Below, in pieces: positions 1-64,000 of a DNA stretch of 64,000 nt. The notes under the pieces are model-generated. The model saw only the letters and a list, made by a program, of their open reading frames with translations. It was not told where the DNA came from and ran no database searches. How positions within the stretch are numbered: the stretch's first letter is position 1; each line of letters begins with the position of its first letter. The DNA lies in NCBI GenBank assembly GCA_964648295.1, contig CAZYNH010000002.1, forward strand, positions 259,075 to 323,074, given 5' to 3'. A program made the translations under genes and the position numbers. The stretch comes from an uncultured Bacteroidia bacterium. GTDB lineage: Bacteria > UBA4055.

Positions 1-1
1 G

Positions 2-130
2 ATCACTCAGGAACAGCTTGAGGAAATAGCCCAGAAAAAAATGGAGGACCTGAACGCCAATGATCTTCAGGCGGCGGTCAATATTATTGCGGGAACATGC
101 AGAAGCATGGGAGTGATAGTAAAAAAATAA
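2..130 (+). CDS. rplK: 50S ribosomal protein L11, C-terminal part (gene starts before the window)
   Basis: Manual translation [42 protein letters not shown] matches the L11 C-terminus; lies directly upstream of rplA. Confidence 0.95.
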
Positions 131-137
131 ATTCGGT

Positions 138-175
138 GAACCGGAAGCGCGCTAATGCCGGAGCGCCGACGGTTC
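138..175 (+). promoter_or_regulatory. Hairpin in the rplK-rplA spacer, candidate L1-binding autoregulatory site
   Basis: GAACCG/CGGTTC outer stem, GAA/CGA internal loop, GCGC/GCGC inner stem; position before rplA fits known L1 operators, but the match is by eye only. Confidence 0.3.
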
Positions 176-205
176 GGACTTATTTAAAGAAGACAGAGGA
201 ATATA

Positions 206-907
206 ATGAAAAAAACAAAAAGAATGACCAAGATGCTCGAAGCAGCACCCCAGAGGAGAGGCCTGAACTACCAGGAAGCCGTGAGGTTCTGCAAGGCAAA
301 CGCTACGGCCAAGTTTGACGAGACGGTCGAGGTCGCTGTAAATCTGGGTGTCGATCCGAGGCACGCGGATCAGATAGTCAGGGGCGTTGTGTCGCTCCCG
401 CACGGAACAGGTAAGGAAGTAAGGGTACTTGTTTTTGCCATGGAAGAAAAAGCCAAGGAGGCTTTGGCGGCAGGCGCTGACTACGCAGGATTTGAAGAAT
501 ACATGACCAAGATCTCAGAAGGATGGACAGATATCGATGTCATCATCGCAACTCCCGATATGATGGCTAAGATCAGCCGTCTCGGAAAAGTGCTCGGTCC
601 GAGAGGACTCATGCCGAACCCCAAAAGCGGTACCGTCACCAACGATGTCGGCCAGGCAGTAAAAGAAGTCAAGGCCGGTAAGATAGATTTCCGTACCGAA
701 AAGAAAGGTATTGTTCATGTCGGTATAGGCAAAGCCTCGTTCACTGAGACTCAGCTTGAGGAAAATCTGCTGGAGTTCATAAAGAAGATACTGTCACTAA
801 AACCTGCGGCTTCAAAAGGCACATACCTTAAGAAACTGACAATATCGTCAACCATGGGCCTCGGCTATGAGATAGACAGGAACTCAATCCCGGCTCTCAA
901 CGGATAG
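206..907 (+). CDS. rplA: 50S ribosomal protein L1
   Basis: [44 protein letters not shown] motifs; synteny. Confidence 0.98.
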
Positions 908-944
908 CCCGGTCTTAAAGGAATTCACTTTATCGGAGAATAAA

Positions 945-1460
945 ATGACTGATGGAACAATAACAAAACAGCAAACAATCGAGAAACAGGCCGTTATAGA
1001 CGAGATAAAGAGCAAGCTTGGTTCTTCTTCGGCATTCTATGTGACGAGATATGACAGTATAAATGTCGAGAATATTTCTAAGCTGAGAAAAGATCTCAGG
1101 GCGGTAAATTCCGAAATGAAAGTATTCAAGAATACACTGGTAAAGAAAGCGCTTCAGGGGTCCGAATATTTGTCAAATTTCGAGAATATACTTCACGGGC
1201 CCAACTCTATCACTTTCGCCTATGCGGATCCCGCTTCTCCCGCGAAGATACTTTTCGAGTTCGCTAAAAAGAACACCGCGCTTCAGATAAAAGGGTGTCT
1301 GTTCGAGAACCAGTTCTACGGCGCCGACAAGATGTCGGTTATCAAGGATCTGCCTACAAGAGATGCTCTGCTTTCAATGCTGGCAAGTGTCCTTAACGAG
1401 CCTATGGCTAAACTTGCCCGTACGCTTGACGCGCTCAGGGTCGCAAGAGAAAATAGTTAA
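945..1460 (+). CDS. rplJ: 50S ribosomal protein L10
   Basis: [27 protein letters not shown] motifs; between rplA and rplL; GGAG SD. Confidence 0.96.
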
Positions 1461-1489
1461 TTAATAATAAAACCGTACCGGAGGATTTC

Positions 1490-1855
1490 GTGCAAGAAAT
1501 ACTAGACAAATTGGAAAAAATGACGGCAATGGAGCTGTCAGAGCTTGTAAAAGCTATCGAGGAAAAATTCGGAGTTACCGCTGCAGCGCCTACAATGGTC
1601 GCCGGAGCCGGAGCCGTAGCAGAAGAGGCTAAAGAAGAAGAAAAAACTGATTTTGACGTTATTCTTCTCTCTTCAGGAGACAAAAAGATCCAGGTTATAA
1701 AAGTGATCAGAGAGATGACCGGACTTGGCCTGAAAGAAGCAAAAGCTCTTGTTGATGAATGCCCGAGCACAGTAAAAGAAGCTGTTCCCAAAGACGAAGC
1801 GTTAAAAATGAAAGCTCAGATCGAGGAAGCAGGCGGACAGGCGGACCTTAAATAG
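1490..1855 (+). CDS. rplL: 50S ribosomal protein L7/L12 (GTG start)
   Basis: [30 protein letters not shown] motifs; GGAGG SD. Confidence 0.98.
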
Positions 1856-1877
1856 GCTTTGAAAAATAATCTTTCCG

Positions 1878-1914
1878 GAAAAAGTTATTCCTGAGCTGTA
1901 GGAATAGCTTTTTC
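1878..1914 (+). terminator. Intrinsic terminator-like hairpin after rplL
   Basis: GAAAAAGTTATTCCT-gagctgt-AGGAATAGCTTTTTC inverted repeat. Confidence 0.7.
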
Positions 1915-1996
1915 TGTCCTATTTGAATATTCGCAGTTAATGTCAGTTTCGTACGGGATAATATTATAAAATCGAGCGTAAGATGTTCATTAAATC

Positions 1997-2038
1997 AAAA
2001 ACCTAAACATAACGGAAAAGCGTATGTTGGGTTTTTTT
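1997..2038 (+). terminator. Terminator/attenuator-like hairpin with U7 tract in the rpoB leader
   Basis: AAAAACCTAAACATAACG-gaaaag-CGTATGTTGGGTTTTTTT, 56 nt before the rpoB start. Confidence 0.55.
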
Positions 2039-2094
2039 ATTTTATTTATACGCTGAAGTCCTTAGAACAAAAACAGTAAACGGGAGGACTAAAC

Positions 2095-5000
2095 TTGAAG
2101 AAGAACGAAAACAAAAGGATAAGTTTCTCAAGGATCCCCGAGGTTCTTGAAATGCCCGACCTTCTTGAGCTGCAGGTGAATTCATTCGAGAAATTCATTC
2201 AGAAAAGCACTAAAGGGAATAAGAAAAAGTATTCAGGTCTCCATCAGGCCTTCAAAAACACTTTTCCGATCACTGATACCAGAGAAAAATATCTTCTTGA
2301 ATACATTGATTATTCGGTGGGGCAGCCCAAGTATACGGTAGTGGAATGTCAGGAGATAGGAACCACATACAGTGCTCCCCTGAAGGTCAGATTGAGGCTT
2401 TCTAAAAAAGCCGAGAATTCAGACGAATACCAGCAGACTATTGAGTCTGAGACATATTTCGGAACGGTCCCGATGATGAGCCCCAAGGGAACGTTTATAA
2501 TAAACGGAGCGGAGAGGGTGATCGTTACGCAGCTTCACAGATCTCCGGGCGCGTTCTTTTCGTCCAGGGTCCACCCCAACTCAACAACTCTTTTTTCCGC
2601 AAAGATAATACCATTCAGGGGATCATGGCTTGAATTTGAAACTACCATAAACGATTCTATGCAGGTATACATTGACAGGAAAAAGAAATTCCCTGTCACT
2701 ATTTTTCTAAGGGCGCTGGGTTTTTCGACCAATGAGGAAATATTCGGCATGTTCGATCTTTACGAAAAGGTAAAACTTACCAAAAAAAGCTCTTCTGAAC
2801 TTGCAGGCAGGATACTTTTTAAAGAGATAATTGTACCGGGCACAAAGAGCGACGATAAGAAACAGCCGTCACAGCCGCTTGTGCTTGCTACAGGGACAAA
2901 ACTGACGGCCGCCAATATTGACGCGGCTTATGAGAGCGGTGTAAGCGCAATGACCCTTGTCAAAGCAAAGGACAGGCTAAAATTCAATCTGATCTTCAAC
3001 ACTATAAGCAAGGATATCACCACCAGCCAGGACGATGCCCTTATGTATATATACGAGCAGCTGAGAGCTACCGAATCCCCCGATATTGATACAGCCAGGA
3101 AACATTTTGACAGGATGTTCTTTGACGATAAACGCTACGACCTGGGCGATGTGGGAAGGTACAGGATAAATCAGAAAATGGACCACAGGCATGAAGTTCT
3201 TCTCGCATATTTTAGAAGGATGAATAAAAAGAAAATGGTCAGGCTCAAGGTTTCTTCCGATAATTTCCAGCTACATCCTGTTGATAAGGTTATAAAAGCG
3301 CTTGAGAAAGCAAAGGACAGCGACAAGAAAGATATAATGGAAATGATAAGGGAGACTTATCTTGATACAACGCTTATTACAGATTTCGACATTATTTCCA
3401 TCGTGCAGGAAGTACTTGACATAAAGAACGGAAAACGAATAGTCGATGATATTGATCATCTGGGTAACAGAAGGATTAAAACGGTCGGTGAGCAGCTCGC
3501 GAACCAGTTCGGTATAGCCCTCTCAAGAATGAGCAGGACGATCAAGGAGAGAATGTCGCTGGCGAAACCGGAAGAAGAACTAGCGGTGGCTGACCTTATA
3601 AACATTAAGACGCTCGCCAGCGTTCTCAACGCTTTCTTCGGCACCAATCAGCTCTCTCAGTTCATGGATCAGGTAAATCCGCTCGCCGAGATCACCCACA
3701 AGAGAAGGCTTTCCGCCCTGGGCGCAGGAGGTCTGACAAGAGACAGGGCCGGTTTCGAGGTCCGTGACGTTCATTATACGCACTACGGCCGTCTGTGCCC
3801 GATCGAGACCCCTGAGGGACCGAACATCGGTCTGATATCCTCTCTCGCCGCATACGCGAGAGTGAATGACATGGGCTTTATCGAAACTCCATACAGGAAA
3901 GTAAAAAAGGGTAAGGTCACCAACGAGATCGAATATCTCACGGCGGATGAAGAGGACAGGAACATTATAGCTCAGGCCAACGCTCCGATAGATGAAAAAG
4001 GTAATTTCTTAAATCCTGACGCGATACTTACAAGGTACAGGGGGGATTTCCCCATACAGACCAGTGATTCGGTCAATTATATGGACTGCACTCCGACCCA
4101 GGTAGTTTCAGCGGCCGCAAGTCTTATACCGTTCCTCGAGAACGACGACGCCAACAGGGCGCTGATGGGTTCGAACATGCAGAGGCAGGCCGTTCCTCTT
4201 CTTATGACAGAATCTCCGATCGTCGGAACAGGAATGGAAAGGAAGATAGCCAAAGATTCAAAAGCTATGGTCGAGTCCACAGTAGAGGGAGTGATCTCTA
4301 AGATCGACGCAAAAGGCTGTACCGTAAGAGTGACCAAAAAGAACGATCCCAAGGATGCTGACGAGGTTTATTACAGATTCGTGAAATTTTTCAGGACAAA
4401 TCAGGATACATGTATAAACAATGTGCCACTTCTTGACGCGGGAGACAAAGTCAAACCCGGAGATGTGCTCGCGGACGGGGCGGCAACAGAGAACGGAGAG
4501 CTTGCATTAGGCAAGAATGTCCTCGTGGCATATATGTCATGGAACGGATACAATTTTGAGGACGCGATAATTCTGAGCGAAAGGATGGTCAAAGAGGATA
4601 TTTTCACTTCGCTTCATATAAAAGAGTACGAATCAAGCGTCAAAGAGACAAAAAGGGGAGAGGAAGAGCTTACAAGAGAGATCCCCAATGTCAGCGAAGA
4701 GGCTACAAAGAACCTGAACGACAACGGTATTATAAGAATAGGCGCGGAGGTCTATCCCGGCGATATTCTCGTAGGTAAAGTAACGCCTAAAGGAGAGGTC
4801 AACCTAACCCCTGAAGACAAGCTGTTAAAGGCTATCTTCGGTGAAAAGGCCGGCGAGGTAAAAGACGCATCTCTAAGGGTTCCGCCCGGCGACAAAGGTA
4901 TTGTTATTGAAACAAAAGTGTTCTCAAGGAAGAAAAAAGATTCGTCCAAGAAGAGCAAAGAAAAAGACGAGATGAAGAAGCTTAAGAAAAAATACGACGA

Positions 5001-6054
5001 GGATCTCGCGCTTCTGGAAAACGAAAGGTCTGCGGAACTTTACGCTCTTCTGAAAGACAAAAGCATACTTTCGGATGTGGTCTGCCTTCAGAAAGAAAAA
5101 GGAACAAGGGTCGTAGTACTTAGCAAAGGGGAAAAAATAACCCAGAAAGCGTTCATGAAGCTTAACATAGAGGACTCTAATATCGCTACAGACTGGACGG
5201 ATGACGATCTTATCAACGAAAAGATCAGCGAGATAATCAACAACTACTCGATGATTGTGGATCAACTTAATGTAGACTATCAGAGAGACAGACAGAGACT
5301 TCTTTACGGAGATGAACTTCCGCCGGGAATTATTCAGCTCGTGAAAGTCTATATTGCCAAGAAAAGAAAGATCCAGATCGGTGACAAAATGGCGGGAAGG
5401 CACGGGAACAAAGGTATCGTTTCAAGGATAGTTCCTATTGAGGATCTTCCATATCTTGAGGACGGTACTCCTGTCGATATAATTTTAAACCCGCTCGGTG
5501 TTCCTTCAAGGATGAACCCCGGACAGATATTCGAGACAAATCTCGGCTGGGCAGGAAAGACTCTCGGGGAAAAATATTCGACCCCGGTATTTGACGGAGC
5601 GTTCATTGAGGACGTGAAAGGTAAACTTAAGGAAGCGCACCTGCCTCTTTCCGGTAAATCTGTCCTATATGACGGCCTGACCGGAGAAAAATTCGCGCAG
5701 GAGATCACTGTAGGGGTTACTTATATGCTCAAACTGTCGCATCTGGTCGAGGACAAGCTTCACGCAAGATCAATCGGACCGTATTCCCTTATCACCCAGC
5801 AGCCTCTCGGCGGAAAAGCCCAGTTCGGAGGACAGAGGTTCGGTGAGATGGAGGTATGGGCTCTTGAAGCATACGGAGCGGTTCATATACTGCAGGAGAT
5901 GCTGACTTATAAATCAGATGATGTCAACGGAAGAACTAAAGTCTACGAAGCCATTGTTAAAGGTCTTGAAATACCCAAACCGGGAATACCGGAGGCCTTC
6001 AATGTTCTTATCAAGGAGCTTTACGGCTTGAATCTTGATGTTAAGCTGGAATGA
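2095..6054 (+). CDS. rpoB: RNA polymerase beta subunit (TTG start)
   Basis: [67 protein letters not shown]; GGAGG SD. Confidence 0.99.
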
Positions 6055-6106
6055 TCTAATGTAACTTTAATTTATGATCGGCATGTATTAAAAACAGGAG
6101 TCAGGA

Positions 6107-9100
6107 ATGCCAAGATTGCGTCAGAGAGACATATTGCATAAAGCCTTTTCAAAGTTTTCGATAAAGCTTCTTTCAAGCGAGGAAGTACTGAAAACGAGCA
6201 AGGGCGAAGTTACAAAAGCGGAGACGGTAAATTACAGAACCTATAAGCCTGAAAAGGACGGACTTTTCTGCGAGCGTATTTTCGGACCGCAGAAGGACTG
6301 GGAATGTTCATGCGGTAAATACAGAGGTTCCAGATATAAGGGTATCGTCTGCGACAAATGCGGCGTTGAGGTAAACAGAAGAAGCGTCAGAAGGGAAAGG
6401 ATAGGTCATATTAAGCTGGCCGTTCCGATCGTTCATATCTGGTTCTTCAGATCACTGCCGTCAAAGATAGGTAATCTTCTCGATTATACTGTCAAGACAC
6501 TGGAACAAATAATTTATTATGAAAAATATGTTGTCATTAAGCCGGGCAGGATCATTTCGGACTATCAGCTTCTCGTCGAAAGATATTCGAAGACCTATCT
6601 GGAGAAATATTTCAAGTTCATTACCGAGCTTGAAAAACTGTTCTATCTTTCGATAAAAGACAACACGCAGAAAGAGATGATCAATATCGTTCTGAAAGAA
6701 TTCTACTCGAATTTCGAGGAGAAAGCAGAGATCAAAAAGGTTTTTGAAACTCTTTCGGAAAGGGCGTACGAGATAGTCGATATGATAGAAAGGTTCGTAG
6801 CGGAGAAATACAGGGAGAAAGACATTCGCGAAAGGGTTTATTCTATTCTATATGACGACTACGATTTCATGGAAAATCTCTCTTCATTCGTCGATTACGA
6901 TAAAGATATACAGTCCATACCGGTAAAAGATAAGAAGGATGTTTCTAAATTCGACAACCTTATCAGAGATGTCGTTAATCTGAAATTCGTCAGTATCGTA
7001 AAGGATATCAGGTATAAGTCCCTTATGTCGGAAAGCGATTATAACTCCGTTATAGAGAAAGTCGAGAAATATGAGAACGATTATTCAGGAGAGGAAAATT
7101 TCAGGGCTGAGATAGGTGCCGAAGCGGTCAGACTGCTTCTTAGAGAGCTTGATGTTAAACATATGTCTTCAGAGATGAGAAAACTTATCGAAGAGGAAAA
7201 GTCAGAGCAGAGCAAGCTTGAGATATTAAAAAAGCTGAATGTGGTCGAATCGTTTAAGAACAACATGGAAAGCAACAAGCCGGAGTACATGGTGCTTGAT
7301 GTTATCCCTGTCATACCACCCGAATTGAGACCTCTTGTACCTCTGGAGGGAGGAAGATTCGCAACCTCAGACTTGAACGACCTTTACAGAAGGGTCATTA
7401 TAAGGAACAACAGGCTGAGAAAGATGCTCGAGATCAAAGCTCCCGAAGTTATCGTCAGGAACGAAAAAAGGATGATCCAGGAAGCTGTCGATTCTCTTTT
7501 CGACAACGGAAGAAAGAATAATGTCGTAAGAAGCGACGGTAAAAGAGCTTTGAAATCACTTTCTGATTCTCTTAAAGGTAAACAGGGAAGGTTCAGAAGC
7601 AACCTTCTGGGAAAAAGGGTGGATTATTCGTGCCGTTCGGTCATTGTTGTCGGCCCCCAGCTCAAGCTTCACCAGTGCGGACTTCCAAAAGAGATGGCTC
7701 TGGAACTCTATAAGCCTTACCTTATAAGAAAACTCATTGAATACGATCCGAATGTTACCACGATAAAGAACGCCAAGAAAGAGATCGAGAGAGGAACTGA
7801 CAAGGTTTGGGAGCTCCTCGAAGGGCTTGTAGACGCGCATCCGGTTCTTTTAAACAGAGCGCCGACTCTTCACAGACTCGGTATACAGGCTTTCCAGCCT
7901 GTGCTGGTTGAGGGAAAAGCGATCCAGCTTCATCCGCTGGTCTGTAAGGCCTTCAACGCGGACTTCGACGGCGACCAGATGGCAGTCCATCTTCCGCTTT
8001 CGCCTGAAGCCAAACTCGAGGCAAGGCTTCTGATGATGGCTTCGCATAATCTTCTGCACCCCGCTACCGGAAGGCCGATCGCGTATCCGACTCAGGATAT
8101 GGTCCTGGGTATCTACTACATGACAAAAAGGAAGATGGAGCAGGACAAGAAGATCAGGATATATTCTAACATTGACGAAGTTAAACTCGCTCTTGATTTT
8201 AAAGTCCTTGATTATCATTCAGACATAAAATACCTCTTCAGAGGCGAGTTCATTGACACGACTCCCGGCAGGATACTCTTCAATGAAGTACTGCCGAAGG
8301 AAATGACAGAGAAGAAGTTCTATAACGAGCTGATGGTCAGTTCCCAGGTGGAAAAAATTATCGAAGAGGCGATCGAGAAAGTGGGTTTCAGCCAGACGGC
8401 TCTATTCCTCGACAGGCTCAAAGATTTCGGATATTGTTACGCGACTAAATCCGGGATTTCGATAGGCCTTGACGATTTTGTTATATCACCTCTCAAAGAT
8501 AAAGTTCTGAAAGCGGCAGAGAAAAAGGTTGAAATGATAAAGGAATCTTATGCCGAAGGTCAGATCACAGATACAGAAAGGTACAACAAAGTCGTTGACG
8601 AATGGACCAAGGCCACCAACAGGATCGAGAACGATATGTACGACAATCTGAGGCTGGATAAGGGAGGCTTCAATCCGGTATTCATGATGATGGACTCAAA
8701 AGCCAGAGGTTCCAGGACCCAGATCAAGCAGATCTGCGGTATAAGGGGACTTATGCAGAAGCCTCAGAAGAATATAGAGGTTTCTTCAGACTCCGTTATC
8801 GAGAACCCGATCAAGACGAACTTTATTGACGGCCTTTCTATCCTCGACTATTTCATTTCAACTCACGGAGGAAGGAAGGGTCTGGCGGACACCGCTCTGA
8901 AGACCGCAGACGCAGGATATCTGACGCGAAAGCTCGTTGATGTTTCACACGATGTGGTTGTAACCGAAGATGACTGCAACACGATTATGGGAATTGATAT
9001 AGCTGACCTTAAGGAAGGCGACAAAGTACTGGAGAATTTTGAGGACAGGATATACGGAAGGGTCCTTGCCGAGGACGTTGTCGACTTCAGCGAAGATTCT

Positions 9101-10798
9101 GAAGGCAAGATAATCTGCGAGGCCGGAACGCTGGTGGACAGACCCATTGCAAAAAATATTGTCAACCATAATATCGAGAAAGTCAAGATAAGATCGGTTC
9201 TCACTTGCGAATCCAAAAAAGGTATCTGCGCAAAATGTTACGGTCAGAATCTGACAACCAGAAAACTCGTCTCTGTCGGTGAAGCCGTGGGGATTATGGC
9301 AGCTCAGTCTATCGGAGAGCCGGGAACGCAGCTGACGCTCAGGACATTCCATGTTGGAGGTTCCGCCGATATCGCCACGATCAAATCAGAAGAGTTCGCC
9401 AAGTATGACGGAACGATAGATCTTGTCGATGTTGATACCGTGACATACGATAAAGCGCGCGTTGTCATAAGAAGGAACGGAGTTCTGAGACTGATAGATG
9501 ATTTCGGAAAGGAAGTAATGTCGGAAAACATACCGTATTCCGCCACAATAATGGTAAAGGACAAAGAAAGGGTTACCAAAGGACAGCTTCTGTACAAGTG
9601 GGATCCGTACAGCTATGTGATCCTGTCGCACAAGAATGGAAAAGTGAAATTCAAAGACATCGTCGAGGGCAGCACATTCAAAACATCTTTTGATGAAAAG
9701 ATAGGTCAGAAATACAAAGTGATGATAGAACCCAAGGAAAGAACTCTTAAACCTACAATCTACATAGTTGACAAGGACGGTAATGAGATCGCAAAATACC
9801 TCCCGCCTTCAGGAGGAGCTCTCCAGGTCGAGGACGGCGACAAAGTAAAAGCCGGACAGGTTCTGATAAAGATGCAGAGAAGCCAGGGAAAAACAAAAGA
9901 TATCACCGGAGGTCTGCCCAGGGTCAGCGAACTTTTTGAAGCCAGGGATCCCAAAGACCCGGCCATACTTTCTGAAATTGACGGTGTGGTAAAATACGGC
10001 GATTTCAAGGGTACCTCACAGATAATCATGGTCGAGGACCTGAACGGAAATGAGGTAAGGACTTACAGCGTTCCCCGCGGAAAGCATATTCTTGTCCATG
10101 ACGGCGATATAATATATGCCGGAGAAAAATTGACCGAAGGATCGATAAAACCTGACGACATCCTGCATATTCTCGGAACGACAAGGGTTCAGCACTTCCT
10201 TGTTAACCAGATACAGGAGGTTTACAGAGGCTCAGGCGTGAATCCGAACGATAAGCACATCGAGGTAATCGTAAGGCAGATGCTCCAGAAAGTACAGATC
10301 GTAAATCCGGGGGATACTTCTTTCCTCGAAGGCGATAAAGTAAGTAAATTCGTCCTCTCAAAGAACAACTCGGATATTTACGATAAGGTCATTGTAACAG
10401 ATCCCGGAGATTCAAAGTTCGAGGAAGGAGAGATGCTCATTACTTATGAAGCAGACAACAGGAACAAGAAACTTACAGAAGAAGGCAAGAGCCTGATCAA
10501 ATTCAGGCCCGCAAGACCCGCGACATACAAGCCTCTGCTTCTGGGTATAACCGAAGCCGCTCTGCAGGTTGATTCATTTATATCTGCCGCTTCATTCCAG
10601 GAAACGACGAAAGTGCTTACTGATGCCGCCATCAAGTCTTCGACAGACTATCTTGAAGGGTTGAAAGAAAATGTGATCATGGGTAACCTGCTGCCGTGCG
10701 GAACAGGGCTCGCAAAATACAATTACCTCAAAGTAAGCAATAAATTCGAGGAAGAAGAAGAAGAGGAAGAACCGGAAAGAATCAGTTACAGAGATTAA
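6107..10798 (+). CDS. rpoC: RNA polymerase beta-prime subunit
   Basis: Zn ribbon CSC..CDKC, catalytic [34 protein letters not shown]; large extra N-terminal insertion. Confidence 0.99.
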
Positions 10799-10830
10799 CC
10801 GGATTTGCCTTAAAAGCATATAAAAGTTGC

Positions 10831-10859
10831 TTGACAAGGTTTTGAAATAATCTTATATT
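10831..10859 (+). promoter_or_regulatory. Sigma70-type promoter for tRNA-Phe
   Basis: TTGACA(10831-36)-17 nt-TATATT(10854-59), followed by a GC-rich discriminator-like stretch. Confidence 0.8.
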
Positions 10860-10881
10860 TGACCCCGTACCGATTTTTGAT

Positions 10882-10957
10882 GCCTTCTTAGCTCAGTCGG
10901 TAGAGCAAAGGACTGAAAATCCTTGTGTCCGTGGTTCAATTCCGCGAGGAGGCACCA
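10882..10957 (+). tRNA. tRNA-Phe(GAA) with encoded CCA
   Basis: 76-nt cloverleaf: GCCTTCT/AGGAGGC acceptor stem, D arm TAGCTCAGTCGGTAGAGC, anticodon arm AAGGA-CTGAAAA-TCCTT, T loop GGTTCAATTCC. Confidence 0.97.
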
Positions 10958-10958
10958 G

Positions 10959-10998
10959 AAGATAAAAGGCTTTGAGAGATCAAAGCCTTTATCTTTTA
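10959..10998 (+). terminator. Intrinsic terminator after tRNA-Phe
   Basis: AAGATAAAAGGCTTTGA-gaga-TCAAAGCCTTTATCTTTT. Confidence 0.8.
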
Positions 10999-11021
10999 TA
11001 AAAAAAAGCTGGAGCAATGAC

Positions 11022-13706
11022 ATGAATGTTCACAATCTGGACTGTATTTTCAAACCTCAAAGAATAGCTCTTGTGGGTGTTTCTTCAAATCCCAACAGCG
11101 TCAGCGGTAAGGTACTCACGAACATAGTTTCCGCCGGTTTCAAAGGAGTAGTCTATCCTGTCAATCCTGACTACGAGGCTGTAATGGCAATGACCTGCTT
11201 TCCGGACATTAAAAGCCTTCCGAGAAAGCCGGACCTCGCTGTCATCTGCACGGCGGCCGGAGAAGTTCCGGGCCGTATAAGGGAATGCGGAGAAGCTAAG
11301 ATCAGCGGAGTGATAATAATGTCGTCAGGTTTTAAAGAGACCGGCGGCGAGGGAATAAAGCTCGAGGAAGAGATACTTGCAGAGAAAGCTAAATACCCTG
11401 ATATGAGAATAATAGGGCCGAACTGCTTAGGCATAATCGTTCCGGGACTTGACCTGAATGTCAGTTTCGCGCCGGACATTCCCAGAAAAGGCAGTATCGC
11501 CTTTATATCGCAGTCCGGCGCTCTGTGCACATCCGTGCTCGACTGGGCGAACGATGAAAAGATCGGTTTTTCCAGCTTTGTATCGATCGGTAATACCATT
11601 GATGTGGACTACGGTCACCTGATCGATTATTTCGGCGAGGATGAGAATACCAGATCGATAATACTCTATGTTGAATCTATAACCGACGCGCGGAAATTCA
11701 TGACGGCCGCGAGAGCTTTCGCAAGAACCAAGCCGATAATCGTTTATAAGGCCGGAAGATTCCCGGAATCAGCTGCCGTGGCAGCGTCCCACACGGGCGC
11801 CCTTGCGTCAGAGGACAGCGTTTACGATGCCGCTTTCAGGAGGACCGGACTTGCCAGGGTCTATGACATAGGAGAGATCTTCGACTGTACCGAGCTGATA
11901 GCGAGGAACAAGATACCAAAAGGGGCAAGGCTCGGCATCGTAACAAATGCCGGCGGGCCCGGAGTAATGGCCGCGGACGCGCTGATCGCTTCAAAAGGTA
12001 AGCTCGCAAAACTCAGTGATGAGACAATTGCCCTGCTTAACGAGAATCTCCCGCCGGCATGGTCGCACGGGAACCCCGTGGACGTGCTTGGGGACGCAAG
12101 GTCTAAGAGGATAGCTAAAGCCGTCAAGATAGTTCTTGACGATAAGAATGTGGATGCGGTTCTGGTAATACTCACACCTCAGGCAATGACGAACGCGGAT
12201 GCCACCGCAAAGGCTATAGGCGAACTTTCAGCCGAAACCAGAAAACCGGTACTTGCGTCATGGCTGGGCGGAAAGAGCATGAAAGACGGACTGAAGATAC
12301 TGAACGATCACGGCGTCGCCGCATACAAAACCCCTGAACAGGCTGTCAGGGCATTCATGACGCTCGTAAAATACGCAAGGAATCTTGAGACGCTTTACGA
12401 AACGCCAAAAGATATTCCGGTCGAATTCTCGCTGAACAGAAAAAAGATCAGGGATGAATTCAGGTCCATAATCAGGAACAATGTGACCGTTCTTTCGGAA
12501 GAGAACTCAAAGAAACTTCTTGCTGCATACGATATTAATGTTACCGTCCCGTTCCCCGCGGCAACGGCTGAAGAGGCAGTTTTGATCTCAAAGCAAATAG
12601 GATTCCCTGTCGTCTTCAAGATAAATTCTCCGGATATTACCCATAAGACCGATGTCGGCGGGGTGATTATCGATATAAATTCGGCTGAGACAGCGTTACT
12701 TTCTTTTAACAGGATAATGGAGAACGCGAAAAAAGCGGTGCATGAAGCAGGGCTAACAGGTATCACGGTGCAGAAGATGATAAAAATGAAAGATTCGGCC
12801 GAAGTGATCCTAGGCATAAAGAAAGACAGGATATTCGGAACTGTGATCCTTGTCGGCGCGGGAGGTGTTACGGCAGAGCTTTTCGGAGACATGTCATTGG
12901 GATTCCCGCCGCTTAACGAAAGGCTGGCCAGGGAAATGCTCCAGAATCTCAAGATATGGCCGCTTCTCAAAGGGTACAGGGGCAAGCAGCCTGTAAATAT
13001 TGATATGCTGATAGAAGTGATGATCAGGCTTTCCTACCTGGCCGCTGACTATCCCGAAATAACAGAACTTGACATAAATCCGCTGCTCGTAGGAGCTGAA
13101 GGTGTTTACGCTCTTGACGCGAGGGTTGTCGTTGATTTGGATTCTGCCGGAAAACATACGGAAAGGTATTCTCATCTGGCATTAAAGCCCTACCCGGAAG
13201 AGTATGTGAAGAAAGGCATTTCCCTTGACGGATGTGATGTAACTTTAAGACCCATAAAACCTGAGGACGAGCCTTTGTGGCTTGAGCTTCTGGGAAGCTG
13301 TTCAAGAGAATCTATCTATTCAAGGTTCAGATATTTTTTCCAGTGGTCTTCGCACGATGTTGCCACAAGGTACTGTTATATTGATTATGACAGGGAGATA
13401 GCTATTGTAGCGGAGATCGTTGAGGACGGGAAAAGAAAGCTGATCGGTGTCGGCAGGCTGATATCCGATCCTGAAAAGAACACTGTTGAATACGCTATAC
13501 TCATAACGGACAAATGGCAGAACAGGGACCTCGGAGGGATACTTACGGATTACTGCATCGATATAGCTCATAAATGGGGCATGAAGAAAATTTATGCCCA
13601 GACGACGACCGACAACCACAGAATGATAGCTCTTTTCAGAAAAAGAGGATTTAAAATTCTTGAAAAAGACGGCGACAATACTATAGAGGTGGAAAAAGAG
13701 TTCTGA
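11022..13706 (+). CDS. NDP-forming acyl-CoA synthetase-like / C-terminal GNAT fusion (Pat/PatZ-type protein acetyltransferase architecture)
   Basis: CoA-binding N-terminus, GPNCLG, SQSGAL, AASHTGALA, NPVDVLGDA, ATP-grasp HKTDVGGV and ELDINPL, C-terminal GNAT (GVGRL). Start moved to ATG 11022 (GGAG SD) because the track start lies inside the tRNA. Confidence 0.88.
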   Translation: MNVHNLDCIFKPQRIALVGVSSNPNSVSGKVLTNIVSAGFKGVVYPVNPDYEAVMAMTCFPDIKSLPRKPDLAVICTAAGEVPGRIRECGEAKISGVIIMSSGFKETGGEGIKLEEEILAEKAKYPDMRIIGPNCLGIIVPGLDLNVSFAPDIPRKGSIAFISQSGALCTSVLDWANDEKIGFSSFVSIGNTIDVDYGHLIDYFGEDENTRSIILYVESITDARKFMTAARAFARTKPIIVYKAGRFPESAAVAASHTGALASEDSVYDAAFRRTGLARVYDIGEIFDCTELIARNKIPKGARLGIVTNAGGPGVMAADALIASKGKLAKLSDETIALLNENLPPAWSHGNPVDVLGDARSKRIAKAVKIVLDDKNVDAVLVILTPQAMTNADATAKAIGELSAETRKPVLASWLGGKSMKDGLKILNDHGVAAYKTPEQAVRAFMTLVKYARNLETLYETPKDIPVEFSLNRKKIRDEFRSIIRNNVTVLSEENSKKLLAAYDINVTVPFPAATAEEAVLISKQIGFPVVFKINSPDITHKTDVGGVIIDINSAETALLSFNRIMENAKKAVHEAGLTGITVQKMIKMKDSAEVILGIKKDRIFGTVILVGAGGVTAELFGDMSLGFPPLNERLAREMLQNLKIWPLLKGYRGKQPVNIDMLIEVMIRLSYLAADYPEITELDINPLLVGAEGVYALDARVVVDLDSAGKHTERYSHLALKPYPEEYVKKGISLDGCDVTLRPIKPEDEPLWLELLGSCSRESIYSRFRYFFQWSSHDVATRYCYIDYDREIAIVAEIVEDGKRKLIGVGRLISDPEKNTVEYAILITDKWQNRDLGGILTDYCIDIAHKWGMKKIYAQTTTDNHRMIALFRKRGFKILEKDGDNTIEVEKEF

Positions 13707-14222
13707 TCAGTTTTTCAGGTAGTTCACGATCTCTTTCAGGTCTATCCTTTCGGGAAGTTCTTTTCCGAATGATCTGATAAAATTCTCGTTAAGCCTGACC
13801 AGTTCGATGTTTATATCGTCCATGTCAAGCGTGTTGGAAGCGCTGAACGCAGGGATCTTTTCCTTAAAGTTCATCTCGCAGAAAGTGATATTCTTCAAAT
13901 TCGGCTCGTCTTCCTCGCCGTAAGCGAGAGGGAGTCCGTGCGTCCTGCAGATAAGCGGCCTCAACTCATATATCTGGCAGAGTTTGTTTTTAAGCATTGA
14001 ACAGCTTTCCCCGGTCAGATCGGGCAGAATGTTCTTCTCCTTAAGCGCGTAAACTATTGAAAAGAACTCTATAGGCAGAACGCTGGTGTCAAGACAGCAG
14101 GACGAGCAGCCTTTTCCGCATGAGATGTTCTTGGAGTGTTTCTTTTCTATGGCAGCGATCTTTTCGTCGACATATTTTATGAATTCATAATACGCATCAA
14201 AATAATACTGGTTGTTATCCAT
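13707..14222 (-). CDS. YkgJ-family cysteine-cluster (Fe-S/Zn) protein
   Basis: CGKGCSSCC, C..L...CQIYELRPLICRTHG motifs. Confidence 0.8.
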   Translation of the reverse strand: MDNNQYYFDAYYEFIKYVDEKIAAIEKKHSKNISCGKGCSSCCLDTSVLPIEFFSIVYALKEKNILPDLTGESCSMLKNKLCQIYELRPLICRTHGLPLAYGEEDEPNLKNITFCEMNFKEKIPAFSASNTLDMDDINIELVRLNENFIRSFGKELPERIDLKEIVNYLKN

Positions 14223-14475
14223 CTACTCTCTCGAGCTCGTTTTCATTGACTTTTATCTCGGTTCTTATGCTTCTGAACCCATAATTTAAAATGTAGGCAA
14301 GGACTATCAGTAGAAGTATGGCGAGAAATACCATTCTTTTTTTTGAGGGCTTTCTTTCCGCGGAGGAATAGGATGTGAATCTCATCCTTTCCTTCAAAGG
14401 CTTCCTGTCGTCTTTTTTGAGGCTCTTTGATGTGGTGTAGGAGAACTGCTTCTTCTGAGGTTTATTTCCGAACAT
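14215..14475 (-). CDS. Small basic protein with one transmembrane helix
   Basis: Lys/Arg-rich N-terminus then MVFLAILLLIVLAYIL; ATG 14475 preferred because it follows the upstream stop at 14486. Confidence 0.55.
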   Translation of the reverse strand: MFGNKPQKKQFSYTTSKSLKKDDRKPLKERMRFTSYSSAERKPSKKRMVFLAILLLIVLAYILNYGFRSIRTEIKVNENELERVDG

Positions 14476-14485
14476 CAAGATCCCG

Positions 14486-15679
14486 TTACCTTTTATTGTA
14501 AGCCTCAATTCCGAGTTTTAAAATCTCTATAGCTTTCACCAGATCCTCTTCTTTGAGAACATAGGCTATCCTTATCTGGTTCCTGCCCAGTCCGGGAGTA
14601 GCGTAAAATCCCGACGCAGGGGCTACCATTGTCGTGGCGTTATTATGTCTGAAATCGGATAAGAGCCATTTCGCGAAGTCGTCAGCGTCATCAACAGGCA
14701 GGCCGACCACCATGTAGAATGCGCCTTTCGGCATCGGCACCGTCACGCCGGGAATGGCGGAAAGTTCTCTGTAAGCGATATTCCTTCTTTTTGTGTATTC
14801 GGTATGAACTTCCTCAAAATACGAATCCGGCGTGTCGACCGCCGCCTCTGCGGCTGCCTGGTCAACACTGGGCGGGCAGAGCCTTGCCTGGCCGAACTTG
14901 AGCACGAGGGCAAGAAGTTCCTTGTTCCTGGTAACTATGCAGCCGATCCTCGATCCGCATGCGGAATATCTTTTTGATGTGGAGTCTATCATCACAGCGT
15001 TCTCCTCAAAACCGTCGAACTGCAGTATTGAAGTAGCGCTGCAGTCGTAAGTGAATTCTCTGTAGACCTCGTCAGAAATTACATAAAGGTTGTGTTTCTT
15101 TGCGAAATCCACAAGCTCCTGAAGTCTCCCTCTTGAAAATACGGCACCTGTCGGGTTTCCGGGATTACAGATCACAATTGCTTTAGTTTTGGGCGTAAGC
15201 TTGCTTTCGAATTCGCTTATCTGAGGCAGGTCGAAGCCGTTCTCAATATTTGTCGTGATAGGAACAACGTTAACTCCAGCCATAACAGCAAAACCGTTAT
15301 AGTTAGTATAGAAAGGTTCGGGTATGATCACTTCCTCCCCGGGCGACAGCGCCGATAAAAGCGTGAAGATTATAGCTTCGCTTCCGCCGGTCGTTACGAA
15401 AATGTTCGATTCATCGACATCTATATTCACTTTCTTATAGTACTGAACAAGTTTTTTTCTGTATGAAAGTAGCCCTTCGCTCGGGCCGTATTCTATTACC
15501 GGAGGTATATTGTGATAAGCCTCGATCATGTTCGGCGAGGTCTTGATGTCAGGCTGGCCGATGTTTAGAGGATAAACATGAACGCCTTCGCTCCTTGCCT
15601 TAAAAGCAAAGGGGGCGAGCTTTCTTATCGGACTTGACTGCATTATCGCGTTGCGCGACGATAAACTTAATTTTCCCAT
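14486..15679 (-). CDS. PLP-dependent class I/II aminotransferase (aspartate aminotransferase-like)
   Basis: LNIGQPD, TTGGSEA, CNPGNPTG, SDEVY, DSTSKRYSACGSRIG (PLP Lys); ATG 15679 with GGAG SD. Confidence 0.92.
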   Translation of the reverse strand: MGKLSLSSRNAIMQSSPIRKLAPFAFKARSEGVHVYPLNIGQPDIKTSPNMIEAYHNIPPVIEYGPSEGLLSYRKKLVQYYKKVNIDVDESNIFVTTGGSEAIIFTLLSALSPGEEVIIPEPFYTNYNGFAVMAGVNVVPITTNIENGFDLPQISEFESKLTPKTKAIVICNPGNPTGAVFSRGRLQELVDFAKKHNLYVISDEVYREFTYDCSATSILQFDGFEENAVMIDSTSKRYSACGSRIGCIVTRNKELLALVLKFGQARLCPPSVDQAAAEAAVDTPDSYFEEVHTEYTKRRNIAYRELSAIPGVTVPMPKGAFYMVVGLPVDDADDFAKWLLSDFRHNNATTMVAPASGFYATPGLGRNQIRIAYVLKEEDLVKAIEILKLGIEAYNKR

Positions 15680-15710
15680 TTTATGCTCCGGTTTAATTAA
15701 AATCCGAGAA

Positions 15711-15739
15711 ATTATAACAACGGTCATGGATTTTGTCAA
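15711..15739 (-). promoter_or_regulatory. Consensus sigma70 promoter for the aminotransferase operon
   Basis: Minus strand TTGACA-17 nt-TATAAT. Confidence 0.85.
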
Positions 15740-15769
15740 GCAATGTGATTATCTGAATTTTATTATATT

Positions 15770-16369
15770 TCAGAAATTTCTCCTTTCCTCGAACGCCTGT
15801 TTTAATGTTATCTCGTCGGTAAATTCGATCTCCCCGCCAACCGGGATGCCTGTCGCAAGTCTTGTGATCTTAATATTCGTATCTTTCAGCTTCTCTGAGA
15901 TGTACAAGGCTGTAGTGTCTCCTTCGACCGAGTGGTTGAGAGCGATTATGAGCTCTTTTACCCTGTTTGCCGATACGCTGTTAAAAAGTGCGGGGAAATT
16001 TAGGGATGACGGCCCTATGCCGTCAAGAGGGCTTATCAGGCCGCCGATGACATGATAGATACCTTTATGAACATTCAGCTTCTCGAACATGTCGAGGTCG
16101 CTGAAATTTTCAACCACGCAGACAAGGGAATGGTCACGCAGAGGATCGGAACAGATGTCGCATACGCTCTTTTCTGTGAGATTATGGCATCTGCTGCATA
16201 ATCCCAGCCTGCTTTTGGCTTCAGTGACCGCTTCGGAAAGCTTTCGTGATACCTTTTCATCAGAATTTATCAGATAATATGATATCCTGCGCGCTGATTT
16301 CCTGCCTATTCCCGGGAGTCTAGCGAACGAATCTATCAGATTCTGGAGTATGTCTGATCTGCCGCCCAT
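15770..16369 (-). CDS. recR: Recombination mediator RecR
   Basis: LPGIGRKSA HhH, CSRC...CDIC Zn finger, Toprim VCVVE, synteny with dnaX-ebfC. Confidence 0.97.
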   Translation of the reverse strand: MGGRSDILQNLIDSFARLPGIGRKSARRISYYLINSDEKVSRKLSEAVTEAKSRLGLCSRCHNLTEKSVCDICSDPLRDHSLVCVVENFSDLDMFEKLNVHKGIYHVIGGLISPLDGIGPSSLNFPALFNSVSANRVKELIIALNHSVEGDTTALYISEKLKDTNIKITRLATGIPVGGEIEFTDEITLKQAFEERRNF

Positions 16370-16701
16370 CAGAATCCTGGGATCTTAAATCCGTCCGGCA
16401 GTTTCGGGACAATTTTTGTCATTTCTTCGCCGGATATTTTATCGGCCTCTTCGGAAGCGTGGTTCACTGCCGCCAGGATGAGGTCTTCCAGACCTTCCGA
16501 ATCATCGGGGTCGATAATTTTCGGATCGATTTTTATAGATAATATCTTTTTTTTCCCGTTCATACGGACTTTTACCATACCTCCGCCCGTTGTACCTTCC
16601 ACCTCAACTGTCTCCAGCGCTTTCTGCGATTTCTGCATATCCTCCTGCATTTTCTGAGCCTGTTTGAGCAGAGAGCCCATATCCATGTTCATTCCGGCCA
16701 T
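16369..16701 (-). CDS. ybaB: YbaB/EbfC nucleoid-associated protein
   Basis: LLKQAQKMQ, GGGMVKV, LEDLILAAVN; lies between dnaX and recR. Confidence 0.95.
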   Translation of the reverse strand: MAGMNMDMGSLLKQAQKMQEDMQKSQKALETVEVEGTTGGGMVKVRMNGKKKILSIKIDPKIIDPDDSEGLEDLILAAVNHASEEADKISGEEMTKIVPKLPDGFKIPGF

Positions 16702-16719
16702 CTGAGATTTCTCCTGTTA

Positions 16720-18396
16720 TTAATCAATGAATTTACAGTTAAAGGGTTCCTCAAATAGGAATTTGAGCTGCGGAGCCTTTGAAAGCAGTTCGGCTTTCTT
16801 CTCCTCGGCCGACCTTTTAACATCTTTTTTTACTTTTATTATCCTTTCGGACTGCTTAATAGTGCCTTCCTCGAACTCGATTTTCAGATCAATAAGCCCG
16901 AAAAAAGAATTAAGCTCCTTTTCTATCTCCGCTTTTTTCGAATCGCAGAGGTTTTTGAATACCTTGTCTTTTTTATCAAATTTTATTTTTAGAATACGGT
17001 CGCCGATAATCTCTGTAGGAAGTCCGAATTCAAGAACACCCAGCCTTGAGTTTGCCGATGTTAAAGCATTCACGAATTCTTCCCAGCGGGATATCAGGGT
17101 CTGGATCGTAACTTCGGAGAGTGTCGGAGTTTCAGGCTGAGTTACGGGGTCAGGAGTTTTTTTTTTGTCTTCTTCCGGTAAAGCTGCCGCCTGTGTCTGC
17201 GGTATATGCCCGATCCGGGAGGAAATATCTTTTATTATCTCATCTATATCTATCTGGAGATCGCCTTCGATCATGGAAATTTTTTTTATTATCTCCTCGA
17301 TTTTTGCCGCGGGCTCATGATGAAGTATCTTTAGAAGGATTATCTCAAAGTCCATTCTCTGGAAAGGCGATGTTTTGAGTTTCTGAACAGACTGGCTGAG
17401 TATATCTATAAACAGCAGAATGTCTTTTTCCCCGAATTTGTCTTTATACCGTCTTAGTCTTGAAGCGCTTTCCGACGACATATCCAGAATTCTCGCGTCA
17501 TTAACTGTTTTCAGAATGAGAAGGTCCCTGAAAAATTCCATCAGACCCTTTATATATGCAGTAATATGAAGGCCTTTTCCGAAAAGTCCGTCAATATAAT
17601 CCATTAAAATTCCGGTATCTTTTGAAAGGACTATATCGGTCAGTTCAAAGAATGATTCAGTCTGCGGAACGCCCAGCGCGTCGGCGGTCTTTTCCGCTGT
17701 GATCCTGTTGCCCGAAAAAGCTATTACCTGATCTAAAGCCGACTGTGAATCTCTCACGGATCCGTCTCCCGCCTTGGCGAGCATTATGAGCGAGGACTCG
17801 TCTATTTCAACGCCCTCTTTTCCGCAGATATCCTTAAGAGCCCTGCTTAGAATCTCAATGTCAACCCGCTTGAAGTCGTGGCGCTGGCATCTGGAAAGTA
17901 TCGTGGCCGGAACCTCGTTCACCTCAGTAGTCGCAAAAATAAAAGTGGCATGTTCAGGAGGTTCTTCAAGCGTCTTTAAAAGGGCGTTGAAAGCCTGGTT
18001 GGTAAGCATATGGACTTCGTCTATTATGTATATCTTCCTGCGGCTTTTAGCCGGCGAGAATTTAATGTCGTCCCTCAGGTCGCGGATCTCGTCAATACCT
18101 CTGTTGGACGCTCCGTCGATCTCTTTTACATCGAGGCTGTTGCCCTGATCTATCTCCACGCAGTTAGAGCAGACTCCGCACGGTTTTGGGGTTACTCCAG
18201 TTTCGCAGTTCAGGCATTTTGCGAGTATCCTTGAAATTGTGGTCTTGCCCACACCTCTCGGTCCCGTGAGAAGATATGCGTGATGTACCTTGTTGTTCTT
18301 AATGGCGTTGGTGAGCGTGGTGGTAACATGCTCCTGTCCGATCACGTCCTCGAATGTCAGCGGCCTGTATTTTCTGGCTATAACCAGGTAGCTCAT
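16720..18396 (-). CDS. dnaX: DNA polymerase III subunit gamma/tau
   Basis: ARKYRP, GPRGVGKTT Walker A, Zn-binding Cys, IIDEVHML, SRC motif. Confidence 0.98.
   Translation of the reverse strand: MSYLVIARKYRPLTFEDVIGQEHVTTTLTNAIKNNKVHHAYLLTGPRGVGKTTISRILAKCLNCETGVTPKPCGVCSNCVEIDQGNSLDVKEIDGASNRGIDEIRDLRDDIKFSPAKSRRKIYIIDEVHMLTNQAFNALLKTLEEPPEHATFIFATTEVNEVPATILSRCQRHDFKRVDIEILSRALKDICGKEGVEIDESSLIMLAKAGDGSVRDSQSALDQVIAFSGNRITAEKTADALGVPQTESFFELTDIVLSKDTGILMDYIDGLFGKGLHITAYIKGLMEFFRDLLILKTVNDARILDMSSESASRLRRYKDKFGEKDILLFIDILSQSVQKLKTSPFQRMDFEIILLKILHHEPAAKIEEIIKKISMIEGDLQIDIDEIIKDISSRIGHIPQTQAAALPEEDKKKTPDPVTQPETPTLSEVTIQTLISRWEEFVNALTSANSRLGVLEFGLPTEIIGDRILKIKFDKKDKVFKNLCDSKKAEIEKELNSFFGLIDLKIEFEEGTIKQSERIIKVKKDVKRSAEEKKAELLSKAPQLKFLFEEPFNCKFID
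17157..17166 (-). other. A10 homopolymer in the dnaX linker, candidate slippage/frameshift site
   Basis: GAC AAA AAA AAA ACT; one extra A gives AAC TCC TGA, one fewer A gives CTC CTG ACC CCG TAA. Confidence 0.55.
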
Positions 18397-18428
18397 TTTT
18401 CTTCTCTTCCCGATTTGTAAGGGACTAA

Positions 18429-18457
18429 AATATAGTCAAATGTATTCAGTTTTGCAA
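18429..18457 (-). promoter_or_regulatory. Sigma70-type promoter for dnaX-ebfC-recR
   Basis: Minus strand TTGCAA-17 nt-TATATT. Confidence 0.65.
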
Positions 18458-18510
18458 GAGTAAAAATCGTTTAGAAAATATAAGTGAATATGTTTAGTAT
18501 CCAATAGGTC

Positions 18511-18556
18511 TTGACTTTCTCCGGAAAATAATATATATTTAAACTTACTGGAGAAA
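18511..18556 (+). promoter_or_regulatory. abiE promoter overlapped by an inverted repeat (candidate AbiEi operator)
   Basis: TTGACT-17-TATATT; TTTCTCCGG (18516-24) and CTGGAGAAA (18548-56) are inverted with one mismatch. Confidence 0.6.
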
Positions 18557-18566
18557 ATAAGCGGTC

Positions 18567-19157
18567 ATGTATTACGATACTCTCATACTCAAAAACCTCC
18601 TTTCGGATTATTCATCGCCGAAATCAAAACTTACTTTTCTCGCAAGATCGGGCGAATACATCAGGATACGGCGCGGGCTTTATATAAAAAAAGGCGAATA
18701 CAATCCGAAAACACTCGCGAATATTATCTACGGTCCCTCGTATATTTCGTTTGAATATGCGCTTTCGATTTACGGCATGATACCTGAAAGAGCGGAAACC
18801 GTCACATCGGCTGTTTACAATAAAAATAAAGATAAGGAATTCGAAACCCCGGCAGGCAGGTTCACATACAAATATATTAATGCCTCGGTTTATTTCTACG
18901 GTATAGAACGATACGAAGAGAATGGAGAACCATATCTGATCGCCTCAAAGGAAAAAGCTCTCTGCGATCTGCTTTACAAGATAAAAAGTGCCGATGCCGG
19001 AATCGGGATTGAAACGCTTCTTTTCGACGATCTCAGGATAGCTGAAAATGAATTTATGAAGCTGAGATTGAATGATATAAAGACACTTGCTCCGCTTTAT
19101 AACAGAACTGTCCATATCCGGATGCTCGATTTTTTAAAAAAGAGGAAAAAACTATGA
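18567..19157 (+). CDS. Type IV TA antitoxin, AbiEi-like
   Basis: N-terminal wHTH-like IRIRRGLY, PSYISFEYALSIYGMIPE, IASKEKALCD; 4-nt overlap with the toxin gene. Confidence 0.85.
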   Translation: MYYDTLILKNLLSDYSSPKSKLTFLARSGEYIRIRRGLYIKKGEYNPKTLANIIYGPSYISFEYALSIYGMIPERAETVTSAVYNKNKDKEFETPAGRFTYKYINASVYFYGIERYEENGEPYLIASKEKALCDLLYKIKSADAGIGIETLLFDDLRIAENEFMKLRLNDIKTLAPLYNRTVHIRMLDFLKKRKKL

Positions 19158-20017
19158 AAAGCGCCGTTCTGAATATGCTTGAAAAATATAAATGCGTTAC
19201 GACCGACGATTACAGGAACGCTCTAAAGGAGATTATTCAGGAAATAGCTTTACTAGGGCTTTACCGCGCGAACTTCTTTTCAAAAGCCGCCTTTTACGGA
19301 GGATCCGCGCTCAGAATATTCTACGGGACAAGAAGATTTTCCGAAGATCTCGATTTTTCTTTGATAGCTGCCGATGCCAAATTCGATATTTCTCAGTATT
19401 GCGATGCGGTAAAAGAAGAACTCGGAGCGTACGGCTTTAAAATGGAAGTTGAAAAAAAGATCAAATCTTTCGATTCGAATATAGAGTCGGCGTTTATAAA
19501 GGGCGGAACGAAGATCCAGATAATGAATATCACATCCGCCATTCCCGGAATAGAGAAAATGCACAGGAACGAAAATCTGAAGATAAAGCTGGAAGTTGAC
19601 ACTAATCCTCCATCCGGAGCAGGATTTGAGGTCAGATACCACCTGTCGCCGGTACCATATTCCGTTCAGCTTTACGATATTTCATCGTTGTTTGCGGGAA
19701 AACTTCATGCCGTTCTATGCAGGAATTGGGGTGGAGGAAGATCTAAGGGAAGAGACATTTACGATCTCGTATGGTATTTATCGCAAGATGCAAAACCGAA
19801 CCTTGAGCATCTTTCAGCAAGGATGAGACAGACAGGTCATTTTAGTGCGGAAAAGAAACTGACCGCTGACGAATTGAGATCAATGCTGGTCGAAAAATTC
19901 AGCGGAATGGATTTTAAAGCCGCTAAAAAGGATGTGGAACCGTTCATCAGAGACGCTAGGGAACTTGATCTTTGGTCAAAGGAATTCTTCATATCAATAA
20001 TTCAGGACAAACTTTAA
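19154..20017 (+). CDS. Type IV TA toxin, AbiEii-family nucleotidyltransferase
   Basis: FYGGSALRIFYG.RRFSEDLDF NTase motif, KLEVD, GKLHA, KGRDIYD. Confidence 0.9.
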   Translation: MKSAVLNMLEKYKCVTTDDYRNALKEIIQEIALLGLYRANFFSKAAFYGGSALRIFYGTRRFSEDLDFSLIAADAKFDISQYCDAVKEELGAYGFKMEVEKKIKSFDSNIESAFIKGGTKIQIMNITSAIPGIEKMHRNENLKIKLEVDTNPPSGAGFEVRYHLSPVPYSVQLYDISSLFAGKLHAVLCRNWGGGRSKGRDIYDLVWYLSQDAKPNLEHLSARMRQTGHFSAEKKLTADELRSMLVEKFSGMDFKAAKKDVEPFIRDARELDLWSKEFFISIIQDKL

Positions 20018-20027
20018 AGGAATAACC

Positions 20028-28877: not shown

Positions 28878-29603
28878 ATGTCACTGATAATTGATATCGG
28901 AAATACATCTTCAAAACTTTACCTGATCGAAAAAGGCAGGGTCATTAAGAGCGGCCTGTACGAAAGGGATATGTCTAAGTGGATAAGGTCGGGATCAGGG
29001 AAAGATGGGGTTGTGATAGCTTCGGTCGTTCCTGAAAGAACTAAAACCGTCTCGGCGGAAGTTAACAAACTTACGGGGAAAACTCCGTCTGTGATTAAGC
29101 ACAGCCACTTCAGCTCGCTTAAAAGCAGATATCTTAATATCGGTGAGCTCGGAATTGACAGGCTTTGTAATGTTGCCTTCGCTCTTGAATACTACAAAAA
29201 GAACATTGTTGTAATCGATCTCGGTTCTGCCGTGACTTTTGAGATCATTAACTCTCAGGGCGAGTTCGAAGGCGGAATGATATTCCCCGGGATAAAACTT
29301 CAGTATGACGCGCTGGCAAAGAACACCGCGCTTCTTCCTGATCTTAAGGCCGAGGTTACCGATCTTTTTATCGGAAGATCGACTGCAGAATGTATAAGAT
29401 CGGGGGTGCAGAACGGAGTGGCCGGTGCCTGCAATGATTTTGTAAGGGAGCTGACCGCAAGGATGTCATCAAGGTTGAAGGTCATTTTATCAGGCGGTGA
29501 CGCGGAGCTCATTTCAAAACTTGTGGATTTTGATCACAGCATTGAACCTTTCACCGTCCCGATCGGCGCATGGCTGATAAGCCGCATGGGCAAAGAGAAA
29601 TGA
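28878..29603 (+). CDS. coaX: Type III pantothenate kinase
   Basis: LIIDIGNT, IASVVP, LGIDR, IDLGSA, GGMIFPG, SGGDA. Confidence 0.93.
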   Translation: MSLIIDIGNTSSKLYLIEKGRVIKSGLYERDMSKWIRSGSGKDGVVIASVVPERTKTVSAEVNKLTGKTPSVIKHSHFSSLKSRYLNIGELGIDRLCNVAFALEYYKKNIVVIDLGSAVTFEIINSQGEFEGGMIFPGIKLQYDALAKNTALLPDLKAEVTDLFIGRSTAECIRSGVQNGVAGACNDFVRELTARMSSRLKVILSGGDAELISKLVDFDHSIEPFTVPIGAWLISRMGKEK

Positions 29604-30967
29604 GAACCGCGCTTCTGTTAATACTTATCCTGCTTCTCATGCCCCGAATATTCCCGCAGACGCTTCTCAGGATACACCACGCCGATCTTCTTAAACAGGA
29701 TGTATACGGCGGTAAAATAATTTACGGCAATATTGATATTGAATATGATGTTTACAGGGTAAAATGCGACAGCGCGGTCGTGAACAAAGATATGACTCAC
29801 GCAATGCTTTTCAAAAACATTCAGTTCACGGATACTGCAAGAACAATAAAATGTCGGACGGCTACTCTCTCAAAGACCCCTAACGGAAGGATCGCTTATC
29901 TTTCCGGGAAAGTCAGCATAAAGGAAAAGGACGCGGTCATAACAGGAAATGAAGCATCTCTCAACGAGATCAGCGACAGGATCACTGTCTCGGATTCCGT
30001 AGTTGTAAGGTATTACGATTATCCGTCTATCCTTTTCTGTTCGAATCTTGAATTGGATACAAAGAACGATATGATAACATCACAGGACTTAGACAGCGTA
30101 TTATGTCTTGATTCGCTCAGGTTCTACAGGCTTTATTCAAAAAGGTTTATATACGATACAGGTAAAAAATTGCTTAATCTGGATACAAAGATAGATATGT
30201 ATGCGTTTGAATACAGTCCCGCCAGGCCGGAAAATCAGTCTATAGAACCTTCAAATATATCAAAGACAGCCCGGACGCTTGTCAGGATCAAAGAAGGCCG
30301 CTTCTCATCTTTGGGCGGAAAATTCCATTTCGATCCTTTCAGAATACAGGCTCAAGGTAAATGTTCTTTTGTAATGAGTGAGAAAGATGAGGCTGATTCG
30401 ATATATTTCAGGTCTGATAAGATAAGCTACAGCGAAGAGGAGGATTTCGGTACGGCCGAAGGGAAGGTCTTTTTGAGAAAAGGAAAGATTAAAATTAACG
30501 CCGGTCTCGCTAAGTATTTCGGGAATGAAAACACGGCAAAGTTCTTTGATAAACCAATTGTTACATACGACAGTCATAAATTATCCGGTGATTCAATGGA
30601 AGTGCTGTCAAAGTCCGGCAGTTTTGATCCGGAAAGGGCGGTCGTTTACGGAAAGCCGAGATATGAATCCGTTCCTGATTCACTGAGGCCGGAGATGATA
30701 AATATTCTGACCGGAAAACTGATGAAACTATGGTTTTCGGACAATGAAATTAATAAAATAATTGTTTCAAAAGAGGCCGAAGGTGTGTATTTTATAAGCA
30801 GGGAGAAAGATAAAGCCCCCGACGCCTCAAATTACCTTCTCGGAGAAGAAATAGAGTTGAATTTCTCCGAAGGTGATATAAAAGATGTTTCGATCAGAGG
30901 CGGGTGTGAAGGCATTTATTTCCCCGACAAACTCAAAATGAAAGCGCTCGAAAAGAAAAAGAAGTAG
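29600..30967 (+). CDS. OstA/LptA-like beta-jellyroll LPS transport protein
   Basis: Signal peptide, repeated beta-strand CDSA/SDS segments, directly upstream of lptB; ATGA overlap with the coaX stop. Confidence 0.75.
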   Translation: MRTALLLILILLLMPRIFPQTLLRIHHADLLKQDVYGGKIIYGNIDIEYDVYRVKCDSAVVNKDMTHAMLFKNIQFTDTARTIKCRTATLSKTPNGRIAYLSGKVSIKEKDAVITGNEASLNEISDRITVSDSVVVRYYDYPSILFCSNLELDTKNDMITSQDLDSVLCLDSLRFYRLYSKRFIYDTGKKLLNLDTKIDMYAFEYSPARPENQSIEPSNISKTARTLVRIKEGRFSSLGGKFHFDPFRIQAQGKCSFVMSEKDEADSIYFRSDKISYSEEEDFGTAEGKVFLRKGKIKINAGLAKYFGNENTAKFFDKPIVTYDSHKLSGDSMEVLSKSGSFDPERAVVYGKPRYESVPDSLRPEMINILTGKLMKLWFSDNEINKIIVSKEAEGVYFISREKDKAPDASNYLLGEEIELNFSEGDIKDVSIRGGCEGIYFPDKLKMKALEKKKK

Positions 30968-30969
30968 GT

Positions 30970-31719
30970 ATGGAACAGACATTAAGAGCAGAAGGACTTA
31001 AGAAAAGGTACGGCAAAAAGGAAGTCGTCAAATCCGTCTCGATAGAGCTGAAAAAAGGCGAGATAGTCGGGCTTCTGGGACCTAACGGGGCGGGTAAAAC
31101 AACGACCTTCTACATGCTTACCGGGATGATAAAACCGAACGGCGGAAAGGTGTTCCTTAACGGTAAGGATGTTGCCAGAATGCCGATGTATAAAAGGGCG
31201 AGGAACGGACTCGGCTACCTTCCGCAGGAAGCTTCTGTATTCAGAAAACTGTCTGTTGAGGACAACATCATGGCCATTCTGCAGAGGGTGGAGAAAGACA
31301 GGAAAAAGAGGTCGGAACGGCTGGAGACCCTGCTTGACGAGCTCAAGATTAAACATATCAGAAAGAGTATGGGGTATTCATTAAGCGGAGGGGAGAGAAG
31401 GAGGGTAGAGATCACCCGTTCCATGGTCACACAACCGGATTTTATTCTTCTCGACGAGCCTTTCGCAGGCGTTGATCCCGTAACCATCGAGTCGATCCAG
31501 GCCATCGTAATGGGGCTCAAAAAAAGGGGGATAGGCGTACTTATTACCGATCATAATGTTTACGAGACATTAAAAATAACTGACAGAGCGTATATTCTCT
31601 TCGACGGAAAGATCATGATCGAGGGATCGTCGGAATTTCTGGCAAGCGATCCTACGGCAAGAAAAATGTATCTGGGCGAAAATTTTAAGCTGCATCGTCC
31701 TGAAACCGATAAGGGGTGA
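30970..31719 (+). CDS. lptB: LPS export ABC transporter ATPase
   Basis: GPNGAGKTT, GYLPQEASVFRKL, LSGGERRRVEI, LLDEPFAGVDP, ITDHNV. Confidence 0.96.
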   Translation: MEQTLRAEGLKKRYGKKEVVKSVSIELKKGEIVGLLGPNGAGKTTTFYMLTGMIKPNGGKVFLNGKDVARMPMYKRARNGLGYLPQEASVFRKLSVEDNIMAILQRVEKDRKKRSERLETLLDELKIKHIRKSMGYSLSGGERRRVEITRSMVTQPDFILLDEPFAGVDPVTIESIQAIVMGLKKRGIGVLITDHNVYETLKITDRAYILFDGKIMIEGSSEFLASDPTARKMYLGENFKLHRPETDKG

Positions 31720-31723
31720 TATT

Positions 31724-33133
31724 ATGCTGAAACAGACATTAAATACCAAAACAGAGCTCGGAACCAGGCTTGAACCGGCCGTTATTCTCAGATCGGCCCT
31801 TCTGGAGCTTCCGGTAATCAACCTTGAAGAGAGGATAAGGGAGGAGCTGGAGGAAAATCCGTTCATCGAGGCGACTGACGGGCTAGAAATTGCTGAGGAA
31901 GGCAGCGAAACTCAGAAGCAGAACGATGAGGAGAAGAAGGAAAGCGAGTTCATTGAGCTTGTGAAAACCTTCTCCGATTATGATGAGGAATATACCGAGG
32001 AATTTATTGACGAGAGCGACGAGAGGGAGTTCCAGCAGGCTGAAAAGCGGACACTTAGGGATTCTCTGTACGATCAGGCTCAGGAGAATTTCTTTTCCGA
32101 GACCGAAAGCGAAGTCGCGTCATATATAATCGACAACCTCGACGAGGACGGTTATTTCAGGGTGGATATGGAACTTGTCAAGAACGAGTTCCCGGATGTG
32201 GAGGAAAGAACGATCCTGAGGGTATTAAGGACGATACAGCGGTTCGAGCCGACCGGAGTGGCGGCGAGGGACACAAGGGAATGCCTGATCGTTCAGCTCA
32301 AATCGCGCGAGCTTTACCTTGAGGACACTTTCATTGTCCTTCGCGACCACTATGACGACCTGGTCAACAAGAGATATTCCGTCATTATGAAAAAGACCGG
32401 CATATCGCAGGAGCAGATGCAGGAGATAATAGAAGAGGTAAGGTCGCTAAATCCCAAGCCCGGGTCGTCAAAGACCGCTGAGCTGTGGGAAAGCGCCGAC
32501 GAGTATACAGGTATAACGCCGGACTTCATTGTTCAGGAAATAGATGGCAGATTCGAGGTAATACTGAACAACGCCTCCGTTCCCAACCTTTCGATAAACA
32601 AGAAATTCGAGGAGATATATCTTTCAAACAATCCTGACGCGGTGGCCAAGGATTATGTAAGAAAAAAGATCGAGTCGGCAAAATGGTTCATCAATGCCGT
32701 CCATCAGAGAAGAGCTACGCTGAAAAAAGTAATGGAATCCATCGTAAAACTACAGCACGACTTCTTTCTTTACGGACCGGAGAAGATAAAACCGATGATA
32801 TTGAAGGATGTGGCGGATGACATTCAGATGGACATAGCTACTGTCTCGAGATCGGTAAAAGACAAATATGTTGACACCGATTTTGGTGTTTATGAGCTCA
32901 AATACTTTTTTTCCGAAAGGTCCGCGACAGCGGACGGCGAAGATGTCTCCACCCGCATTGTCAGGGAGCGAATCAGGGACATAATCACACTTGAGGACAA
33001 GCGTAAGCCGCTCTCCGATCAGATAATATCCGACCTTTTGACCGAGGAGGGCTATACAGCCGCCAGACGCACCGTCCAGAAATACCGCGAGCAGATGGAT
33101 ATTCCGCCGGCCAGGCTCAGGAAAGAGCTGTAA
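31724..33133 (+). CDS. rpoN: RNA polymerase sigma-54 factor
   Basis: ELEENPF, EPTGVAAR, ATVSRSV..KY, RpoN box ARRTVQKYRE. Confidence 0.96.
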   Translation: MLKQTLNTKTELGTRLEPAVILRSALLELPVINLEERIREELEENPFIEATDGLEIAEEGSETQKQNDEEKKESEFIELVKTFSDYDEEYTEEFIDESDEREFQQAEKRTLRDSLYDQAQENFFSETESEVASYIIDNLDEDGYFRVDMELVKNEFPDVEERTILRVLRTIQRFEPTGVAARDTRECLIVQLKSRELYLEDTFIVLRDHYDDLVNKRYSVIMKKTGISQEQMQEIIEEVRSLNPKPGSSKTAELWESADEYTGITPDFIVQEIDGRFEVILNNASVPNLSINKKFEEIYLSNNPDAVAKDYVRKKIESAKWFINAVHQRRATLKKVMESIVKLQHDFFLYGPEKIKPMILKDVADDIQMDIATVSRSVKDKYVDTDFGVYELKYFFSERSATADGEDVSTRIVRERIRDIITLEDKRKPLSDQIISDLLTEEGYTAARRTVQKYREQMDIPPARLRKEL

Positions 33134-33136
33134 GAA

Positions 33137-34063
33137 TTAGAACCTCTTGACTTTACCGTGGCAGTAGGGCGTGCTGCCTTTATTATCGTAGTAATTTTGG
33201 TGATAATCCTCCGCCGGATAGAATTCTGTAGCTTTTAAAATCTTTGTGGCTGTCTCAAAACCTTTTGACTCCAGGATGCCTATTAGCTTCTCTGTCGCGG
33301 CTTTTTCCTCATCATTATCGTAGAAAACGACGGATTCGTACTGAGATCCGATGTCAGGCCCCTGCCCGCCTTCCTGCGTGGGATCGTGTATCTCGAAAAA
33401 CTCTCTCGCTATCGTCTCAAAATCTATCTTTCTGTTATCGTAAAGCACTTCGACAGCCTCATAATGCCCGGTCGTTCCCGTACAGACCTGTTTATAAGTC
33501 GGATTCTTCACATGACCGCCCATATAACCCGAAGTGACCTCAAGTACTCCGTCGAGCTTCTGCATATAGTACTCCACGCCCCAGAAACAGCCGCCTGCAA
33601 AATAAGTCCGTTTGACATTTTCAGCGGGAATAAAGCCTAAAGAGACAGAGTTCACGCAGTGGCGGATATTCTTTACGGTAAGCCCCTCGCCTTCAAACAC
33701 ATGACCGAGGTGTCCTCCGCATTTTGCGCAGATGATCTCAGTCCGCATACCGTCAGCGTCTTCAACCCTGCTCACAGCTCTGGTAACCTCGTCGTCAAAA
33801 GCCGGCCATCCGCATCCCGAATCGAATTTATCAGCCGATCTGTAAAGTACCGCACCGCACTGCCTGCATGTATAAAGTCCTTTCTCGGAGAATTTATTGA
33901 ACTTGCCGGTACCGGGAGCTTCCGTCCCCTTGTGAATTATCACCCTCTCCTCTTCCGGAGTAAGCTTGTTGTATTTGCCGGTCATATTAAGAGTCTCCTT
34001 TTTTTCGCTGTACAGTATGACAAGAAGCGCTGTTGCCGCTATGATCGAAGCGATGTATTTCAC
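33137..34063 (-). CDS. msrAB: Bifunctional methionine sulfoxide reductase MsrB-MsrA fusion, possible signal peptide; alternative start at 33985
   Basis: MsrB KFDSGCGWPAF, GHLGHVF, RHCVNS followed by MsrA GGCFWG, GHYEAV, AEDYHQNY; GTG 34063 has a GGAGG SD and ATG 33985 has an AAGGAG SD. Confidence 0.92.
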   Translation of the reverse strand: MKYIASIIAATALLVILYSEKKETLNMTGKYNKLTPEEERVIIHKGTEAPGTGKFNKFSEKGLYTCRQCGAVLYRSADKFDSGCGWPAFDDEVTRAVSRVEDADGMRTEIICAKCGGHLGHVFEGEGLTVKNIRHCVNSVSLGFIPAENVKRTYFAGGCFWGVEYYMQKLDGVLEVTSGYMGGHVKNPTYKQVCTGTTGHYEAVEVLYDNRKIDFETIAREFFEIHDPTQEGGQGPDIGSQYESVVFYDNDEEKAATEKLIGILESKGFETATKILKATEFYPAEDYHQNYYDNKGSTPYCHGKVKRF

Positions 34064-34115
34064 GAACGCCTCCGCTTTTTTATACAAATTAACAAAACCG
34101 GGAGCGCCTGTATAT

Positions 34116-34145
34116 GATAAAAGCCGGAAATTTCCGGCTTTTATC
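34116..34145. terminator. Perfect palindrome, terminator downstream of efp
   Basis: GATAAAAGCCGGAAATTTCCGGCTTTTATC. Confidence 0.8.
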
Positions 34146-34162
34146 TTTATTTGGATCAATAT

Positions 34163-34717
34163 TTATCTTCCTACGTACTCGCCGGTTCTCGTGTCGATCT
34201 TGACAACATCGCCGATATGGCAGAAGATAGGCACGTTGGTGATAAGTCCTGTCTGCATTTTGGCTTCTTTCAGGACTTTACCGCCGGTGTTGCCCTGAAC
34301 TGCGGGCTCAGTGTATTCGATAGCGAGTTCGACCTGCTGCGGAAGCTCGATACTAATAGGTTTTTCGTTATAAAGAAGAACATCAATGACTTCCTCCTCT
34401 TTTAAATAAAGCGCGTTGTCGCCCAGATACTCTTCAGTAAGCTCAAGCTGCTCATAGGTTTCCTGGTCCATAAAAACGAAAGAATCGCCGTTCCTGTATG
34501 AGAACTGCATTTTTCTTCTGTCGAGCCTTATCTCATCGAGCTTGTCCGTTGCCCTGTAAACAGTTTCGGCTATAGAACCGACCGAAAGGTTTTTCGTTTT
34601 CAGTTTCATCGTTGATGCTGAACGGGCGCCCTTATTATATTCTGCTTTAAGCACGAGCAAAAGTTCGTTGCCGACCTTAATAATATTGCCTGCTCTGAAT
34701 TCCGATGCTTCCTTCAT
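34163..34717 (-). CDS. efp: Elongation factor P, Arg32 type
   Basis: YNKGAR with Arg at position 32, FVFMDQETYEQ, TEPAVQGNT, KIDTRTGEYVGR. Confidence 0.97.
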   Translation of the reverse strand: MKEASEFRAGNIIKVGNELLLVLKAEYNKGARSASTMKLKTKNLSVGSIAETVYRATDKLDEIRLDRRKMQFSYRNGDSFVFMDQETYEQLELTEEYLGDNALYLKEEEVIDVLLYNEKPISIELPQQVELAIEYTEPAVQGNTGGKVLKEAKMQTGLITNVPIFCHIGDVVKIDTRTGEYVGR

Positions 34718-34727
34718 TGTGACTCCT

Positions 34728-35843
34728 TTATTTCAATTTTTTGTCTTCTTTCAAAGAACGGGCGAAAAATAATAAATTATTTATTAAATTGCAATTCTTT
34801 ATTAGAAATTCGCTCGAAGAAATGTTGTATAGTCCGAATGATTCGATATTTTGAAGCATGAATAGAGCGCTGTCATCAATTGTTTCGGTGTTCCGGTCGT
34901 TGAATTTAAGCATATAGGACGAATACTGTCTGAACACCTCTTTGTCTGAAAAGAATCTTTTGAGATACTCGAGGAAAGCTTTTACCTTAACGAGCTGGTA
35001 ATTGTCTTTCTGTTGATAAGCATGCCAGACAAAAGGTTTTTTTGAAAGACAGGCTCTTGCCCAGGAATCTTCACCGCGGACAAAATTCAGATCGCAAATT
35101 TTTAAGAGCGCATCATACTCGGTCTGATGGAGAAAGCCGGAGTTTATTAACTTTACATTATCAGGTACTGCATCGGGTTTACTTATACTTTCCCGGCTTT
35201 TCTCTCCAAATATTATCAGGCTGAATTTCTTTCCGGTGCTTTTAAGATCGGAAAAAAAGCGGGAGAAATCGTGTTCGTAAGTAAAAACAGAGATCATTAA
35301 GCTCTCGTTGTCCACTCTGAACAGTTTTTCAAAATACTTCCGTTTTTCTTTCAGTTCTCCTTCATTAAGTTCTCTATCCTGTAATATCCCGCCTGAATTT
35401 ACCGTAAACCCCGGCATAAAAAAATATTTTTTGGCCTTCCTGCCGGTCAGTGATTCTTTTAAATGGACACCCTCTATCCATTCCTCGGCTGACAGGTGAT
35501 CAATATTTATTATCAGGCAGTCAGATCCGATAGCTTTTTCGTAATAGGCTTCAGGAATACGGCAGGCGAAAGCCTCAATTACAAGCCCCGGTATTTCATA
35601 ACCGTTAACGAATTTCTCAGTCAGGATATTGTAGGAAATAAATCGTATTCCGCCTGCTGTCTGATCTTCTTTTTTATGGATTATACCGGCACCTATCGCG
35701 GAAAAAGCTTCAAGTCCGTTCGTGAAGACCCTTATATCCGAATCAGGGAGCTCTTTTTTTAGAGATCTTGCAAGCCTGTATGTAACTCCCGCGTCACCAA
35801 AATTGTCAATGACATCGCAAAAAATATCAATACTCCCGAACAT
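34728..35843 (-). CDS. earP: EF-P arginine rhamnosyltransferase
   Basis: DIFCDVIDNFGDAGVTYRLAR, EAFAC, IDHLSAEEW, YFFMPGFT..SGG, NFVRGEDSWARA, WHAY.Q; adjacent to Arg32 efp. Confidence 0.93.
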   Translation of the reverse strand: MFGSIDIFCDVIDNFGDAGVTYRLARSLKKELPDSDIRVFTNGLEAFSAIGAGIIHKKEDQTAGGIRFISYNILTEKFVNGYEIPGLVIEAFACRIPEAYYEKAIGSDCLIINIDHLSAEEWIEGVHLKESLTGRKAKKYFFMPGFTVNSGGILQDRELNEGELKEKRKYFEKLFRVDNESLMISVFTYEHDFSRFFSDLKSTGKKFSLIIFGEKSRESISKPDAVPDNVKLINSGFLHQTEYDALLKICDLNFVRGEDSWARACLSKKPFVWHAYQQKDNYQLVKVKAFLEYLKRFFSDKEVFRQYSSYMLKFNDRNTETIDDSALFMLQNIESFGLYNISSSEFLIKNCNLINNLLFFARSLKEDKKLK

Positions 35844-35844
35844 G

Positions 35845-37689
35845 CTATTTCCCGGCTTCAAGGAAAACTGAATAGCTTACAGGATTTTTAAGACCGGACA
35901 AAAAATCGCGGAATTGTGAATATTTTTCCTTCGGAACTGTCATTTCAGGAATGTAATATTCCACAGAGTAGATATCCGCCTCGCCGTCTTTTATTATATC
36001 TGTTCTGATGTAGGCCGTGAGCCCGGAGCACTCGAATTTCTTTTCTGACGCTTTCAGATTTATCACATCTTTTCCTTCACCGCGGATGATATATCTGTAT
36101 CGGTTGAATATTTTTGAATTTATTCTGAGATCGTTCACTCTCTGTTTTAAAGAAACATCAGGCAGGGACTCAAAGGCCGGGACGGAGAAATATGAATATT
36201 TATCCTGCTCAATAACCGCTCCGTTCCTTCTTATAGCAAAATCAACTTTTACGGGTTTAACCAGATCGTCAAAAGAATCGAAGGCGGGTCCTTCGACAAG
36301 TTCGGCCGAATTGTCTCTGATCAGCCACTGGAAGAAACGCATATTTCTTTCCTCTTCAGGCATTCTTTCAAAAGACCTCATCCAAGAATCGTATCCGCCC
36401 CTGTTGATCGAGCTTATTTCCGCTATGACATCCTGTTGTTCCGGTACCATGTCATATGTTCTTTCAGCCTGAGGGAGATTTGGATAGGAGTAGTTTACAG
36501 GTTCAGGGCGGCTTGGCAGAACTATCGAGCAGTCATATGTATCGCAGAACCCGAAGGCTCTTGATCTCTCGCCCGGCTTGAACATTTCTCCGTTCCTGTA
36601 AACATAGACTTCTTCGATCAAATCTTTCAGAACAAGTTTCGATGCTTTGGCGGGGAGCTGAGAATATGTACCTGTCAGCCTGAGCGCCGGTTCACATCCT
36701 TTTATTCCGGAATGCTCTGCCAGAGCAATGAAAAGAGCCGTCATTTCTCTTGATGAACCGTATTTCTTGTCAAGTACAAGATCAAGAGGCTCAGGGTTCA
36801 TATTCATAAGGGAAATATAGCAGTTTCTTGAATCAAAATTCTGAGAGAGAAATTTATAAATCGCATGGACTTTTTCCTCTTCGGTCTCTATTCCTGCCGT
36901 TATTTTTCCGGCAAGCTCTTTAACCCTGTCTGAAGTCTTGTATTTCAGGATATCTGAAAATTCATTTTGCACATATTCCTTCCAGCCTTTATAGAAGGAG
37001 AATATTACCGGAGTGCCTGAATACACATAATCAGGCGAATTAGGTTCGTTCCTGATCAGAGGGCTGTTCGTTATACTCCATTTCAGTTCATTCTTCCCTT
37101 GTTTCAACTTAAGATCGGGGTGTGCGTAATATTTAATTTCCATTCCTTTGGGGTGCCTGATTATTAGATTCTTTTCGAGGTAAGGATTGCTTTCCCTGAA
37201 ATGCTCGATACCGCTTAAAGGAAGTTTTCTCGTGCAGGCAACATGATATTCGAGAACTATAAAATAGCCCGGTCCTATCTGAGGGAAACTTATCACTTTT
37301 TTCCTGTGCCTGATATATTCCGGAGACCATAACGATTCATCCGTATTGAGGTCATAGATCTGGTTTTCCGGAACTTCTATCCTGTTTCCCTCAGGTGTTA
37401 CCGTCAGGGTCGTTATAAGGTCCACTTTTTCAAAATCCGGATCATATTCGATAGAAACATCAGAATACCTGGTCTGACCGGAATAATTCAGTATCTTTTT
37501 CACATAGAACACCTTGTGAACATACGATCCGTCTTTACCGATATCATAGATCACCTCAGTGAACACATTTATCGCATTGGCGTCATCGTAAGTGATCTCA
37601 GGATCGACTTTCTTTATCAGTTTATCGATGTCGTAAGAATAGACAGCCAGAGCCGAGAAGATAAGGATCAGGTTTATTATTTTATTCAT
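35845..37689 (-). CDS. Exported DUF3857/transglutaminase-like protein, catalytic residues apparently lost
   Basis: Signal peptide; same layout as the upstream paralogue but YGSSREM replaces GGVCRDK and no NHA His motif is seen. Confidence 0.7.
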   Translation of the reverse strand: MNKIINLILIFSALAVYSYDIDKLIKKVDPEITYDDANAINVFTEVIYDIGKDGSYVHKVFYVKKILNYSGQTRYSDVSIEYDPDFEKVDLITTLTVTPEGNRIEVPENQIYDLNTDESLWSPEYIRHRKKVISFPQIGPGYFIVLEYHVACTRKLPLSGIEHFRESNPYLEKNLIIRHPKGMEIKYYAHPDLKLKQGKNELKWSITNSPLIRNEPNSPDYVYSGTPVIFSFYKGWKEYVQNEFSDILKYKTSDRVKELAGKITAGIETEEEKVHAIYKFLSQNFDSRNCYISLMNMNPEPLDLVLDKKYGSSREMTALFIALAEHSGIKGCEPALRLTGTYSQLPAKASKLVLKDLIEEVYVYRNGEMFKPGERSRAFGFCDTYDCSIVLPSRPEPVNYSYPNLPQAERTYDMVPEQQDVIAEISSINRGGYDSWMRSFERMPEEERNMRFFQWLIRDNSAELVEGPAFDSFDDLVKPVKVDFAIRRNGAVIEQDKYSYFSVPAFESLPDVSLKQRVNDLRINSKIFNRYRYIIRGEGKDVINLKASEKKFECSGLTAYIRTDIIKDGEADIYSVEYYIPEMTVPKEKYSQFRDFLSGLKNPVSYSVFLEAGK

Positions 37690-39616
37690 TTTTTCCTCCT
37701 ACAGCTCCTATCATATACAGGTTGTTAGCGCTTGAAAGAGACGCAAGTTTTAACTTTAAAGGCAGATAGTGTTCTTTTTTAAAATGTATCAGGGAACTCT
37801 CAAAATGATAAGAGACCTCAAGCGTCTTTCCGTCATTTTTGCTGTTGAGAGAGGTCTTAAAGCCCATAAAATCCAGATCCGCAGGATGCGGTATCGAGAC
37901 TTCTGATATCTCCCTGTCGAATTCCATTATTATTTTTGTGTCCATACTGTATGTTCCGCCCATTTTGAAATCAGATTTTCTTTCATTGAGACCGAAAGTC
38001 CTCATCACGCTTCCGTAAAGAAAATGAATATCCAGTTTTGGAGCTATGAAGGGAATAAAAACATGGTCATCGGTCCTTGTTGCTATCCCGGGTATTCTGA
38101 CTCTGGCTGTAACAGTTATATCACTGCTGAAATCTTTCGGATCGGTGTATGTGATATCTTCAACTTCCGCGTTAGAATTAATTCCGGATATGATCCTCGT
38201 TAAGAGCGTCCGCGTTTCGTGGTCGGAGTAATTCGAGAAAATGCTGCGGGCGATCGTGTCTGCAAGACCGTTCACTTTCATCTCGACTTTACCTTCGGCG
38301 TCGTCGCCGGAGACCTTAAGGTCGATGCTGATCGCGGAATTGTTATCCTCAGGCGGGGAGACAGGCGTAGTTCTCAAAGTCGCGCCTTTTTCGCTCGCGA
38401 TCAGGTAACTTGAGTCCTCCTCGTACTTGGGAAGAAAATCCTTTGTTGTCTCGTCGGTCGGATCAAATATGAACTCCGGGTCACCGTTATCATCATACGA
38501 AACAGTGATCGCGTGGTTGAACCATACCATCGGCGCTTCAAAGTTCAGCCTGCTCCCCGACGAGATCAGGATGACATCCGATCCGATCCCTGCGAGCCGC
38601 AGCATTGCCGTGAGAAGGGCGGCCTTGTCGCGGCAGACCCCGCCGCGCGTGTCGAATGTAAAAGTCACATCGTGCGGCTCGAACCCCGGCCTGTTCTTCT
38701 CCATGTCCACTCCGAGGTATCTTACATTACGCGCCACCCAGTAGAACAGGCGAGAAGCTTTCTCCTGCCTTGTCTGAGCGCCCTCGACTATCTCAAGGGC
38801 TTTGACCTTCATTTCTTCGCTCGGATCCATATGAGGCTTAACGATATTGTAATACCATCTCGAGATGTCCTCCCATTCCTTAACCGATGTTATCCTGATA
38901 TGGTGATTCACAAAATTCCAGTCCTCCGAATCGCTTTCCCAGATCAGTCTCTGCGTGTTCTTATTGCTCCATGAATATATTGCTCTTCCGTCTGATACTT
39001 TTCTGGTATGATCGTAGGCAATATTCTTCTTATTAAGTTCGTGGATGTATATTTTTTTCCCCTCGGGCATGTTAAGCTCGAAGTGATCGCTGACATGCGA
39101 GGAATAGCTCTCGAAAGCGAAAATGTCAAAGAAATTACTCTCCATTATCTGTTTCTTAACATATCTAGTGGTCTTTTCATAAACTATATCCCTGTTTTCC
39201 AGCCCGGGAAGAGTGCCTGTATAGAATTTCGAGTTGTTAGAGTATATGTTGCTCCATCCGGGAGAGTCCTGCCTGATAAGGAATTCCTTCGGATCGAGAT
39301 CGGTAATCTTCCCGTCAGGTTTTATTATTCTGATTGTGTTCACCACAAGCGAATCGTAGTTGACATCTTCGGAATAGAAAACAGAGTTTTCTCTTTTGCC
39401 CTCTTCGTTCAGGATTAGACGGTAACTCTCCGTGGTTTCATACCCCATGAACTCTTCGTCCAGCATAACAAGTTTGTTCAGAATGTAGACCTCATTGCTG
39501 CCGGGAAAATCCGCCTGCTTTACGCCTGCAAGCATTTCCAGAGCTTTTTCATAAGGAACATATTCGGCATAGACAAGAACAGCAGATACTAGAAGAGCCT
39601 CAATAATTTTCTTCAT
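37682..39616 (-). CDS. Exported DUF3857 + transglutaminase-like protein with intact Cys-His-Asp triad
   Basis: VRYLG, GGVCRDKAALL.AMLR.AGI, FNHAI, FDPT; ATG 39616 with GAGG SD. Confidence 0.8.
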   Translation of the reverse strand: MKKIIEALLVSAVLVYAEYVPYEKALEMLAGVKQADFPGSNEVYILNKLVMLDEEFMGYETTESYRLILNEEGKRENSVFYSEDVNYDSLVVNTIRIIKPDGKITDLDPKEFLIRQDSPGWSNIYSNNSKFYTGTLPGLENRDIVYEKTTRYVKKQIMESNFFDIFAFESYSSHVSDHFELNMPEGKKIYIHELNKKNIAYDHTRKVSDGRAIYSWSNKNTQRLIWESDSEDWNFVNHHIRITSVKEWEDISRWYYNIVKPHMDPSEEMKVKALEIVEGAQTRQEKASRLFYWVARNVRYLGVDMEKNRPGFEPHDVTFTFDTRGGVCRDKAALLTAMLRLAGIGSDVILISSGSRLNFEAPMVWFNHAITVSYDDNGDPEFIFDPTDETTKDFLPKYEEDSSYLIASEKGATLRTTPVSPPEDNNSAISIDLKVSGDDAEGKVEMKVNGLADTIARSIFSNYSDHETRTLLTRIISGINSNAEVEDITYTDPKDFSSDITVTARVRIPGIATRTDDHVFIPFIAPKLDIHFLYGSVMRTFGLNERKSDFKMGGTYSMDTKIIMEFDREISEVSIPHPADLDFMGFKTSLNSKNDGKTLEVSYHFESSLIHFKKEHYLPLKLKLASLSSANNLYMIGAVGGKNE

Positions 39617-39705
39617 GAACACCTCGCAACTGTTTTTGATTAACATTAAGAAATTTCAAGGCGATAAACAAGTATATAATAAATTATTCCTATTAATCAT
39701 TTTGT

Positions 39706-39734
39706 TTGACATTACTTATGATTTTGTATATAAT
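39706..39734 (+). promoter_or_regulatory. Perfect consensus sigma70 promoter giving a probably leaderless GT9-ackA mRNA
   Basis: TTGACA-17 nt-TATAAT; ATG 39741 lies 7 nt after the -10 element. Confidence 0.85.
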
Positions 39735-39740
39735 TTGGCG

Positions 39741-40811
39741 ATGAAAAAGAGGTGTCTGATATTTTTTACGATAGGAATAGGCGATTCGCTGATGGTCACT
39801 CCTGTCGTTGAACAGATAAAGAATTTTGACGATCTCGAGTTGGAAGCTTTAACAATGAGCCCGCAGGTAACCGATATTATTCAGAACTCGGGTTTTTTTA
39901 ATAAAGTGCATTTTGTTGATTTCCTCAACGAAGACATTATAACCTCGGTAAGATCGGTTCTTGAACTTAGAAAGAACAGCTATGATATTTCAATACTGGT
40001 CTTCCCTTCGAACAATTATAAATACCATCTTGTTCATTACATGATCGGAGCTAAAAAACGATTCGGAATAAGATACACTGTGCGTAACTTTCCCAACCTG
40101 AATATACTTTCCGGCAGCCTTTTAAAAGAGAACAAGTCACTTCATGCCATTGAGCAGAATTTCAGGCTGTTCGAGTTCGCTCTGGAAAGAAAGATCAAGA
40201 GGTCAGAAAAGATGACGATAGACCTTATTCACACGGACAGAGAGCTCGCTGAAGACTTCATACTGCAGAATTCGCTTAAAGGGAAAGTGCTTGTAGGCAT
40301 ACACGCCGGTAGCGATACGTTTAAGAACATGGAAAAGAAAAGATGGAACTGGAGGAAATATGCAGGCCTGATAAAAAGTTTCAGGGACTGCGAAAATATT
40401 CATTTCATTCTCTTCGGCGGAAAAGCGGAGAACAGGCTCAACGAAAGAATATGTTCAGAGGCAGGCAGAAACTGCTCTGTTTTGAAGAACGCATCTTTTT
40501 TTCACTCTGCCGCGTTAGTTGAAAAATGTTCAGTCTTTGTTTCAGGCGACACCGGCCTCATGCATACTGCATCGGCTCTGAAAGTTCCTGTCATATCAAT
40601 ATTCGGCCCTACAAGTTCCGTTTACGCCAGGCCTCTCAATGAGGGCAGCGTGGTTGTAAAAAAGGATCACCCCTGCGTTCCGTGCTATGAGTATTCAACA
40701 TCACCCTTATCCTGCAGTCAGGAAAGAAAATATAAGTGCCTTGACGATATAACTGTTGAAGAAATTGATGAAATACTAAGGAAAAAATTAGCCCCGGGGA
40801 TAAATAAATGA
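39741..40811 (+). CDS. Glycosyltransferase family 9 (LPS heptosyltransferase-like)
   Basis: GIGDSLMVTP, GIHAGS, KRWN, FVSGDTGLMHTASALKVP.ISIFGPT, CVPC. Confidence 0.9.
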   Translation: MKKRCLIFFTIGIGDSLMVTPVVEQIKNFDDLELEALTMSPQVTDIIQNSGFFNKVHFVDFLNEDIITSVRSVLELRKNSYDISILVFPSNNYKYHLVHYMIGAKKRFGIRYTVRNFPNLNILSGSLLKENKSLHAIEQNFRLFEFALERKIKRSEKMTIDLIHTDRELAEDFILQNSLKGKVLVGIHAGSDTFKNMEKKRWNWRKYAGLIKSFRDCENIHFILFGGKAENRLNERICSEAGRNCSVLKNASFFHSAALVEKCSVFVSGDTGLMHTASALKVPVISIFGPTSSVYARPLNEGSVVVKKDHPCVPCYEYSTSPLSCSQERKYKCLDDITVEEIDEILRKKLAPGINK

Positions 40812-42019
40812 AGATTCTTGTTCTGAACTGCGGAAGCTCGTCGATAAAATACCAGCTGTTCGAGATGACAGGTAAAAAATGTCTGGCAAAAGGTAATGTT
40901 CAGAAGATAGGTCTTCTCGGAACCTATATAGATCACGAGAACGATAAGAGCATCAGGATCAGGATCGATAAATCCATACCCGACCATCAGAAAGGGATCG
41001 AGGAGATACTCAAAATTATAATTAACCCTGAATTCGGTTCACTGATAAATTACGACGAGATAAACGCTATCGGGCACAGAGTGGTACACGGCGGGGAGAC
41101 ATTCAGCGACCATGTGCTGATCGACGACGAGGTAATAAAAACTATAGAAACAATAAGCAATCTGGCTCCACTTCACAATCCTCAGAACCTGAAAGGTATA
41201 ATTTCCGCCCAGCAGATCCTGCCTAAAGTTCCTCAGGCGGCAGTATTTGACACAGCTTTCCATCAGACTATACCCCAGCATTCATACATGTACCCGCTTC
41301 CGTACTCTGTTTATATTAAAGACAAGGTCAGAAGGTACGGTTTTCACGGCACCAGCCATTATTATGTTTCAAGGAAAGCCTATGAGGACTACGGGCTCGA
41401 TCAGGAAAACTCGAAACTGGTCACATGCCATCTGGGGAACGGGGCGTCGATAACTGCGGTACTTAACGGGAAGTCAATAGATACGTCAATGGGGATGACA
41501 CCTGTTGAAGGCCTGATGATGGGCACCAGAGTGGGAGATATTGATGCCGGAGCTCTCATACATATCATGACAACAGAGGAACTGAGCCTGAAGGAGATCA
41601 ATAATCTGATCAACAAACAGAGCGGCATACTCGGAATTTCAGGCATATCGAACGATATGAGAGAACTCCAGGCGGCGAAGCACAAGGGCGGGGACAGAGC
41701 TAAACTTGCATATGACATGTTTATTTACAGGATAAGAAAGTATATCGGGGCTTATGCCGCCACGATGAACGGGATCGACGGGATCATATTCACAGGGGGA
41801 ATTGGCGAGAACGATCCTGAAGTCAGAAGAGATGTTTGCGCCGGTTTTGGTTATCTTGGGCTTGAGTTCGTTAACGAAAAGAACGATGAACTGAAAGGAA
41901 GGCAGGAACTTCTTTCGACCCTGAATTCAAAGGTGAAAGTAGCTGTAATACCTACGAACGAGGAGCTGGTGATCGCAGAAGAGACTTTCAGACTTGTTTC
42001 AGAGTGTAATAAGTCTTGA
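40808..42019 (+). CDS. ackA: Acetate kinase
   Basis: LVLNCGSSSIK, GHRVVHGG, LAPLHNP, RRYGFHGTSH, CHLGNGAS, FTGGIGEN, IPTNEE. Confidence 0.97.
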   Translation: MKILVLNCGSSSIKYQLFEMTGKKCLAKGNVQKIGLLGTYIDHENDKSIRIRIDKSIPDHQKGIEEILKIIINPEFGSLINYDEINAIGHRVVHGGETFSDHVLIDDEVIKTIETISNLAPLHNPQNLKGIISAQQILPKVPQAAVFDTAFHQTIPQHSYMYPLPYSVYIKDKVRRYGFHGTSHYYVSRKAYEDYGLDQENSKLVTCHLGNGASITAVLNGKSIDTSMGMTPVEGLMMGTRVGDIDAGALIHIMTTEELSLKEINNLINKQSGILGISGISNDMRELQAAKHKGGDRAKLAYDMFIYRIRKYIGAYAATMNGIDGIIFTGGIGENDPEVRRDVCAGFGYLGLEFVNEKNDELKGRQELLSTLNSKVKVAVIPTNEELVIAEETFRLVSECNKS

Positions 42020-42044
42020 CATAAACCTAATTTATTCTTATTTT
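42016..42044 (+). promoter_or_regulatory. Promoter for SRP RNA
   Basis: TTGACA-17 nt-TATTTT ending 9 nt before the RNA stem. Confidence 0.75.
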
Positions 42045-42052
42045 CGCACTTT

Positions 42053-42144
42053 GCCGGGACCTGTGCAATGGAGACTCGGGGAACGGGTCAGGACCTAACG
42101 GTAGCAGCCACACCCGAATATCCATGTGTTGCAGTAATCCCGGC
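42053..42144 (+). ncRNA. ffs: Small bacterial SRP RNA (4.5S)
   Basis: Long hairpin GCCGGGA/TCCCGGC, TGGA/TCCA, TCGGG/CCCGA; helix-8 signature GAAC..GTCAGG-ACC-TAAC-GGT-AGCAGC; own promoter and trailing T run. Confidence 0.9.
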
Positions 42145-42182
42145 TTTTTGTTATAACCAGGAAAAACTTGAGGGCACGCGAA

Positions 42183-43169
42183 ATGAAAAAGGTCTTTATT
42201 ACCTGCGGGGACATAAACGGTGTCGGCAACGAACTGGTGCTCAAATATTTTTCTGACAAGGACAGTTTTGATCAGGATATATTTGTTATAATCGGCAGCC
42301 GGAGTGTTTTCTTAAGAACTGCCGCCCTTCTGGGATATGATGTTCAGACCTACAAACAAATTTCTGAAGATCAGTTATCAAATATCAGCCGTCCGGGCCT
42401 GTATTTCTTAGACATACCTTTTTCGGGGCTTTTGCATGAACCGGGAAAACCTACGGCGTCAGCCGGGAAACTGTCAGGGATGGCAATAGAAAAGGGTGTG
42501 CGCCTGGCTTCAGAGAACGGCGGTGTTCTGGTCACCTGCCCGATTAATAAATATTCGCTACATCTTGGAGGATACGATTATCCCGGACATACCGAGTTCA
42601 TAGCCGAGCTGCTGAAGACAGACGATTTTCTCATGATACTTGACGGCGGCGAGATAAAAGTGGCTCTGGTAACAACACATTTGCCGATATCGGCGGTTCC
42701 GGGCGCTCTCAGCACAGAACTTATAGCCCGGAAAGGCGAAATACTTTACAGGTCGCTTGTGAAAAACTACAAAATCGAAAGGCCATACATATCTGTGCTT
42801 TCGCTCAACCCTCACGCCGGTGACGGAGGGCTGTTCGGGGACGAGGAACCGCGGATCATATCGCCGGCGATAGAGAAGCTCAATGAGCTTACATTCAACA
42901 GGGGGATATTTGCGGGCCCCGTGCCTTCAGACACTGCTTTCACGAAAAAAAATATGGCAAAAACTGACGCTTTTCTGGTAATGTACCATGATCAGGGTCT
43001 GATCCCGTTAAAGCTCATGTCTTTCGGCAGCGCGGTGAATTTTACGGCCGGCCTTCCGATAATCAGAACAAGCCCGGATCACGGGACAGCTTATGACATT
43101 GCGGGGAAAGGCGTAGCGGATATAAAAAGTTTTAAAAACGCCGTACAGAAAGCTTTGAGTTTTATATAG
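42183..43169 (+). CDS. pdxA: 4-hydroxythreonine-4-phosphate dehydrogenase
   Basis: ITCGDINGVG, VTCPINK, GHTEF, TTHLP, LNPHAGDGG, MYHDQG, IRTSPDHGTAYDIAGKG. Confidence 0.95.
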   Translation: MKKVFITCGDINGVGNELVLKYFSDKDSFDQDIFVIIGSRSVFLRTAALLGYDVQTYKQISEDQLSNISRPGLYFLDIPFSGLLHEPGKPTASAGKLSGMAIEKGVRLASENGGVLVTCPINKYSLHLGGYDYPGHTEFIAELLKTDDFLMILDGGEIKVALVTTHLPISAVPGALSTELIARKGEILYRSLVKNYKIERPYISVLSLNPHAGDGGLFGDEEPRIISPAIEKLNELTFNRGIFAGPVPSDTAFTKKNMAKTDAFLVMYHDQGLIPLKLMSFGSAVNFTAGLPIIRTSPDHGTAYDIAGKGVADIKSFKNAVQKALSFI

Positions 43170-43172
43170 TTT

Positions 43173-43748
43173 TTATTCTTCAGGTATCCTGAACATATCC
43201 TCTCTGACCTTAATATCGTTGATTATCTTCACTCTGATCTTATGATGTCTTAAATAATCGTCTTTTATGGTCGAAAGATATCTGTTGAATTTGTTCATAT
43301 ACTCCAGCTGTGAAGAAACTGTGGTTATATTAAGGTCGTTCTCTAATGCTATCGTGTTTACATTATACTTAATGACGCCGAATTTCGTGGCTATGAAAAC
43401 TATGTCCACCTCGCTTTTCTTTATCATATTATATGCCACGGTGACCAACTTGTTGTCGAACTGGGCGTTGGTATTCTCTTTGTTCGCCTGAATGTCCTCG
43501 TAGCCGATTATGCCTTCTTTGTGGCAGTAGATTATATCCGCCATGTTCGATTTCAGTCTCATGGCAAGCGCGTAGGTCTGGGGATTTTTTTCGTATTCCT
43601 CAATCTGTTTCAGTATCTGGTTCTTTATCAGAAAGTGGGTGACATGAAGTTTGCTCGGTTCATAATTAAGCTGAGTATTGACACCGATAATAATATCCTC
43701 ATGGAATATTGAGGCGTCGTGAAACACAGCTACATTTATTTCCTTCAT
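43173..43748 (-). CDS. Hypothetical protein (191 aa)
   Basis: Fills the pdxA to btuF-like gap, AAGG SD; no motif recognised. Confidence 0.6.
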   Translation of the reverse strand: MKEINVAVFHDASIFHEDIIIGVNTQLNYEPSKLHVTHFLIKNQILKQIEEYEKNPQTYALAMRLKSNMADIIYCHKEGIIGYEDIQANKENTNAQFDNKLVTVAYNMIKKSEVDIVFIATKFGVIKYNVNTIALENDLNITTVSSQLEYMNKFNRYLSTIKDDYLRHHKIRVKIINDIKVREDMFRIPEE

Positions 43749-43869
43749 AATAGACTTCCCGGTATATTAATTTTTGCACTTCAGCTAATTTCAAATATAT
43801 TAAATAAATTCTTGTATTTCCGCAATAATTTTATATCTTATTTTTCGCGGCAATTTAGGGAGATCGGTT

Positions 43870-44706
43870 ATGTCAAGATTTGCGCTCATTTATATATTAT
43901 CGGCCTTAATTCTGACCTCATGTTCGGGGAAAGAACCGGGAGTTGATAGAGGATATAAGATCATCGCTATGTCTCCGGCGATAGTGGAGACGGTTTTTTT
44001 TCTGGGAAGAGGTAAAGACATTATCGGAACTTCGGGGCATTGTAAATATCCTGAAGAAGCGGTCTGGATCCCGGTAGTTGGAGGTATATCGGATATTAAT
44101 CCGGAATTTGTTTTAAAAACGGGACCTGATATTGTTCTTCTGATGCCTTCGCAGAAAAATATTTCTGAAAAACTTGACCTTCTTGGTATTAAAAACCTGA
44201 TCGTCAGCCAGGAGACGCTGGACGAAATTCTCGATTCATTCGTTTTGATAGGTAAAGAGATCGGTATGGAAAAACGAGCCGGAACCGTCAGAGATTCTTT
44301 AAGGAACGAACTGGATAAGATCAGGTGTCCCGAAAACGGTCTCAGAGCTCTTATATCTGTAGGAAGGGAATACGGAAAGCAGGTGTCATATATCTATTCC
44401 AGCGGTCGGACAGGTTTTCTAAATGATATTATTGAGCTTTTGGGTTATTCGAACGCTCTGGAGACATCCATTCCTTATCCGAAGGTAAGCGCGGAAGCTA
44501 TAATGTCGCTTGACCCCGATATCATTATCGATCTGATACCTGCAAATCCTGCGGGTGATAATGAACTTTTAAAAGACTGGGGAATGTTCAAAAGAAGCAG
44601 GGCTTATCAGAATGGCAGAATATTGATATTCTCCGGCAGCCATACGACAATTCCGGGTCCCCGGATCTTCGATTTCATAAAAGATCTAAAAGAAAAAGGG
44701 CTCTAA
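43870..44706 (+). CDS. Helical-backbone ABC substrate-binding lipoprotein (BtuF/iron-siderophore type)
   Basis: LTSC lipobox, IIAMSPAIVE, VGG, PDIV, PDIII, PGPRI; no permease nearby. Confidence 0.82.
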   Translation: MSRFALIYILSALILTSCSGKEPGVDRGYKIIAMSPAIVETVFFLGRGKDIIGTSGHCKYPEEAVWIPVVGGISDINPEFVLKTGPDIVLLMPSQKNISEKLDLLGIKNLIVSQETLDEILDSFVLIGKEIGMEKRAGTVRDSLRNELDKIRCPENGLRALISVGREYGKQVSYIYSSGRTGFLNDIIELLGYSNALETSIPYPKVSAEAIMSLDPDIIIDLIPANPAGDNELLKDWGMFKRSRAYQNGRILIFSGSHTTIPGPRIFDFIKDLKEKGL

Positions 44707-44717
44707 AAAAGAGCCCT
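44697..44717. terminator. Hairpin between convergent genes
   Basis: AGGGCTCT-aaaaa-AGAGCCCT overlapping the stop codon. Confidence 0.55.
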
Positions 44718-44737
44718 GTGAAGCTGAAAAGTTAGTA

Positions 44738-46228
44738 TCAGAACATGATCTTGGTGGAGATACTGATCGTTTTGATCGTTTCTTCTTTTCCTTTTATTAC
44801 CCCGTCGCCGTTCATATCCTGAAATGTGTATCTGTAATCAAAGAATATCGCTGTGCCTTCGGCGATATCGTACCCGAGAATATACCCCAATACTGTACTC
44901 GGTGTTTTCCATTCCTTAAAATTTTCGACATTATTCTGCATATAGTACGCCTTAGCCGCCGCGAGTTTCGGGACAAGGTTCTCTGCTAATGCAAATTCTC
45001 CGGTAAGCGATTTAACTGATTTAATATCCTCTCCGCTGCCTGACCTCAGGTCCTGGTAATTTGCGTTCAGCCTGAAAATGCCCCATCCGTTAAAGTGCAT
45101 TCCCACGAAAAACCCGTCAAGTGCAGGAACAGATTCGAGGATGTCCTGTTTTGTCATAAACGATCCTGTATTCGCATTGTAGAATGCTCTTTCCATTTCA
45201 TATGTCGGATTGAAGTATCCGAAGAGGAATTCGCCGTCAGTATGTCTGTATTCGGCTCTGAATACGAACGGGCCGGATTGTATTCTGAAAGCCGGTGCTG
45301 AAAAACCCCAGCCGTAGTCGACTATCTGAGCAATCTGTCCGTAAATATCAATTTTCATCAGTTCGCCTTTGTATATCGGGTACCCTATGTCAAAACCGTA
45401 TGCTGTTACCTGTTTAGTCCTGTTCTTGAAATTCTCAAGAAGACTGTCTTTAACATCGCTTATCAGGCCGTAACTTACCATAGAGTCTGCCAGTGCGGGT
45501 GTCATTCTGTCCGCATAAAAATTCCAGGCCGTGGCATATCTGTCGTCATCCGGATATCTGTCGATCTCGTTGGGGAATCCGTCATCGTCGTTATCCCTCA
45601 ATCCGTTGTATTCGTTGAGATCAGCCGCAACAGTTGCACCGACAGCCAGGTCTCCCCACACTTTATAAAATACTCTTGTTCCCACAAGAAGTCCGGGTTT
45701 ATCTGTCAGGAGCTCCTTATAGTTGTTAATAAGAAGTTCCCCGCCGAATTTTTCTGTCTCGAAGCTCAATTCCATCCCGAGCCTTTTATAGTGCGGGTAC
45801 TCGATCATATTCGAATATCCGTCAACTATGATGTTGTAGCCCAGATAGCTGTAATCAAGACCGCCGAGCCTTATATAAAACGGGTCGCCCTTTTTTGCCC
45901 ATCTTATATAATATATCTTGTCCAGGTAGTCCTCGAACTCATCCCAGTCCTCTTTCCTTATGTTGCCCTCTTCATCAATAAGAAGCTGAATATCCGCTCC
46001 GAAGCCGAGTTTTCCTACAGGAATATCAAGGCGGAGACCTATCTGCTGGTAATTTTTCCCGTCGACCGTTACGGCACCTATAACCGCTGTGCCTGCCACC
46101 CCGCTTCCCTGAGAAGTAGTCCCTCCTTCTTCAGCCGGCGTGTTCTCAATATTTTCACCGCCCGCCTCATCCTGTGCGTAAAGAAAGATCCCGCAAAGAA
46201 CCAGAAACATGAATATTATTTTTTTCAT
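44738..46228 (-). CDS. Putative outer-membrane beta-barrel protein with Ca-binding DxDxDG loops
   Basis: Signal peptide, alternating hydrophobic strands, DNDDDGFPNEIDRYPDDD and DMNGDG motifs, C-terminal Phe; GGAGG SD at ATG 46228. Confidence 0.6.
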   Translation of the reverse strand: MKKIIFMFLVLCGIFLYAQDEAGGENIENTPAEEGGTTSQGSGVAGTAVIGAVTVDGKNYQQIGLRLDIPVGKLGFGADIQLLIDEEGNIRKEDWDEFEDYLDKIYYIRWAKKGDPFYIRLGGLDYSYLGYNIIVDGYSNMIEYPHYKRLGMELSFETEKFGGELLINNYKELLTDKPGLLVGTRVFYKVWGDLAVGATVAADLNEYNGLRDNDDDGFPNEIDRYPDDDRYATAWNFYADRMTPALADSMVSYGLISDVKDSLLENFKNRTKQVTAYGFDIGYPIYKGELMKIDIYGQIAQIVDYGWGFSAPAFRIQSGPFVFRAEYRHTDGEFLFGYFNPTYEMERAFYNANTGSFMTKQDILESVPALDGFFVGMHFNGWGIFRLNANYQDLRSGSGEDIKSVKSLTGEFALAENLVPKLAAAKAYYMQNNVENFKEWKTPSTVLGYILGYDIAEGTAIFFDYRYTFQDMNGDGVIKGKEETIKTISISTKIMF

Positions 46229-46272
46229 AGCAACCTCCGTAATAAGTGGATTTTTAATTAAACTCCCAAGGC

Positions 46273-46301
46273 AAGATAATTTCATTTTTTATTAATGTCA
46301 A
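46273..46301 (-). promoter_or_regulatory. Sigma70 promoter for the OMP-like gene
   Basis: Minus strand TTGACA-17 nt-TATCTT. Confidence 0.7.
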
Positions 46302-46307
46302 ATTATT

Positions 46308-47981
46308 TCAGATATACCTGGGCAGTTCGATAGTGAATTTTGTACCTTTACCGGGGTCGCTTTTAACAGATATATCTCCGCCGCATATATCAAGGAATTC
46401 CTTTACAAGTATAAGTCCGAGACCGGTACCTTTTTCTTCGTTCGTACCCGGGGTGGAAAATGCCTCTTCTACCCTGAAAAGTTTTTTTAAATTTGATCTT
46501 TCTATTCCTACTCCGTTATCCTCGATGGAAAGTTTCACCCTGTTCTTCAGCGGTCTTGCCGATATGATTATCTTTCCGCCTTCATTCGTGAACTTTATCG
46601 CATTCGCAGTGAGGTTTCTTACAATTGTGTCTGTCATATTTTTATCCGAATGAACAAAACATCCTCTGCTGATCCTGACTTCCGTGCTTATATTCTTAGA
46701 GTTGATATTGTTGCCGAGAAGCTGGATATTCATATCCACGATCTCTCTCAGATTGGTTTTTTCGGGTTTGAAATCTATCTCACCGGACTGTGCTTTAACC
46801 CATTCGAAAAGATTGTCCATGAGTTTAAGCAGCCTTTCCGAAGAGCCAACTATCATATTAATATAACTTTTTCTTTTCAAATCATCGAACTTATCGTAGA
46901 ATTTGTATAGAAAACCCGCTGTTGAATGTATTGCTGTGAAAGGATTAAGAAGGTCGTGGTGGATTATCCTGAAAAATTTGTCCTTGGTCGAGTTCAGGAC
47001 GGAGAGTTCTTCATTTTTTAGTTTGTATATTTCCGCCTCTTTTTCTTTTTTCTCTGTTTCATACCTCACCTGCATCTCGAAGAATTTATTCTTAGATTCC
47101 TCCGACATGATCTGATCTTTTAATGAAAAATGTTTTTTCAGATAATAAAGAGAATTTCCAAAATCGCCCTTTTTCTCATAGCACTCAGATATCTGACTGT
47201 AAAAATTTAGAAGGTGGTTGTTAGAATGGATGGCATAAGCCAGCCTTTCTCCTTCCAGACCTTTTTCAAGGGAAATGTCGTACTGACCTGTTTCGAAATA
47301 GTAATTGCAGATATTGGAAAGTGCCGAGGCCATTCCTTTATTATAAGCCGCTTTTCTGCTTATCTCATAAGATTCCTCAAAGCATTTTATGGCTCTGTCT
47401 CTGTCTCCCTTGTGCTTCCATGTTAAACCCATATTGTTCAAGACTCTCGACAAAGCGTGTTTATTGCCTATCTCTTCGTCTATTTCCAGCGATCTCTCAA
47501 AATACTCAAGAGCTCTGTCAAATTCTTTTAGATTATTGTAGACCAGGCCGATATTGTTATAGGAAGTTGAAATGCTTGATTTTTCCGCTGTTCTTAATTT
47601 CAGCTCAAGTGCTTTTTCGTAATACTCTAGTGCTTTTTCATACTGCTTCATCCTGAAAAAGAGAATGCCGATATTATTTAAAGCGAAAGCTATATTTTTC
47701 TCATCTTTCATTTCTTCCGCGACAGCCAGAGATCCAATAAAGTATTCCTGAGATTTATTGTAGTCGCATATCGTGAATGCGGCATTACCGAGAATATTCA
47801 GGGATCCGTATCTTCCAAAGGGATAATTTATCTCGGCGGATATTCTTAATGTTTCCGCGGCTCCGGAAATGATCTTTTCATAATTTTCTTTTGAAAAATT
47901 CTTAAGTACCTCTTCCTTTAGTATTTCTATGGTCCTGTCTATCTCTTTTTTAGCTTTTTCCAATTTGCTTCTCCCGGTCAT
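46308..47981 (-). CDS. Soluble TPR-repeat sensor histidine kinase (orphan)
   Basis: TPRs (ALNNIG, SYNNIG, VLNNMG), H-box IIHHDL.NP, NLTANAIKF, EDNGVG, GTGLGL. Confidence 0.9.
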   Translation of the reverse strand: MTGRSKLEKAKKEIDRTIEILKEEVLKNFSKENYEKIISGAAETLRISAEINYPFGRYGSLNILGNAAFTICDYNKSQEYFIGSLAVAEEMKDEKNIAFALNNIGILFFRMKQYEKALEYYEKALELKLRTAEKSSISTSYNNIGLVYNNLKEFDRALEYFERSLEIDEEIGNKHALSRVLNNMGLTWKHKGDRDRAIKCFEESYEISRKAAYNKGMASALSNICNYYFETGQYDISLEKGLEGERLAYAIHSNNHLLNFYSQISECYEKKGDFGNSLYYLKKHFSLKDQIMSEESKNKFFEMQVRYETEKKEKEAEIYKLKNEELSVLNSTKDKFFRIIHHDLLNPFTAIHSTAGFLYKFYDKFDDLKRKSYINMIVGSSERLLKLMDNLFEWVKAQSGEIDFKPEKTNLREIVDMNIQLLGNNINSKNISTEVRISRGCFVHSDKNMTDTIVRNLTANAIKFTNEGGKIIISARPLKNRVKLSIEDNGVGIERSNLKKLFRVEEAFSTPGTNEEKGTGLGLILVKEFLDICGGDISVKSDPGKGTKFTIELPRYI

Positions 47982-48104
47982 ATTCCCCGTACAAATATAA
48001 TACAATTGCCGGTTTTTGACAAGTGACCGCCGGCGTGTTTTTTGTTGAATTGTTATCATGTTTTGTTTAAATTCCAAACAAACGGGTTAAACGGAGTATG
48101 TTTT

Positions 48105-48569
48105 ATGATCGAAAATATTGTAAGGGCAGTAATTATAAACAGCGAGAAGAACGAGATACTTCTTGCAAGGCAGATGGGTAAAGATTATACTTTTCTGCCG
48201 GGTGGGCATATTGAGTTCGGGGAGACCGCAAAACATGCTCTTGACAGAGAAATGGTTGAGGAAATCGGGACCGAAGGAAAGGTAGGCCCGCTTCTCTGGA
48301 CGATCGAGAATATTTTCACCGATTCTGAAAAAAAGAACTGCCACGAGATAGCTTATTATTTTGTTTATGCGTATTATGAAAGATTCTACAATTTTAAAGT
48401 CGATTCACTTGAAGAGCATCTTGAGTTTGTGTGGGTCAATCTTGACGATCTCGAGTTCTTCAATCTAAAACCGCGGCTCCTTCCGGATATAATAAGAAAA
48501 TTTGAAAGGGGAGAGGAGACTGAGAGCTTTTATTCCGAATCCGATGATCAGAATTTGAACAGTATGTAA
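48105..48569 (+). CDS. NUDIX hydrolase
   Basis: LPGGHIEFGETAKHALDREMVEEIG Nudix box; GGAG SD before ATG 48105. Confidence 0.9.
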   Translation: MIENIVRAVIINSEKNEILLARQMGKDYTFLPGGHIEFGETAKHALDREMVEEIGTEGKVGPLLWTIENIFTDSEKKNCHEIAYYFVYAYYERFYNFKVDSLEEHLEFVWVNLDDLEFFNLKPRLLPDIIRKFERGEETESFYSESDDQNLNSM

Positions 48570-48940
48570 ATGAAAAGCACTATGCTTATAACGAACGATA
48601 CAGACGAGAACATCAGGCTGATGATTGTTTCTTTTAAAACAGAGTCGTTCTGGAGAGTCATAAGCTTGAAATAAGCGGAGCTGGTTAAAAACACCTGTTG
48701 GGAATTGGCTTCTTTAAGTTCGTCTCTGGTAAGAATGACAGTTTCGCTTTGTTTTCTTTTTAATACAGGTATATTCTCAGAGTGGAAATTATCATAGAAC
48801 CAGTTGTTGAAATAAAGCTCGAAATCTCCTTTTGGAGCAGAGGATCCCAGATGCCTGATTGCCTCTGAATATGTTATTCCCCTGTTCAGATTTTCCGCGC
48901 CGTACTTAAGAACATCAATATAGATATTGGATGATTTCAT
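48548..48940 (-). CDS. Hypothetical protein with a C-terminal TM helix
   Basis: 130-aa ORF, GGGAG SD, hydrophobic tail IISLMFSSVSFVISIVLFIYILF. Confidence 0.6.
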   Translation of the reverse strand: MKSSNIYIDVLKYGAENLNRGITYSEAIRHLGSSAPKGDFELYFNNWFYDNFHSENIPVLKRKQSETVILTRDELKEANSQQVFLTSSAYFKLMTLQNDSVLKETIISLMFSSVSFVISIVLFIYILFKF

Positions 48941-48965
48941 TTGGTATCTCCCGCAGATTTAAATC

Positions 48966-49247
48966 TTATTTGTACAGGCAGATGTACGACGAGTCTTTAG
49001 CCACTTTTACTTTAAATCTTATATTCGGGTCGATTATCATTGTTTCATTAGGTCCGTAATTCTTCCATTCGCTATCCCCGGGAAGCATAATGGCGATATG
49101 CCCGCTCGTGACTGTTAAGAATTCCTTTGACGAAGTTCCGAATTCATACTCGCCCGCAGCCATAACTCCTACCGTAGCCGGGCACTCGCCCGTCTCGAAT
49201 GCTATTGATTTGACCCTGCCTTCAAAATACTCGTTAACTTTGAACAT
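48966..49247 (-). CDS. ppnP: Pyrimidine/purine nucleoside phosphorylase (YaiE/DUF1255 cupin)
   Basis: KVNEYFEGRVKSIAF, ATVGVM..GEYEFGT, CLY. Confidence 0.9.
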   Translation of the reverse strand: MFKVNEYFEGRVKSIAFETGECPATVGVMAAGEYEFGTSSKEFLTVTSGHIAIMLPGDSEWKNYGPNETMIIDPNIRFKVKVAKDSSYICLYK

Positions 49248-49248
49248 A

Positions 49249-49452
49249 TTAACCTCCGCTCATTAAATGTATTACGCTGATATCAGCTCCGTCAGGTACG
49301 GGAAAAGTATCCCATGCCTCTCTCTTAACGATCTTACCGTTAACTTTTATGACCAGCATCCTGAAAGTATAGTTCATGACGGTCAGGACATCCCTGACCG
49401 TCATTCCCTCATTCCATTCCACCGTATTTCCGTTAACGGTTATCTCGCTCAT
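49249..49452 (-). CDS. ThiS/MoaD-family sulfur carrier
   Basis: 67 aa ending in GG, VNG motifs; immediately after the AOR gene. Confidence 0.88.
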   Translation of the reverse strand: MSEITVNGNTVEWNEGMTVRDVLTVMNYTFRMLVIKVNGKIVKREAWDTFPVPDGADISVIHLMSGG

Positions 49453-49453
49453 A

Positions 49454-51613
49454 TTACTGATGCTTTGAAAGTATTTCAATAACTTCAGGAAGGTCCATTC
49501 CGAGTTTTTTCATATGATCGATCTTCGGAACACCGTTCTTAGTCCAGCCTCTTCTCTCATAAACCGCGTCAAGAAGGTGTTCGTACCTGTTTTCTCTATA
49601 CTTTCTGGTGATCGCTATCTTTTCTTCAACGGATTTTCCTGCGGGATCGACACCGATCTCTTCACTCATCTTTTTGTCGTAGAAAGCTTCTTTGCTTTTA
49701 TACTCTTCAGCAGTTACCGGACCGGCTGCCCTGTAGGGCTGCGCGTCGTGCTCTCTTAATCCATATCCTCTTCTGATGTTGAAAGTCCTCTGGAAATTAT
49801 AAACTCTTTCGGACTGACGGATCAGTTCGTGCTTGTCAATTTTGCTTCCCGTTACTGCGTTAAAGATCGTAACATAATTATCGAGATGCTCCGGCACTTT
49901 TGCGGGTTCGTCAGTTTCAGCGTTACCTTCCGGCTCGACATCATTCCAAGGCAGTTTACAAAGTCCGTTCAGGCCGAACCATGTTCTGAACATAGGGAAA
50001 TAGTGAAGCGCTTCGGCTTTGTTTTCGAAAGTGGGGATGTGATTATTTACCATGTCCATGAAGATCAGCCATGCCTCATCGTGCTGTGGACCCTTGTTTG
50101 TCATCGCATATCCTCCCTGCTGAGCGAGCGATTCTTTTGAAACATACTGAGAATATTCGAGGCCCTTATTTTCCATTCCGATATCGTTCATAAAATTCAT
50201 ATCCGCCCCGTAGTTCTCGGCGAAATATTTTTTCATTCCCCGCACACCGAGACCTACTATTTTTCCGAACCCTTCGCCTCTGGCCATCTGGTGTATAAGC
50301 TCGAATGCGGCATCAATATTTCCGAATTTCAGATCGATCCCGCCTGTATTTTCTTTAGTGATCAATCCGTTCTCGTAACACTCCATTGCAAAGGCCATCA
50401 TGGTACCGAATGATATGGTATCAATTCCGTACGTGTCGCAGTAGAAGTTAAGCTCGATTATGGCGTCGGGATCGAATATCCCCATATTGGATCCTACTCC
50501 GGCGGCGGTTTCGTATTCGGGCCCGTCAACAGTTACCTTCTGTCCTATATAGGGTCCGGTCTTCAGTTCAAAATTATCAACACCTTTACAGCAGTTCATC
50601 GTACAACCTATCCAGCATCCGTCGTTCATTCCCTGTGTAAATTTACTGTTCCATACTCTCGAATGAATATTGTCAGCGTCCTTGTGGGAACCGAATTTGA
50701 AGTTGTGGGTCGGCAGAAGGTCGTAATCGTTCATGATGTTGACCAGGTGTGCAGTTCCCTCCTGCTTCATTCTGCACTGGTGTGGGTCGAGTTCCTTCAT
50801 CTCTTTTGCGAAACGCGCTCCTCGCTCTTTTATAGGTTCCATATCGGCTACATGGTTCGGGTCCTGAGAAATGCCGGCTGATTTTATAACGACGGCTTTG
50901 ATTTTTTTATCTCTGAAAACAGTTCCGATACCGCCCCTCCCTGCCTGCTTTAACCTGCAGAGTTTTCTTTTTATGTCGTACCAGCTGAAATTCAGCATGC
51001 CGATCATGGTATGCTCAGCCGCGTGACCTGCAGATATGACAGAAATGTTCTTCATATCTCTCGGATCTGCGCTTTCGGAGTACATCTCTGTAAGCTGTTC
51101 GGCCAGAATGTGGCTGTCGATCTCTTCAGCGGGAGCTTCTTCTATCGTGATAGTATTTTTCACACCGTCTATAACTATGATCACATCATTTTTCGCTTTT
51201 CCCTGTATCTCCAGAGCATCGAAACCTGAGAATTTCAGGAACGGCCCGAAATATCCTCCGACATTACTGTCTATAACAATGTCTGTTATAGGCGAAATCG
51301 CGACAACAAGAGATTTCCCCGCACCTGCATACTGGGTTATACCGCATATCGGGCCGGTGGCGATGATGATCTCATTGTCGTTATCGTTCCATTTCGTGTC
51401 GGGTCTTGTTCCGTCCCACAGAAGTCTCAATCCGTAGCCTTTTCCTCCGATAAATTTCTCTTTCATCCGCGCGGGGACAGGTTTGATCTTTACATCGCTG
51501 CTGTCAAGGTTGATATACAGGGTCCTGTCAGTGTAGCCTCTGTAAAGTTCTTTCGGCTCGTAGTGCATCTCTTTGAGCGTTGTGTGCTTCGACTTCAAGT
51601 CTTTTACATCCAT
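49454..51613 (-). CDS. Tungstopterin aldehyde:ferredoxin oxidoreductase family protein
   Basis: FIGGKGYG, DSNVGGYFG, GFDALEI, AGRGGIG, C..C..NC, DGPEYET, CDTYGIDTIS, GLCK, Y..RGW..NGVP. Confidence 0.92.
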   Translation of the reverse strand: MDVKDLKSKHTTLKEMHYEPKELYRGYTDRTLYINLDSSDVKIKPVPARMKEKFIGGKGYGLRLLWDGTRPDTKWNDNDNEIIIATGPICGITQYAGAGKSLVVAISPITDIVIDSNVGGYFGPFLKFSGFDALEIQGKAKNDVIIVIDGVKNTITIEEAPAEEIDSHILAEQLTEMYSESADPRDMKNISVISAGHAAEHTMIGMLNFSWYDIKRKLCRLKQAGRGGIGTVFRDKKIKAVVIKSAGISQDPNHVADMEPIKERGARFAKEMKELDPHQCRMKQEGTAHLVNIMNDYDLLPTHNFKFGSHKDADNIHSRVWNSKFTQGMNDGCWIGCTMNCCKGVDNFELKTGPYIGQKVTVDGPEYETAAGVGSNMGIFDPDAIIELNFYCDTYGIDTISFGTMMAFAMECYENGLITKENTGGIDLKFGNIDAAFELIHQMARGEGFGKIVGLGVRGMKKYFAENYGADMNFMNDIGMENKGLEYSQYVSKESLAQQGGYAMTNKGPQHDEAWLIFMDMVNNHIPTFENKAEALHYFPMFRTWFGLNGLCKLPWNDVEPEGNAETDEPAKVPEHLDNYVTIFNAVTGSKIDKHELIRQSERVYNFQRTFNIRRGYGLREHDAQPYRAAGPVTAEEYKSKEAFYDKKMSEEIGVDPAGKSVEEKIAITRKYRENRYEHLLDAVYERRGWTKNGVPKIDHMKKLGMDLPEVIEILSKHQ

Positions 51614-51785
51614 TTTCTTCTCCGTGTTTTATTATTAATAGTCAATATTTCAATTCTTTTCCGATCCGGATCCATAAGATAATGATTCCGGACATATATT
51701 TCAAGAAATTTAATTACACAAAAAAATCGCTTGTTTTTACCGGCCCGATTCTTTATATTTGAGACCTTATTTAATCAGGGCAGAT

Positions 51786-52265
51786 ATGATGAATAAGATG
51801 AGTTTCTCTATCGCGGTGTTCATTCTAATAGCACTTTACGGCTGTGTGTCCGTTCCGTCAATGTACAGGAAAAGCCCTGAAAGCGTAACTGATCTTTTTG
51901 AACCTAAGATCGAAGTTGAAGACCTGAGGTTTTATACCGCAGGTCAGAATGGTCTCGAGAAAAAAAACAGGGTTTACAACAATGTTTTCAGGGAAGGATC
52001 GGTTAGCTGGATGTGGTACGAACTGACAGTCAGGAACCTGTCAGATTCTGACACAAAACTTCTCTTTAGAGAGATGTGGACAGACGAAAATAATGCCGTG
52101 CTGAGCTCGATAAAAAAAGAAATGAGCGTCAGAAAAAAGGATGTTTATCTTGAATACAGTGCCGGGATAAGCGCGGAATGGAAACCGGGCTATTATGTCC
52201 TCAAACTGTATCAGGACAGCCTGAAGATAGCTGAGAAAGAATTTAAAATAACCAAAATAAAATAA
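51786..52265 (+). CDS. Hypothetical lipoprotein
   Basis: LYGC lipobox, beta-rich domain ending WKPGYYVLKLY. Confidence 0.65.
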   Translation: MMNKMSFSIAVFILIALYGCVSVPSMYRKSPESVTDLFEPKIEVEDLRFYTAGQNGLEKKNRVYNNVFREGSVSWMWYELTVRNLSDSDTKLLFREMWTDENNAVLSSIKKEMSVRKKDVYLEYSAGISAEWKPGYYVLKLYQDSLKIAEKEFKITKIK

Positions 52266-52282
52266 AACGCTGGGAGTAACAG

Positions 52283-52468
52283 ATGGCAAAAAAACAAGTT
52301 TACGGTCTTAAAGCGACAAGAGGACTCTGTCCGGTTTGCGGAGAGCAGATCCAGATCGTAAAGATAGTAAAACCCTTTTTGAGCGAGGCTAAAACGCACA
52401 AATTCTCTGAAGAAGTCGTTAAGGCATGCAAATGCCCTAATAAAACTCTGGATTCTTATCTCAAATAA
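52283..52468 (+). CDS. 61-aa basic Zn-ribbon protein resembling DUF4295 / ribosomal protein bL38
   Basis: MAKKQV..L, CPVC, VKIVK, F.EEVV, CKC; GGAG SD and a terminator directly after. Confidence 0.55.
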   Translation: MAKKQVYGLKATRGLCPVCGEQIQIVKIVKPFLSEAKTHKFSEEVVKACKCPNKTLDSYLK

Positions 52469-52491
52469 AGCGTCATAACGACGCTTTTTTT
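52467..52491 (+). terminator. Intrinsic terminator
   Basis: AAAGCGTC-ataac-GACGCTTTTTTT. Confidence 0.8.
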
Positions 52492-52520
52492 ACAAAGATG
52501 CTAACCCGGAGAAATGAAAA

Positions 52521-53909
52521 ATGGCATTAACAGTTCACGAAATATGGAAAACCTATAAAGAAAAGCTAGGGTCAGAGATAGAAATATCGGGCTGGGTAAG
52601 AACTGAAAGGACCTCAAAGAATTTCGGCTTCATCGAATTGAACGACGGGACTTTTTTTAAAAACATACAGGTCGTCTATGATGATACCCTGCCGAATTTT
52701 AATGAAGTTACAAAGGTCACAACAGGTTCTTCACTTAAAGTCAGAGGAAGGCTGATTGAGTCTCCCGGGGATAAGCAGCCGTTCGAGATAAAAGCGGACG
52801 GTATTGAGATCATCGGTATGTGCGAAGCTGATTTCCCGCTTCAGAAGAAGAGGCATACTGCCGAATACTTAAGGACTATTGCTCACCTCAGGCCCAGAAC
52901 CAACCTTTACAGGGCTGTGTTCAAGGTCAGAAGCCTTGTTGCTTTCGCGATCCATAAGTTCTTTACCGACAAGAATTTCGTTTATGTTCATACTCCTATC
53001 ATAACCGGCAGCGACTGCGAGGGTGCCGGAGAGATGTTCCAGGTGTCAACACTTGATATGAACAACCTGCCAAGAACAGAAGACGGCGGAATCGATTATT
53101 CGAAAGATTTTTTCGGCAAGCAGACGAATCTGACGGTAAGCGGGCAATTAGCCGTTGAGAACTTCTGCATGGCCTTCAGGAATGTTTACACATTCGGGCC
53201 GACTTTCAGAGCTGAAAGGTCTAACACGCAGAGACATGCGTCCGAATTCTGGATGATAGAGCCTGAAATGGCTTTTGCCGACCTGAACGACAATATGGAT
53301 GTATCGGAAGAAATGGTCAAGTATCTGATCCGTTATGTGCTGGAGAACGCTCCGGAAGAGATGGAATTCTTCAACCAGTGGGTGGACAAAGGGCTTTTGG
53401 AAAGGCTCGGCTTTGTACTGAACTCCGATTTCGGAAGAGTGACATATACACAGGCGATGGATGAACTCATGAAGTCCGGAAAGCAGTTCGATTATAAGCC
53501 TGAATGGGGAATAGACCTCCAGACCGAACATGAGAGGTATCTTACTGAAGAAGTATACAAAAGACCGGTATTCGTAACTGATTATCCGAAGAAAATAAAG
53601 GCGTTCTACATGCGCCTGAACGACGACAAAAAAACAGTGGCCGCCATGGACCTTCTCGTTCCCGGAGTCGGCGAGATAATCGGCGGAAGCCAGAGAGAGG
53701 AAAGGCACCAGGTACTTCTTGACCGGATCGGGGAAATGGGTTTGAAAAAAGAGGATTACTGTTGGTATCTCGACTTGAGAAGGTTCGGTACAAATAAACA
53801 CTGCGGATTCGGTCTTGGATTTGAAAGAATGGTGATGTATCTTACAGGAGTAGAGAATATAAGGGATGTCATACCTTTCCCGAGAACACCAAAAAACGCT
53901 GAATTTTAA
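52521..53909 (+). CDS. asnS: Asparagine--tRNA ligase
   Basis: [61 protein letters not shown]. Confidence 0.97.
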
Positions 53910-53925
53910 AAAGACGGAGAAAAAA

Positions 53926-54324
53926 ATGCTGAAAAAAGTACATCATATTGGAATAGCAGTAAAAGATATCAAGGCCGCCGCAGAAAAATATGTGGCGATA
54001 ACAGGTTTGAAGCACTATGAAACCGAATATGTCCCCGAGCAGGATGTGGAAGTGGCGATGTTCGAGGTGGGAGAAAGCAGGATAGAGCTGCTGCAGGGAA
54101 AATCCGAGAACTCGCCGATATCGAAGTTCCTTGAAAAGAACAGGGAAGGGCTGCATCATGTGGCTTACGAAGTCGAGGACATTGAGAAGGCTCTTGAGGA
54201 ACTTAAGGCTCAGGGATTTACGCTGATAGACGAAAGACCGAGGATAGGAGCCGGCGGAATGAAGATAGCATTTATTCACCCTAAATCCACCAACGGAGTC
54301 CTGACCGAATTATCTCAGATATAA
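53926..54324 (+). CDS. mce: Methylmalonyl-CoA epimerase (VOC family)
   Basis: HHIGIAV, IELLQ, SPISKFLEK..EGLHHVAYEV, FIHPKSTNGVLTEL. Confidence 0.88.
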   Translation: MLKKVHHIGIAVKDIKAAAEKYVAITGLKHYETEYVPEQDVEVAMFEVGESRIELLQGKSENSPISKFLEKNREGLHHVAYEVEDIEKALEELKAQGFTLIDERPRIGAGGMKIAFIHPKSTNGVLTELSQI

Positions 54325-54354
54325 GGCTATTTAAAATTTGAACAGGAGGCGGTT

Positions 54355-54816
54355 ATGATCGGGAATCTGAAAAAAATAAAGATGTTCGAGGATCTTGACG
54401 AAAGTGTCCTGAAAAAGGTCGAGAAGTTCTGCAAGCTTGAAAAGCACAAGGCTGACACTACAGTTATACAGGAGGACGAGTCCGAGAACTATGATCTGTT
54501 CGTTGTTATAAAAGGCAGGGTCAAGATCTATGTATCCTCCAAGTTCTTTGCGGATGATTCAGAGCAACTGAAGGAGATATACACCGTCAATCCGGGAGAT
54601 TTCTTTGGCGAGATGGCCTGCGTTGTAAAGAGAAGAAGGAGCGCGACTGCTGTAACCGCCAGCGACTCTGAGCTGATAAGGATAAACGGGACAAAGCTGA
54701 ATAAGCTGATGGAAAGCGACAAAGAGACCGGATATATTATCCTGAAAAAACTCTACGAATCGCTTTACGACAGGATAGAGAATTCAAATTTTATGCTACG
54801 GAATTTCTTAATCTGA
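54355..54816 (+). CDS. Stand-alone cyclic-nucleotide-binding domain protein
   Basis: VIQEDE, GRVKI, PGDFFGEMA....RSATA phosphate-binding cassette; no HTH. Confidence 0.85.
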   Translation: MIGNLKKIKMFEDLDESVLKKVEKFCKLEKHKADTTVIQEDESENYDLFVVIKGRVKIYVSSKFFADDSEQLKEIYTVNPGDFFGEMACVVKRRRSATAVTASDSELIRINGTKLNKLMESDKETGYIILKKLYESLYDRIENSNFMLRNFLI

Positions 54817-54818
54817 TC

Positions 54819-55295
54819 TTATTCCGTGACTGCTTTCAATATCTTTTCGTCGTCTTCGGCGACGCCGCCCATAATTTTTTTAACATTCGGACTGAAGAAC
54901 TTGCTCATCAGTCCGATGTTCATTCTCGAGATGAAGACTTTCCCGTTGTTCAGTTCATATACAGCGATCCTGCAGGGCATCAGGACAGACAGGTACATAT
55001 CTTCCTCGTTCTTAAGTACTTCGTATAAGTTTTCCGCATGGCAGAGTTCAAGGACTTTTGCGTGTGGCGCGTCATCGTAACCAGCTCTTCCTATCCTGTC
55101 TCCCAGATCCCAGATCTTTGCTACAGCCCACCCGTGATCTTCAGAACTTTTTTCTATCAGATCAACAGTTTCACGGTAGTCATACTTACTTTCTTTAATC
55201 TCGAACATCAATGACGGGAAAATTTTCCATGCGGTTACAAGTGTAAAGGCGGTCCCTGCGATAAATCCTGCCGCGATAAGAAGAAGAGTTTTCAT
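54819..55295 (-). CDS. DUF302 domain protein with N-terminal TM/signal
   Basis: GW.V, KVLELCH, LMPCRIAVYE...GKVFIS; GGAGG SD at ATG 55295. Confidence 0.8.
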   Translation of the reverse strand: MKTLLLIAAGFIAGTAFTLVTAWKIFPSLMFEIKESKYDYRETVDLIEKSSEDHGWAVAKIWDLGDRIGRAGYDDAPHAKVLELCHAENLYEVLKNEEDMYLSVLMPCRIAVYELNNGKVFISRMNIGLMSKFFSPNVKKIMGGVAEDDEKILKAVTE

Positions 55296-55359
55296 GCCGT
55301 TACCTCCGTTTTGTTCTGACCATTTTTCTGCTTTTACGGAATATAAGCTCAAATGTTCA

Positions 55360-55388
55360 TTGATTACAAGGTTAAAATTGTTTATATT
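55360..55388 (+). promoter_or_regulatory. Promoter for batD-batE
   Basis: TTGATT-17 nt-TATATT. Confidence 0.6.
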
Positions 55389-55460
55389 TGGCAGACCGCC
55401 GGATCGGTTTCAGGAACAAATTTGAGTAAAATTAGTAAAAATGCCGGAATTTGAGGCTGT

Positions 55461-57260
55461 ATGATGTCAGGAAGCATGAAAAATATTCTAATATCTCTCG
55501 TTGTATTTTACGGCGTTCTAAATGCGCAAAAAGCCGTTAAGATGAGCTCATCTGCTACAGATATCTTCAAAAACGATGTTTTTGAGCTGGAGATAAGGCT
55601 CGAAAATTTTAATTCTGATGTTTCTGTTCAGTATCCTTCATTCAATGATCTTCAAAAAATATCAGGCCCGTTCCAGTCGTCAAGTACTTCGATAATCAAC
55701 GGAACGATGACAAAATCTGTAACCCTGACTTATCAGTTCGCTCCAAAAAGAACGGGAAAGATAACAATAGATCCCGTTTCGGTCACCGACGAAGGTAAGG
55801 TATACAAGTCCGACCCCCTGACTGTTAATGTCTTTGAACAGGGTTCTGCGGCCAACAATTCAAGAGATATGTTCATAGTTGCGGAAATAAGCTCGAAAAA
55901 TGTCTTTGTAGGCGAGATGGTAAGGCTGGATCTAGTTCTCTATATAAAACCGGAGATCAGGCTAAGTGCCCCATCTGTTAAAACTGAGCCGAAATTTACC
56001 GGATTCGTAAAGGAAAATATAGAAATTCCTCAGGAAAAACTCAGAACTCTTGTTCAGACGATTTATAAAGGCACAAAATACAACACGCTGCCTTTAAGAA
56101 GTTACTGGCTGACGCCGACTTCATCCGGGGAAAAGGTTATTGAATCCGTGAGCGTCAATGTTCCTGTAGAAGTCAGAACTAAGAAAAAGAACAGGGGATT
56201 CTTCAACGATCCCTTCTTCGATGATGATGTTTTTTCAGGATTCAGCAGTTATCAGGATAAAACCGTACTTTCAGACGAGTTGAACCTGACAGTCACAAGC
56301 CTGCCTGAGCAGGGAAAACCTTCTGATTTTTCCGGTGCGGTAGGAACTTTCAGCATAATGTCTTCATTGGACAGGGATTCGGTTTCTGTCAACGAGGGCG
56401 TTAGTCTGAAAATCGTTATCTCAGGAACAGGCAATTTATCCGATATACGAGATCTCAATCTCAAATTCCCAAGAGATTTCGAGGTTTACGATCCTAAAAG
56501 GACGGTTTCATTAAACCAAGATAACAAAAAGAACGGAAAAATTACATTTGAGTATCTTCTTCTTGCAAGGAATCCGGGAAAACACGCCCTTAAAGATATT
56601 TCTTTCCCTTATTTTGATCTAAAGGAGAAAAAATACAGATCGGTCAGGACCAAAGACCATCTGGTAACTGTGTCAGGTGAAGGTAAGGCTTTTGCGGCTT
56701 CAAGAGCAGGCGGATTTTCAAGGCGGGATGTTGAAGTTCTGGCCAGCGATATAAGGTATATCAAAAAGGACCGGCCCGATTTCTATAAAATAGAATCAAA
56801 ATATTTTAACCCCGCAGAATTCTTTGCGAGATCAGGTGTCTCAATTTTTATTATAATCCTTTCCCTGTTCGTAAGAGTTTATATTTCAAAAAACTCGGGC
56901 AACGAAGCCCTGTCAAGACGGAAGAAAGCCGCGGCCAACGCGATCAGAAGGCTGAAAGAATCTTATAAGGTACTCGGTTATAAAGATTATCTGAAATTCT
57001 ATAAAACGCTTGATGAAGCCCTATTAAAATTCATTGCCGACAAACTGAATATAAGCCACGCGGGCATAGTGACAGATGAGATAGTGCCTGTGTTAAAAAA
57101 TTTGTCTGTTCCGGATGACATAATATCGGATTTTACAGGGCTTCTTAATAAATCCGCATCAATTCAATACGCAGCGAGCAAGCCCGGAGAAGATGAAATG
57201 GCTAAAGATATTGAAAAAGCGAAAGAGCTTATGAGCGAACTTATTGTGAGGTTAAAATGA
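55461..57260 (+). CDS. batD: BatD-family (oxygen tolerance) protein
   Basis: Signal peptide, Ig-like repeats (GPFQSSSTSIING, GKITI, GAVGTF, ISGTGNL, DFEVYDP), DIRYIK then TM. Confidence 0.82.
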   Translation: MMSGSMKNILISLVVFYGVLNAQKAVKMSSSATDIFKNDVFELEIRLENFNSDVSVQYPSFNDLQKISGPFQSSSTSIINGTMTKSVTLTYQFAPKRTGKITIDPVSVTDEGKVYKSDPLTVNVFEQGSAANNSRDMFIVAEISSKNVFVGEMVRLDLVLYIKPEIRLSAPSVKTEPKFTGFVKENIEIPQEKLRTLVQTIYKGTKYNTLPLRSYWLTPTSSGEKVIESVSVNVPVEVRTKKKNRGFFNDPFFDDDVFSGFSSYQDKTVLSDELNLTVTSLPEQGKPSDFSGAVGTFSIMSSLDRDSVSVNEGVSLKIVISGTGNLSDIRDLNLKFPRDFEVYDPKRTVSLNQDNKKNGKITFEYLLLARNPGKHALKDISFPYFDLKEKKYRSVRTKDHLVTVSGEGKAFAASRAGGFSRRDVEVLASDIRYIKKDRPDFYKIESKYFNPAEFFARSGVSIFIIILSLFVRVYISKNSGNEALSRRKKAAANAIRRLKESYKVLGYKDYLKFYKTLDEALLKFIADKLNISHAGIVTDEIVPVLKNLSVPDDIISDFTGLLNKSASIQYAASKPGEDEMAKDIEKAKELMSELIVRLK

Positions 57261-58018
57261 AGATCCGCCCGGCTCTAATAGCGACAGTTATGGCCTTATA
57301 CCTGCAGGTTCTTACAAGCGCTCCCCAGACGGATTTCGATGAGGCGAATTCATATTACGAAAAAGGAGACTACGAAAATTCGTGCAGGCTTTACGAAAAA
57401 ATTCTTTCTGACGGTTATGAGAACGGCAAGCTGTATTACAATCTGGGAAATTCTTATTATAAGACCGGGGATATAGTCAGGGCTATATTAAATTATGAAA
57501 GAGCATTAAAATTAATTCCGGCGGACACCGATCTTTTAGAGAATTTAAAGACAGCGAGACTTTCTCTGGCTGACAAGATAAATGATGAGACCGTTGTGCC
57601 TTTTTTTACTTTCTATAATGATCTCAGGAATCACCTCAACATTTATACCGCGAAGAATTATTTTTATTTCTCAGTATTCGCCTTTTCGATCATATTTTCT
57701 CTTTTCATTCTGTCCAGATCAGCATTATTTAAGAAAAGTTTTGCTGTTTTAGGCATGATATCCGCTGTAATATCAGTTCTGACAGCTTATACATACTACG
57801 ATATTTATACGCAGAATTCGGAAAGGCACGGCATTGTTGCTGACGATAAGATATCTGTGCTTTCTTCACCAGATGAGAATATAAACTCGAAAGAGCTTTT
57901 CTACCTTCACAGAGGAACGAAAGCGAAGATTACAAGATCGAACGATCAATGGCTGGAGATAGAGATCGACAGCGAAAAGAAAGGCTGGGTCAGAAAAGAG
58001 GCTGTGATCGAGATATAA
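57257..58018 (+). CDS. batE: BatE-family TPR + TM + SH3 protein
   Basis: FDEANSYY, LYYNLGNSYYK.G...AILNYERAL, LH.GTK, W.EI....GWV. Confidence 0.85.
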   Translation: MKIRPALIATVMALYLQVLTSAPQTDFDEANSYYEKGDYENSCRLYEKILSDGYENGKLYYNLGNSYYKTGDIVRAILNYERALKLIPADTDLLENLKTARLSLADKINDETVVPFFTFYNDLRNHLNIYTAKNYFYFSVFAFSIIFSLFILSRSALFKKSFAVLGMISAVISVLTAYTYYDIYTQNSERHGIVADDKISVLSSPDENINSKELFYLHRGTKAKITRSNDQWLEIEIDSEKKGWVRKEAVIEI

Positions 58019-58029
58019 AGCTTTTTGGG

Positions 58030-58068
58030 AAACAAAAAAAGCCGGAACTGAGTCCGGCTTTTTTGTTT
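58030..58068. terminator. Bidirectional intrinsic terminator
   Basis: AAACAAAAAAAGCCGGA-actgag-TCCGGCTTTTTTGTTT between convergent genes. Confidence 0.88.
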
Positions 58069-58078
58069 GTTGAGTGTA

Positions 58079-61000
58079 TTATTTTAAGGGTCTTTCAGTT
58101 TCCAACTTTATCGTATTATCTTTCGTGGCATTCTTCGATACAATATAGTAGAATTTTTTTGTCGCGGAATATTCAACAGAATACTGACTTGTTGTCACAT
58201 TAGCCTCGAATGTGAAAGTGCCGTTCGGGTCCGAAGACGAATAGACATCGTAGTTTGTGGCATCGGCCGAGTCGTCCCAGTCTATCACAATATTACTTCC
58301 CGCCATGCTTGTAACAATATTGGATGGAATTCCGGGGATGACAGAGGCAGAAATTTCGACTTCCTCTGCATTCGAAGGCCCTGATTCCGTAACAGGGTCG
58401 GTGTAAGTTGCTGTCACATAGTAGCTGTAACTGCCGTTAGAAAGCCCGTTGTCATTGTATGTCAGGGTCGCAGGATTTGCTATCGTAGCTATTGAACTTC
58501 CGTTCCTGTAAACCTTGTAACCGCTCAGGTTCGCTCTTGTCGTTCTCGGCTGTGACTCGAGGTCAGCCTTTGGAGGTTCTTTTCCGCGGTAAACCGATCT
58601 TCCGTAAACGCGGTTATCTTCGACTTCCTCGAAATCCTGACTAAATACAGGTTCGCCCTTTGCGTTATTGACGCTGATATCGTCTATAGCCAGAACGAAA
58701 GAATCGTTGGACACACATGTTATAGCCAGATATACGGTCTGTCCGGCATAGGCTGAAAGATCGTAACTGTACTGGGCCCATGATGCTGTTGATTCAACAT
58801 AGCTTCCGGCAGAGATTATTGTAAAATCGCCCTGAGCAGTCCCGGTAGTTGAAATTCCGACTTTGAATCTGTCTGCGCCCCAGTCCATTTTTATTGATTT
58901 TGCGTAAAAACTGAAGCTGTACCCGCTTCCGAGCAGAAGCTGGGGAGTGATCAGCCAGTCGTTATTCGGCGCAGAGGCTGCAAGAACAGCGAAACAGGCA
59001 GCGTATTTACTTCCTGTACGGGGAGCCCATGCTCCGGTCAGCGCGGGAGTTGTCTGGGACGGGTTGAATATAATATAAGATCCGATATAGCTTTCGTTAG
59101 TAAAATCAGCGTCGGTACTTCCGTATGCCGTACCGCCGTCGCCGTCTATCTGAGTCCAGTTGGCGAATGTGAGAGCGAAGTCTGAGTATTCCTCGAAGCT
59201 GTCAGCGAATGTATCAGGCTCTTCAAAATCCGGCGCTTCCCAGCTCAATGACACATTGGCTCCGTTAGCAACTGCAGCGAGTTCTTTGGGAGGATCAGGA
59301 AGTACAGGCGCCGATTCGGTTTTGAATGTCATATTGGAGCCGTAAGAGGTACCTTCGCTGTTAACTGCTTTGATCCTGTAGTTGTATGTTGTGTTCTCAG
59401 AAAGTCCGGTCAGGTTCGCGCTTACTGCAGTGTTGCTTGTGCCGGTCACTGTACCCGGTACGGCCGCCACCGAACTGCCGTAGGATGTTGTAAGCCCGTA
59501 CTCGAATGTGACTGTCGTTGAGTATCCGTTGGCGTTCACAGTGCCGTTCAGGACGGCTTCTTCTACGGATACAGAATTTGCGGCTTGTGTCGATACTACC
59601 GGGGGATAGGAAACTGTTTCAGTGGTTATCGAAATATTATCGATGTCCCAGTAATAGCCCCATGTGCCTGTATAGTTCCACTTGAATTTTACCTGAGGCT
59701 GATTAGCTACCGCAGCGATCACCTGGCTGAAGGATGCGGGATTAGCGCTCGTGGCCGACCATGACTGTATCACCGTCCAGTTAGTGCCGCCGTTGATACT
59801 GTATGAAAGCGTAGCCGATGAGCCGGTGTAGGACCTGAAATAGTGCGAAAAAGCCAGTGTAATATTAGTAGCGCCTGTCATATCGATCAAGGGAGTTACA
59901 AGATCAGCGTTCTGGCTGTTCCCGCTTCCATATGCGTCACTGTTAAGATATGCGTAATTTCCGTCGGCACCTGAGAGACCGCTCGTATGGGTACCGAACT
60001 GCCATACCTGCCCGTTGCCCTGATTGTCAACGATCTTCCATCCTGCCGGAAGTGTTGTTCCCGCGTTAAAGTTTTCGTATAGCGGCAGAGACATAGCCGC
60101 TTCAACGACAGACACGGTCCATGTGGCAGAATACGAACCGGGTCCGTAGGTATTATTCGCCAGAACCTTCCAGTAGTAAGTTCCGTAATTTAAGTTCGCT
60201 GATGGAGTGTATGTACTGGATGTCGGGTTCTGGTTAATTTCTGGCGAGCTGAAATCTGAATTATTATCTACCAGTATGGTATACGATGTTGCCCCGGAAA
60301 CATCATTCCAGTCAAATGTTGGTGTCATATCCCCCGTTGAGCTTCCGTTGGACGGGCTTGCAAGCGTCGGCGTCCCGGGCGCCGCTCCGATGTTTACTGT
60401 CCACGCCGATGAATATGAGCTTGAACCGTATGAGTTGGTTGCTAGAACTCTCCAGTAATATGTCCCGTATGCAAGGTTGGACGACGGAGTATAAGTTATG
60501 GCGGCGACTGTCTGATTTACCTCCGGCGATGAAAAATTTGAGTTGTTGTCGACCTGAATTGTATAAGAAGTACCGCCTACATTGCTCCATTCGAAAGTCG
60601 GGGTCTGATCTGTGGTGCCTCCGCTGTTGGACGGGCTCAAAAGAGTTGGTGTCGGTGGCGGTGTAGTTCCTGTCGATACCGTTATATCAAGAAATTTCGT
60701 TTCTGTGTTGAATCCGGTAACTGTAAGTTTTGCAGCATCCGCTACAAGTGATTGAGATATTGTAACATTTCCGGATGCGTCGGTGAATCCTGCATAGGTG
60801 TTGCCGTTCTGATAAAGTGATACAAGCGCATTCTGGAAGTTGGATCCGGCCGCTTTAATATTCGTAGTAAATGGAACACCTACGGTTACAGATGTGTTGG
60901 AAACTGTAAGTAACTTCGGCGGATCTGTTCTTAACTGAAGCGATACATCCCCGAAAATTATCCAGGCTTCCTGTGTGTCTTTAGTCGCGGCATCCGTCGG

Positions 61001-62680
61001 GGCTTCCTGGAGCATAAGATTAGACGCATTGCAGCAAACAGTTCCCACTGTCGTTCTCTGTTCTGTTACATTTATTCCGTCGCCCGGCTGCGATGAATAA
61101 TCATAGCCGCCTTTTATGATATCGTTATAGTAATCCTGGGCTTTCATCGGAGGCAGCCATGGCTGGCTTATTGAAGAGAACCATCCTCCAACTGCACCGC
61201 CGTTCGTTTTTCTCAGCCACGATTCCGCGAAACATGGTTTTGACGCATATTCGACATTACCCACAAGGCAGGCAACTGATACTACAAAAGGAAGCATATC
61301 GCCGTTCGTAAGAGTAGCCACGTCAGTGTCATAAAGATAACCGCCGTAAATTGATTGAAAGCAGTCATAACTTCCGTGTCCTGTATAGTTTATGATCGAT
61401 CTTCCGTTGTTTACATATCCAAGTATTGTCGCTTTTGTGACATTGTTAGCCTGGTATGCCGTGCTGACAGAAGCATAAGTAAACGGTAGTTGTTTGTAGT
61501 TTATAATGATATCCGAATGGGCCTGGTCTCCTTCACCGTCATCACCTGATCCGGCTCCCTCGTTTGAGGCTATGCCAAGGCCTTTTTCGTACCATGTTCC
61601 GCTTGGAGTAGGATTCTTTTCATAATTGATAGCTTTGTTTATCTGGTTAGTCAGTTCAGCTTCTGAAGAAACAGAGAATCTGCCAACTAAAACATCAATA
61701 TACTGGTCCGATCCTACTGTGCATCCGAGCATCGGGTCCTGAGCTCCGGTCGTGGATGTAACACTGTTAAGTACCTGAGATTTCAGGTTCGGGAAATCTC
61801 CGACTATCTGGGCATAAAGGATGTTAGTATTCAGCAGGTACTGGTTTTTTATATCCTGCGTTACATACAAGTCCGTTCCGTTGGGTTTTTCAAGTGTATG
61901 AACGGTAAAACCCTTCTGTCTTTTCCAGTCTATCCATGGCTGAATTGCGGCTAATCCTCCGTTATTTGGAGTATAGATAACAAGTATTTCACCGTGTCCG
62001 CCTATTGGAAGGGCTTTGGTTTCATTATAATTCAGGAAGATGCTTTTATACATACCGCTCATTTCAGGAAAAACCTGTTTCGGTTTTACAGTCACAGGAT
62101 TGACCGGTTCACTGTCATTTTCGATAAGCGATATTCTAAGATTTTTATAAATCCTGAGCGTTTTTGATGCGAAATTATACTGATAAGGGTAAACGATAAT
62201 GTTCGTCCCTCTTACATCTCTCATAATAAAAGGGTCAGTTATCTCCGCAATCTTTCCGGGGTACCATTCATTTTTTACAGATCCGTCGGCGATTCTGTAG
62301 GGTATCTCGTCAATTTTCTGGCTTCTTGAGATTATTCCTCTTGAAGGAAGGAGCGGATATTTCAGTTCGATGTCTTCGTAACCGTCGAAAGAATATTTCA
62401 TTTCGACATTCCTGTCTTCCTTAAGCTGTACCGCTGTTGCGTGATACGGAATCTCGGCGTATCCTTCATCTACAGTAAAAACGCTCCCGGCACCTTTAAT
62501 CACGCTGTAACTGATTCCGCCTTTCTCTACTGTCGTAACGATGAAATCCGCTACATTAAAATCAAGGAGCATTTCAGAATCTGATAACCTGCTGTATTCA
62601 ACAGTAAAACCTCTCCCGGTTTTTGAGAAAACCGTTACGGCAATTATTAAAAGCGCCGCAACAAAAAAACACTTCTTCAT
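58079..62680 (-). CDS. Secreted C25 (gingipain-family) cysteine peptidase with propeptide, Fn3-like and cleaved-adhesin domains
   Basis: Signal peptide; propeptide RDVRG..YP.QY; VGRFS; catalytic INYTGHG and VSVACLVG; FAESWL; GDVSL; two adhesin-like domains (W..DN, NDWLITP). Confidence 0.9.
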   Translation of the reverse strand: MKKCFFVAALLIIAVTVFSKTGRGFTVEYSRLSDSEMLLDFNVADFIVTTVEKGGISYSVIKGAGSVFTVDEGYAEIPYHATAVQLKEDRNVEMKYSFDGYEDIELKYPLLPSRGIISRSQKIDEIPYRIADGSVKNEWYPGKIAEITDPFIMRDVRGTNIIVYPYQYNFASKTLRIYKNLRISLIENDSEPVNPVTVKPKQVFPEMSGMYKSIFLNYNETKALPIGGHGEILVIYTPNNGGLAAIQPWIDWKRQKGFTVHTLEKPNGTDLYVTQDIKNQYLLNTNILYAQIVGDFPNLKSQVLNSVTSTTGAQDPMLGCTVGSDQYIDVLVGRFSVSSEAELTNQINKAINYEKNPTPSGTWYEKGLGIASNEGAGSGDDGEGDQAHSDIIINYKQLPFTYASVSTAYQANNVTKATILGYVNNGRSIINYTGHGSYDCFQSIYGGYLYDTDVATLTNGDMLPFVVSVACLVGNVEYASKPCFAESWLRKTNGGAVGGWFSSISQPWLPPMKAQDYYNDIIKGGYDYSSQPGDGINVTEQRTTVGTVCCNASNLMLQEAPTDAATKDTQEAWIIFGDVSLQLRTDPPKLLTVSNTSVTVGVPFTTNIKAAGSNFQNALVSLYQNGNTYAGFTDASGNVTISQSLVADAAKLTVTGFNTETKFLDITVSTGTTPPPTPTLLSPSNSGGTTDQTPTFEWSNVGGTSYTIQVDNNSNFSSPEVNQTVAAITYTPSSNLAYGTYYWRVLATNSYGSSSYSSAWTVNIGAAPGTPTLASPSNGSSTGDMTPTFDWNDVSGATSYTILVDNNSDFSSPEINQNPTSSTYTPSANLNYGTYYWKVLANNTYGPGSYSATWTVSVVEAAMSLPLYENFNAGTTLPAGWKIVDNQGNGQVWQFGTHTSGLSGADGNYAYLNSDAYGSGNSQNADLVTPLIDMTGATNITLAFSHYFRSYTGSSATLSYSINGGTNWTVIQSWSATSANPASFSQVIAAVANQPQVKFKWNYTGTWGYYWDIDNISITTETVSYPPVVSTQAANSVSVEEAVLNGTVNANGYSTTVTFEYGLTTSYGSSVAAVPGTVTGTSNTAVSANLTGLSENTTYNYRIKAVNSEGTSYGSNMTFKTESAPVLPDPPKELAAVANGANVSLSWEAPDFEEPDTFADSFEEYSDFALTFANWTQIDGDGGTAYGSTDADFTNESYIGSYIIFNPSQTTPALTGAWAPRTGSKYAACFAVLAASAPNNDWLITPQLLLGSGYSFSFYAKSIKMDWGADRFKVGISTTGTAQGDFTIISAGSYVESTASWAQYSYDLSAYAGQTVYLAITCVSNDSFVLAIDDISVNNAKGEPVFSQDFEEVEDNRVYGRSVYRGKEPPKADLESQPRTTRANLSGYKVYRNGSSIATIANPATLTYNDNGLSNGSYSYYVTATYTDPVTESGPSNAEEVEISASVIPGIPSNIVTSMAGSNIVIDWDDSADATNYDVYSSSDPNGTFTFEANVTTSQYSVEYSATKKFYYIVSKNATKDNTIKLETERPLK
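60105..60663 (-). repeat. Two tandem ~95-aa Fn3-like repeats inside the C25 gene (boundaries approximate)
   Basis: PTLLSPSN..TDQTPTFEW..TSYTIQVDNNSNFSSPE..YGTYYWRV vs PTLASPSN..DMTPTFDW..TSYTILVDNNSDFSSPE..YGTYYWKV. Confidence 0.85.
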
Positions 62681-62770
62681 TTCTTCTCCTCGTTTTTGGT
62701 TTCTATTTATTTTTTCTACTTGTGCGGCTGCAGTTTTTACATGCGATCAGCGTAATTTGACCTAATTTTG

Positions 62771-62799
62771 AATTTATATTACATCCGCTTGGTTGTCAA
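62771..62799 (-). promoter_or_regulatory. Promoter for the C25 gene
   Basis: Minus strand TTGACA-17 nt-TAAATT. Confidence 0.6.
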
Positions 62800-62879
62800 G
62801 TTTAAAAAATAATTTTTTTTTGTTTATTTTAAAAATTTCCTGTTATTATATTGGAACAGACAGTTATCGGGGAGGATTT

Positions 62880-63436
62880 ATGAAAAAAAGGCGACTAATA
62901 ATGATTATGGCAGCCATAGTTTTTACAGCATGGGGGGAAGAGATCAGTACCTCGCCTGTAAATCCGGAATTTCTGAAGCAGACGGAACAAAGGGAGAACG
63001 GAATTCTTGTCACAAAGACAGAAGAAGGTTATTCTCCGGGTTACACTTATCCTATCCTTTCGAAACTGCATACTCCGGATATGCGAATCCTGTTATTGAG
63101 ACGGGCGTGTTCTGGTTCAGTTCAACATGGACTTCAGCCGGACAGGGAACTTCATACTTAAGAGATCCCTGTGTTAAATCCTACGGGGCGGTAATAGAAC
63201 TCGGTATTCCTCAGAACGTAGCTACTTCGGTTACCGGATCGGACCTGACCGTTTCATGGAGCGGGGTAACCGGCGCGACTTCTTATGTAGTTTATTCTTC
63301 CGATGATCCTTACGGTACTTTCGCAATAGACAATTCAGGCTCTTTCAACGGAACACAATAGACGGCATCGATCGTTAATCAGAAAAAATTCTACTATGTG
63401 ACAGCGACGAACGCGAAAACGAAAGTTCATAACTAA
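62880..63436 (+). pseudogene. Remnant of a secreted protein (C1A papain/lectin-like type) with internal deletion, frameshift and in-frame TAG
   Basis: GGAGG SD, signal peptide and SPVNPEF N-terminus; frame change near 63057; TAG at 63359-61 interrupts a C-terminal module that continues KKFYYVTATN to TAA 63436. Confidence 0.7.
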
Positions 63437-63502
63437 CTGAAGGTCAGCAGAGAAGATAAATTAGAATAAACCTTTATGAATTTTTATAAAGTGCCTGAGC
63501 GA

Positions 63503-63958
63503 TCAGCTCTTTTTTATTTCATCACCGCTTTTAACTGCTCCGTCTACAACCACTTCCGCGAACAGAAAATGCTTGGGCAGAGGGCACTCTCCTTCCAGCC
63601 TGCCCCACGGGCAGTATTCGAAGCAGGTCATGCCTTTTTCGGTGATCCTGATCTTCGCGGTTTCTCCTATCAGAAAAACATCACCAGTGTTGACAAGCGC
63701 GAGGTCTAGACCTTCGGTCGTAAAAGTTTCCTTAAAATCCCCCGGCGAAACCGCGAAGTCCGACCCCGTGCCCGCACGCGGGCACTGCGCCTGCTCACTG
63801 AGCAGCTCGACCGAAGTGACAGAGATCTGTCTCGCACCCTGTTTGTTATAGGCGTCACCTTCAAGGCCGACATCTTTGATCAGATCGCCGGAAACGATCT
63901 GCTCTTTCGGCTCTTTCTTGTCGCGGGTAAAGTTGATGTAAGCGATCTTTCCTTTCAT
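63503..63958 (-). CDS. MOSC domain protein
   Basis: GLEGDA, RQIS, PGDFKETFT, GDVF.IGE, C motifs, FAEV..DG.VKSGDEI. Confidence 0.85.
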   Translation of the reverse strand: MKGKIAYINFTRDKKEPKEQIVSGDLIKDVGLEGDAYNKQGARQISVTSVELLSEQAQCPRAGTGSDFAVSPGDFKETFTTEGLDLALVNTGDVFLIGETAKIRITEKGMTCFEYCPWGRLEGECPLPKHFLFAEVVVDGAVKSGDEIKKS

Positions 63959-63959
63959 A

Positions 63960-64000
63960 TCATATCCTTAAGAATTGAATTTTGTCGCCGGCTTGATATT
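63960..64000 (-). CDS. 3' end of an upstream gene, possibly MoeA-like
   Basis: Frame reading YQAGDKIQFLRI* stops 1 nt before the MOSC ATG; resembles MoeA C-termini; only 12 codons visible. Confidence 0.25.
   Translation of the reverse strand, partial: YQAGDKIQFLRI

What the first reader, a model, noticed from the sequence alone, without database searches (positions are those of the whole stretch)
17142..17175. Candidate tau/gamma switch: A10 run in the dnaX linker with stops in both shifted frames
Seen: codons 411-414 read AAA AAA AAA ACT, the longest homopolymer I noticed in any CDS here, in the Pro/Glu/Thr-rich linker after the clamp-loader core. One extra A gives K-K-K-N-S-stop (~415 aa); one fewer A gives K-K-K-L-L-T-P-stop (~417 aa). 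Known: Thermus thermophilus makes gamma by transcriptional slippage on a dnaX A-run, and E. coli by -1 frameshifting at a similar position. Inference: independent use of this recoding in a poorly studied lineage.
Basis: partly seen in the sequence, partly recalled or inferred. Interest (0 to 1): 0.7.

Follow-up and report, generated by a model that had tools for sequence, protein, structure and literature searches.

The report
Conserved poly-A slip site in dnaX
The DNA-replication gene dnaX of this uncultivated bacterium (Candidatus Delongbacteria) has a run of ten A's that all its relatives keep at the DNA level, most likely so that copying errors at the run produce a second, shorter protein from the same gene; this trick is already known from Thermus and some other bacteria.

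Summary
dnaX (16720..18396, minus strand, 558 aa) has an A10 run at 17157..17166 (codons 411-414), the longest homopolymer in the window. It lies about 40 codons after clamp-loader domains I-III. One extra A gives a 415-aa product and one fewer gives 417 aa (about 46 kDa, against 62.9 kDa for tau).

The run is not chance. All 17 Delongbacteria-clade dnaX genes recovered (13-14 lineages at 85-90% identity) have A9-A11 at this spot with tau in frame. The encoded peptide (KKKT, QKKKP, EKKNP, EKKTP, KKKN) and the reading phase both change. Lysine elsewhere is only 75% AAA, and none of 15 other conserved Lys columns is all-AAA. Stops in both shifted frames are closer than expected.

No SD-like element, hairpin or Rfam DnaX element is conserved, so the E. 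coli-type frameshift cassette is not present. The anatomy matches the Thermus thermophilus cassette (transcriptional slippage). No RNA or protein data were available.

"Independent use" is not supported. In 78 unselected dnaX genes, 10 carry A>=9 in the same zone (about 80-fold enrichment), mostly FCB-group bacteria, and Antonov et al. 2013 reported A10 dnaX genes in Chlorobi and Bacteroidetes.

Verdict: real and probably functional; a new member of a known kind.

The parts
16720..18396 (-). dnaX CDS (tau, 558 aa, 62.9 kDa) in a single open frame
   Evidence: ORF list; Pfam DNA_pol3_delta2, DNAX_ATPase_lid and DNA_pol3_gamma3; E = 1.7e-86 to E. coli gamma/tau structures
17284..18396 (-). Codons 1-371: clamp-loader core, domains I-III, shared by the tau and gamma-like products
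   Evidence: Pfam matches cover residues 20-371; residues 1-365 align with E. coli gamma 1-364
17110..17283 (-). Codons 372-429: variable Pro/Glu/Thr-rich linker that contains the slip site
   Evidence: In the clade protein alignment only the K-run block is conserved within this stretch
17157..17166 (-). A10 run, the proposed slip site (codons 411-414, phase 0)
   Evidence: A9-A11 kept in 17 of 17 clade genes; all Lys codons in the run are AAA, whereas 0 of 15 control Lys columns are all-AAA
17150..17152 (-). TGA stop in the -1 frame, reached after insertion of one A or a -1 ribosomal shift; gives the 415-aa product
17142..17144 (-). TAA stop in the +1 frame, reached after deletion of one A; gives the 417-aa product
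16723..17109 (-). Codons 430-558: tau-only C-terminal domain, absent from the short products and ending in the clade-conserved motif APQLKFLFEEPFNCKFID
   Evidence: Alignment A1; AlphaFold model with pLDDT 75.7; only weak fold similarity to DnaA domain I, DciA and E. coli tau C-terminal domain
15770..16701 (-). Downstream ybaB (16369..16701) and recR (15770..16369): conserved dnaX-ybaB-recR synteny, context only
   Evidence: Pfam; the same gene order is seen in relatives

Best explanation
The A10 run is a programmed slip site of the Thermus thermophilus type. Standard decoding of dnaX gives full-length tau (558 aa). While transcribing the ten A's (ten T's in the template), RNA polymerase realigns the nascent RNA and makes a share of mRNAs with one or more extra or missing A's. 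Any mRNA whose run length is not 10 plus or minus a multiple of 3 puts ribosomes into a frame that stops 1-3 codons after the end of the run. That yields a gamma-like protein of 415 or 417 aa, which keeps clamp-loader domains I-III and lacks the C-terminal tau-only domain. Shown here: the anatomy, the nucleotide-level conservation and the absence of E. coli-type stimulators. Inferred: that slippage happens in this organism, that it is mainly transcriptional, that the short product is stable and used, and the ratio of the two products. Ribosomal -1 shifting or sliding on the same run may contribute.
For: 1. The position is right: about 40 codons after domain III, and 17 codons from the position equivalent to the E. 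coli site.
2. All 17 clade genes, which form 13-14 lineages at 85-90% amino-acid identity with a minimum pairwise identity of 49%, carry A9 (1), A10 (12) or A11 (4) with tau in frame.
3. The run survives changes of peptide (KKKT, QKKKP, EKKKP, EKKNP, EKKTP, KKKN) and of phase (0 or 1), so selection acts on the nucleotides and not on a Lys motif.
4. Lys codons outside the run are 74.6% AAA (665 of 891). None of 15 other conserved Lys columns is all-AAA, while every Lys codon in the run is AAA.
5. Both shifted frames close early. The larger of the two distances lies at a mean percentile of 0.13 (0.5 expected by chance), and the window is at 0.05.
6. The run is never shorter than 9, the length at which bacterial RNA polymerase slips efficiently and at which selection against runs in genes becomes evident (PMC1088944; PMC6260861). 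Only 7 would be needed for a ribosomal heptamer.
7. The flanks show no conserved SD-like element and no excess structure (mean z +0.14 upstream, +0.10 downstream), and there is no Rfam DnaX element.
8. The same feature is enriched about 80-fold in the post-domain-III zone of 78 unselected dnaX genes (0.67 per kb against 0.008 per kb per strand).
9. The Thermus precedent has A9, stops in both non-zero frames and a 1:1 tau:gamma ratio (PMC1088944; PMC5009743).
Against: There are no transcript or protein data for any Delongbacteria. Every run of 9 or more A's also contains an in-phase A_AAA_AAA heptamer, so a ribosomal contribution cannot be excluded from sequence. Long A/T runs are not obviously avoided elsewhere in this lineage: 11 runs of 9 or more occur in 139 kb outside the site, several of them intergenic or at gene starts. 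Baranov et al. caution that this pattern can go with slippage-resistant polymerases. Per frame, the stop-distance signal is modest (mean percentiles 0.25 and 0.33). One clade member has 17 codons to the +1-frame stop (L090). The exact predicted short products are not in the 15-billion-protein collection, which is neutral.
Confidence: 0.6

Rival explanations
1. The run acts mainly at the ribosome. A -1 programmed frameshift on the in-phase A_AAA_AAA heptamer, or ribosome sliding on iterated AAA codons, sends ribosomes into the -1 frame and to the TGA at 17150..17152. This gives the 415-aa product from unedited mRNA.
For: An in-phase A_AAA_AAA heptamer exists in all 17 sequences whatever the phase. 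The -1-frame stop is very close, at a median of 1 codon after the run. E. coli dnaX uses -1 frameshifting at an equivalent position. Ribosomes slide on homopolymeric A stretches (PMC4363877).
Against: The E. coli stimulators are absent: there is no conserved SD-like element, no hairpin (mean z about 0) and no Rfam match. A_AAA_AAA is much less shift-prone than A_AAA_AAG in E. coli (PMC5009743), and no clade member ends the run in G. The run is always 9 or more where 7 would do. The +1 frame is also closed early, which a pure -1 mechanism does not require.
Confidence: 0.15
2. The run is conserved for a reason unrelated to making a second product, for example a DNA-level A-tract function or a mutationally favoured low-complexity patch in a Lys-rich linker. 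Any truncated product would then be unused noise, and gamma, if it exists, would be made another way, for example by proteolysis as in Caulobacter.
For: There are no expression data. AAA is the preferred Lys codon at 75%. Other A7-A9 runs occur in the Lys-rich C-terminal part of these genes. Proteolytic production of gamma exists in Caulobacter.
Against: The peptide and phase change while the run stays. None of 15 control Lys columns is all-AAA. The other A-runs in the gene are not conserved in position and contain AAG in relatives (columns 533 and 534). The enrichment is specific to the zone just after domain III across unrelated phyla, at about 80-fold. Stops close to the run in both frames are not expected under this view. 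No terminator or promoter-like feature coincides with the T10 on the + strand.
Confidence: 0.2
3. The run is a chance homopolymer or an assembly artefact in this one contig.
For: About 0.27 runs of 10 or more A/T are expected per 64 kb from composition alone (my estimate).
Against: The identical protein is encoded on two contigs and is held by three sources. Seventeen of 17 relatives from independent assemblies have the run, always in frame.
Confidence: 0.02

Closest known systems
Thermus thermophilus dnaX transcriptional-slippage cassette (Larsen et al. 2000, as described in PMC1088944 and PMC5009743)
   Same: Tau is encoded in one ORF. A homopolymeric A run lies in the sense strand after the clamp-loader core (A9 in Thermus, A10 here). 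Stops are close by in both non-zero frames, and even a CCTGA shortly after the run is shared (Thermus GAG-A9-GCCTGA; here GAC-A10-CTCCTGA). No flanking stimulators are needed.
   Different: The run is one base longer and the lineage is unrelated and mesophilic-looking (44% G+C). The position is about 74% of the way through the gene (codon 411 of 558). Slippage and the two products were shown experimentally for Thermus and not here.
Two-ORF (reversed) dnaX with A7-A10 runs in Chlorobi, Bacteroidetes and Coraliomargarita (Antonov et al. 2013, PMC3711429)
   Same: An A10 run at the end of the gamma-equivalent part of dnaX, in lineages of or near the FCB group. The authors proposed the same slippage mechanism. 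I saw one such case, L050 from Chlorobium.
   Different: In those genes the zero frame stops just after the run and slippage is needed to make tau. Here, and in all 17 clade members, tau is in frame and slippage would make the short form.
E. coli-type dnaX -1 programmed ribosomal frameshift cassette (Rfam DnaX element)
   Same: The same gene, an equivalent position (codons 411-414 against 428-430), a Lys-codon slippery sequence, and a -1-frame stop almost at once. The expected outcome is the same: a gamma that lacks the tau C-terminus.
   Different: There is no A_AAA_AAG heptamer, no SD-like element upstream, no stem-loop downstream and no Rfam match. The +1 frame is also closed.
Caulobacter crescentus DnaX processing by ClpXP
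   Same: It yields a shorter DnaX that lacks the C-terminal region.
   Different: It is post-translational and needs no slippery sequence. It would not explain synonymous-site conservation of an A run.

Membership tests
Thermus-type dnaX transcriptional-slippage cassette | The gene is dnaX and tau is encoded by one uninterrupted ORF | tested here: met
   558-aa ORF with Pfam DnaX domains; tau is in frame in 17 of 17 relatives
Thermus-type dnaX transcriptional-slippage cassette | Uninterrupted run of about 9 or more A in the sense strand, downstream of clamp-loader domain III | tested here: met
   A10 at codons 411-414 with domain III ending near residue 371; A9-A11 in all relatives
Thermus-type dnaX transcriptional-slippage cassette | Stop codons close by in both non-zero frames | tested here: met
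   TGA 1 codon and TAA 3 codons after the end of the run; across the clade they are closer than background, mean percentile 0.13
Thermus-type dnaX transcriptional-slippage cassette | The run is under purifying selection at the nucleotide level | tested here: met
   Peptide and phase vary while the run persists; 0 of 15 control Lys columns are all-AAA
Thermus-type dnaX transcriptional-slippage cassette | The mRNA population is heterogeneous in the number of A's at the run | not testable with these tools
   No transcript reads are available; the exact predicted short products are absent from the protein collection, which is uninformative
Thermus-type dnaX transcriptional-slippage cassette | Two protein products, tau and gamma, accumulate | not testable with these tools
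   Needs a western blot or proteomics
E. coli-type dnaX -1 PRF cassette | A_AAA_AAG slippery heptamer | tested here: not met
   The run is followed by C (T in one relative), never by G; only A_AAA_AAA is present
E. coli-type dnaX -1 PRF cassette | Shine-Dalgarno-like stimulator upstream of the heptamer | tested here: not met
   No AGGA, GGAG or GAGG in the 22 nt upstream in the window; such a motif is present in only 3 of 17 sequences, and no upstream column is conserved
E. coli-type dnaX -1 PRF cassette | Stable stem-loop downstream | tested here: not met
   The downstream 60 nt give z = -0.58 in the window and a mean z of +0.10 over 17 sequences against mononucleotide shuffles
E. coli-type dnaX -1 PRF cassette | Match to the Rfam DnaX frameshifting element | tested here: not met
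   No match at the gathering threshold or at E <= 10
Two-ORF (reversed) dnaX of Antonov et al. 2013 | The zero frame stops just after the run and tau needs a frame change | tested here: not met
   The zero frame continues for 147 more codons here; compare L050 from Chlorobium, where the zero frame stops after 9 codons
tau domain V (Pol III alpha-binding) in the part lost from the short product | The C-terminal domain has the fold of the E. coli tau C-terminal domain | tested here: inconclusive
   Model pLDDT is 75.7. No hit reaches E <= 0.001. Weak hits are to DnaA domain I (TM 0.75 on the target), DciA, tau in 5fku_E (TM 0.53/0.57) and 2aya (TM 0.48/0.49). Pfam finds nothing there.

The most novel reading that the evidence does not exclude
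The in-frame A9-A11 run after domain III is not a curiosity of Thermus. It may be one of the commonest ways bacteria make a gamma-like DnaX, shared by (or repeatedly evolved in) Delongbacteria, Ignavibacteriota, Bacteroidota, Fibrobacteria, Leptospira and some Deltaproteobacteria. Changes of run length (9, 10 or 11) could tune the tau:gamma ratio, and single-base changes could flip genes between the in-frame and the two-ORF arrangement. In-frame cassettes escape frameshift-gene finders, so their spread has probably been underestimated.
Probability: 0.4. Interest if true: 0.5.

Novelty: new member of a known kind. Interest (0 to 1): 0.35.

Why it matters
Why bacteria keep two forms of DnaX is still an open question (bioRxiv 10.1101/2022.11.10.516041). 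Each further lineage that conserves a dedicated device for making the short form strengthens the case that gamma matters. This finding adds an uncultivated candidate phylum. It also gives an unusually clean comparative signature, in which the run is kept while the peptide and the phase drift. The small unselected survey suggests that in-frame poly-A cassettes in dnaX are much more common (about 13% of diverse genes) than the few published cases imply. For annotation, dnaX in these genomes should carry a note that two products are likely. Assemblies or long reads that show A9 or A11 here should not be called pseudogenes without checking.

Tried and rejected
It returned only relatives at 35-47% identity and no Delongbacteria. 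I reused those loci as an unselected background set.
2. The metagenome scan with a clade-specific C-terminal alignment gave only 7 loci.
3. Rfam at the gathering threshold and at E <= 10 found no frameshift element.
4. A search for flanking stimulators found no conserved column beyond CTCC.GAA downstream, no SD-like element and no structure signal. The shuffles were mononucleotide, not dinucleotide.
5. I considered the T10 as a + strand terminator and rejected it (0 terminator-like sites).
6. I considered a conserved KKK protein motif and rejected it because the peptide and phase vary.
7. I looked for truncated variants in public assemblies. The exact predicted gamma sequences are absent. The short cluster members P0129 and P0130 end at residue 354, not at the run, and P0133 is unrelated.
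8. The fold search of the C-terminal domain gave only weak hits.
9. The original Thermus paper (PMC26496) is not held. Its content is cited second-hand from PMC1088944, PMC5009743 and PMC6260861.
10. Only one tRNA (Phe) lies in the window, so the tRNA-Lys repertoire, which bears on ribosomal shiftiness, could not be assessed.

Full report
**Observation.** The gene at 16720..18396 on the minus strand is a 558-aa dnaX. Pfam finds DNA_pol3_delta2, the DnaX ATPase lid and gamma/tau domain III over residues 20-371. Residues 1-365 align one-to-one with residues 1-364 of E. coli gamma/tau structures (E = 1.7e-86). The A10 run is at 17157..17166 and starts in phase 0 at codon 411. It is the longest homopolymer in the window; the next longest are two 9-mers. 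One extra A gives ...KKKNS-stop (415 aa, 46.4 kDa, TGA at 17150..17152). One fewer A gives ...KKKLLTP-stop (417 aa, 46.7 kDa, TAA at 17142..17144). Full-length tau is 62.9 kDa. A single A10 in 64 kb is not remarkable in itself: I estimate about 0.27 such runs from composition alone.

**Lineage and relatives.** The closest database proteins (47-79% identity) are labelled Candidatus Delongbacteria, an uncultivated candidate phylum. In a protein alignment of the 50 closest homologues, the linker after domain III varies freely in length and sequence. The exception is a short block, typically D-K-K-K-T-P-E, present in most of the closer relatives. I obtained DNA for 16 clade relatives: 7 from a metagenome scan with a clade-specific C-terminal alignment and 9 from exact-protein look-ups. 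With the window they form 13-14 lineages at 85-90% amino-acid identity. Minimum pairwise identity is 49% and the median is 62%.

**Conservation is at the nucleotide level.** All 17 sequences have an uninterrupted A run at this spot (one A9, twelve A10, four A11), always with tau in frame. In the more distant members the peptide changes to QKKKP, EKKKP, EKKNP, EKKTP or KKKN. The run then starts in codon position 2 instead of position 1, yet a run of 9-11 A remains. Outside the run, Lys is encoded by AAA only 74.6% of the time (665 AAA, 226 AAG). As a control for relatedness I took the 15 other alignment columns that are Lys in at least 15 of 16 full-length sequences. Every one of them has at least one AAG, and several have AAG in the majority, whereas every Lys codon in the run is AAA in every sequence. 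Anchored alignments show no conserved column upstream of the run. Downstream, only CTCC.GAA is conserved. So the conserved element is the run itself.

**Shifted-frame stops.** Counted from the end of the run, the -1 frame closes after a median of 1 codon and the +1 frame after a median of 3. The larger of the two distances lies at a mean percentile of 0.13 of all positions in the same genes, where 0.5 is expected by chance; the window is at 0.05. Taken per frame the signal is weaker, with mean percentiles of 0.25 and 0.33. One relative, L090, has 17 codons in the +1 frame.

**Which mechanism.** The E. coli cassette needs A_AAA_AAG, an SD-like sequence upstream and a hairpin downstream (PMC3711429; PMC5009743). 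None of these is present:
- The run is never followed by G.
- SD-like tetramers occur upstream in only 3 of 17 sequences and not in the window.
- Folding energies of the 50 nt upstream and the 60 nt downstream are no lower than those of shuffles, with mean z of +0.14 and +0.10.
- Rfam gives no match, even at E <= 10.

Three features remain: a bare run that is always 9 or longer, both alternative frames closed, and no dependence on flanking sequence. That is the anatomy of the Thermus thermophilus dnaX cassette. There, an A9 run makes RNA polymerase produce mRNAs with variable numbers of A, and nearby stops in both non-zero frames give gamma in about a 1:1 ratio with tau (PMC1088944; PMC5009743). 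Nine is also the length at which selection against runs in genes becomes evident in many genomes (PMC1088944). It is the length from which enterobacterial RNA polymerase slips in both directions, including on the Thermus dnaX run in E. coli (PMC6260861). I therefore favour transcriptional slippage as the main route.

A ribosomal contribution cannot be excluded. Every run of 9 or more contains an in-phase A_AAA_AAA heptamer, and ribosomes are reported to slide on iterated AAA codons (PMC4363877). One caveat is that long A/T runs are not clearly avoided elsewhere in the Delongbacteria DNA I hold: 11 runs of 9 or more occur in 139 kb, several of them intergenic or at gene starts. Baranov et al. 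note that lineages without such avoidance may have slippage-resistant polymerases.

**What the short product would lack.** Residues 430-558 form a clade-conserved domain that ends in APQLKFLFEEPFNCKFID. Pfam does not recognise it. An AlphaFold model (pLDDT 75.7) has no significant PDB match. Its weak hits are coherent with a replication-protein fold:
- DnaA domain I (TM 0.75 on the target)
- DciA
- the tau C-terminal domain in the E. coli Pol III complex (5fku_E, TM 0.53/0.57)
- 2aya (TM about 0.49)

The idea that this is the polymerase-binding part of tau is plausible but not shown.

**How special is this?** The failed genome scan gave 80 dnaX loci from very diverse bacteria, chosen without regard to the linker. 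In 78 usable loci, the 70-codon zone after domain III holds 11 A runs of 9 or more, in 10 loci. That is 0.67 per kb, against 0.008 per kb per strand in the remaining 429 kb of the same loci, or about 80-fold enrichment. The carriers are Ignavibacteriota (2), Bacteroidota (4), Fibrobacteria, Chlorobium, Leptospira and a Desulfobacteraceae member. No Firmicutes locus has one. All have early stops in the shifted frames. The Chlorobium gene is the reversed type: the zero frame stops after 9 codons, and one extra A opens 212 more codons. That reversed type was described by Antonov et al. 2013, whose Figure S3 aligns A10 runs from Chlorobi, Flavobacterium, Cytophaga, Capnocytophaga and Coraliomargarita with the Thermus A9. 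Two near-outgroups of the clade also have runs at other linker positions (A10 at codon 395 in L097, A9 at codon 523 in L098). A third has only A8 (L099). The cassette may be inherited from a common ancestor with FCB-group bacteria or may have evolved repeatedly, and because the linkers cannot be aligned I cannot tell which.

**What is missing.** No RNA or protein evidence could be obtained. The exact predicted short proteins are not in the 15-billion-protein collection. The short members of the relatives' clusters break at residue 354, not at the run. No paper links Delongbacteria with recoding.

**Verdict.** The feature is real, conserved and almost certainly selected as a nucleotide run. Its most likely role is Thermus-type production of a gamma-like DnaX of about 46 kDa (confidence 0.6). 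Ribosomal shifting as the main route (0.15) and a non-recoding reason for the conservation (0.2) are the rivals. It is a new member of a known kind in a little-studied phylum and of moderate interest. The most useful by-product is the indication that in-frame poly-A cassettes in dnaX are widespread and under-annotated.

Noticed in passing
window 18567..20017 (+): An AbiEii nucleotidyltransferase toxin gene (19154..20017, Pfam PF08843, E = 7.7e-31) sits directly upstream of dnaX. It overlaps a 196-aa upstream partner ORF (18567..19157) that has no Pfam hit. Relatives have other genes at this place (Peptidase_C1, ClpB, CitF), so this looks like an inserted type IV toxin-antitoxin or abortive-infection module.
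   Followed up: partly
window 26923..26934 (+): The second-longest run (A9, 26926..26934) is the sequence ATG-AAAAAAAAA at the start of a PASTA-domain ORF (26923..27705). That ORF overlaps the stop of the preceding ORF (26333..26926). A slip-prone run at codons 2-4 could modulate expression.
   Followed up: partly
window 62813..62821: A T9 run lies in a region with only short, doubtful ORFs. Its coding status and any function were not examined.
   Followed up: no
L083 ~1605 and ~5735; L085 ~1594, ~1607 and ~5735; L086 ~1605 and ~5734: Three closely related Delongbacteria contigs share further A9-A10 runs. One is 25-100 nt upstream of the dnaX start, and another is about 2.4 kb downstream of dnaX.
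   Followed up: no
L018, L020, L048 (background dnaX loci): Trichlorobacter, a deltaproteobacterium and a Nitrospirales MAG have A10 runs only 38-45 codons before the tau stop, 140-190 codons after domain III, again with early stops in both shifted frames. Slippage there would remove only the extreme C-terminus, which differs from the gamma-type truncation.
   Followed up: no
L099 1501..3249 (P0050, labelled Cloacimonadota): This near-outgroup dnaX has only an A8 run, at codon 448 at the end of the linker. The run is preceded 3 nt upstream by GAGGAGGA, a strong SD-like sequence, so this may be a different (ribosomal) variant of the switch.
   Followed up: no
proteins P0129/P0130 (354 aa) and P0122 (120 aa), ENA contigs of about 2.0-2.2 kb: A relative's dnaX appears split into an N-terminal piece ending at residue 354 (inside domain III, not at the run) and a C-terminal piece starting after the run. 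This may be an assembly error or a disrupted gene.
   Followed up: partly
window 16723..17109 (-), model m48a0709b001f: The tau-only C-terminal domain is invisible to Pfam. It gives weak but thematically consistent fold hits to DnaA domain I, DciA and E. coli tau domain V, hinting at a divergent member of that KH-like replication-protein fold.
   Followed up: partly
window 42052..42148 (+) and 10882..10957 (+): A bacterial small SRP RNA and a tRNA-Phe(GAA) are the only Rfam or ARAGORN RNA genes in the window. No tRNA-Lys is present to inform on ribosomal shiftiness.
   Followed up: no
protein cluster of P0012: A 57-aa protein with no similarity to DnaX (P0133, with two CxxC pairs) is listed as a member of a DnaX 90% cluster. 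This is probably a clustering artefact in the collection.
   Followed up: no

Follow-up and report, generated by a model that had tools for sequence, protein, structure and literature searches.

The small gene that lies ahead of asnS in the window (the whole stretch of 64,000 nucleotides analysed here) encodes, with a probability of roughly two in three as judged from sequence comparison, a ribosomal homologue of bL38 (DUF4295, rpmL) that carries four cysteines (Cys4) and probably binds Zn(II). The homology of the Cys4 family to bL38, taken for itself, is very probable on the evidence of profile alignment, Pfam scoring and decoy searches, while the ribosomal role and the nature of the metal site are suggested by analogy and by a structural model. 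The open reading frame is a real, conserved gene, and the possibility that it is not a gene at all is ruled out by its conservation. The features of the window are collected in Table 1.

Table 1. Coordinates of the Cys4 gene, of its signals and neighbours, and of other features of the window
Feature	Position	Strand	Basis
CDS, 61-aa basic Cys4 protein, candidate C+ form of bL38	52283..52468	+	ORF, translation, family conservation
Shine-Dalgarno-like GGGAG, 6 nt 5' of ATG	52272..52276	+	direct sequence reading
First cysteine knuckle, C16-P-V-C19, followed by G20	52328..52339	+	C16 and C19 invariant (113 members)
Second cysteine knuckle, C49-K-C51	52427..52435	+	C49 and C51 invariant, K50 at least 90% conserved (113 members)
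Intrinsic-terminator-like hairpin with U-tract, overlapping the stop codon	52467..52491	+	RNA fold; separates the Cys4 gene from asnS
168-aa ORF, lipoprotein-like N-terminus (…LIALYGC…), no Pfam family; possibly co-transcribed	51759..52265	+	Pfam search, homology
asnS, class II aminoacyl-tRNA synthetase	52521..53909	+	Pfam tRNA-synt_2 (3.9e-70) and anticodon OB fold
Aldehyde:ferredoxin oxidoreductase	49454..51613	-	
ThiS-family protein	49249..49479	-	
Ppnp nucleoside phosphorylase	48966..49247	-	
rplA, rplJ, rplL, rpoB, rpoC	206..10798	+	Pfam
73-aa ORF overlapping rplA, without Pfam match	97..318		
927-aa fusion protein directly after rpoC (CoA_binding, Succ_CoA_lig, ATP-grasp_5, C-terminal GNAT)	10923..13706	+	
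BatD-like protein	55461..57260		
TPR protein	57257..58018		
1,533-aa Peptidase_C25 (gingipain-like) with propeptide, cleaved-adhesin, MAM-like and Ig-like domains	58079..62680	-	

The gene, its signals and its family

The translation of the reading frame is exactly that quoted in the initial annotation, and the description given there of a small basic protein with a Shine-Dalgarno sequence and a terminator has been borne out, the product having a pI of 9.48, with 12 Lys and Arg against 5 Asp and Glu. The start codon follows the stop of the upstream ORF (52265) after 17 nt, and at the 3' end an 8-bp hairpin, AAAGCGUC/GACGCUUU (52467..52487), runs into a 7-U tract ending at 52491. In the folding of the segment 52460..52505 the hairpin reached -10.7 kcal/mol (z = -3.8), with none of 200 shuffles as stable; a consensus terminator scan reported no terminator at the Cys4 gene, probably because the stem takes up part of the U-run. 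The codon adaptation index of 0.77, for which rplA/J/L and rpoB/C served as the reference, placed the gene 20th of 29, and its codon usage is unremarkable and uninformative.

The relatives of the protein have been collected by searches of increasing depth. A word-indexed search returned 15 clusters at 62-100% identity, among which the only named ones were metagenome-assembled genomes (MAGs) of Candidatus Delongbacteria, and the cluster of the 61-aa protein itself includes a Delongbacteria MAG protein; the window, too, belongs to a genome of Candidatus Delongbacteria. An exhaustive single-sequence phmmer search against 1.8 billion representatives gave five matches only, with the first distant relatives, P0016-P0018, being proteins 63-66 aa in length that share the layout; a further match, P0019, was rejected as an unrelated repeat protein. 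The family profile search extended the set to 655 proteins at E<=0.1, the named ones coming from Zixibacteria, from organisms entered as 'Bacteroidetes/Bacteroidota bacterium' and from other MAGs, and all annotated relatives carry hypothetical or spurious automatic names. A scan in which each GTDB species was represented by a single genome revealed at least 468 genomic matches, the best 80 of which belong overwhelmingly to MAGs of Ignavibacteria/Ignavibacteriota; some few of the MAGs with a match bear the names Chitinophagales, Chlorobiaceae or Planctomycetaceae, and these labels are suspected to be imprecise, because the loci in question share the Ignavibacteria synteny. The Cys4 form is found in Ignavibacteria, Zixibacteria and Delongbacteria.

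Among 113 diverse members, the only invariant columns are K10 and the four cysteines C16, C19, C49 and C51, within the family consensus MAK.QSFADK..K....CPVCG...Q..K.V.......WKF....V.VCKCNEK..Y, and the Delongbacteria clade forms a distinct 'CKCP' branch. The MAG isolate SMAG_U15333 has one copy of the Cys4 gene on each of two contigs (loci L034 and L082), one of them cut by a contig end; this duplicate could be a true paralogue or a product of assembly or binning.

Relation to bL38

The ribosomal protein bL38 was discovered in 2020, and its critical part in the incorporation of uL6 was demonstrated in 2025, with the question of which clades rely on it left to clarify (PMC11851116). The domain DUF4295 has been placed in Bacteroidia and Rhodothermia only, and in Flavobacterium johnsoniae bL38 adds its strands to the beta-sheet of the uL6 C-terminal domain near the 23S rRNA helices H95 and H97 (PMC7797042, PMC11851116). 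In Bacteroidia and Rhodothermia, a four-residue insertion in loop 11 of uL6 goes along with the presence of bL38. The reference sequences for the present comparison were taken from solved ribosomes, namely chain 4 of 7JIL (F. johnsoniae) and chain 15 of 9I5T (Porphyromonas gingivalis).

The alignment of the protein's own clade (A1) was compared by hhalign with a bL38 alignment that included the two solved chains (A4), as one pre-specified comparison, which gave a probability of 72% and P = E = 3.3e-5. The two alignments match end to end, in 49 columns over positions 1-62 and 1-49, with 29% identity, and only two gaps open in bL38, one opposite LCPVCG (residues 15-20) and the other opposite KACKC (residues 47-51); the ends are aligned as well, by MAKK.V..L at the N-terminus and by.D.[FY]LK at the C-terminus. 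Thus the similarity to a DUF4295/bL38 profile, which the initial annotation had read by eye as the bL38 pattern with CPVC and CKC added, has been found at the level of the clade profile, whereas broad family profiles set against the narrow bL38 alignment reached a probability of only 16-17% (P = 0.0015). The 61-aa protein alone does not match DUF4295 (PF14128, gathering cut-off 27 bits) even at E<=10, and its single-sequence scans against Pfam and NCBIfam returned only zinc-knuckle noise below threshold.

Direct passage of the Pfam threshold is offered by another member, P0227, with the full layout of the Cys4 family (CPVCG...CKC), which scored 31.4 bits against DUF4295 at the cut-off of 27 (E = 1.7e-7), being itself 41% identical to the 61-aa protein (E = 8e-13) and matching the family profile at E = 1.7e-13. 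At E<=1, DUF4295 is matched in 9 of the 113 members, from at least four subclades, with P0227 the only one above the gathering threshold and P0204 (8.2e-5), P0016 (3.4e-3), P0214 (0.02) and P0011 (0.16) among the others; these five share one register, at profile positions of about 12-42, corresponding to the stretch that the two knuckles enclose. Across the 113 members, DUF4295 was the sole Pfam family passed and the sole one matched outside the cysteine knuckles, most members showing only generic zinc-knuckle models below threshold.

The same relation was seen in searches against decoys. The HMM of Flavobacteriia bL38 was run on 12,862 sequences, consisting of 120 Cys4 members with 2,400 shuffled versions of their sequences and of 10,342 small ORFs; the first five ranks all went to Cys4 members, as did 18 of the top 30 places, with a median rank of 29 for the 23 members of the Delongbacteria type and rank 40 for the 61-aa protein. 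In the reverse direction, with the Cys4 HMM run on about 12,900 sequences, P. gingivalis bL38 came out on top. The real Cys4 sequences lie far above their composition-matched shuffles (Mann-Whitney P = 4e-34, with related sequences counted as independent), and the shuffled-decoy contrast and the P-value of the single hhalign comparison are more reliable than the enrichment statistics.

The Cys4 protein would be something else if it were a generic small zinc-knuckle protein of non-ribosomal function, with its bL38 likeness owed to chance or to the convergence of short beta-hairpins, as the shortness of the aligned core (about 25-49 columns), the low probabilities of the broad profiles and the prevalence of sub-threshold generic zinc-knuckle matches would allow; the Foldseek searches described below brought no support for bL38 either, by a method near powerless for this fold. 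This explanation is nevertheless improbable, as it is opposed by the agreement of independent tests on one register (the Pfam match of P0227 and the full-length clade alignment), by the distance between the real sequences and their own shuffles, their non-independence being kept in mind, and by the position of the gaps exactly at the knuckles, with both ends of the proteins aligned beyond them.

Searches of the PDB with the protein and with the profiles A1 and A3 retrieved no bL38 and nothing significant, their results being dominated by the CxxC knuckles of LysW, Nop10, eL34, RNA polymerase and rubredoxin. A rubredoxin-like Fe(Cys)4 mini-protein for electron transfer in an anaerobe was considered for this reason, as CPVCG resembles the rubredoxin knuckles, with weak PDB matches at E of about 0.3-1.5, and as the setting appears anaerobic, with an aldehyde:ferredoxin oxidoreductase gene nearby. 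However, these matches do not reach beyond the 8-residue knuckle, the second site has the form CxC rather than CPxCG, the aromatic core pattern of rubredoxins is lacking, the protein is strongly basic and has an N-terminal tail similar to those of ribosomal proteins, and the Cys4 gene has no conserved neighbour that codes for a redox partner. Rubredoxin identity has been rejected, the similarity being limited to one knuckle, and as an explanation it is extremely improbable.

As compared with Bacteroidia bL38, the Cys4 protein shows the same succession of a MAKK.V..L tail, a hairpin with [IV]K.VK ... F.E..[VIM] and a helix with.D.[FY]LK, the hairpin being followed by the helix in the predictions for both, and has a similar size and charge (pI 9.5 versus 10.1 for bL38). 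It differs in the additional segments LCPVCG and KACKC with the four invariant cysteines, in its length of 61 aa versus 50, in the placement of its gene, which is not downstream of rpmB-rpmG, and in its hosts, which belong to Delongbacteria, Zixibacteria and the class Ignavibacteria. A tblastn search, which covered the 64-kb window, found no canonical bL38, and the uL6 gene is not located in the window.

The precedent for divergent forms outside Bacteroidia is the bL38 of Borreliella burgdorferi (bb0162, PDB 8FMW), which occupies the equivalent ribosomal site and has been accepted as bL38 from cryo-EM, despite its very low identity to Flavobacterium bL38, and which is, like the Cys4 protein, small, basic, initiated by MAK, encoded outside a ribosomal protein operon and formerly unannotated (PMC10618245). 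Unlike the Cys4 protein, it has a single cysteine, an extra beta3 strand and the helix on the opposite face. The Borrelia protein gave no signal with the HMM of Flavobacterium bL38 (rank 642), with the Cys4 HMM (rank 3,550) or in the PDB profile search; the distance from Flavobacterium bL38 is therefore much smaller for the Cys4 family than for the Borrelia protein, which is invisible to both HMMs. As a separate observation, the tblastn query given as 'Fjo bL38' in Supplementary Note 4 of PMC10618245 is a sequence other than the DUF4295 protein in chain 4 of 7JIL, and slight differences from the deposited chain are present in the Fjo line of the alignment in that paper as well; the mismatched query may partly explain why no homologue was found by search there.

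Predicted fold and cysteine site

The AlphaFold2 model of the Cys4 protein, which was built from an alignment of 42 sequences, consists of two strands (residues 22-33 and 39-49) and a helix (53-60), with the moderate confidence of a mean pLDDT of 70.7 and a pTM of 0.35. In the control model of a genuine bL38, the strands lie at residues 17-24 and 31-38 and the helix at 40-48, so that the two models contain equal elements in equal order, coincident in the hhalign register. The structural comparison with bL38 proposed in the initial annotation agrees element by element at the level of predicted secondary structure. Foldseek of the Cys4 model against the PDB listed no bL38 among the top 50 and nothing significant. 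This result is uninformative rather than negative, because in the control search the genuine bL38 model recovered 7JIL chain 4 at rank 1 with an E-value of only 6e-3 (at 97% identity and 0.9 A rmsd); the 59%-identical P. gingivalis chain followed at E = 0.04, while the Borrelia chain was missing from the results.

In the model, C16 and C19 stand just before the first predicted strand and C49 and C51 at the end of the second; the two pairs lie opposite each other where the hairpin is open, and the four residues could, as read from the secondary structure, form one tetrahedral site there. The presence of a bound metal, and its identity as zinc, are suggested by this arrangement. The protein has four conserved cysteines of the ligand type in two knuckles and both of these segments are absent from bL38, as expected of a C+ form. 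The term Zn-ribbon, under which the initial annotation had placed it, proved loose, as the classical zinc ribbon with two CxxC knuckles and a three-stranded beta-sheet is not what was found: the second knuckle is CxC, the modelled fold is a two-stranded hairpin with a helix, and the Pfam matches to Zn-ribbon models are all below threshold. The model would be described more accurately as a Cys4 metal-clamped hairpin.

Zinc-binding (C+) and zinc-free (C-) forms are known for the ribosomal proteins bL31, bL33, bL36, bL32, bL28, uS14 and bS18. The Cys4 protein and bL38 resemble these classic cases in that, within one family of tiny basic proteins, a conserved Cys4 site of structural, non-catalytic character is present in one form and missing from the other. 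In the classic cases, however, the cysteines are mostly substituted and the two forms often coexist as Zur-regulated paralogues, whereas in bL38 the knuckles appear to have been deleted as whole segments and the forms appear to be lineage-specific, with no C+/C- paralogue pair of bL38 and no link to Zur seen here.

On the analogy with F. johnsoniae bL38, the protein would carry a basic, probably disordered N-terminal tail (MAKKQVYGLKATRG), followed by a beta-hairpin of about residues 22-49 with its open end clamped through the tetrahedral metal site of C16/C19 and C49/C51, and by a short C-terminal helix (residues 53-60). In the uL6 C-terminal domain, the beta-sheet would be continued by this hairpin next to H95, the sarcin-ricin loop, and H97 of the 23S rRNA, and the Cys4 protein, if it binds the ribosome and uL6 in the way that this analogy suggests, would stabilise uL6 and help to load it during the assembly of the 50S subunit.

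Genomic context, evolution and meaning

The gene order in the window runs from the aldehyde:ferredoxin oxidoreductase gene on the opposite strand through the 168-aa ORF, the Cys4 gene and its terminator to asnS and to genes for a glyoxalase-family protein and a cNMP-binding protein. The aldehyde:ferredoxin oxidoreductase gene overlaps the ThiS-family gene by 26 nt, an arrangement that also occurs in locus L106, and its cluster with the ThiS and Ppnp genes (48966..51613) points to an anaerobic lifestyle. Elsewhere in the window, about 41 kb separate the Cys4 gene from the cluster of genes for ribosomal proteins and RNA polymerase on its upstream side; the fusion protein that follows this cluster combines the domains of an ADP-forming acyl-CoA synthetase with an acetyltransferase, in an architecture like that of the protein-lysine acetyltransferase Pat, and the BatD-like and TPR genes are located upstream of the Peptidase_C25 gene.

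The order of the Cys4 gene and asnS has been kept in the divergent Delongbacteria L093/L094, with asnS products 72% identical, and the 168-aa ORF is homologous (E = 9e-8) to a 147-aa ORF that stands ahead of a GGDEF gene, the Cys4 gene and asnS in the Delongbacteria genome L093, which suggests that, of these Delongbacteria, one line has lost the GGDEF gene or the other has gained it. Neither rpmB, rpmG, ftsY nor any other ribosomal protein gene was found beside the Cys4 gene in about 105 related loci of the ten lineages examined, nor does the gene take the position after rpmB-rpmG that marks bL38 operons, in the window or in the related loci. The setting outside rpmB-rpmG-ftsY that had been noted from the window was, therefore, borne out in the relatives, while the neighbour that these conserve upstream could not be seen from the window.

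This neighbour is a gene for a GAF/GGDEF protein. Of the 89 related loci in which an upstream neighbour was scored, 82 have it directly ahead of the Cys4 gene and in the same orientation. The protein is usually a GAF-GGDEF protein of about 645 aa, the gap usually measures 20-35 nt and the downstream gene varies, and the linkage is kept across Ignavibacteria even where the GGDEF proteins have diverged to 40% identity. In three more deep lineages (P0227/P0204, P0214 and the Delongbacteria L093), a GAF-only or GGDEF-only gene takes the place at gaps of 0-29 nt; altogether, GAF and/or GGDEF genes stand upstream, at gaps of 0-35 nt, in the loci L005-L092, L093/L094, L009/L010, L095-L097, L100/L101 and L104, with the Cys4 gene at about position 5001 or 6001 in most of them. 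To judge from these comparisons, the GAF/GGDEF gene and the Cys4 gene look like a conserved two-gene unit.

Accordingly, the Cys4 protein may be thought of as a partner or effector of the signalling protein (e.g., a c-di-GMP-related adaptor) that shares its ancestry with bL38 and is not a structural ribosomal protein, a reading for which the tight and persistent linkage speaks, together with the lack of any ribosomal protein context in the whole Cys4 family. Such a role is unlikely, though, in view of the lineage of the window, the Zixibacteria and the P0016/P0163 lineages, where the Cys4 gene has kept all four cysteines and no GAF or GGDEF neighbour is present; the function of the protein is, therefore, independent of such a partner. 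Moreover, the GGDEF proteins of Delongbacteria and Ignavibacteria are only 25% identical, which is generic domain similarity, and the sequence similarity of the Cys4 protein itself points to a protein of known ribosomal function. Genes of ribosomal proteins are, besides, often embedded in conserved non-ribosomal operons, such as rpsU-dnaG-rpoD and yceD-rpmF. The ribosomal reading is placed ahead of the signalling one owing to this precedent and to the persistence of the gene without GAF/GGDEF.

With the ribosomal reading accepted, the bL38 of Bacteroidia would be a cysteine-free derivative, from which both knuckles were deleted (6 and 5 residues). The cysteine-free form is taken as the derived one because the Cys4 form occurs in Ignavibacteria and other FCB phyla while DUF4295 has been reported only from Bacteroidia and Rhodothermia; the direction from C+ to C- is proposed solely from this phyletic parsimony. 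A wider scenario, in which bL38 is an old ribosomal protein of the FCB group with an ancestral Cys4 zinc site, the Bacteroidia form lost its knuckles and moved into the rpmB-rpmG operon, and the pair of GAF/GGDEF and rpmL(C+) is a regulatory link from second-messenger or sensory signalling to uL6 loading in 50S assembly, is a long shot as a whole.

A cysteine-bearing or zinc-binding bL38 is not mentioned in the texts of the bL38 papers found, and if Rhodothermus bL38 already carries the four cysteines, the novelty would be smaller. To judge from its sequence, the Cys4 protein most probably represents bL38 in a variant that binds metal. If the Cys4 family is bL38, the range of the latter would grow by at least 468 species, from Ignavibacteria, Zixibacteria, Delongbacteria and related lineages, and proteins that are now called hypothetical or are misnamed would gain an identity. 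In that case, bL38 would also join the ribosomal proteins with zinc-bound and zinc-free forms, giving a clean example of the transition from C+ to C- by the deletion of whole knuckles, and would provide testable candidates for the ribosome structures of under-studied phyla.

What the first reader, a model, noticed from the sequence alone, without database searches (positions are those of the whole stretch)
58079..63436. Shared ~70-aa C-terminal module on two unrelated secreted proteases: candidate lineage-specific sorting or anchoring signal
Seen: the C25 tail (58079-58333) GIPSNIVTSMAGSNIVIDW..ATNYDVYSSSDPNGTF...KKFYYIVSKNA aligns by hand with the pseudogene tail (63203-63436) GIPQNVATSVTGSDLTVSW..ATSYVVYSSDDPYGTF...KKFYYVTATNA, about 29 identities in about 73 positions. 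Known: gingipains normally end in a T9SS CTD with a YxxxY / K(x)xxK-type tail, which is not recognisable here. Inference: this module, with its YSS.DP.GTF and KKFYY motifs, may be a distinct export or surface-attachment tag, implying an undescribed secretion variant.
Basis: partly seen in the sequence, partly recalled or inferred. Interest (0 to 1): 0.65.

Follow-up and report, generated by a model that had tools for sequence, protein, structure and literature searches.

The report
Fn3 tail replacing T9SS sorting domain
About 26 secreted enzymes of this uncultured (Delongbacteria-type) bacterium end in the same small fibronectin-III-like domain exactly where their relatives carry the standard type IX secretion tag, so it is probably a second, undescribed export or surface-attachment tail, though this has not been shown by experiment.

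Summary
The tail of the C25 protease and the tail of the neighbouring broken gene align at 29/71 identities (E 6e-18). The broken gene is a papain-family (C1) peptidase remnant.

The module is not a private oddity of these two genes. A profile of it finds 26 proteins in this 2.5-Mb genome, always within 0-40 residues of the stop codon, and nearly all have signal peptides. It also finds 8-78 copies in 14 of the 15 other Delongbacteria species genomes held.

By fold it is a plain Fn3 domain, not a T9SS CTD: there is no profile similarity, and Foldseek returns only Fn3 hits. The genome also has a T9SS (SprA, PorU, PorV) and 48 canonical type A CTDs.

The strongest evidence is positional:
- The module and the type A CTD never occur in one protein (0 of about 134).
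- They sit on the same cargo families (C25, C10, C1, S8, PPAD, GLUG).
- They replace each other at the same junction in paralogues and in orthologues.

Best reading (about 0.5): an alternative C-terminal sorting or anchoring tail for T9SS-type cargo. Main rival: a terminal binding or assembly domain with no role in export.

The parts
58079..62680 (-). Gene for a 1533-aa gingipain-like protein: signal peptide, Propeptide_C25, Peptidase_C25, Fn3/Big-like repeats, MAM/Cleaved_Adhesin-like domain, choice-of-anchor J domain, Fn3 tail
   Evidence: ORF; Pfam; NCBIfam choice_anch_J at 100 bits
58127..58333 (-). C-terminal Fn3 module of the C25 protein (residues 1450-1518, GIPSNIVTS...KKFYYIVSKNA)
   Evidence: BLASTP; AF2 model pLDDT 85; Foldseek top 50 all Fn3; 104.5 bits against the A1 profile
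58082..58126 (-). 15-residue extension after the module (TKDNTIKLETERPLK). It is predicted disordered and belongs to the recurrent 'P.TI.VK ... K' extension type
   Evidence: pLDDT 44-54; extension census
62880..63161 (+). 5' piece of a degraded Peptidase_C1 gene. It holds the signal peptide and the pro-region motif (SPVNPEF...), then runs out of register into a stop
   Evidence: 35% identity to the N-terminus of intact 564/570-aa homologues in G006/G008
63056..63202 (+). Remnant of the end of the Lectin_like domain, in the frame of the tail
   Evidence: alignment to L068; Pfam of the intact homologue
63203..63436 (+). Fn3 tail module of the remnant gene (GIPQNVATS...KKFYYVTATNAKTKVHN, stop codon included)
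   Evidence: 68% identity to the tail region of L068; 86 bits against the A1 profile, with 1 TAG inside,
63359..63361 (+). In-frame TAG inside the module where homologues have TGG (Trp)

Best explanation
The shared tail is a distinct, lineage-specific clade of fibronectin-type-III domain. It has about 70 residues and the signature W..(D/G)A(T/S)sY.VY(S/A)S.DPYGTF...KkFyYvva.N. [quoted passage not shown]

Shown: the module is always the last domain. It sits on Sec-signal proteins. It never coexists with the canonical type A CTD. It replaces that CTD at the same domain junction in paralogues and in orthologues.

Inferred: after Sec export, the Fn3 tail is what decides the protein's fate at the outer membrane. 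Most probably it is recognised by the SprA translocon or by a shared shuttle for T9SS-dependent export. Alternatively or additionally, it holds the enzyme on the cell surface by non-covalent binding, in place of the PorU-mediated covalent anchoring used by type A cargo. No carrier gene has a cognate partner gene next to it. Any receptor would therefore be shared, as PorV is for type A cargo, and not private, as PorP/SprF proteins are for type B cargo.
For: 1. Position. An HMM of the two window tails finds 25 ORFs in the genome with the module 0-24 aa from the stop. A crude gene set gives 26 carriers. In 45 loci from other genomes every strong hit is within 40 aa of the stop, and only weak generic hits are internal. 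In all there are 71 non-redundant terminal instances.

2. A clade of its own. In an ML tree of the 56 Fn3-like domains of the genome, 25 terminal copies (plus 2 N-terminal ones) separate from 28 internal repeats with 92/90 support. Fisher's test of clade against position gives p = 2e-12.

3. Secreted carriers. 21 of 25 carriers have obvious signal peptides. The other four are truncated or of unclear start.

4. Cargo families. The carriers include Peptidase_C25 (5 copies), S8, C10 with Inhibitor_I69, PAD_porph, GLUG/M26-like, FG-GAP and beta-helix proteins, and C1. The family list is shown by the tools. That these are the classical T9SS cargo families rests on my own knowledge.

5. Mutual exclusivity. 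The own genome has 48 type A proteins and 26 module proteins, with 0 carrying both. The loci add 13 type A and 48 module proteins, again with 0 carrying both. The two kinds of gene are interleaved in the same clusters.

6. Tail swaps.
- Paralogues C2:187667-188986 (module) and C12:28045-29442 (type A) are homologous over residues 1-343 (E 1e-58) and then diverge into the two tails.
- C12:24434-27910 (module), residues 582-1070, is 50% identical to a type A protein up to the start of its CTD.
- The PPAD-like carrier aligns from residue 1 to 745 with its orthologues in the two module-poor genomes G001 and G002. Those orthologues then end in NYPNPFNP...KMLLVK.

7. Complementary distribution. The module is found in 15 of 16 Delongbacteria genomes, 14 of them with 8-78 copies. 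G001 has no copy and G002 has a single weak match, and these two have 60 and 141 type A CTDs.

8. T9SS parts are present: SprA, PorU at 593 bits, PorV at 211 bits.
Against: - No sequence or profile relation to type A CTDs and none to type B.
- The fold is Fn3. A type A CTD of the same genome, modelled as a control, finds T9SS cargo CTDs (8glk_D, 8qb1, 8gl8_D), whereas the module finds only Fn3 domains.
- The wider Fn3 superfamily is mostly internal and repetitive: 48,744 proteins, the top ones with 10-44 copies.
- The same clade occurs N-terminally on two secreted FGE-sulfatase proteins. A strictly C-terminal signal would not be expected there.
- About 40% of copies are followed by 8-42 extra residues. 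The type A CTDs of this genome end 3-11 residues after the profile match.
- No dedicated partner gene was found.
- One secretin exists, so another outer-membrane route is not excluded.
- There is no experimental or proteomic evidence of export, cleavage or anchoring.
Confidence: 0.5

Rival explanations
1. The tail is a terminal binding or assembly domain and not an export signal. Like a dockerin or a cell-surface-binding module, it would tether diverse hydrolases to a surface polymer, a scaffold protein or each other. The proteins would cross the outer membrane by some other means, or through a signal that lies elsewhere.
For: - The fold is Fn3, which typically serves as a binding or spacer domain.
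- The same clade is N-terminal on two FGE-sulfatase proteins. One of them is in an apparent operon with a carrier, so Fn3-Fn3 or Fn3-receptor contacts are conceivable.
- Extensions of variable length follow the domain.
- Dozens of different enzymes share one terminal module, as in cellulosomal systems.
Against: - No other outer-membrane export route for 1000-1600-aa enzymes was identified. The only secretin has pilMNO-like neighbours.
- A pure binding domain would be expected to combine with a type A CTD at least sometimes, as the internal Fn3-like domains do. This never happens in about 134 proteins.
- In orthologues it replaces the CTD itself, not a domain upstream of it.
- No repeated receptor or scaffold gene was found next to carriers.
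Confidence: 0.3
2. The carriers are CTD-less derivatives that are no longer exported and stay in the periplasm or on the periplasmic face. The terminal Fn3 is just the domain that happened to replace a lost CTD, spread by recombination between paralogues, and has no addressing function.
For: - There is no homology to any known sorting signal.
- Tails are clearly exchanged by recombination among cargo genes that lie in clusters.
- One carrier in the window is already a pseudogene.
Against: - The module clade is conserved, with invariant W, Y, Y, P and F, across at least 5 genera and at 8-78 copies per genome.
- It is kept on intact genes for large pro-proteases, whose substrates are expected to be extracellular.
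- Related tails occur in Cloacimonadota and in two Bacteroidales-labelled contigs.
- So many large periplasmic gingipain-like proteases would be unprecedented (own knowledge).
Confidence: 0.12
3. The resemblance is a generic Fn3 similarity or a chance match, and has no significance beyond fold.
For: Pfam fn3 matches 6 of 22 tails weakly. The global profile search is dominated by generic multi-Fn3 proteins.
Against: - Pairwise E is 6e-18.
- The tails form a separate clade with strict terminal position, p = 2e-12.
- Tails are 55-71% identical across unrelated passenger families in public data.
Confidence: 0.03

Closest known systems
T9SS type A C-terminal domain (TIGR04183 / PF18962, e.g. the CTDs of RgpB, PPAD and mirolase)
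   Same: - It is the last domain of Sec-signal proteins and a beta-sandwich of about 70-80 residues.
- It is carried by the same cargo families (C25, C10, C1, S8, PPAD).
- It occupies the identical junction in paralogues and orthologues.
- No cognate gene lies next to the cargo genes.
- It often ends in Lys or Arg (63% of copies).
   Different: - There is no sequence or profile similarity.
- The topology is Fn3, not CTD-type Ig-like.
- The NYPNPF and KM.L.K motifs are absent.
- 40% of copies have an 8-42 residue extension after the domain.
- Dependence on PorV and PorU is unknown.
T9SS type B CTD (TIGR04131) with PorP/SprF-like shuttles (PMC9143113, PMC12618676)
   Same: It sets the precedent that the T9SS accepts a second, unrelated class of C-terminal signal, one that also directs final localisation.
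   Different: - No TIGR04131 match.
- The module is much shorter than the 150-235 residues of type B CTDs.
- No PorP/SprF family gene was detected in module-bearing genomes (with the caveat that the controls stayed silent).
- No conserved downstream partner gene.
Bacterial Fn3 domains of the 'Y.V.RS' type (PDB 3mpc; the Fn3 of C. thermocellum CtXyl5A, 5g56)
   Same: Same fold and the same core motifs: profile E 4e-9 and 1e-7, TM-score about 0.65.
   Different: Those domains are internal linkers or repeats of glycoside hydrolases. This clade is position-locked to the C-terminus, has its own DPYGTF and KKFYY signatures, and alternates with a secretion signal.
Dockerin modules of cellulosomal enzymes
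   Same: One small terminal module is shared by dozens of different hydrolases in one genome.
   Different: The fold is unrelated: no Ca-binding EF-hand repeats, and no Dockerin hit in Pfam. No cohesin-like scaffold was found.
Atypical CTD of Flavobacterium johnsoniae ChiA
   Same: It is a T9SS-dependent C-terminal region that fits neither the type A nor the type B profile. This shows that T9SS signals are more diverse than the two curated families.
   Different: It is a single protein in a Bacteroidota species, not an expanded family. No sequence comparison was made here.

Membership tests
T9SS type A CTD (TIGR04183 / PF18962) | Match to the curated profile | tested here: not met
   No hit on the C25 protein or on 22 tails at E<=1. 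hhalign against this genome's own type A CTDs gives probability 0.15%.
T9SS type A CTD (TIGR04183 / PF18962) | CTD-type Ig-like 3+4 beta-sandwich | tested here: not met
   The top 50 Foldseek hits of the module model are all Fn3. The control model of a type A CTD from this genome hits the CTDs of NucA, RemZ and mirolase.
T9SS type A CTD (TIGR04183 / PF18962) | Extreme C-terminal position on proteins with a Sec signal peptide | tested here: met
T9SS type A CTD (TIGR04183 / PF18962) | Necessary and sufficient for T9SS export; removed by PorU | not testable with these tools
   Needs reporter fusions or proteomics. SprA, PorU and PorV genes are present.
T9SS type B CTD (TIGR04131) | Match to the curated profile | tested here: not met
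   (the control genomes were silent)
T9SS type B CTD (TIGR04131) | A cognate porP/sprF-like gene, commonly directly downstream | tested here: not met
   No TIGR03519 match in 14 module-bearing genomes. No recurrent non-cargo neighbour.
Fibronectin type III superfamily | Seven-stranded Fn3 beta-sandwich | tested here: met
   AF2 pLDDT 85. Foldseek probability 1.00 and TM about 0.65 to 5g56, 3mpc, 7jgu and titin Fn3.
Fibronectin type III superfamily | Sequence-profile match | tested here: inconclusive
   Pfam fn3 matches 6 of 22 tails; its best E-value is 5e-5 and member 1 has no fn3 match. A PDB profile search gives 3mpc at E 4e-9.
Membrane-anchor sorting signals (PEP-CTERM, LPXTG, GlyGly-CTERM) | Short motif, then a hydrophobic helix, then a basic tail at the C-terminus | tested here: not met
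   No NCBIfam hit. The tails contain no hydrophobic stretch (sequences).
Dockerin | Duplicated Ca-binding loop-helix motif | tested here: not met
   No Dockerin family among the Pfam hits. The model is all-beta.

The most novel reading that the evidence does not exclude
The Fn3 tail is a third class of type IX secretion signal. It is built on a different fold from the type A and type B CTDs, arose within Delongbacteria/Cloacimonadota, and took over roughly a third of the cargo repertoire. It would be recognised by the SprA translocon or by a shared shuttle. It might direct a different final destination, such as release or non-covalent surface display, instead of PorU-mediated lipid anchoring. 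The optional 'SPKTIEVK...K' extension might add a further targeting cue.
Probability: 0.4. Interest if true: 0.75.

Novelty: new variant of a known kind. Interest (0 to 1): 0.6.

Why it matters
Current T9SS cargo prediction rests on two curated tail families. If this Fn3 tail is a working signal, cargo lists for whole candidate phyla are about a third too short: here 26 carriers are missed beside 48 recognised ones.

It would also mean that the translocon or its shuttles recognise a fold other than the CTD sandwich. That bears on the open question of what the T9SS actually reads in its substrates.

The clean natural tail swaps (same passenger, two tails) offer ready-made construct pairs for testing this. 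If the tail instead proves to be a surface-assembly module, it would point to a dockerin-like organisation of proteases in an uncultured sludge bacterium.

Public annotations currently leave the tail unnamed.

Tried and rejected
1. The global profile search with the 22-tail alignment was swamped by giant proteins holding 10-44 generic Fn3 repeats. It could not answer the positional question outside this phylum. It only shows that the superfamily is widespread.

2. Iterating the HMM in the genome drifted into internal Fn3-like repeats. I went back to the non-iterated profile and used a tree instead.

3. Search for a dedicated partner:
- The PorV-like paralogues turned out to lie beside type A cargo, not beside carriers.
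- No PorP/SprF gene was found.
- No recurrent neighbour family was found.
- The FGE-sulfatase cluster on contig C16 is not a gldKLMN operon.

4. The GldM and type B profiles gave no hits, but their control genomes were silent too. These are not evidence of absence.

5. The idea that the Fibrobacter 'basic terminal domain' is a lineage-specific precedent was dropped. The paper reports one such domain (cellulase FSU_2914) now annotated as TIGR04183, the type A family (PMC6851124).

6. The first pattern scan with the full alignment failed because no stretch was conserved enough. It was repeated with the 8 closest tails.

7. A stop-codon reassignment (TAG or TGA read as Trp) was considered as an explanation for the in-frame stop. 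It was rejected because the gene also carries a large deletion and a frameshift, and all the other genes read normally under table 11.
Full report
**1. The observation**

The 1533-aa ORF on the minus strand (58079-62680) is a gingipain-like protein. It has Propeptide_C25, Peptidase_C25, Ig/Fn3-like repeats, MAM/Cleaved_Adhesin-like regions and two choice-of-anchor J stretches. Its last 84 residues align with the + strand frame 63203-63436 at 29/71 identities, E 6e-18. That second frame holds an in-frame TAG at 63359-63361.

The second gene is a remnant. A search of related genomes with its 93-aa N-terminal piece found intact 564/570-aa homologues. The G006 one consists of a signal peptide, Peptidase_C1, a Lectin_like domain and this tail. 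The window copy keeps about 60 N-terminal and about 130 C-terminal residues (68% identical). It has lost about 340 residues in between, changes frame, and has TAG where the homologue has Trp. A Logan contig from an activated-sludge metagenome run carries the same sequence. It is probably from the same sample, so it is not independent.

**2. How common the module is**

The genome has 2.53 Mb in 34 contigs, 43% G+C and 99% estimated completeness. An HMM of the two window tails finds 25 six-frame ORFs in it with the module 0-24 residues from the stop. A crude gene set gives 26 carriers.

Of the 25 C-terminal carriers, 21 start with an obvious signal peptide. The other four are at a contig edge, broken or of unclear start.

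The nearest public relatives of the tail are in MAGs labelled Candidatus Delongbacteria or UBP11. Weaker relatives occur in Cloacimonadota and in two Bacteroidales-labelled contigs. In all 45 loci fetched, every strong match lies within 40 residues of a stop, and only weak generic matches are internal.

Of the 16 species genomes of the phylum that are held, 14 have 8-78 copies. One (G001) has none and one (G002) has a single weak match.

**3. What the module is by sequence and fold**

No Pfam or NCBIfam family reaches significance. There are weak fn3 and GH85_C matches only. A profile search of PDB sequences finds the Fn3-like protein 3mpc (E 4e-9) and the Fn3 of CtXyl5A.

The AlphaFold model (pLDDT 85) is an all-beta sandwich, and its top 50 Foldseek hits are all Fn3 domains. 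As a control, a type A CTD from the same genome was modelled (pLDDT 93). It retrieves T9SS cargo CTDs (NucA in 8glk, RemZ in 8gl8, mirolase 8qb1) among Ig-like folds. A profile-profile comparison of the module with this genome's type A CTDs gives probability 0.15%.

So the tail is an Fn3 domain, not a divergent CTD.

A whole-library profile search shows that the wider superfamily is very common and mostly internal and repetitive: 48,744 proteins, the best with 10-44 copies. Within this genome, however, a maximum-likelihood tree of all 56 Fn3-like domains puts the terminal copies in one clade, apart from 28 internal repeats (92/90 support). Fisher's test of clade against position gives p = 2e-12. 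The only non-terminal members of the clade are the N-terminal domains of two secreted FGE-sulfatase proteins.

**4. Relation to the T9SS**

The genome encodes SprA, PorU (593 bits) and PorV (211 bits over its full length, below the curated cut-off). It also encodes 48 proteins with canonical type A CTDs, which end in ...KM.L.K. The GldM, PorP/SprF and type B profiles gave nothing, but their controls were silent.

The carriers' passenger domains are Peptidase_C25 (five copies), S8, C10 with Inhibitor_I69, PAD_porph, GLUG/M26-like, FG-GAP, beta-helix and NIDO. Public proteins with 55-71% identical tails add PKD, Calx-beta/endonuclease I and metallophosphatase passengers. None of them is annotated with a T9SS tail.

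Three observations link the module to the CTD position:
- **Mutual exclusivity.** No protein has both tails: 48 type A and 26 module proteins in the genome, and 13 type A and 48 module proteins in the loci. Internal Fn3-like domains, by contrast, do occur upstream of type A CTDs.
- **Interleaving.** The two kinds of gene alternate in the same clusters, for example MOD-T9A-MOD-T9A-T9A on contig C12.
- **Tail swaps.** A 440-aa carrier and a 466-aa type A protein are homologous over residues 1-343 (E 1e-58) and then diverge into the two tails. Another carrier is 50% identical to a type A protein up to the start of that protein's CTD. C25 paralogues carry either tail. The PPAD-like carrier aligns from residue 1 to 745 with its orthologues in the two module-poor genomes, and those orthologues then end in a type A CTD. 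Those two genomes have 60 and 141 type A CTDs.

**5. Mechanism**

The data show a position-locked terminal domain that alternates with the T9SS signal on the same cargo. They do not show what it does.

I consider it most likely (about 0.5) that it is an alternative sorting or anchoring tail for T9SS-type cargo. Of that, about 0.4 goes to a true T9SS export signal. Precedents for more than one signal class exist: type B CTDs with PorP/SprF shuttles, and CTDs that carry both a secretion and a targeting signal (PMC12618676; PMC9143113).

No gene recurs next to the carriers. Any receptor would therefore be shared, as PorV is.

Several points count against this reading:
- The fold is different from that of the CTD.
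- The clade occurs N-terminally on two FGE-sulfatase proteins.
- About 40% of copies carry an 8-42-residue extension after the domain. The extension is often '(E)SP(K/R)TIE(V/I)K...' and ends in K or R. The type A CTDs of this genome end 3-11 residues after the profile match.

These points keep alive the rival that the tail is a binding or assembly domain (0.3), and the weaker rival that carriers are simply no longer exported (0.12). The only other outer-membrane conduit seen is one secretin with pilMNO-like neighbours.

**6. Novelty and verdict**

The tail is unannotated in public records and absent from Pfam and NCBIfam. I found nothing on secretion in Delongbacteria in the literature library.

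The fold is ordinary. What is new is its use as a CTD-replacing terminal module across a candidate phylum. I rate this a new variant of a known kind, with interest 0.6.

Noticed in passing
G000 C15:30017-31195 and C13:38777-39904 (outside the window): Two secreted FGE-sulfatase (PF03781) proteins begin, after the signal peptide, with an Fn3 of the same clade as the C-terminal module (53 and 48 bits). The C13 gene overlaps the stop of a module carrier, which suggests an operon. A possible interaction partner, or merely domain sharing.
   Followed up: partly
window 58082-58126, and the tails of other carriers (G000 C12:17062-20553, C2:187667-188986, L019, L024 and others): About 20 of 71 module copies are followed by a short conserved extension '(E)SP(K/R)TIE(V/I)K...'. 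63% of all copies end in Lys or Arg. AlphaFold predicts the extension disordered. Its function is unknown.
   Followed up: partly
window 62880-63436: Degraded Peptidase_C1 + Lectin_like + module gene. It has an internal deletion of about 340 aa, a frame change and TGG->TAG. Intact 564/570-aa homologues exist in two genomes of another genus (L067, L068).
   Followed up: yes
G000 C10:67870-68913, C15:7896-8849, C15:8871-9782: Three PorV-like paralogues exist besides the main PorV (C9:87805-88893). Each lies next to type A CTD cargo genes. They may be specialised shuttles for subsets of type A cargo.
   Followed up: partly
Delongbacteria genomes G001 and G002 (handles): These two genomes have no copy (G001) or a single weak match (G002) of the Fn3 tail, but have the most type A CTDs relative to the rest (60 and 141). 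They are useful as natural negatives for phylogenetic profiling.
   Followed up: partly
G000 C16:3677-26773: A cluster of six FGE-sulfatase-domain genes with similar N-termini (AQFEVIKDITDLPGD...). The genome holds 13 such proteins in all, including the 1569-aa Fn3-repeat protein at C1:210328-215034.
   Followed up: no
window 55461-58018: The two + strand ORFs that end next to the 3' end of the C25 gene (599 and 253 aa) look like BatD/BatE-type aerotolerance-operon proteins (TPR plus SH3-like). This is by eye and from memory only, and was not tested.
   Followed up: no
L032, L041, L042: Module-bearing contigs are binned as Gastranaerophilales, Acetofilamentum and Bacteroidaceae. The L032 tail is nearly identical to Delongbacteria tails, so mis-binning or recent transfer is likely.
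   Followed up: no
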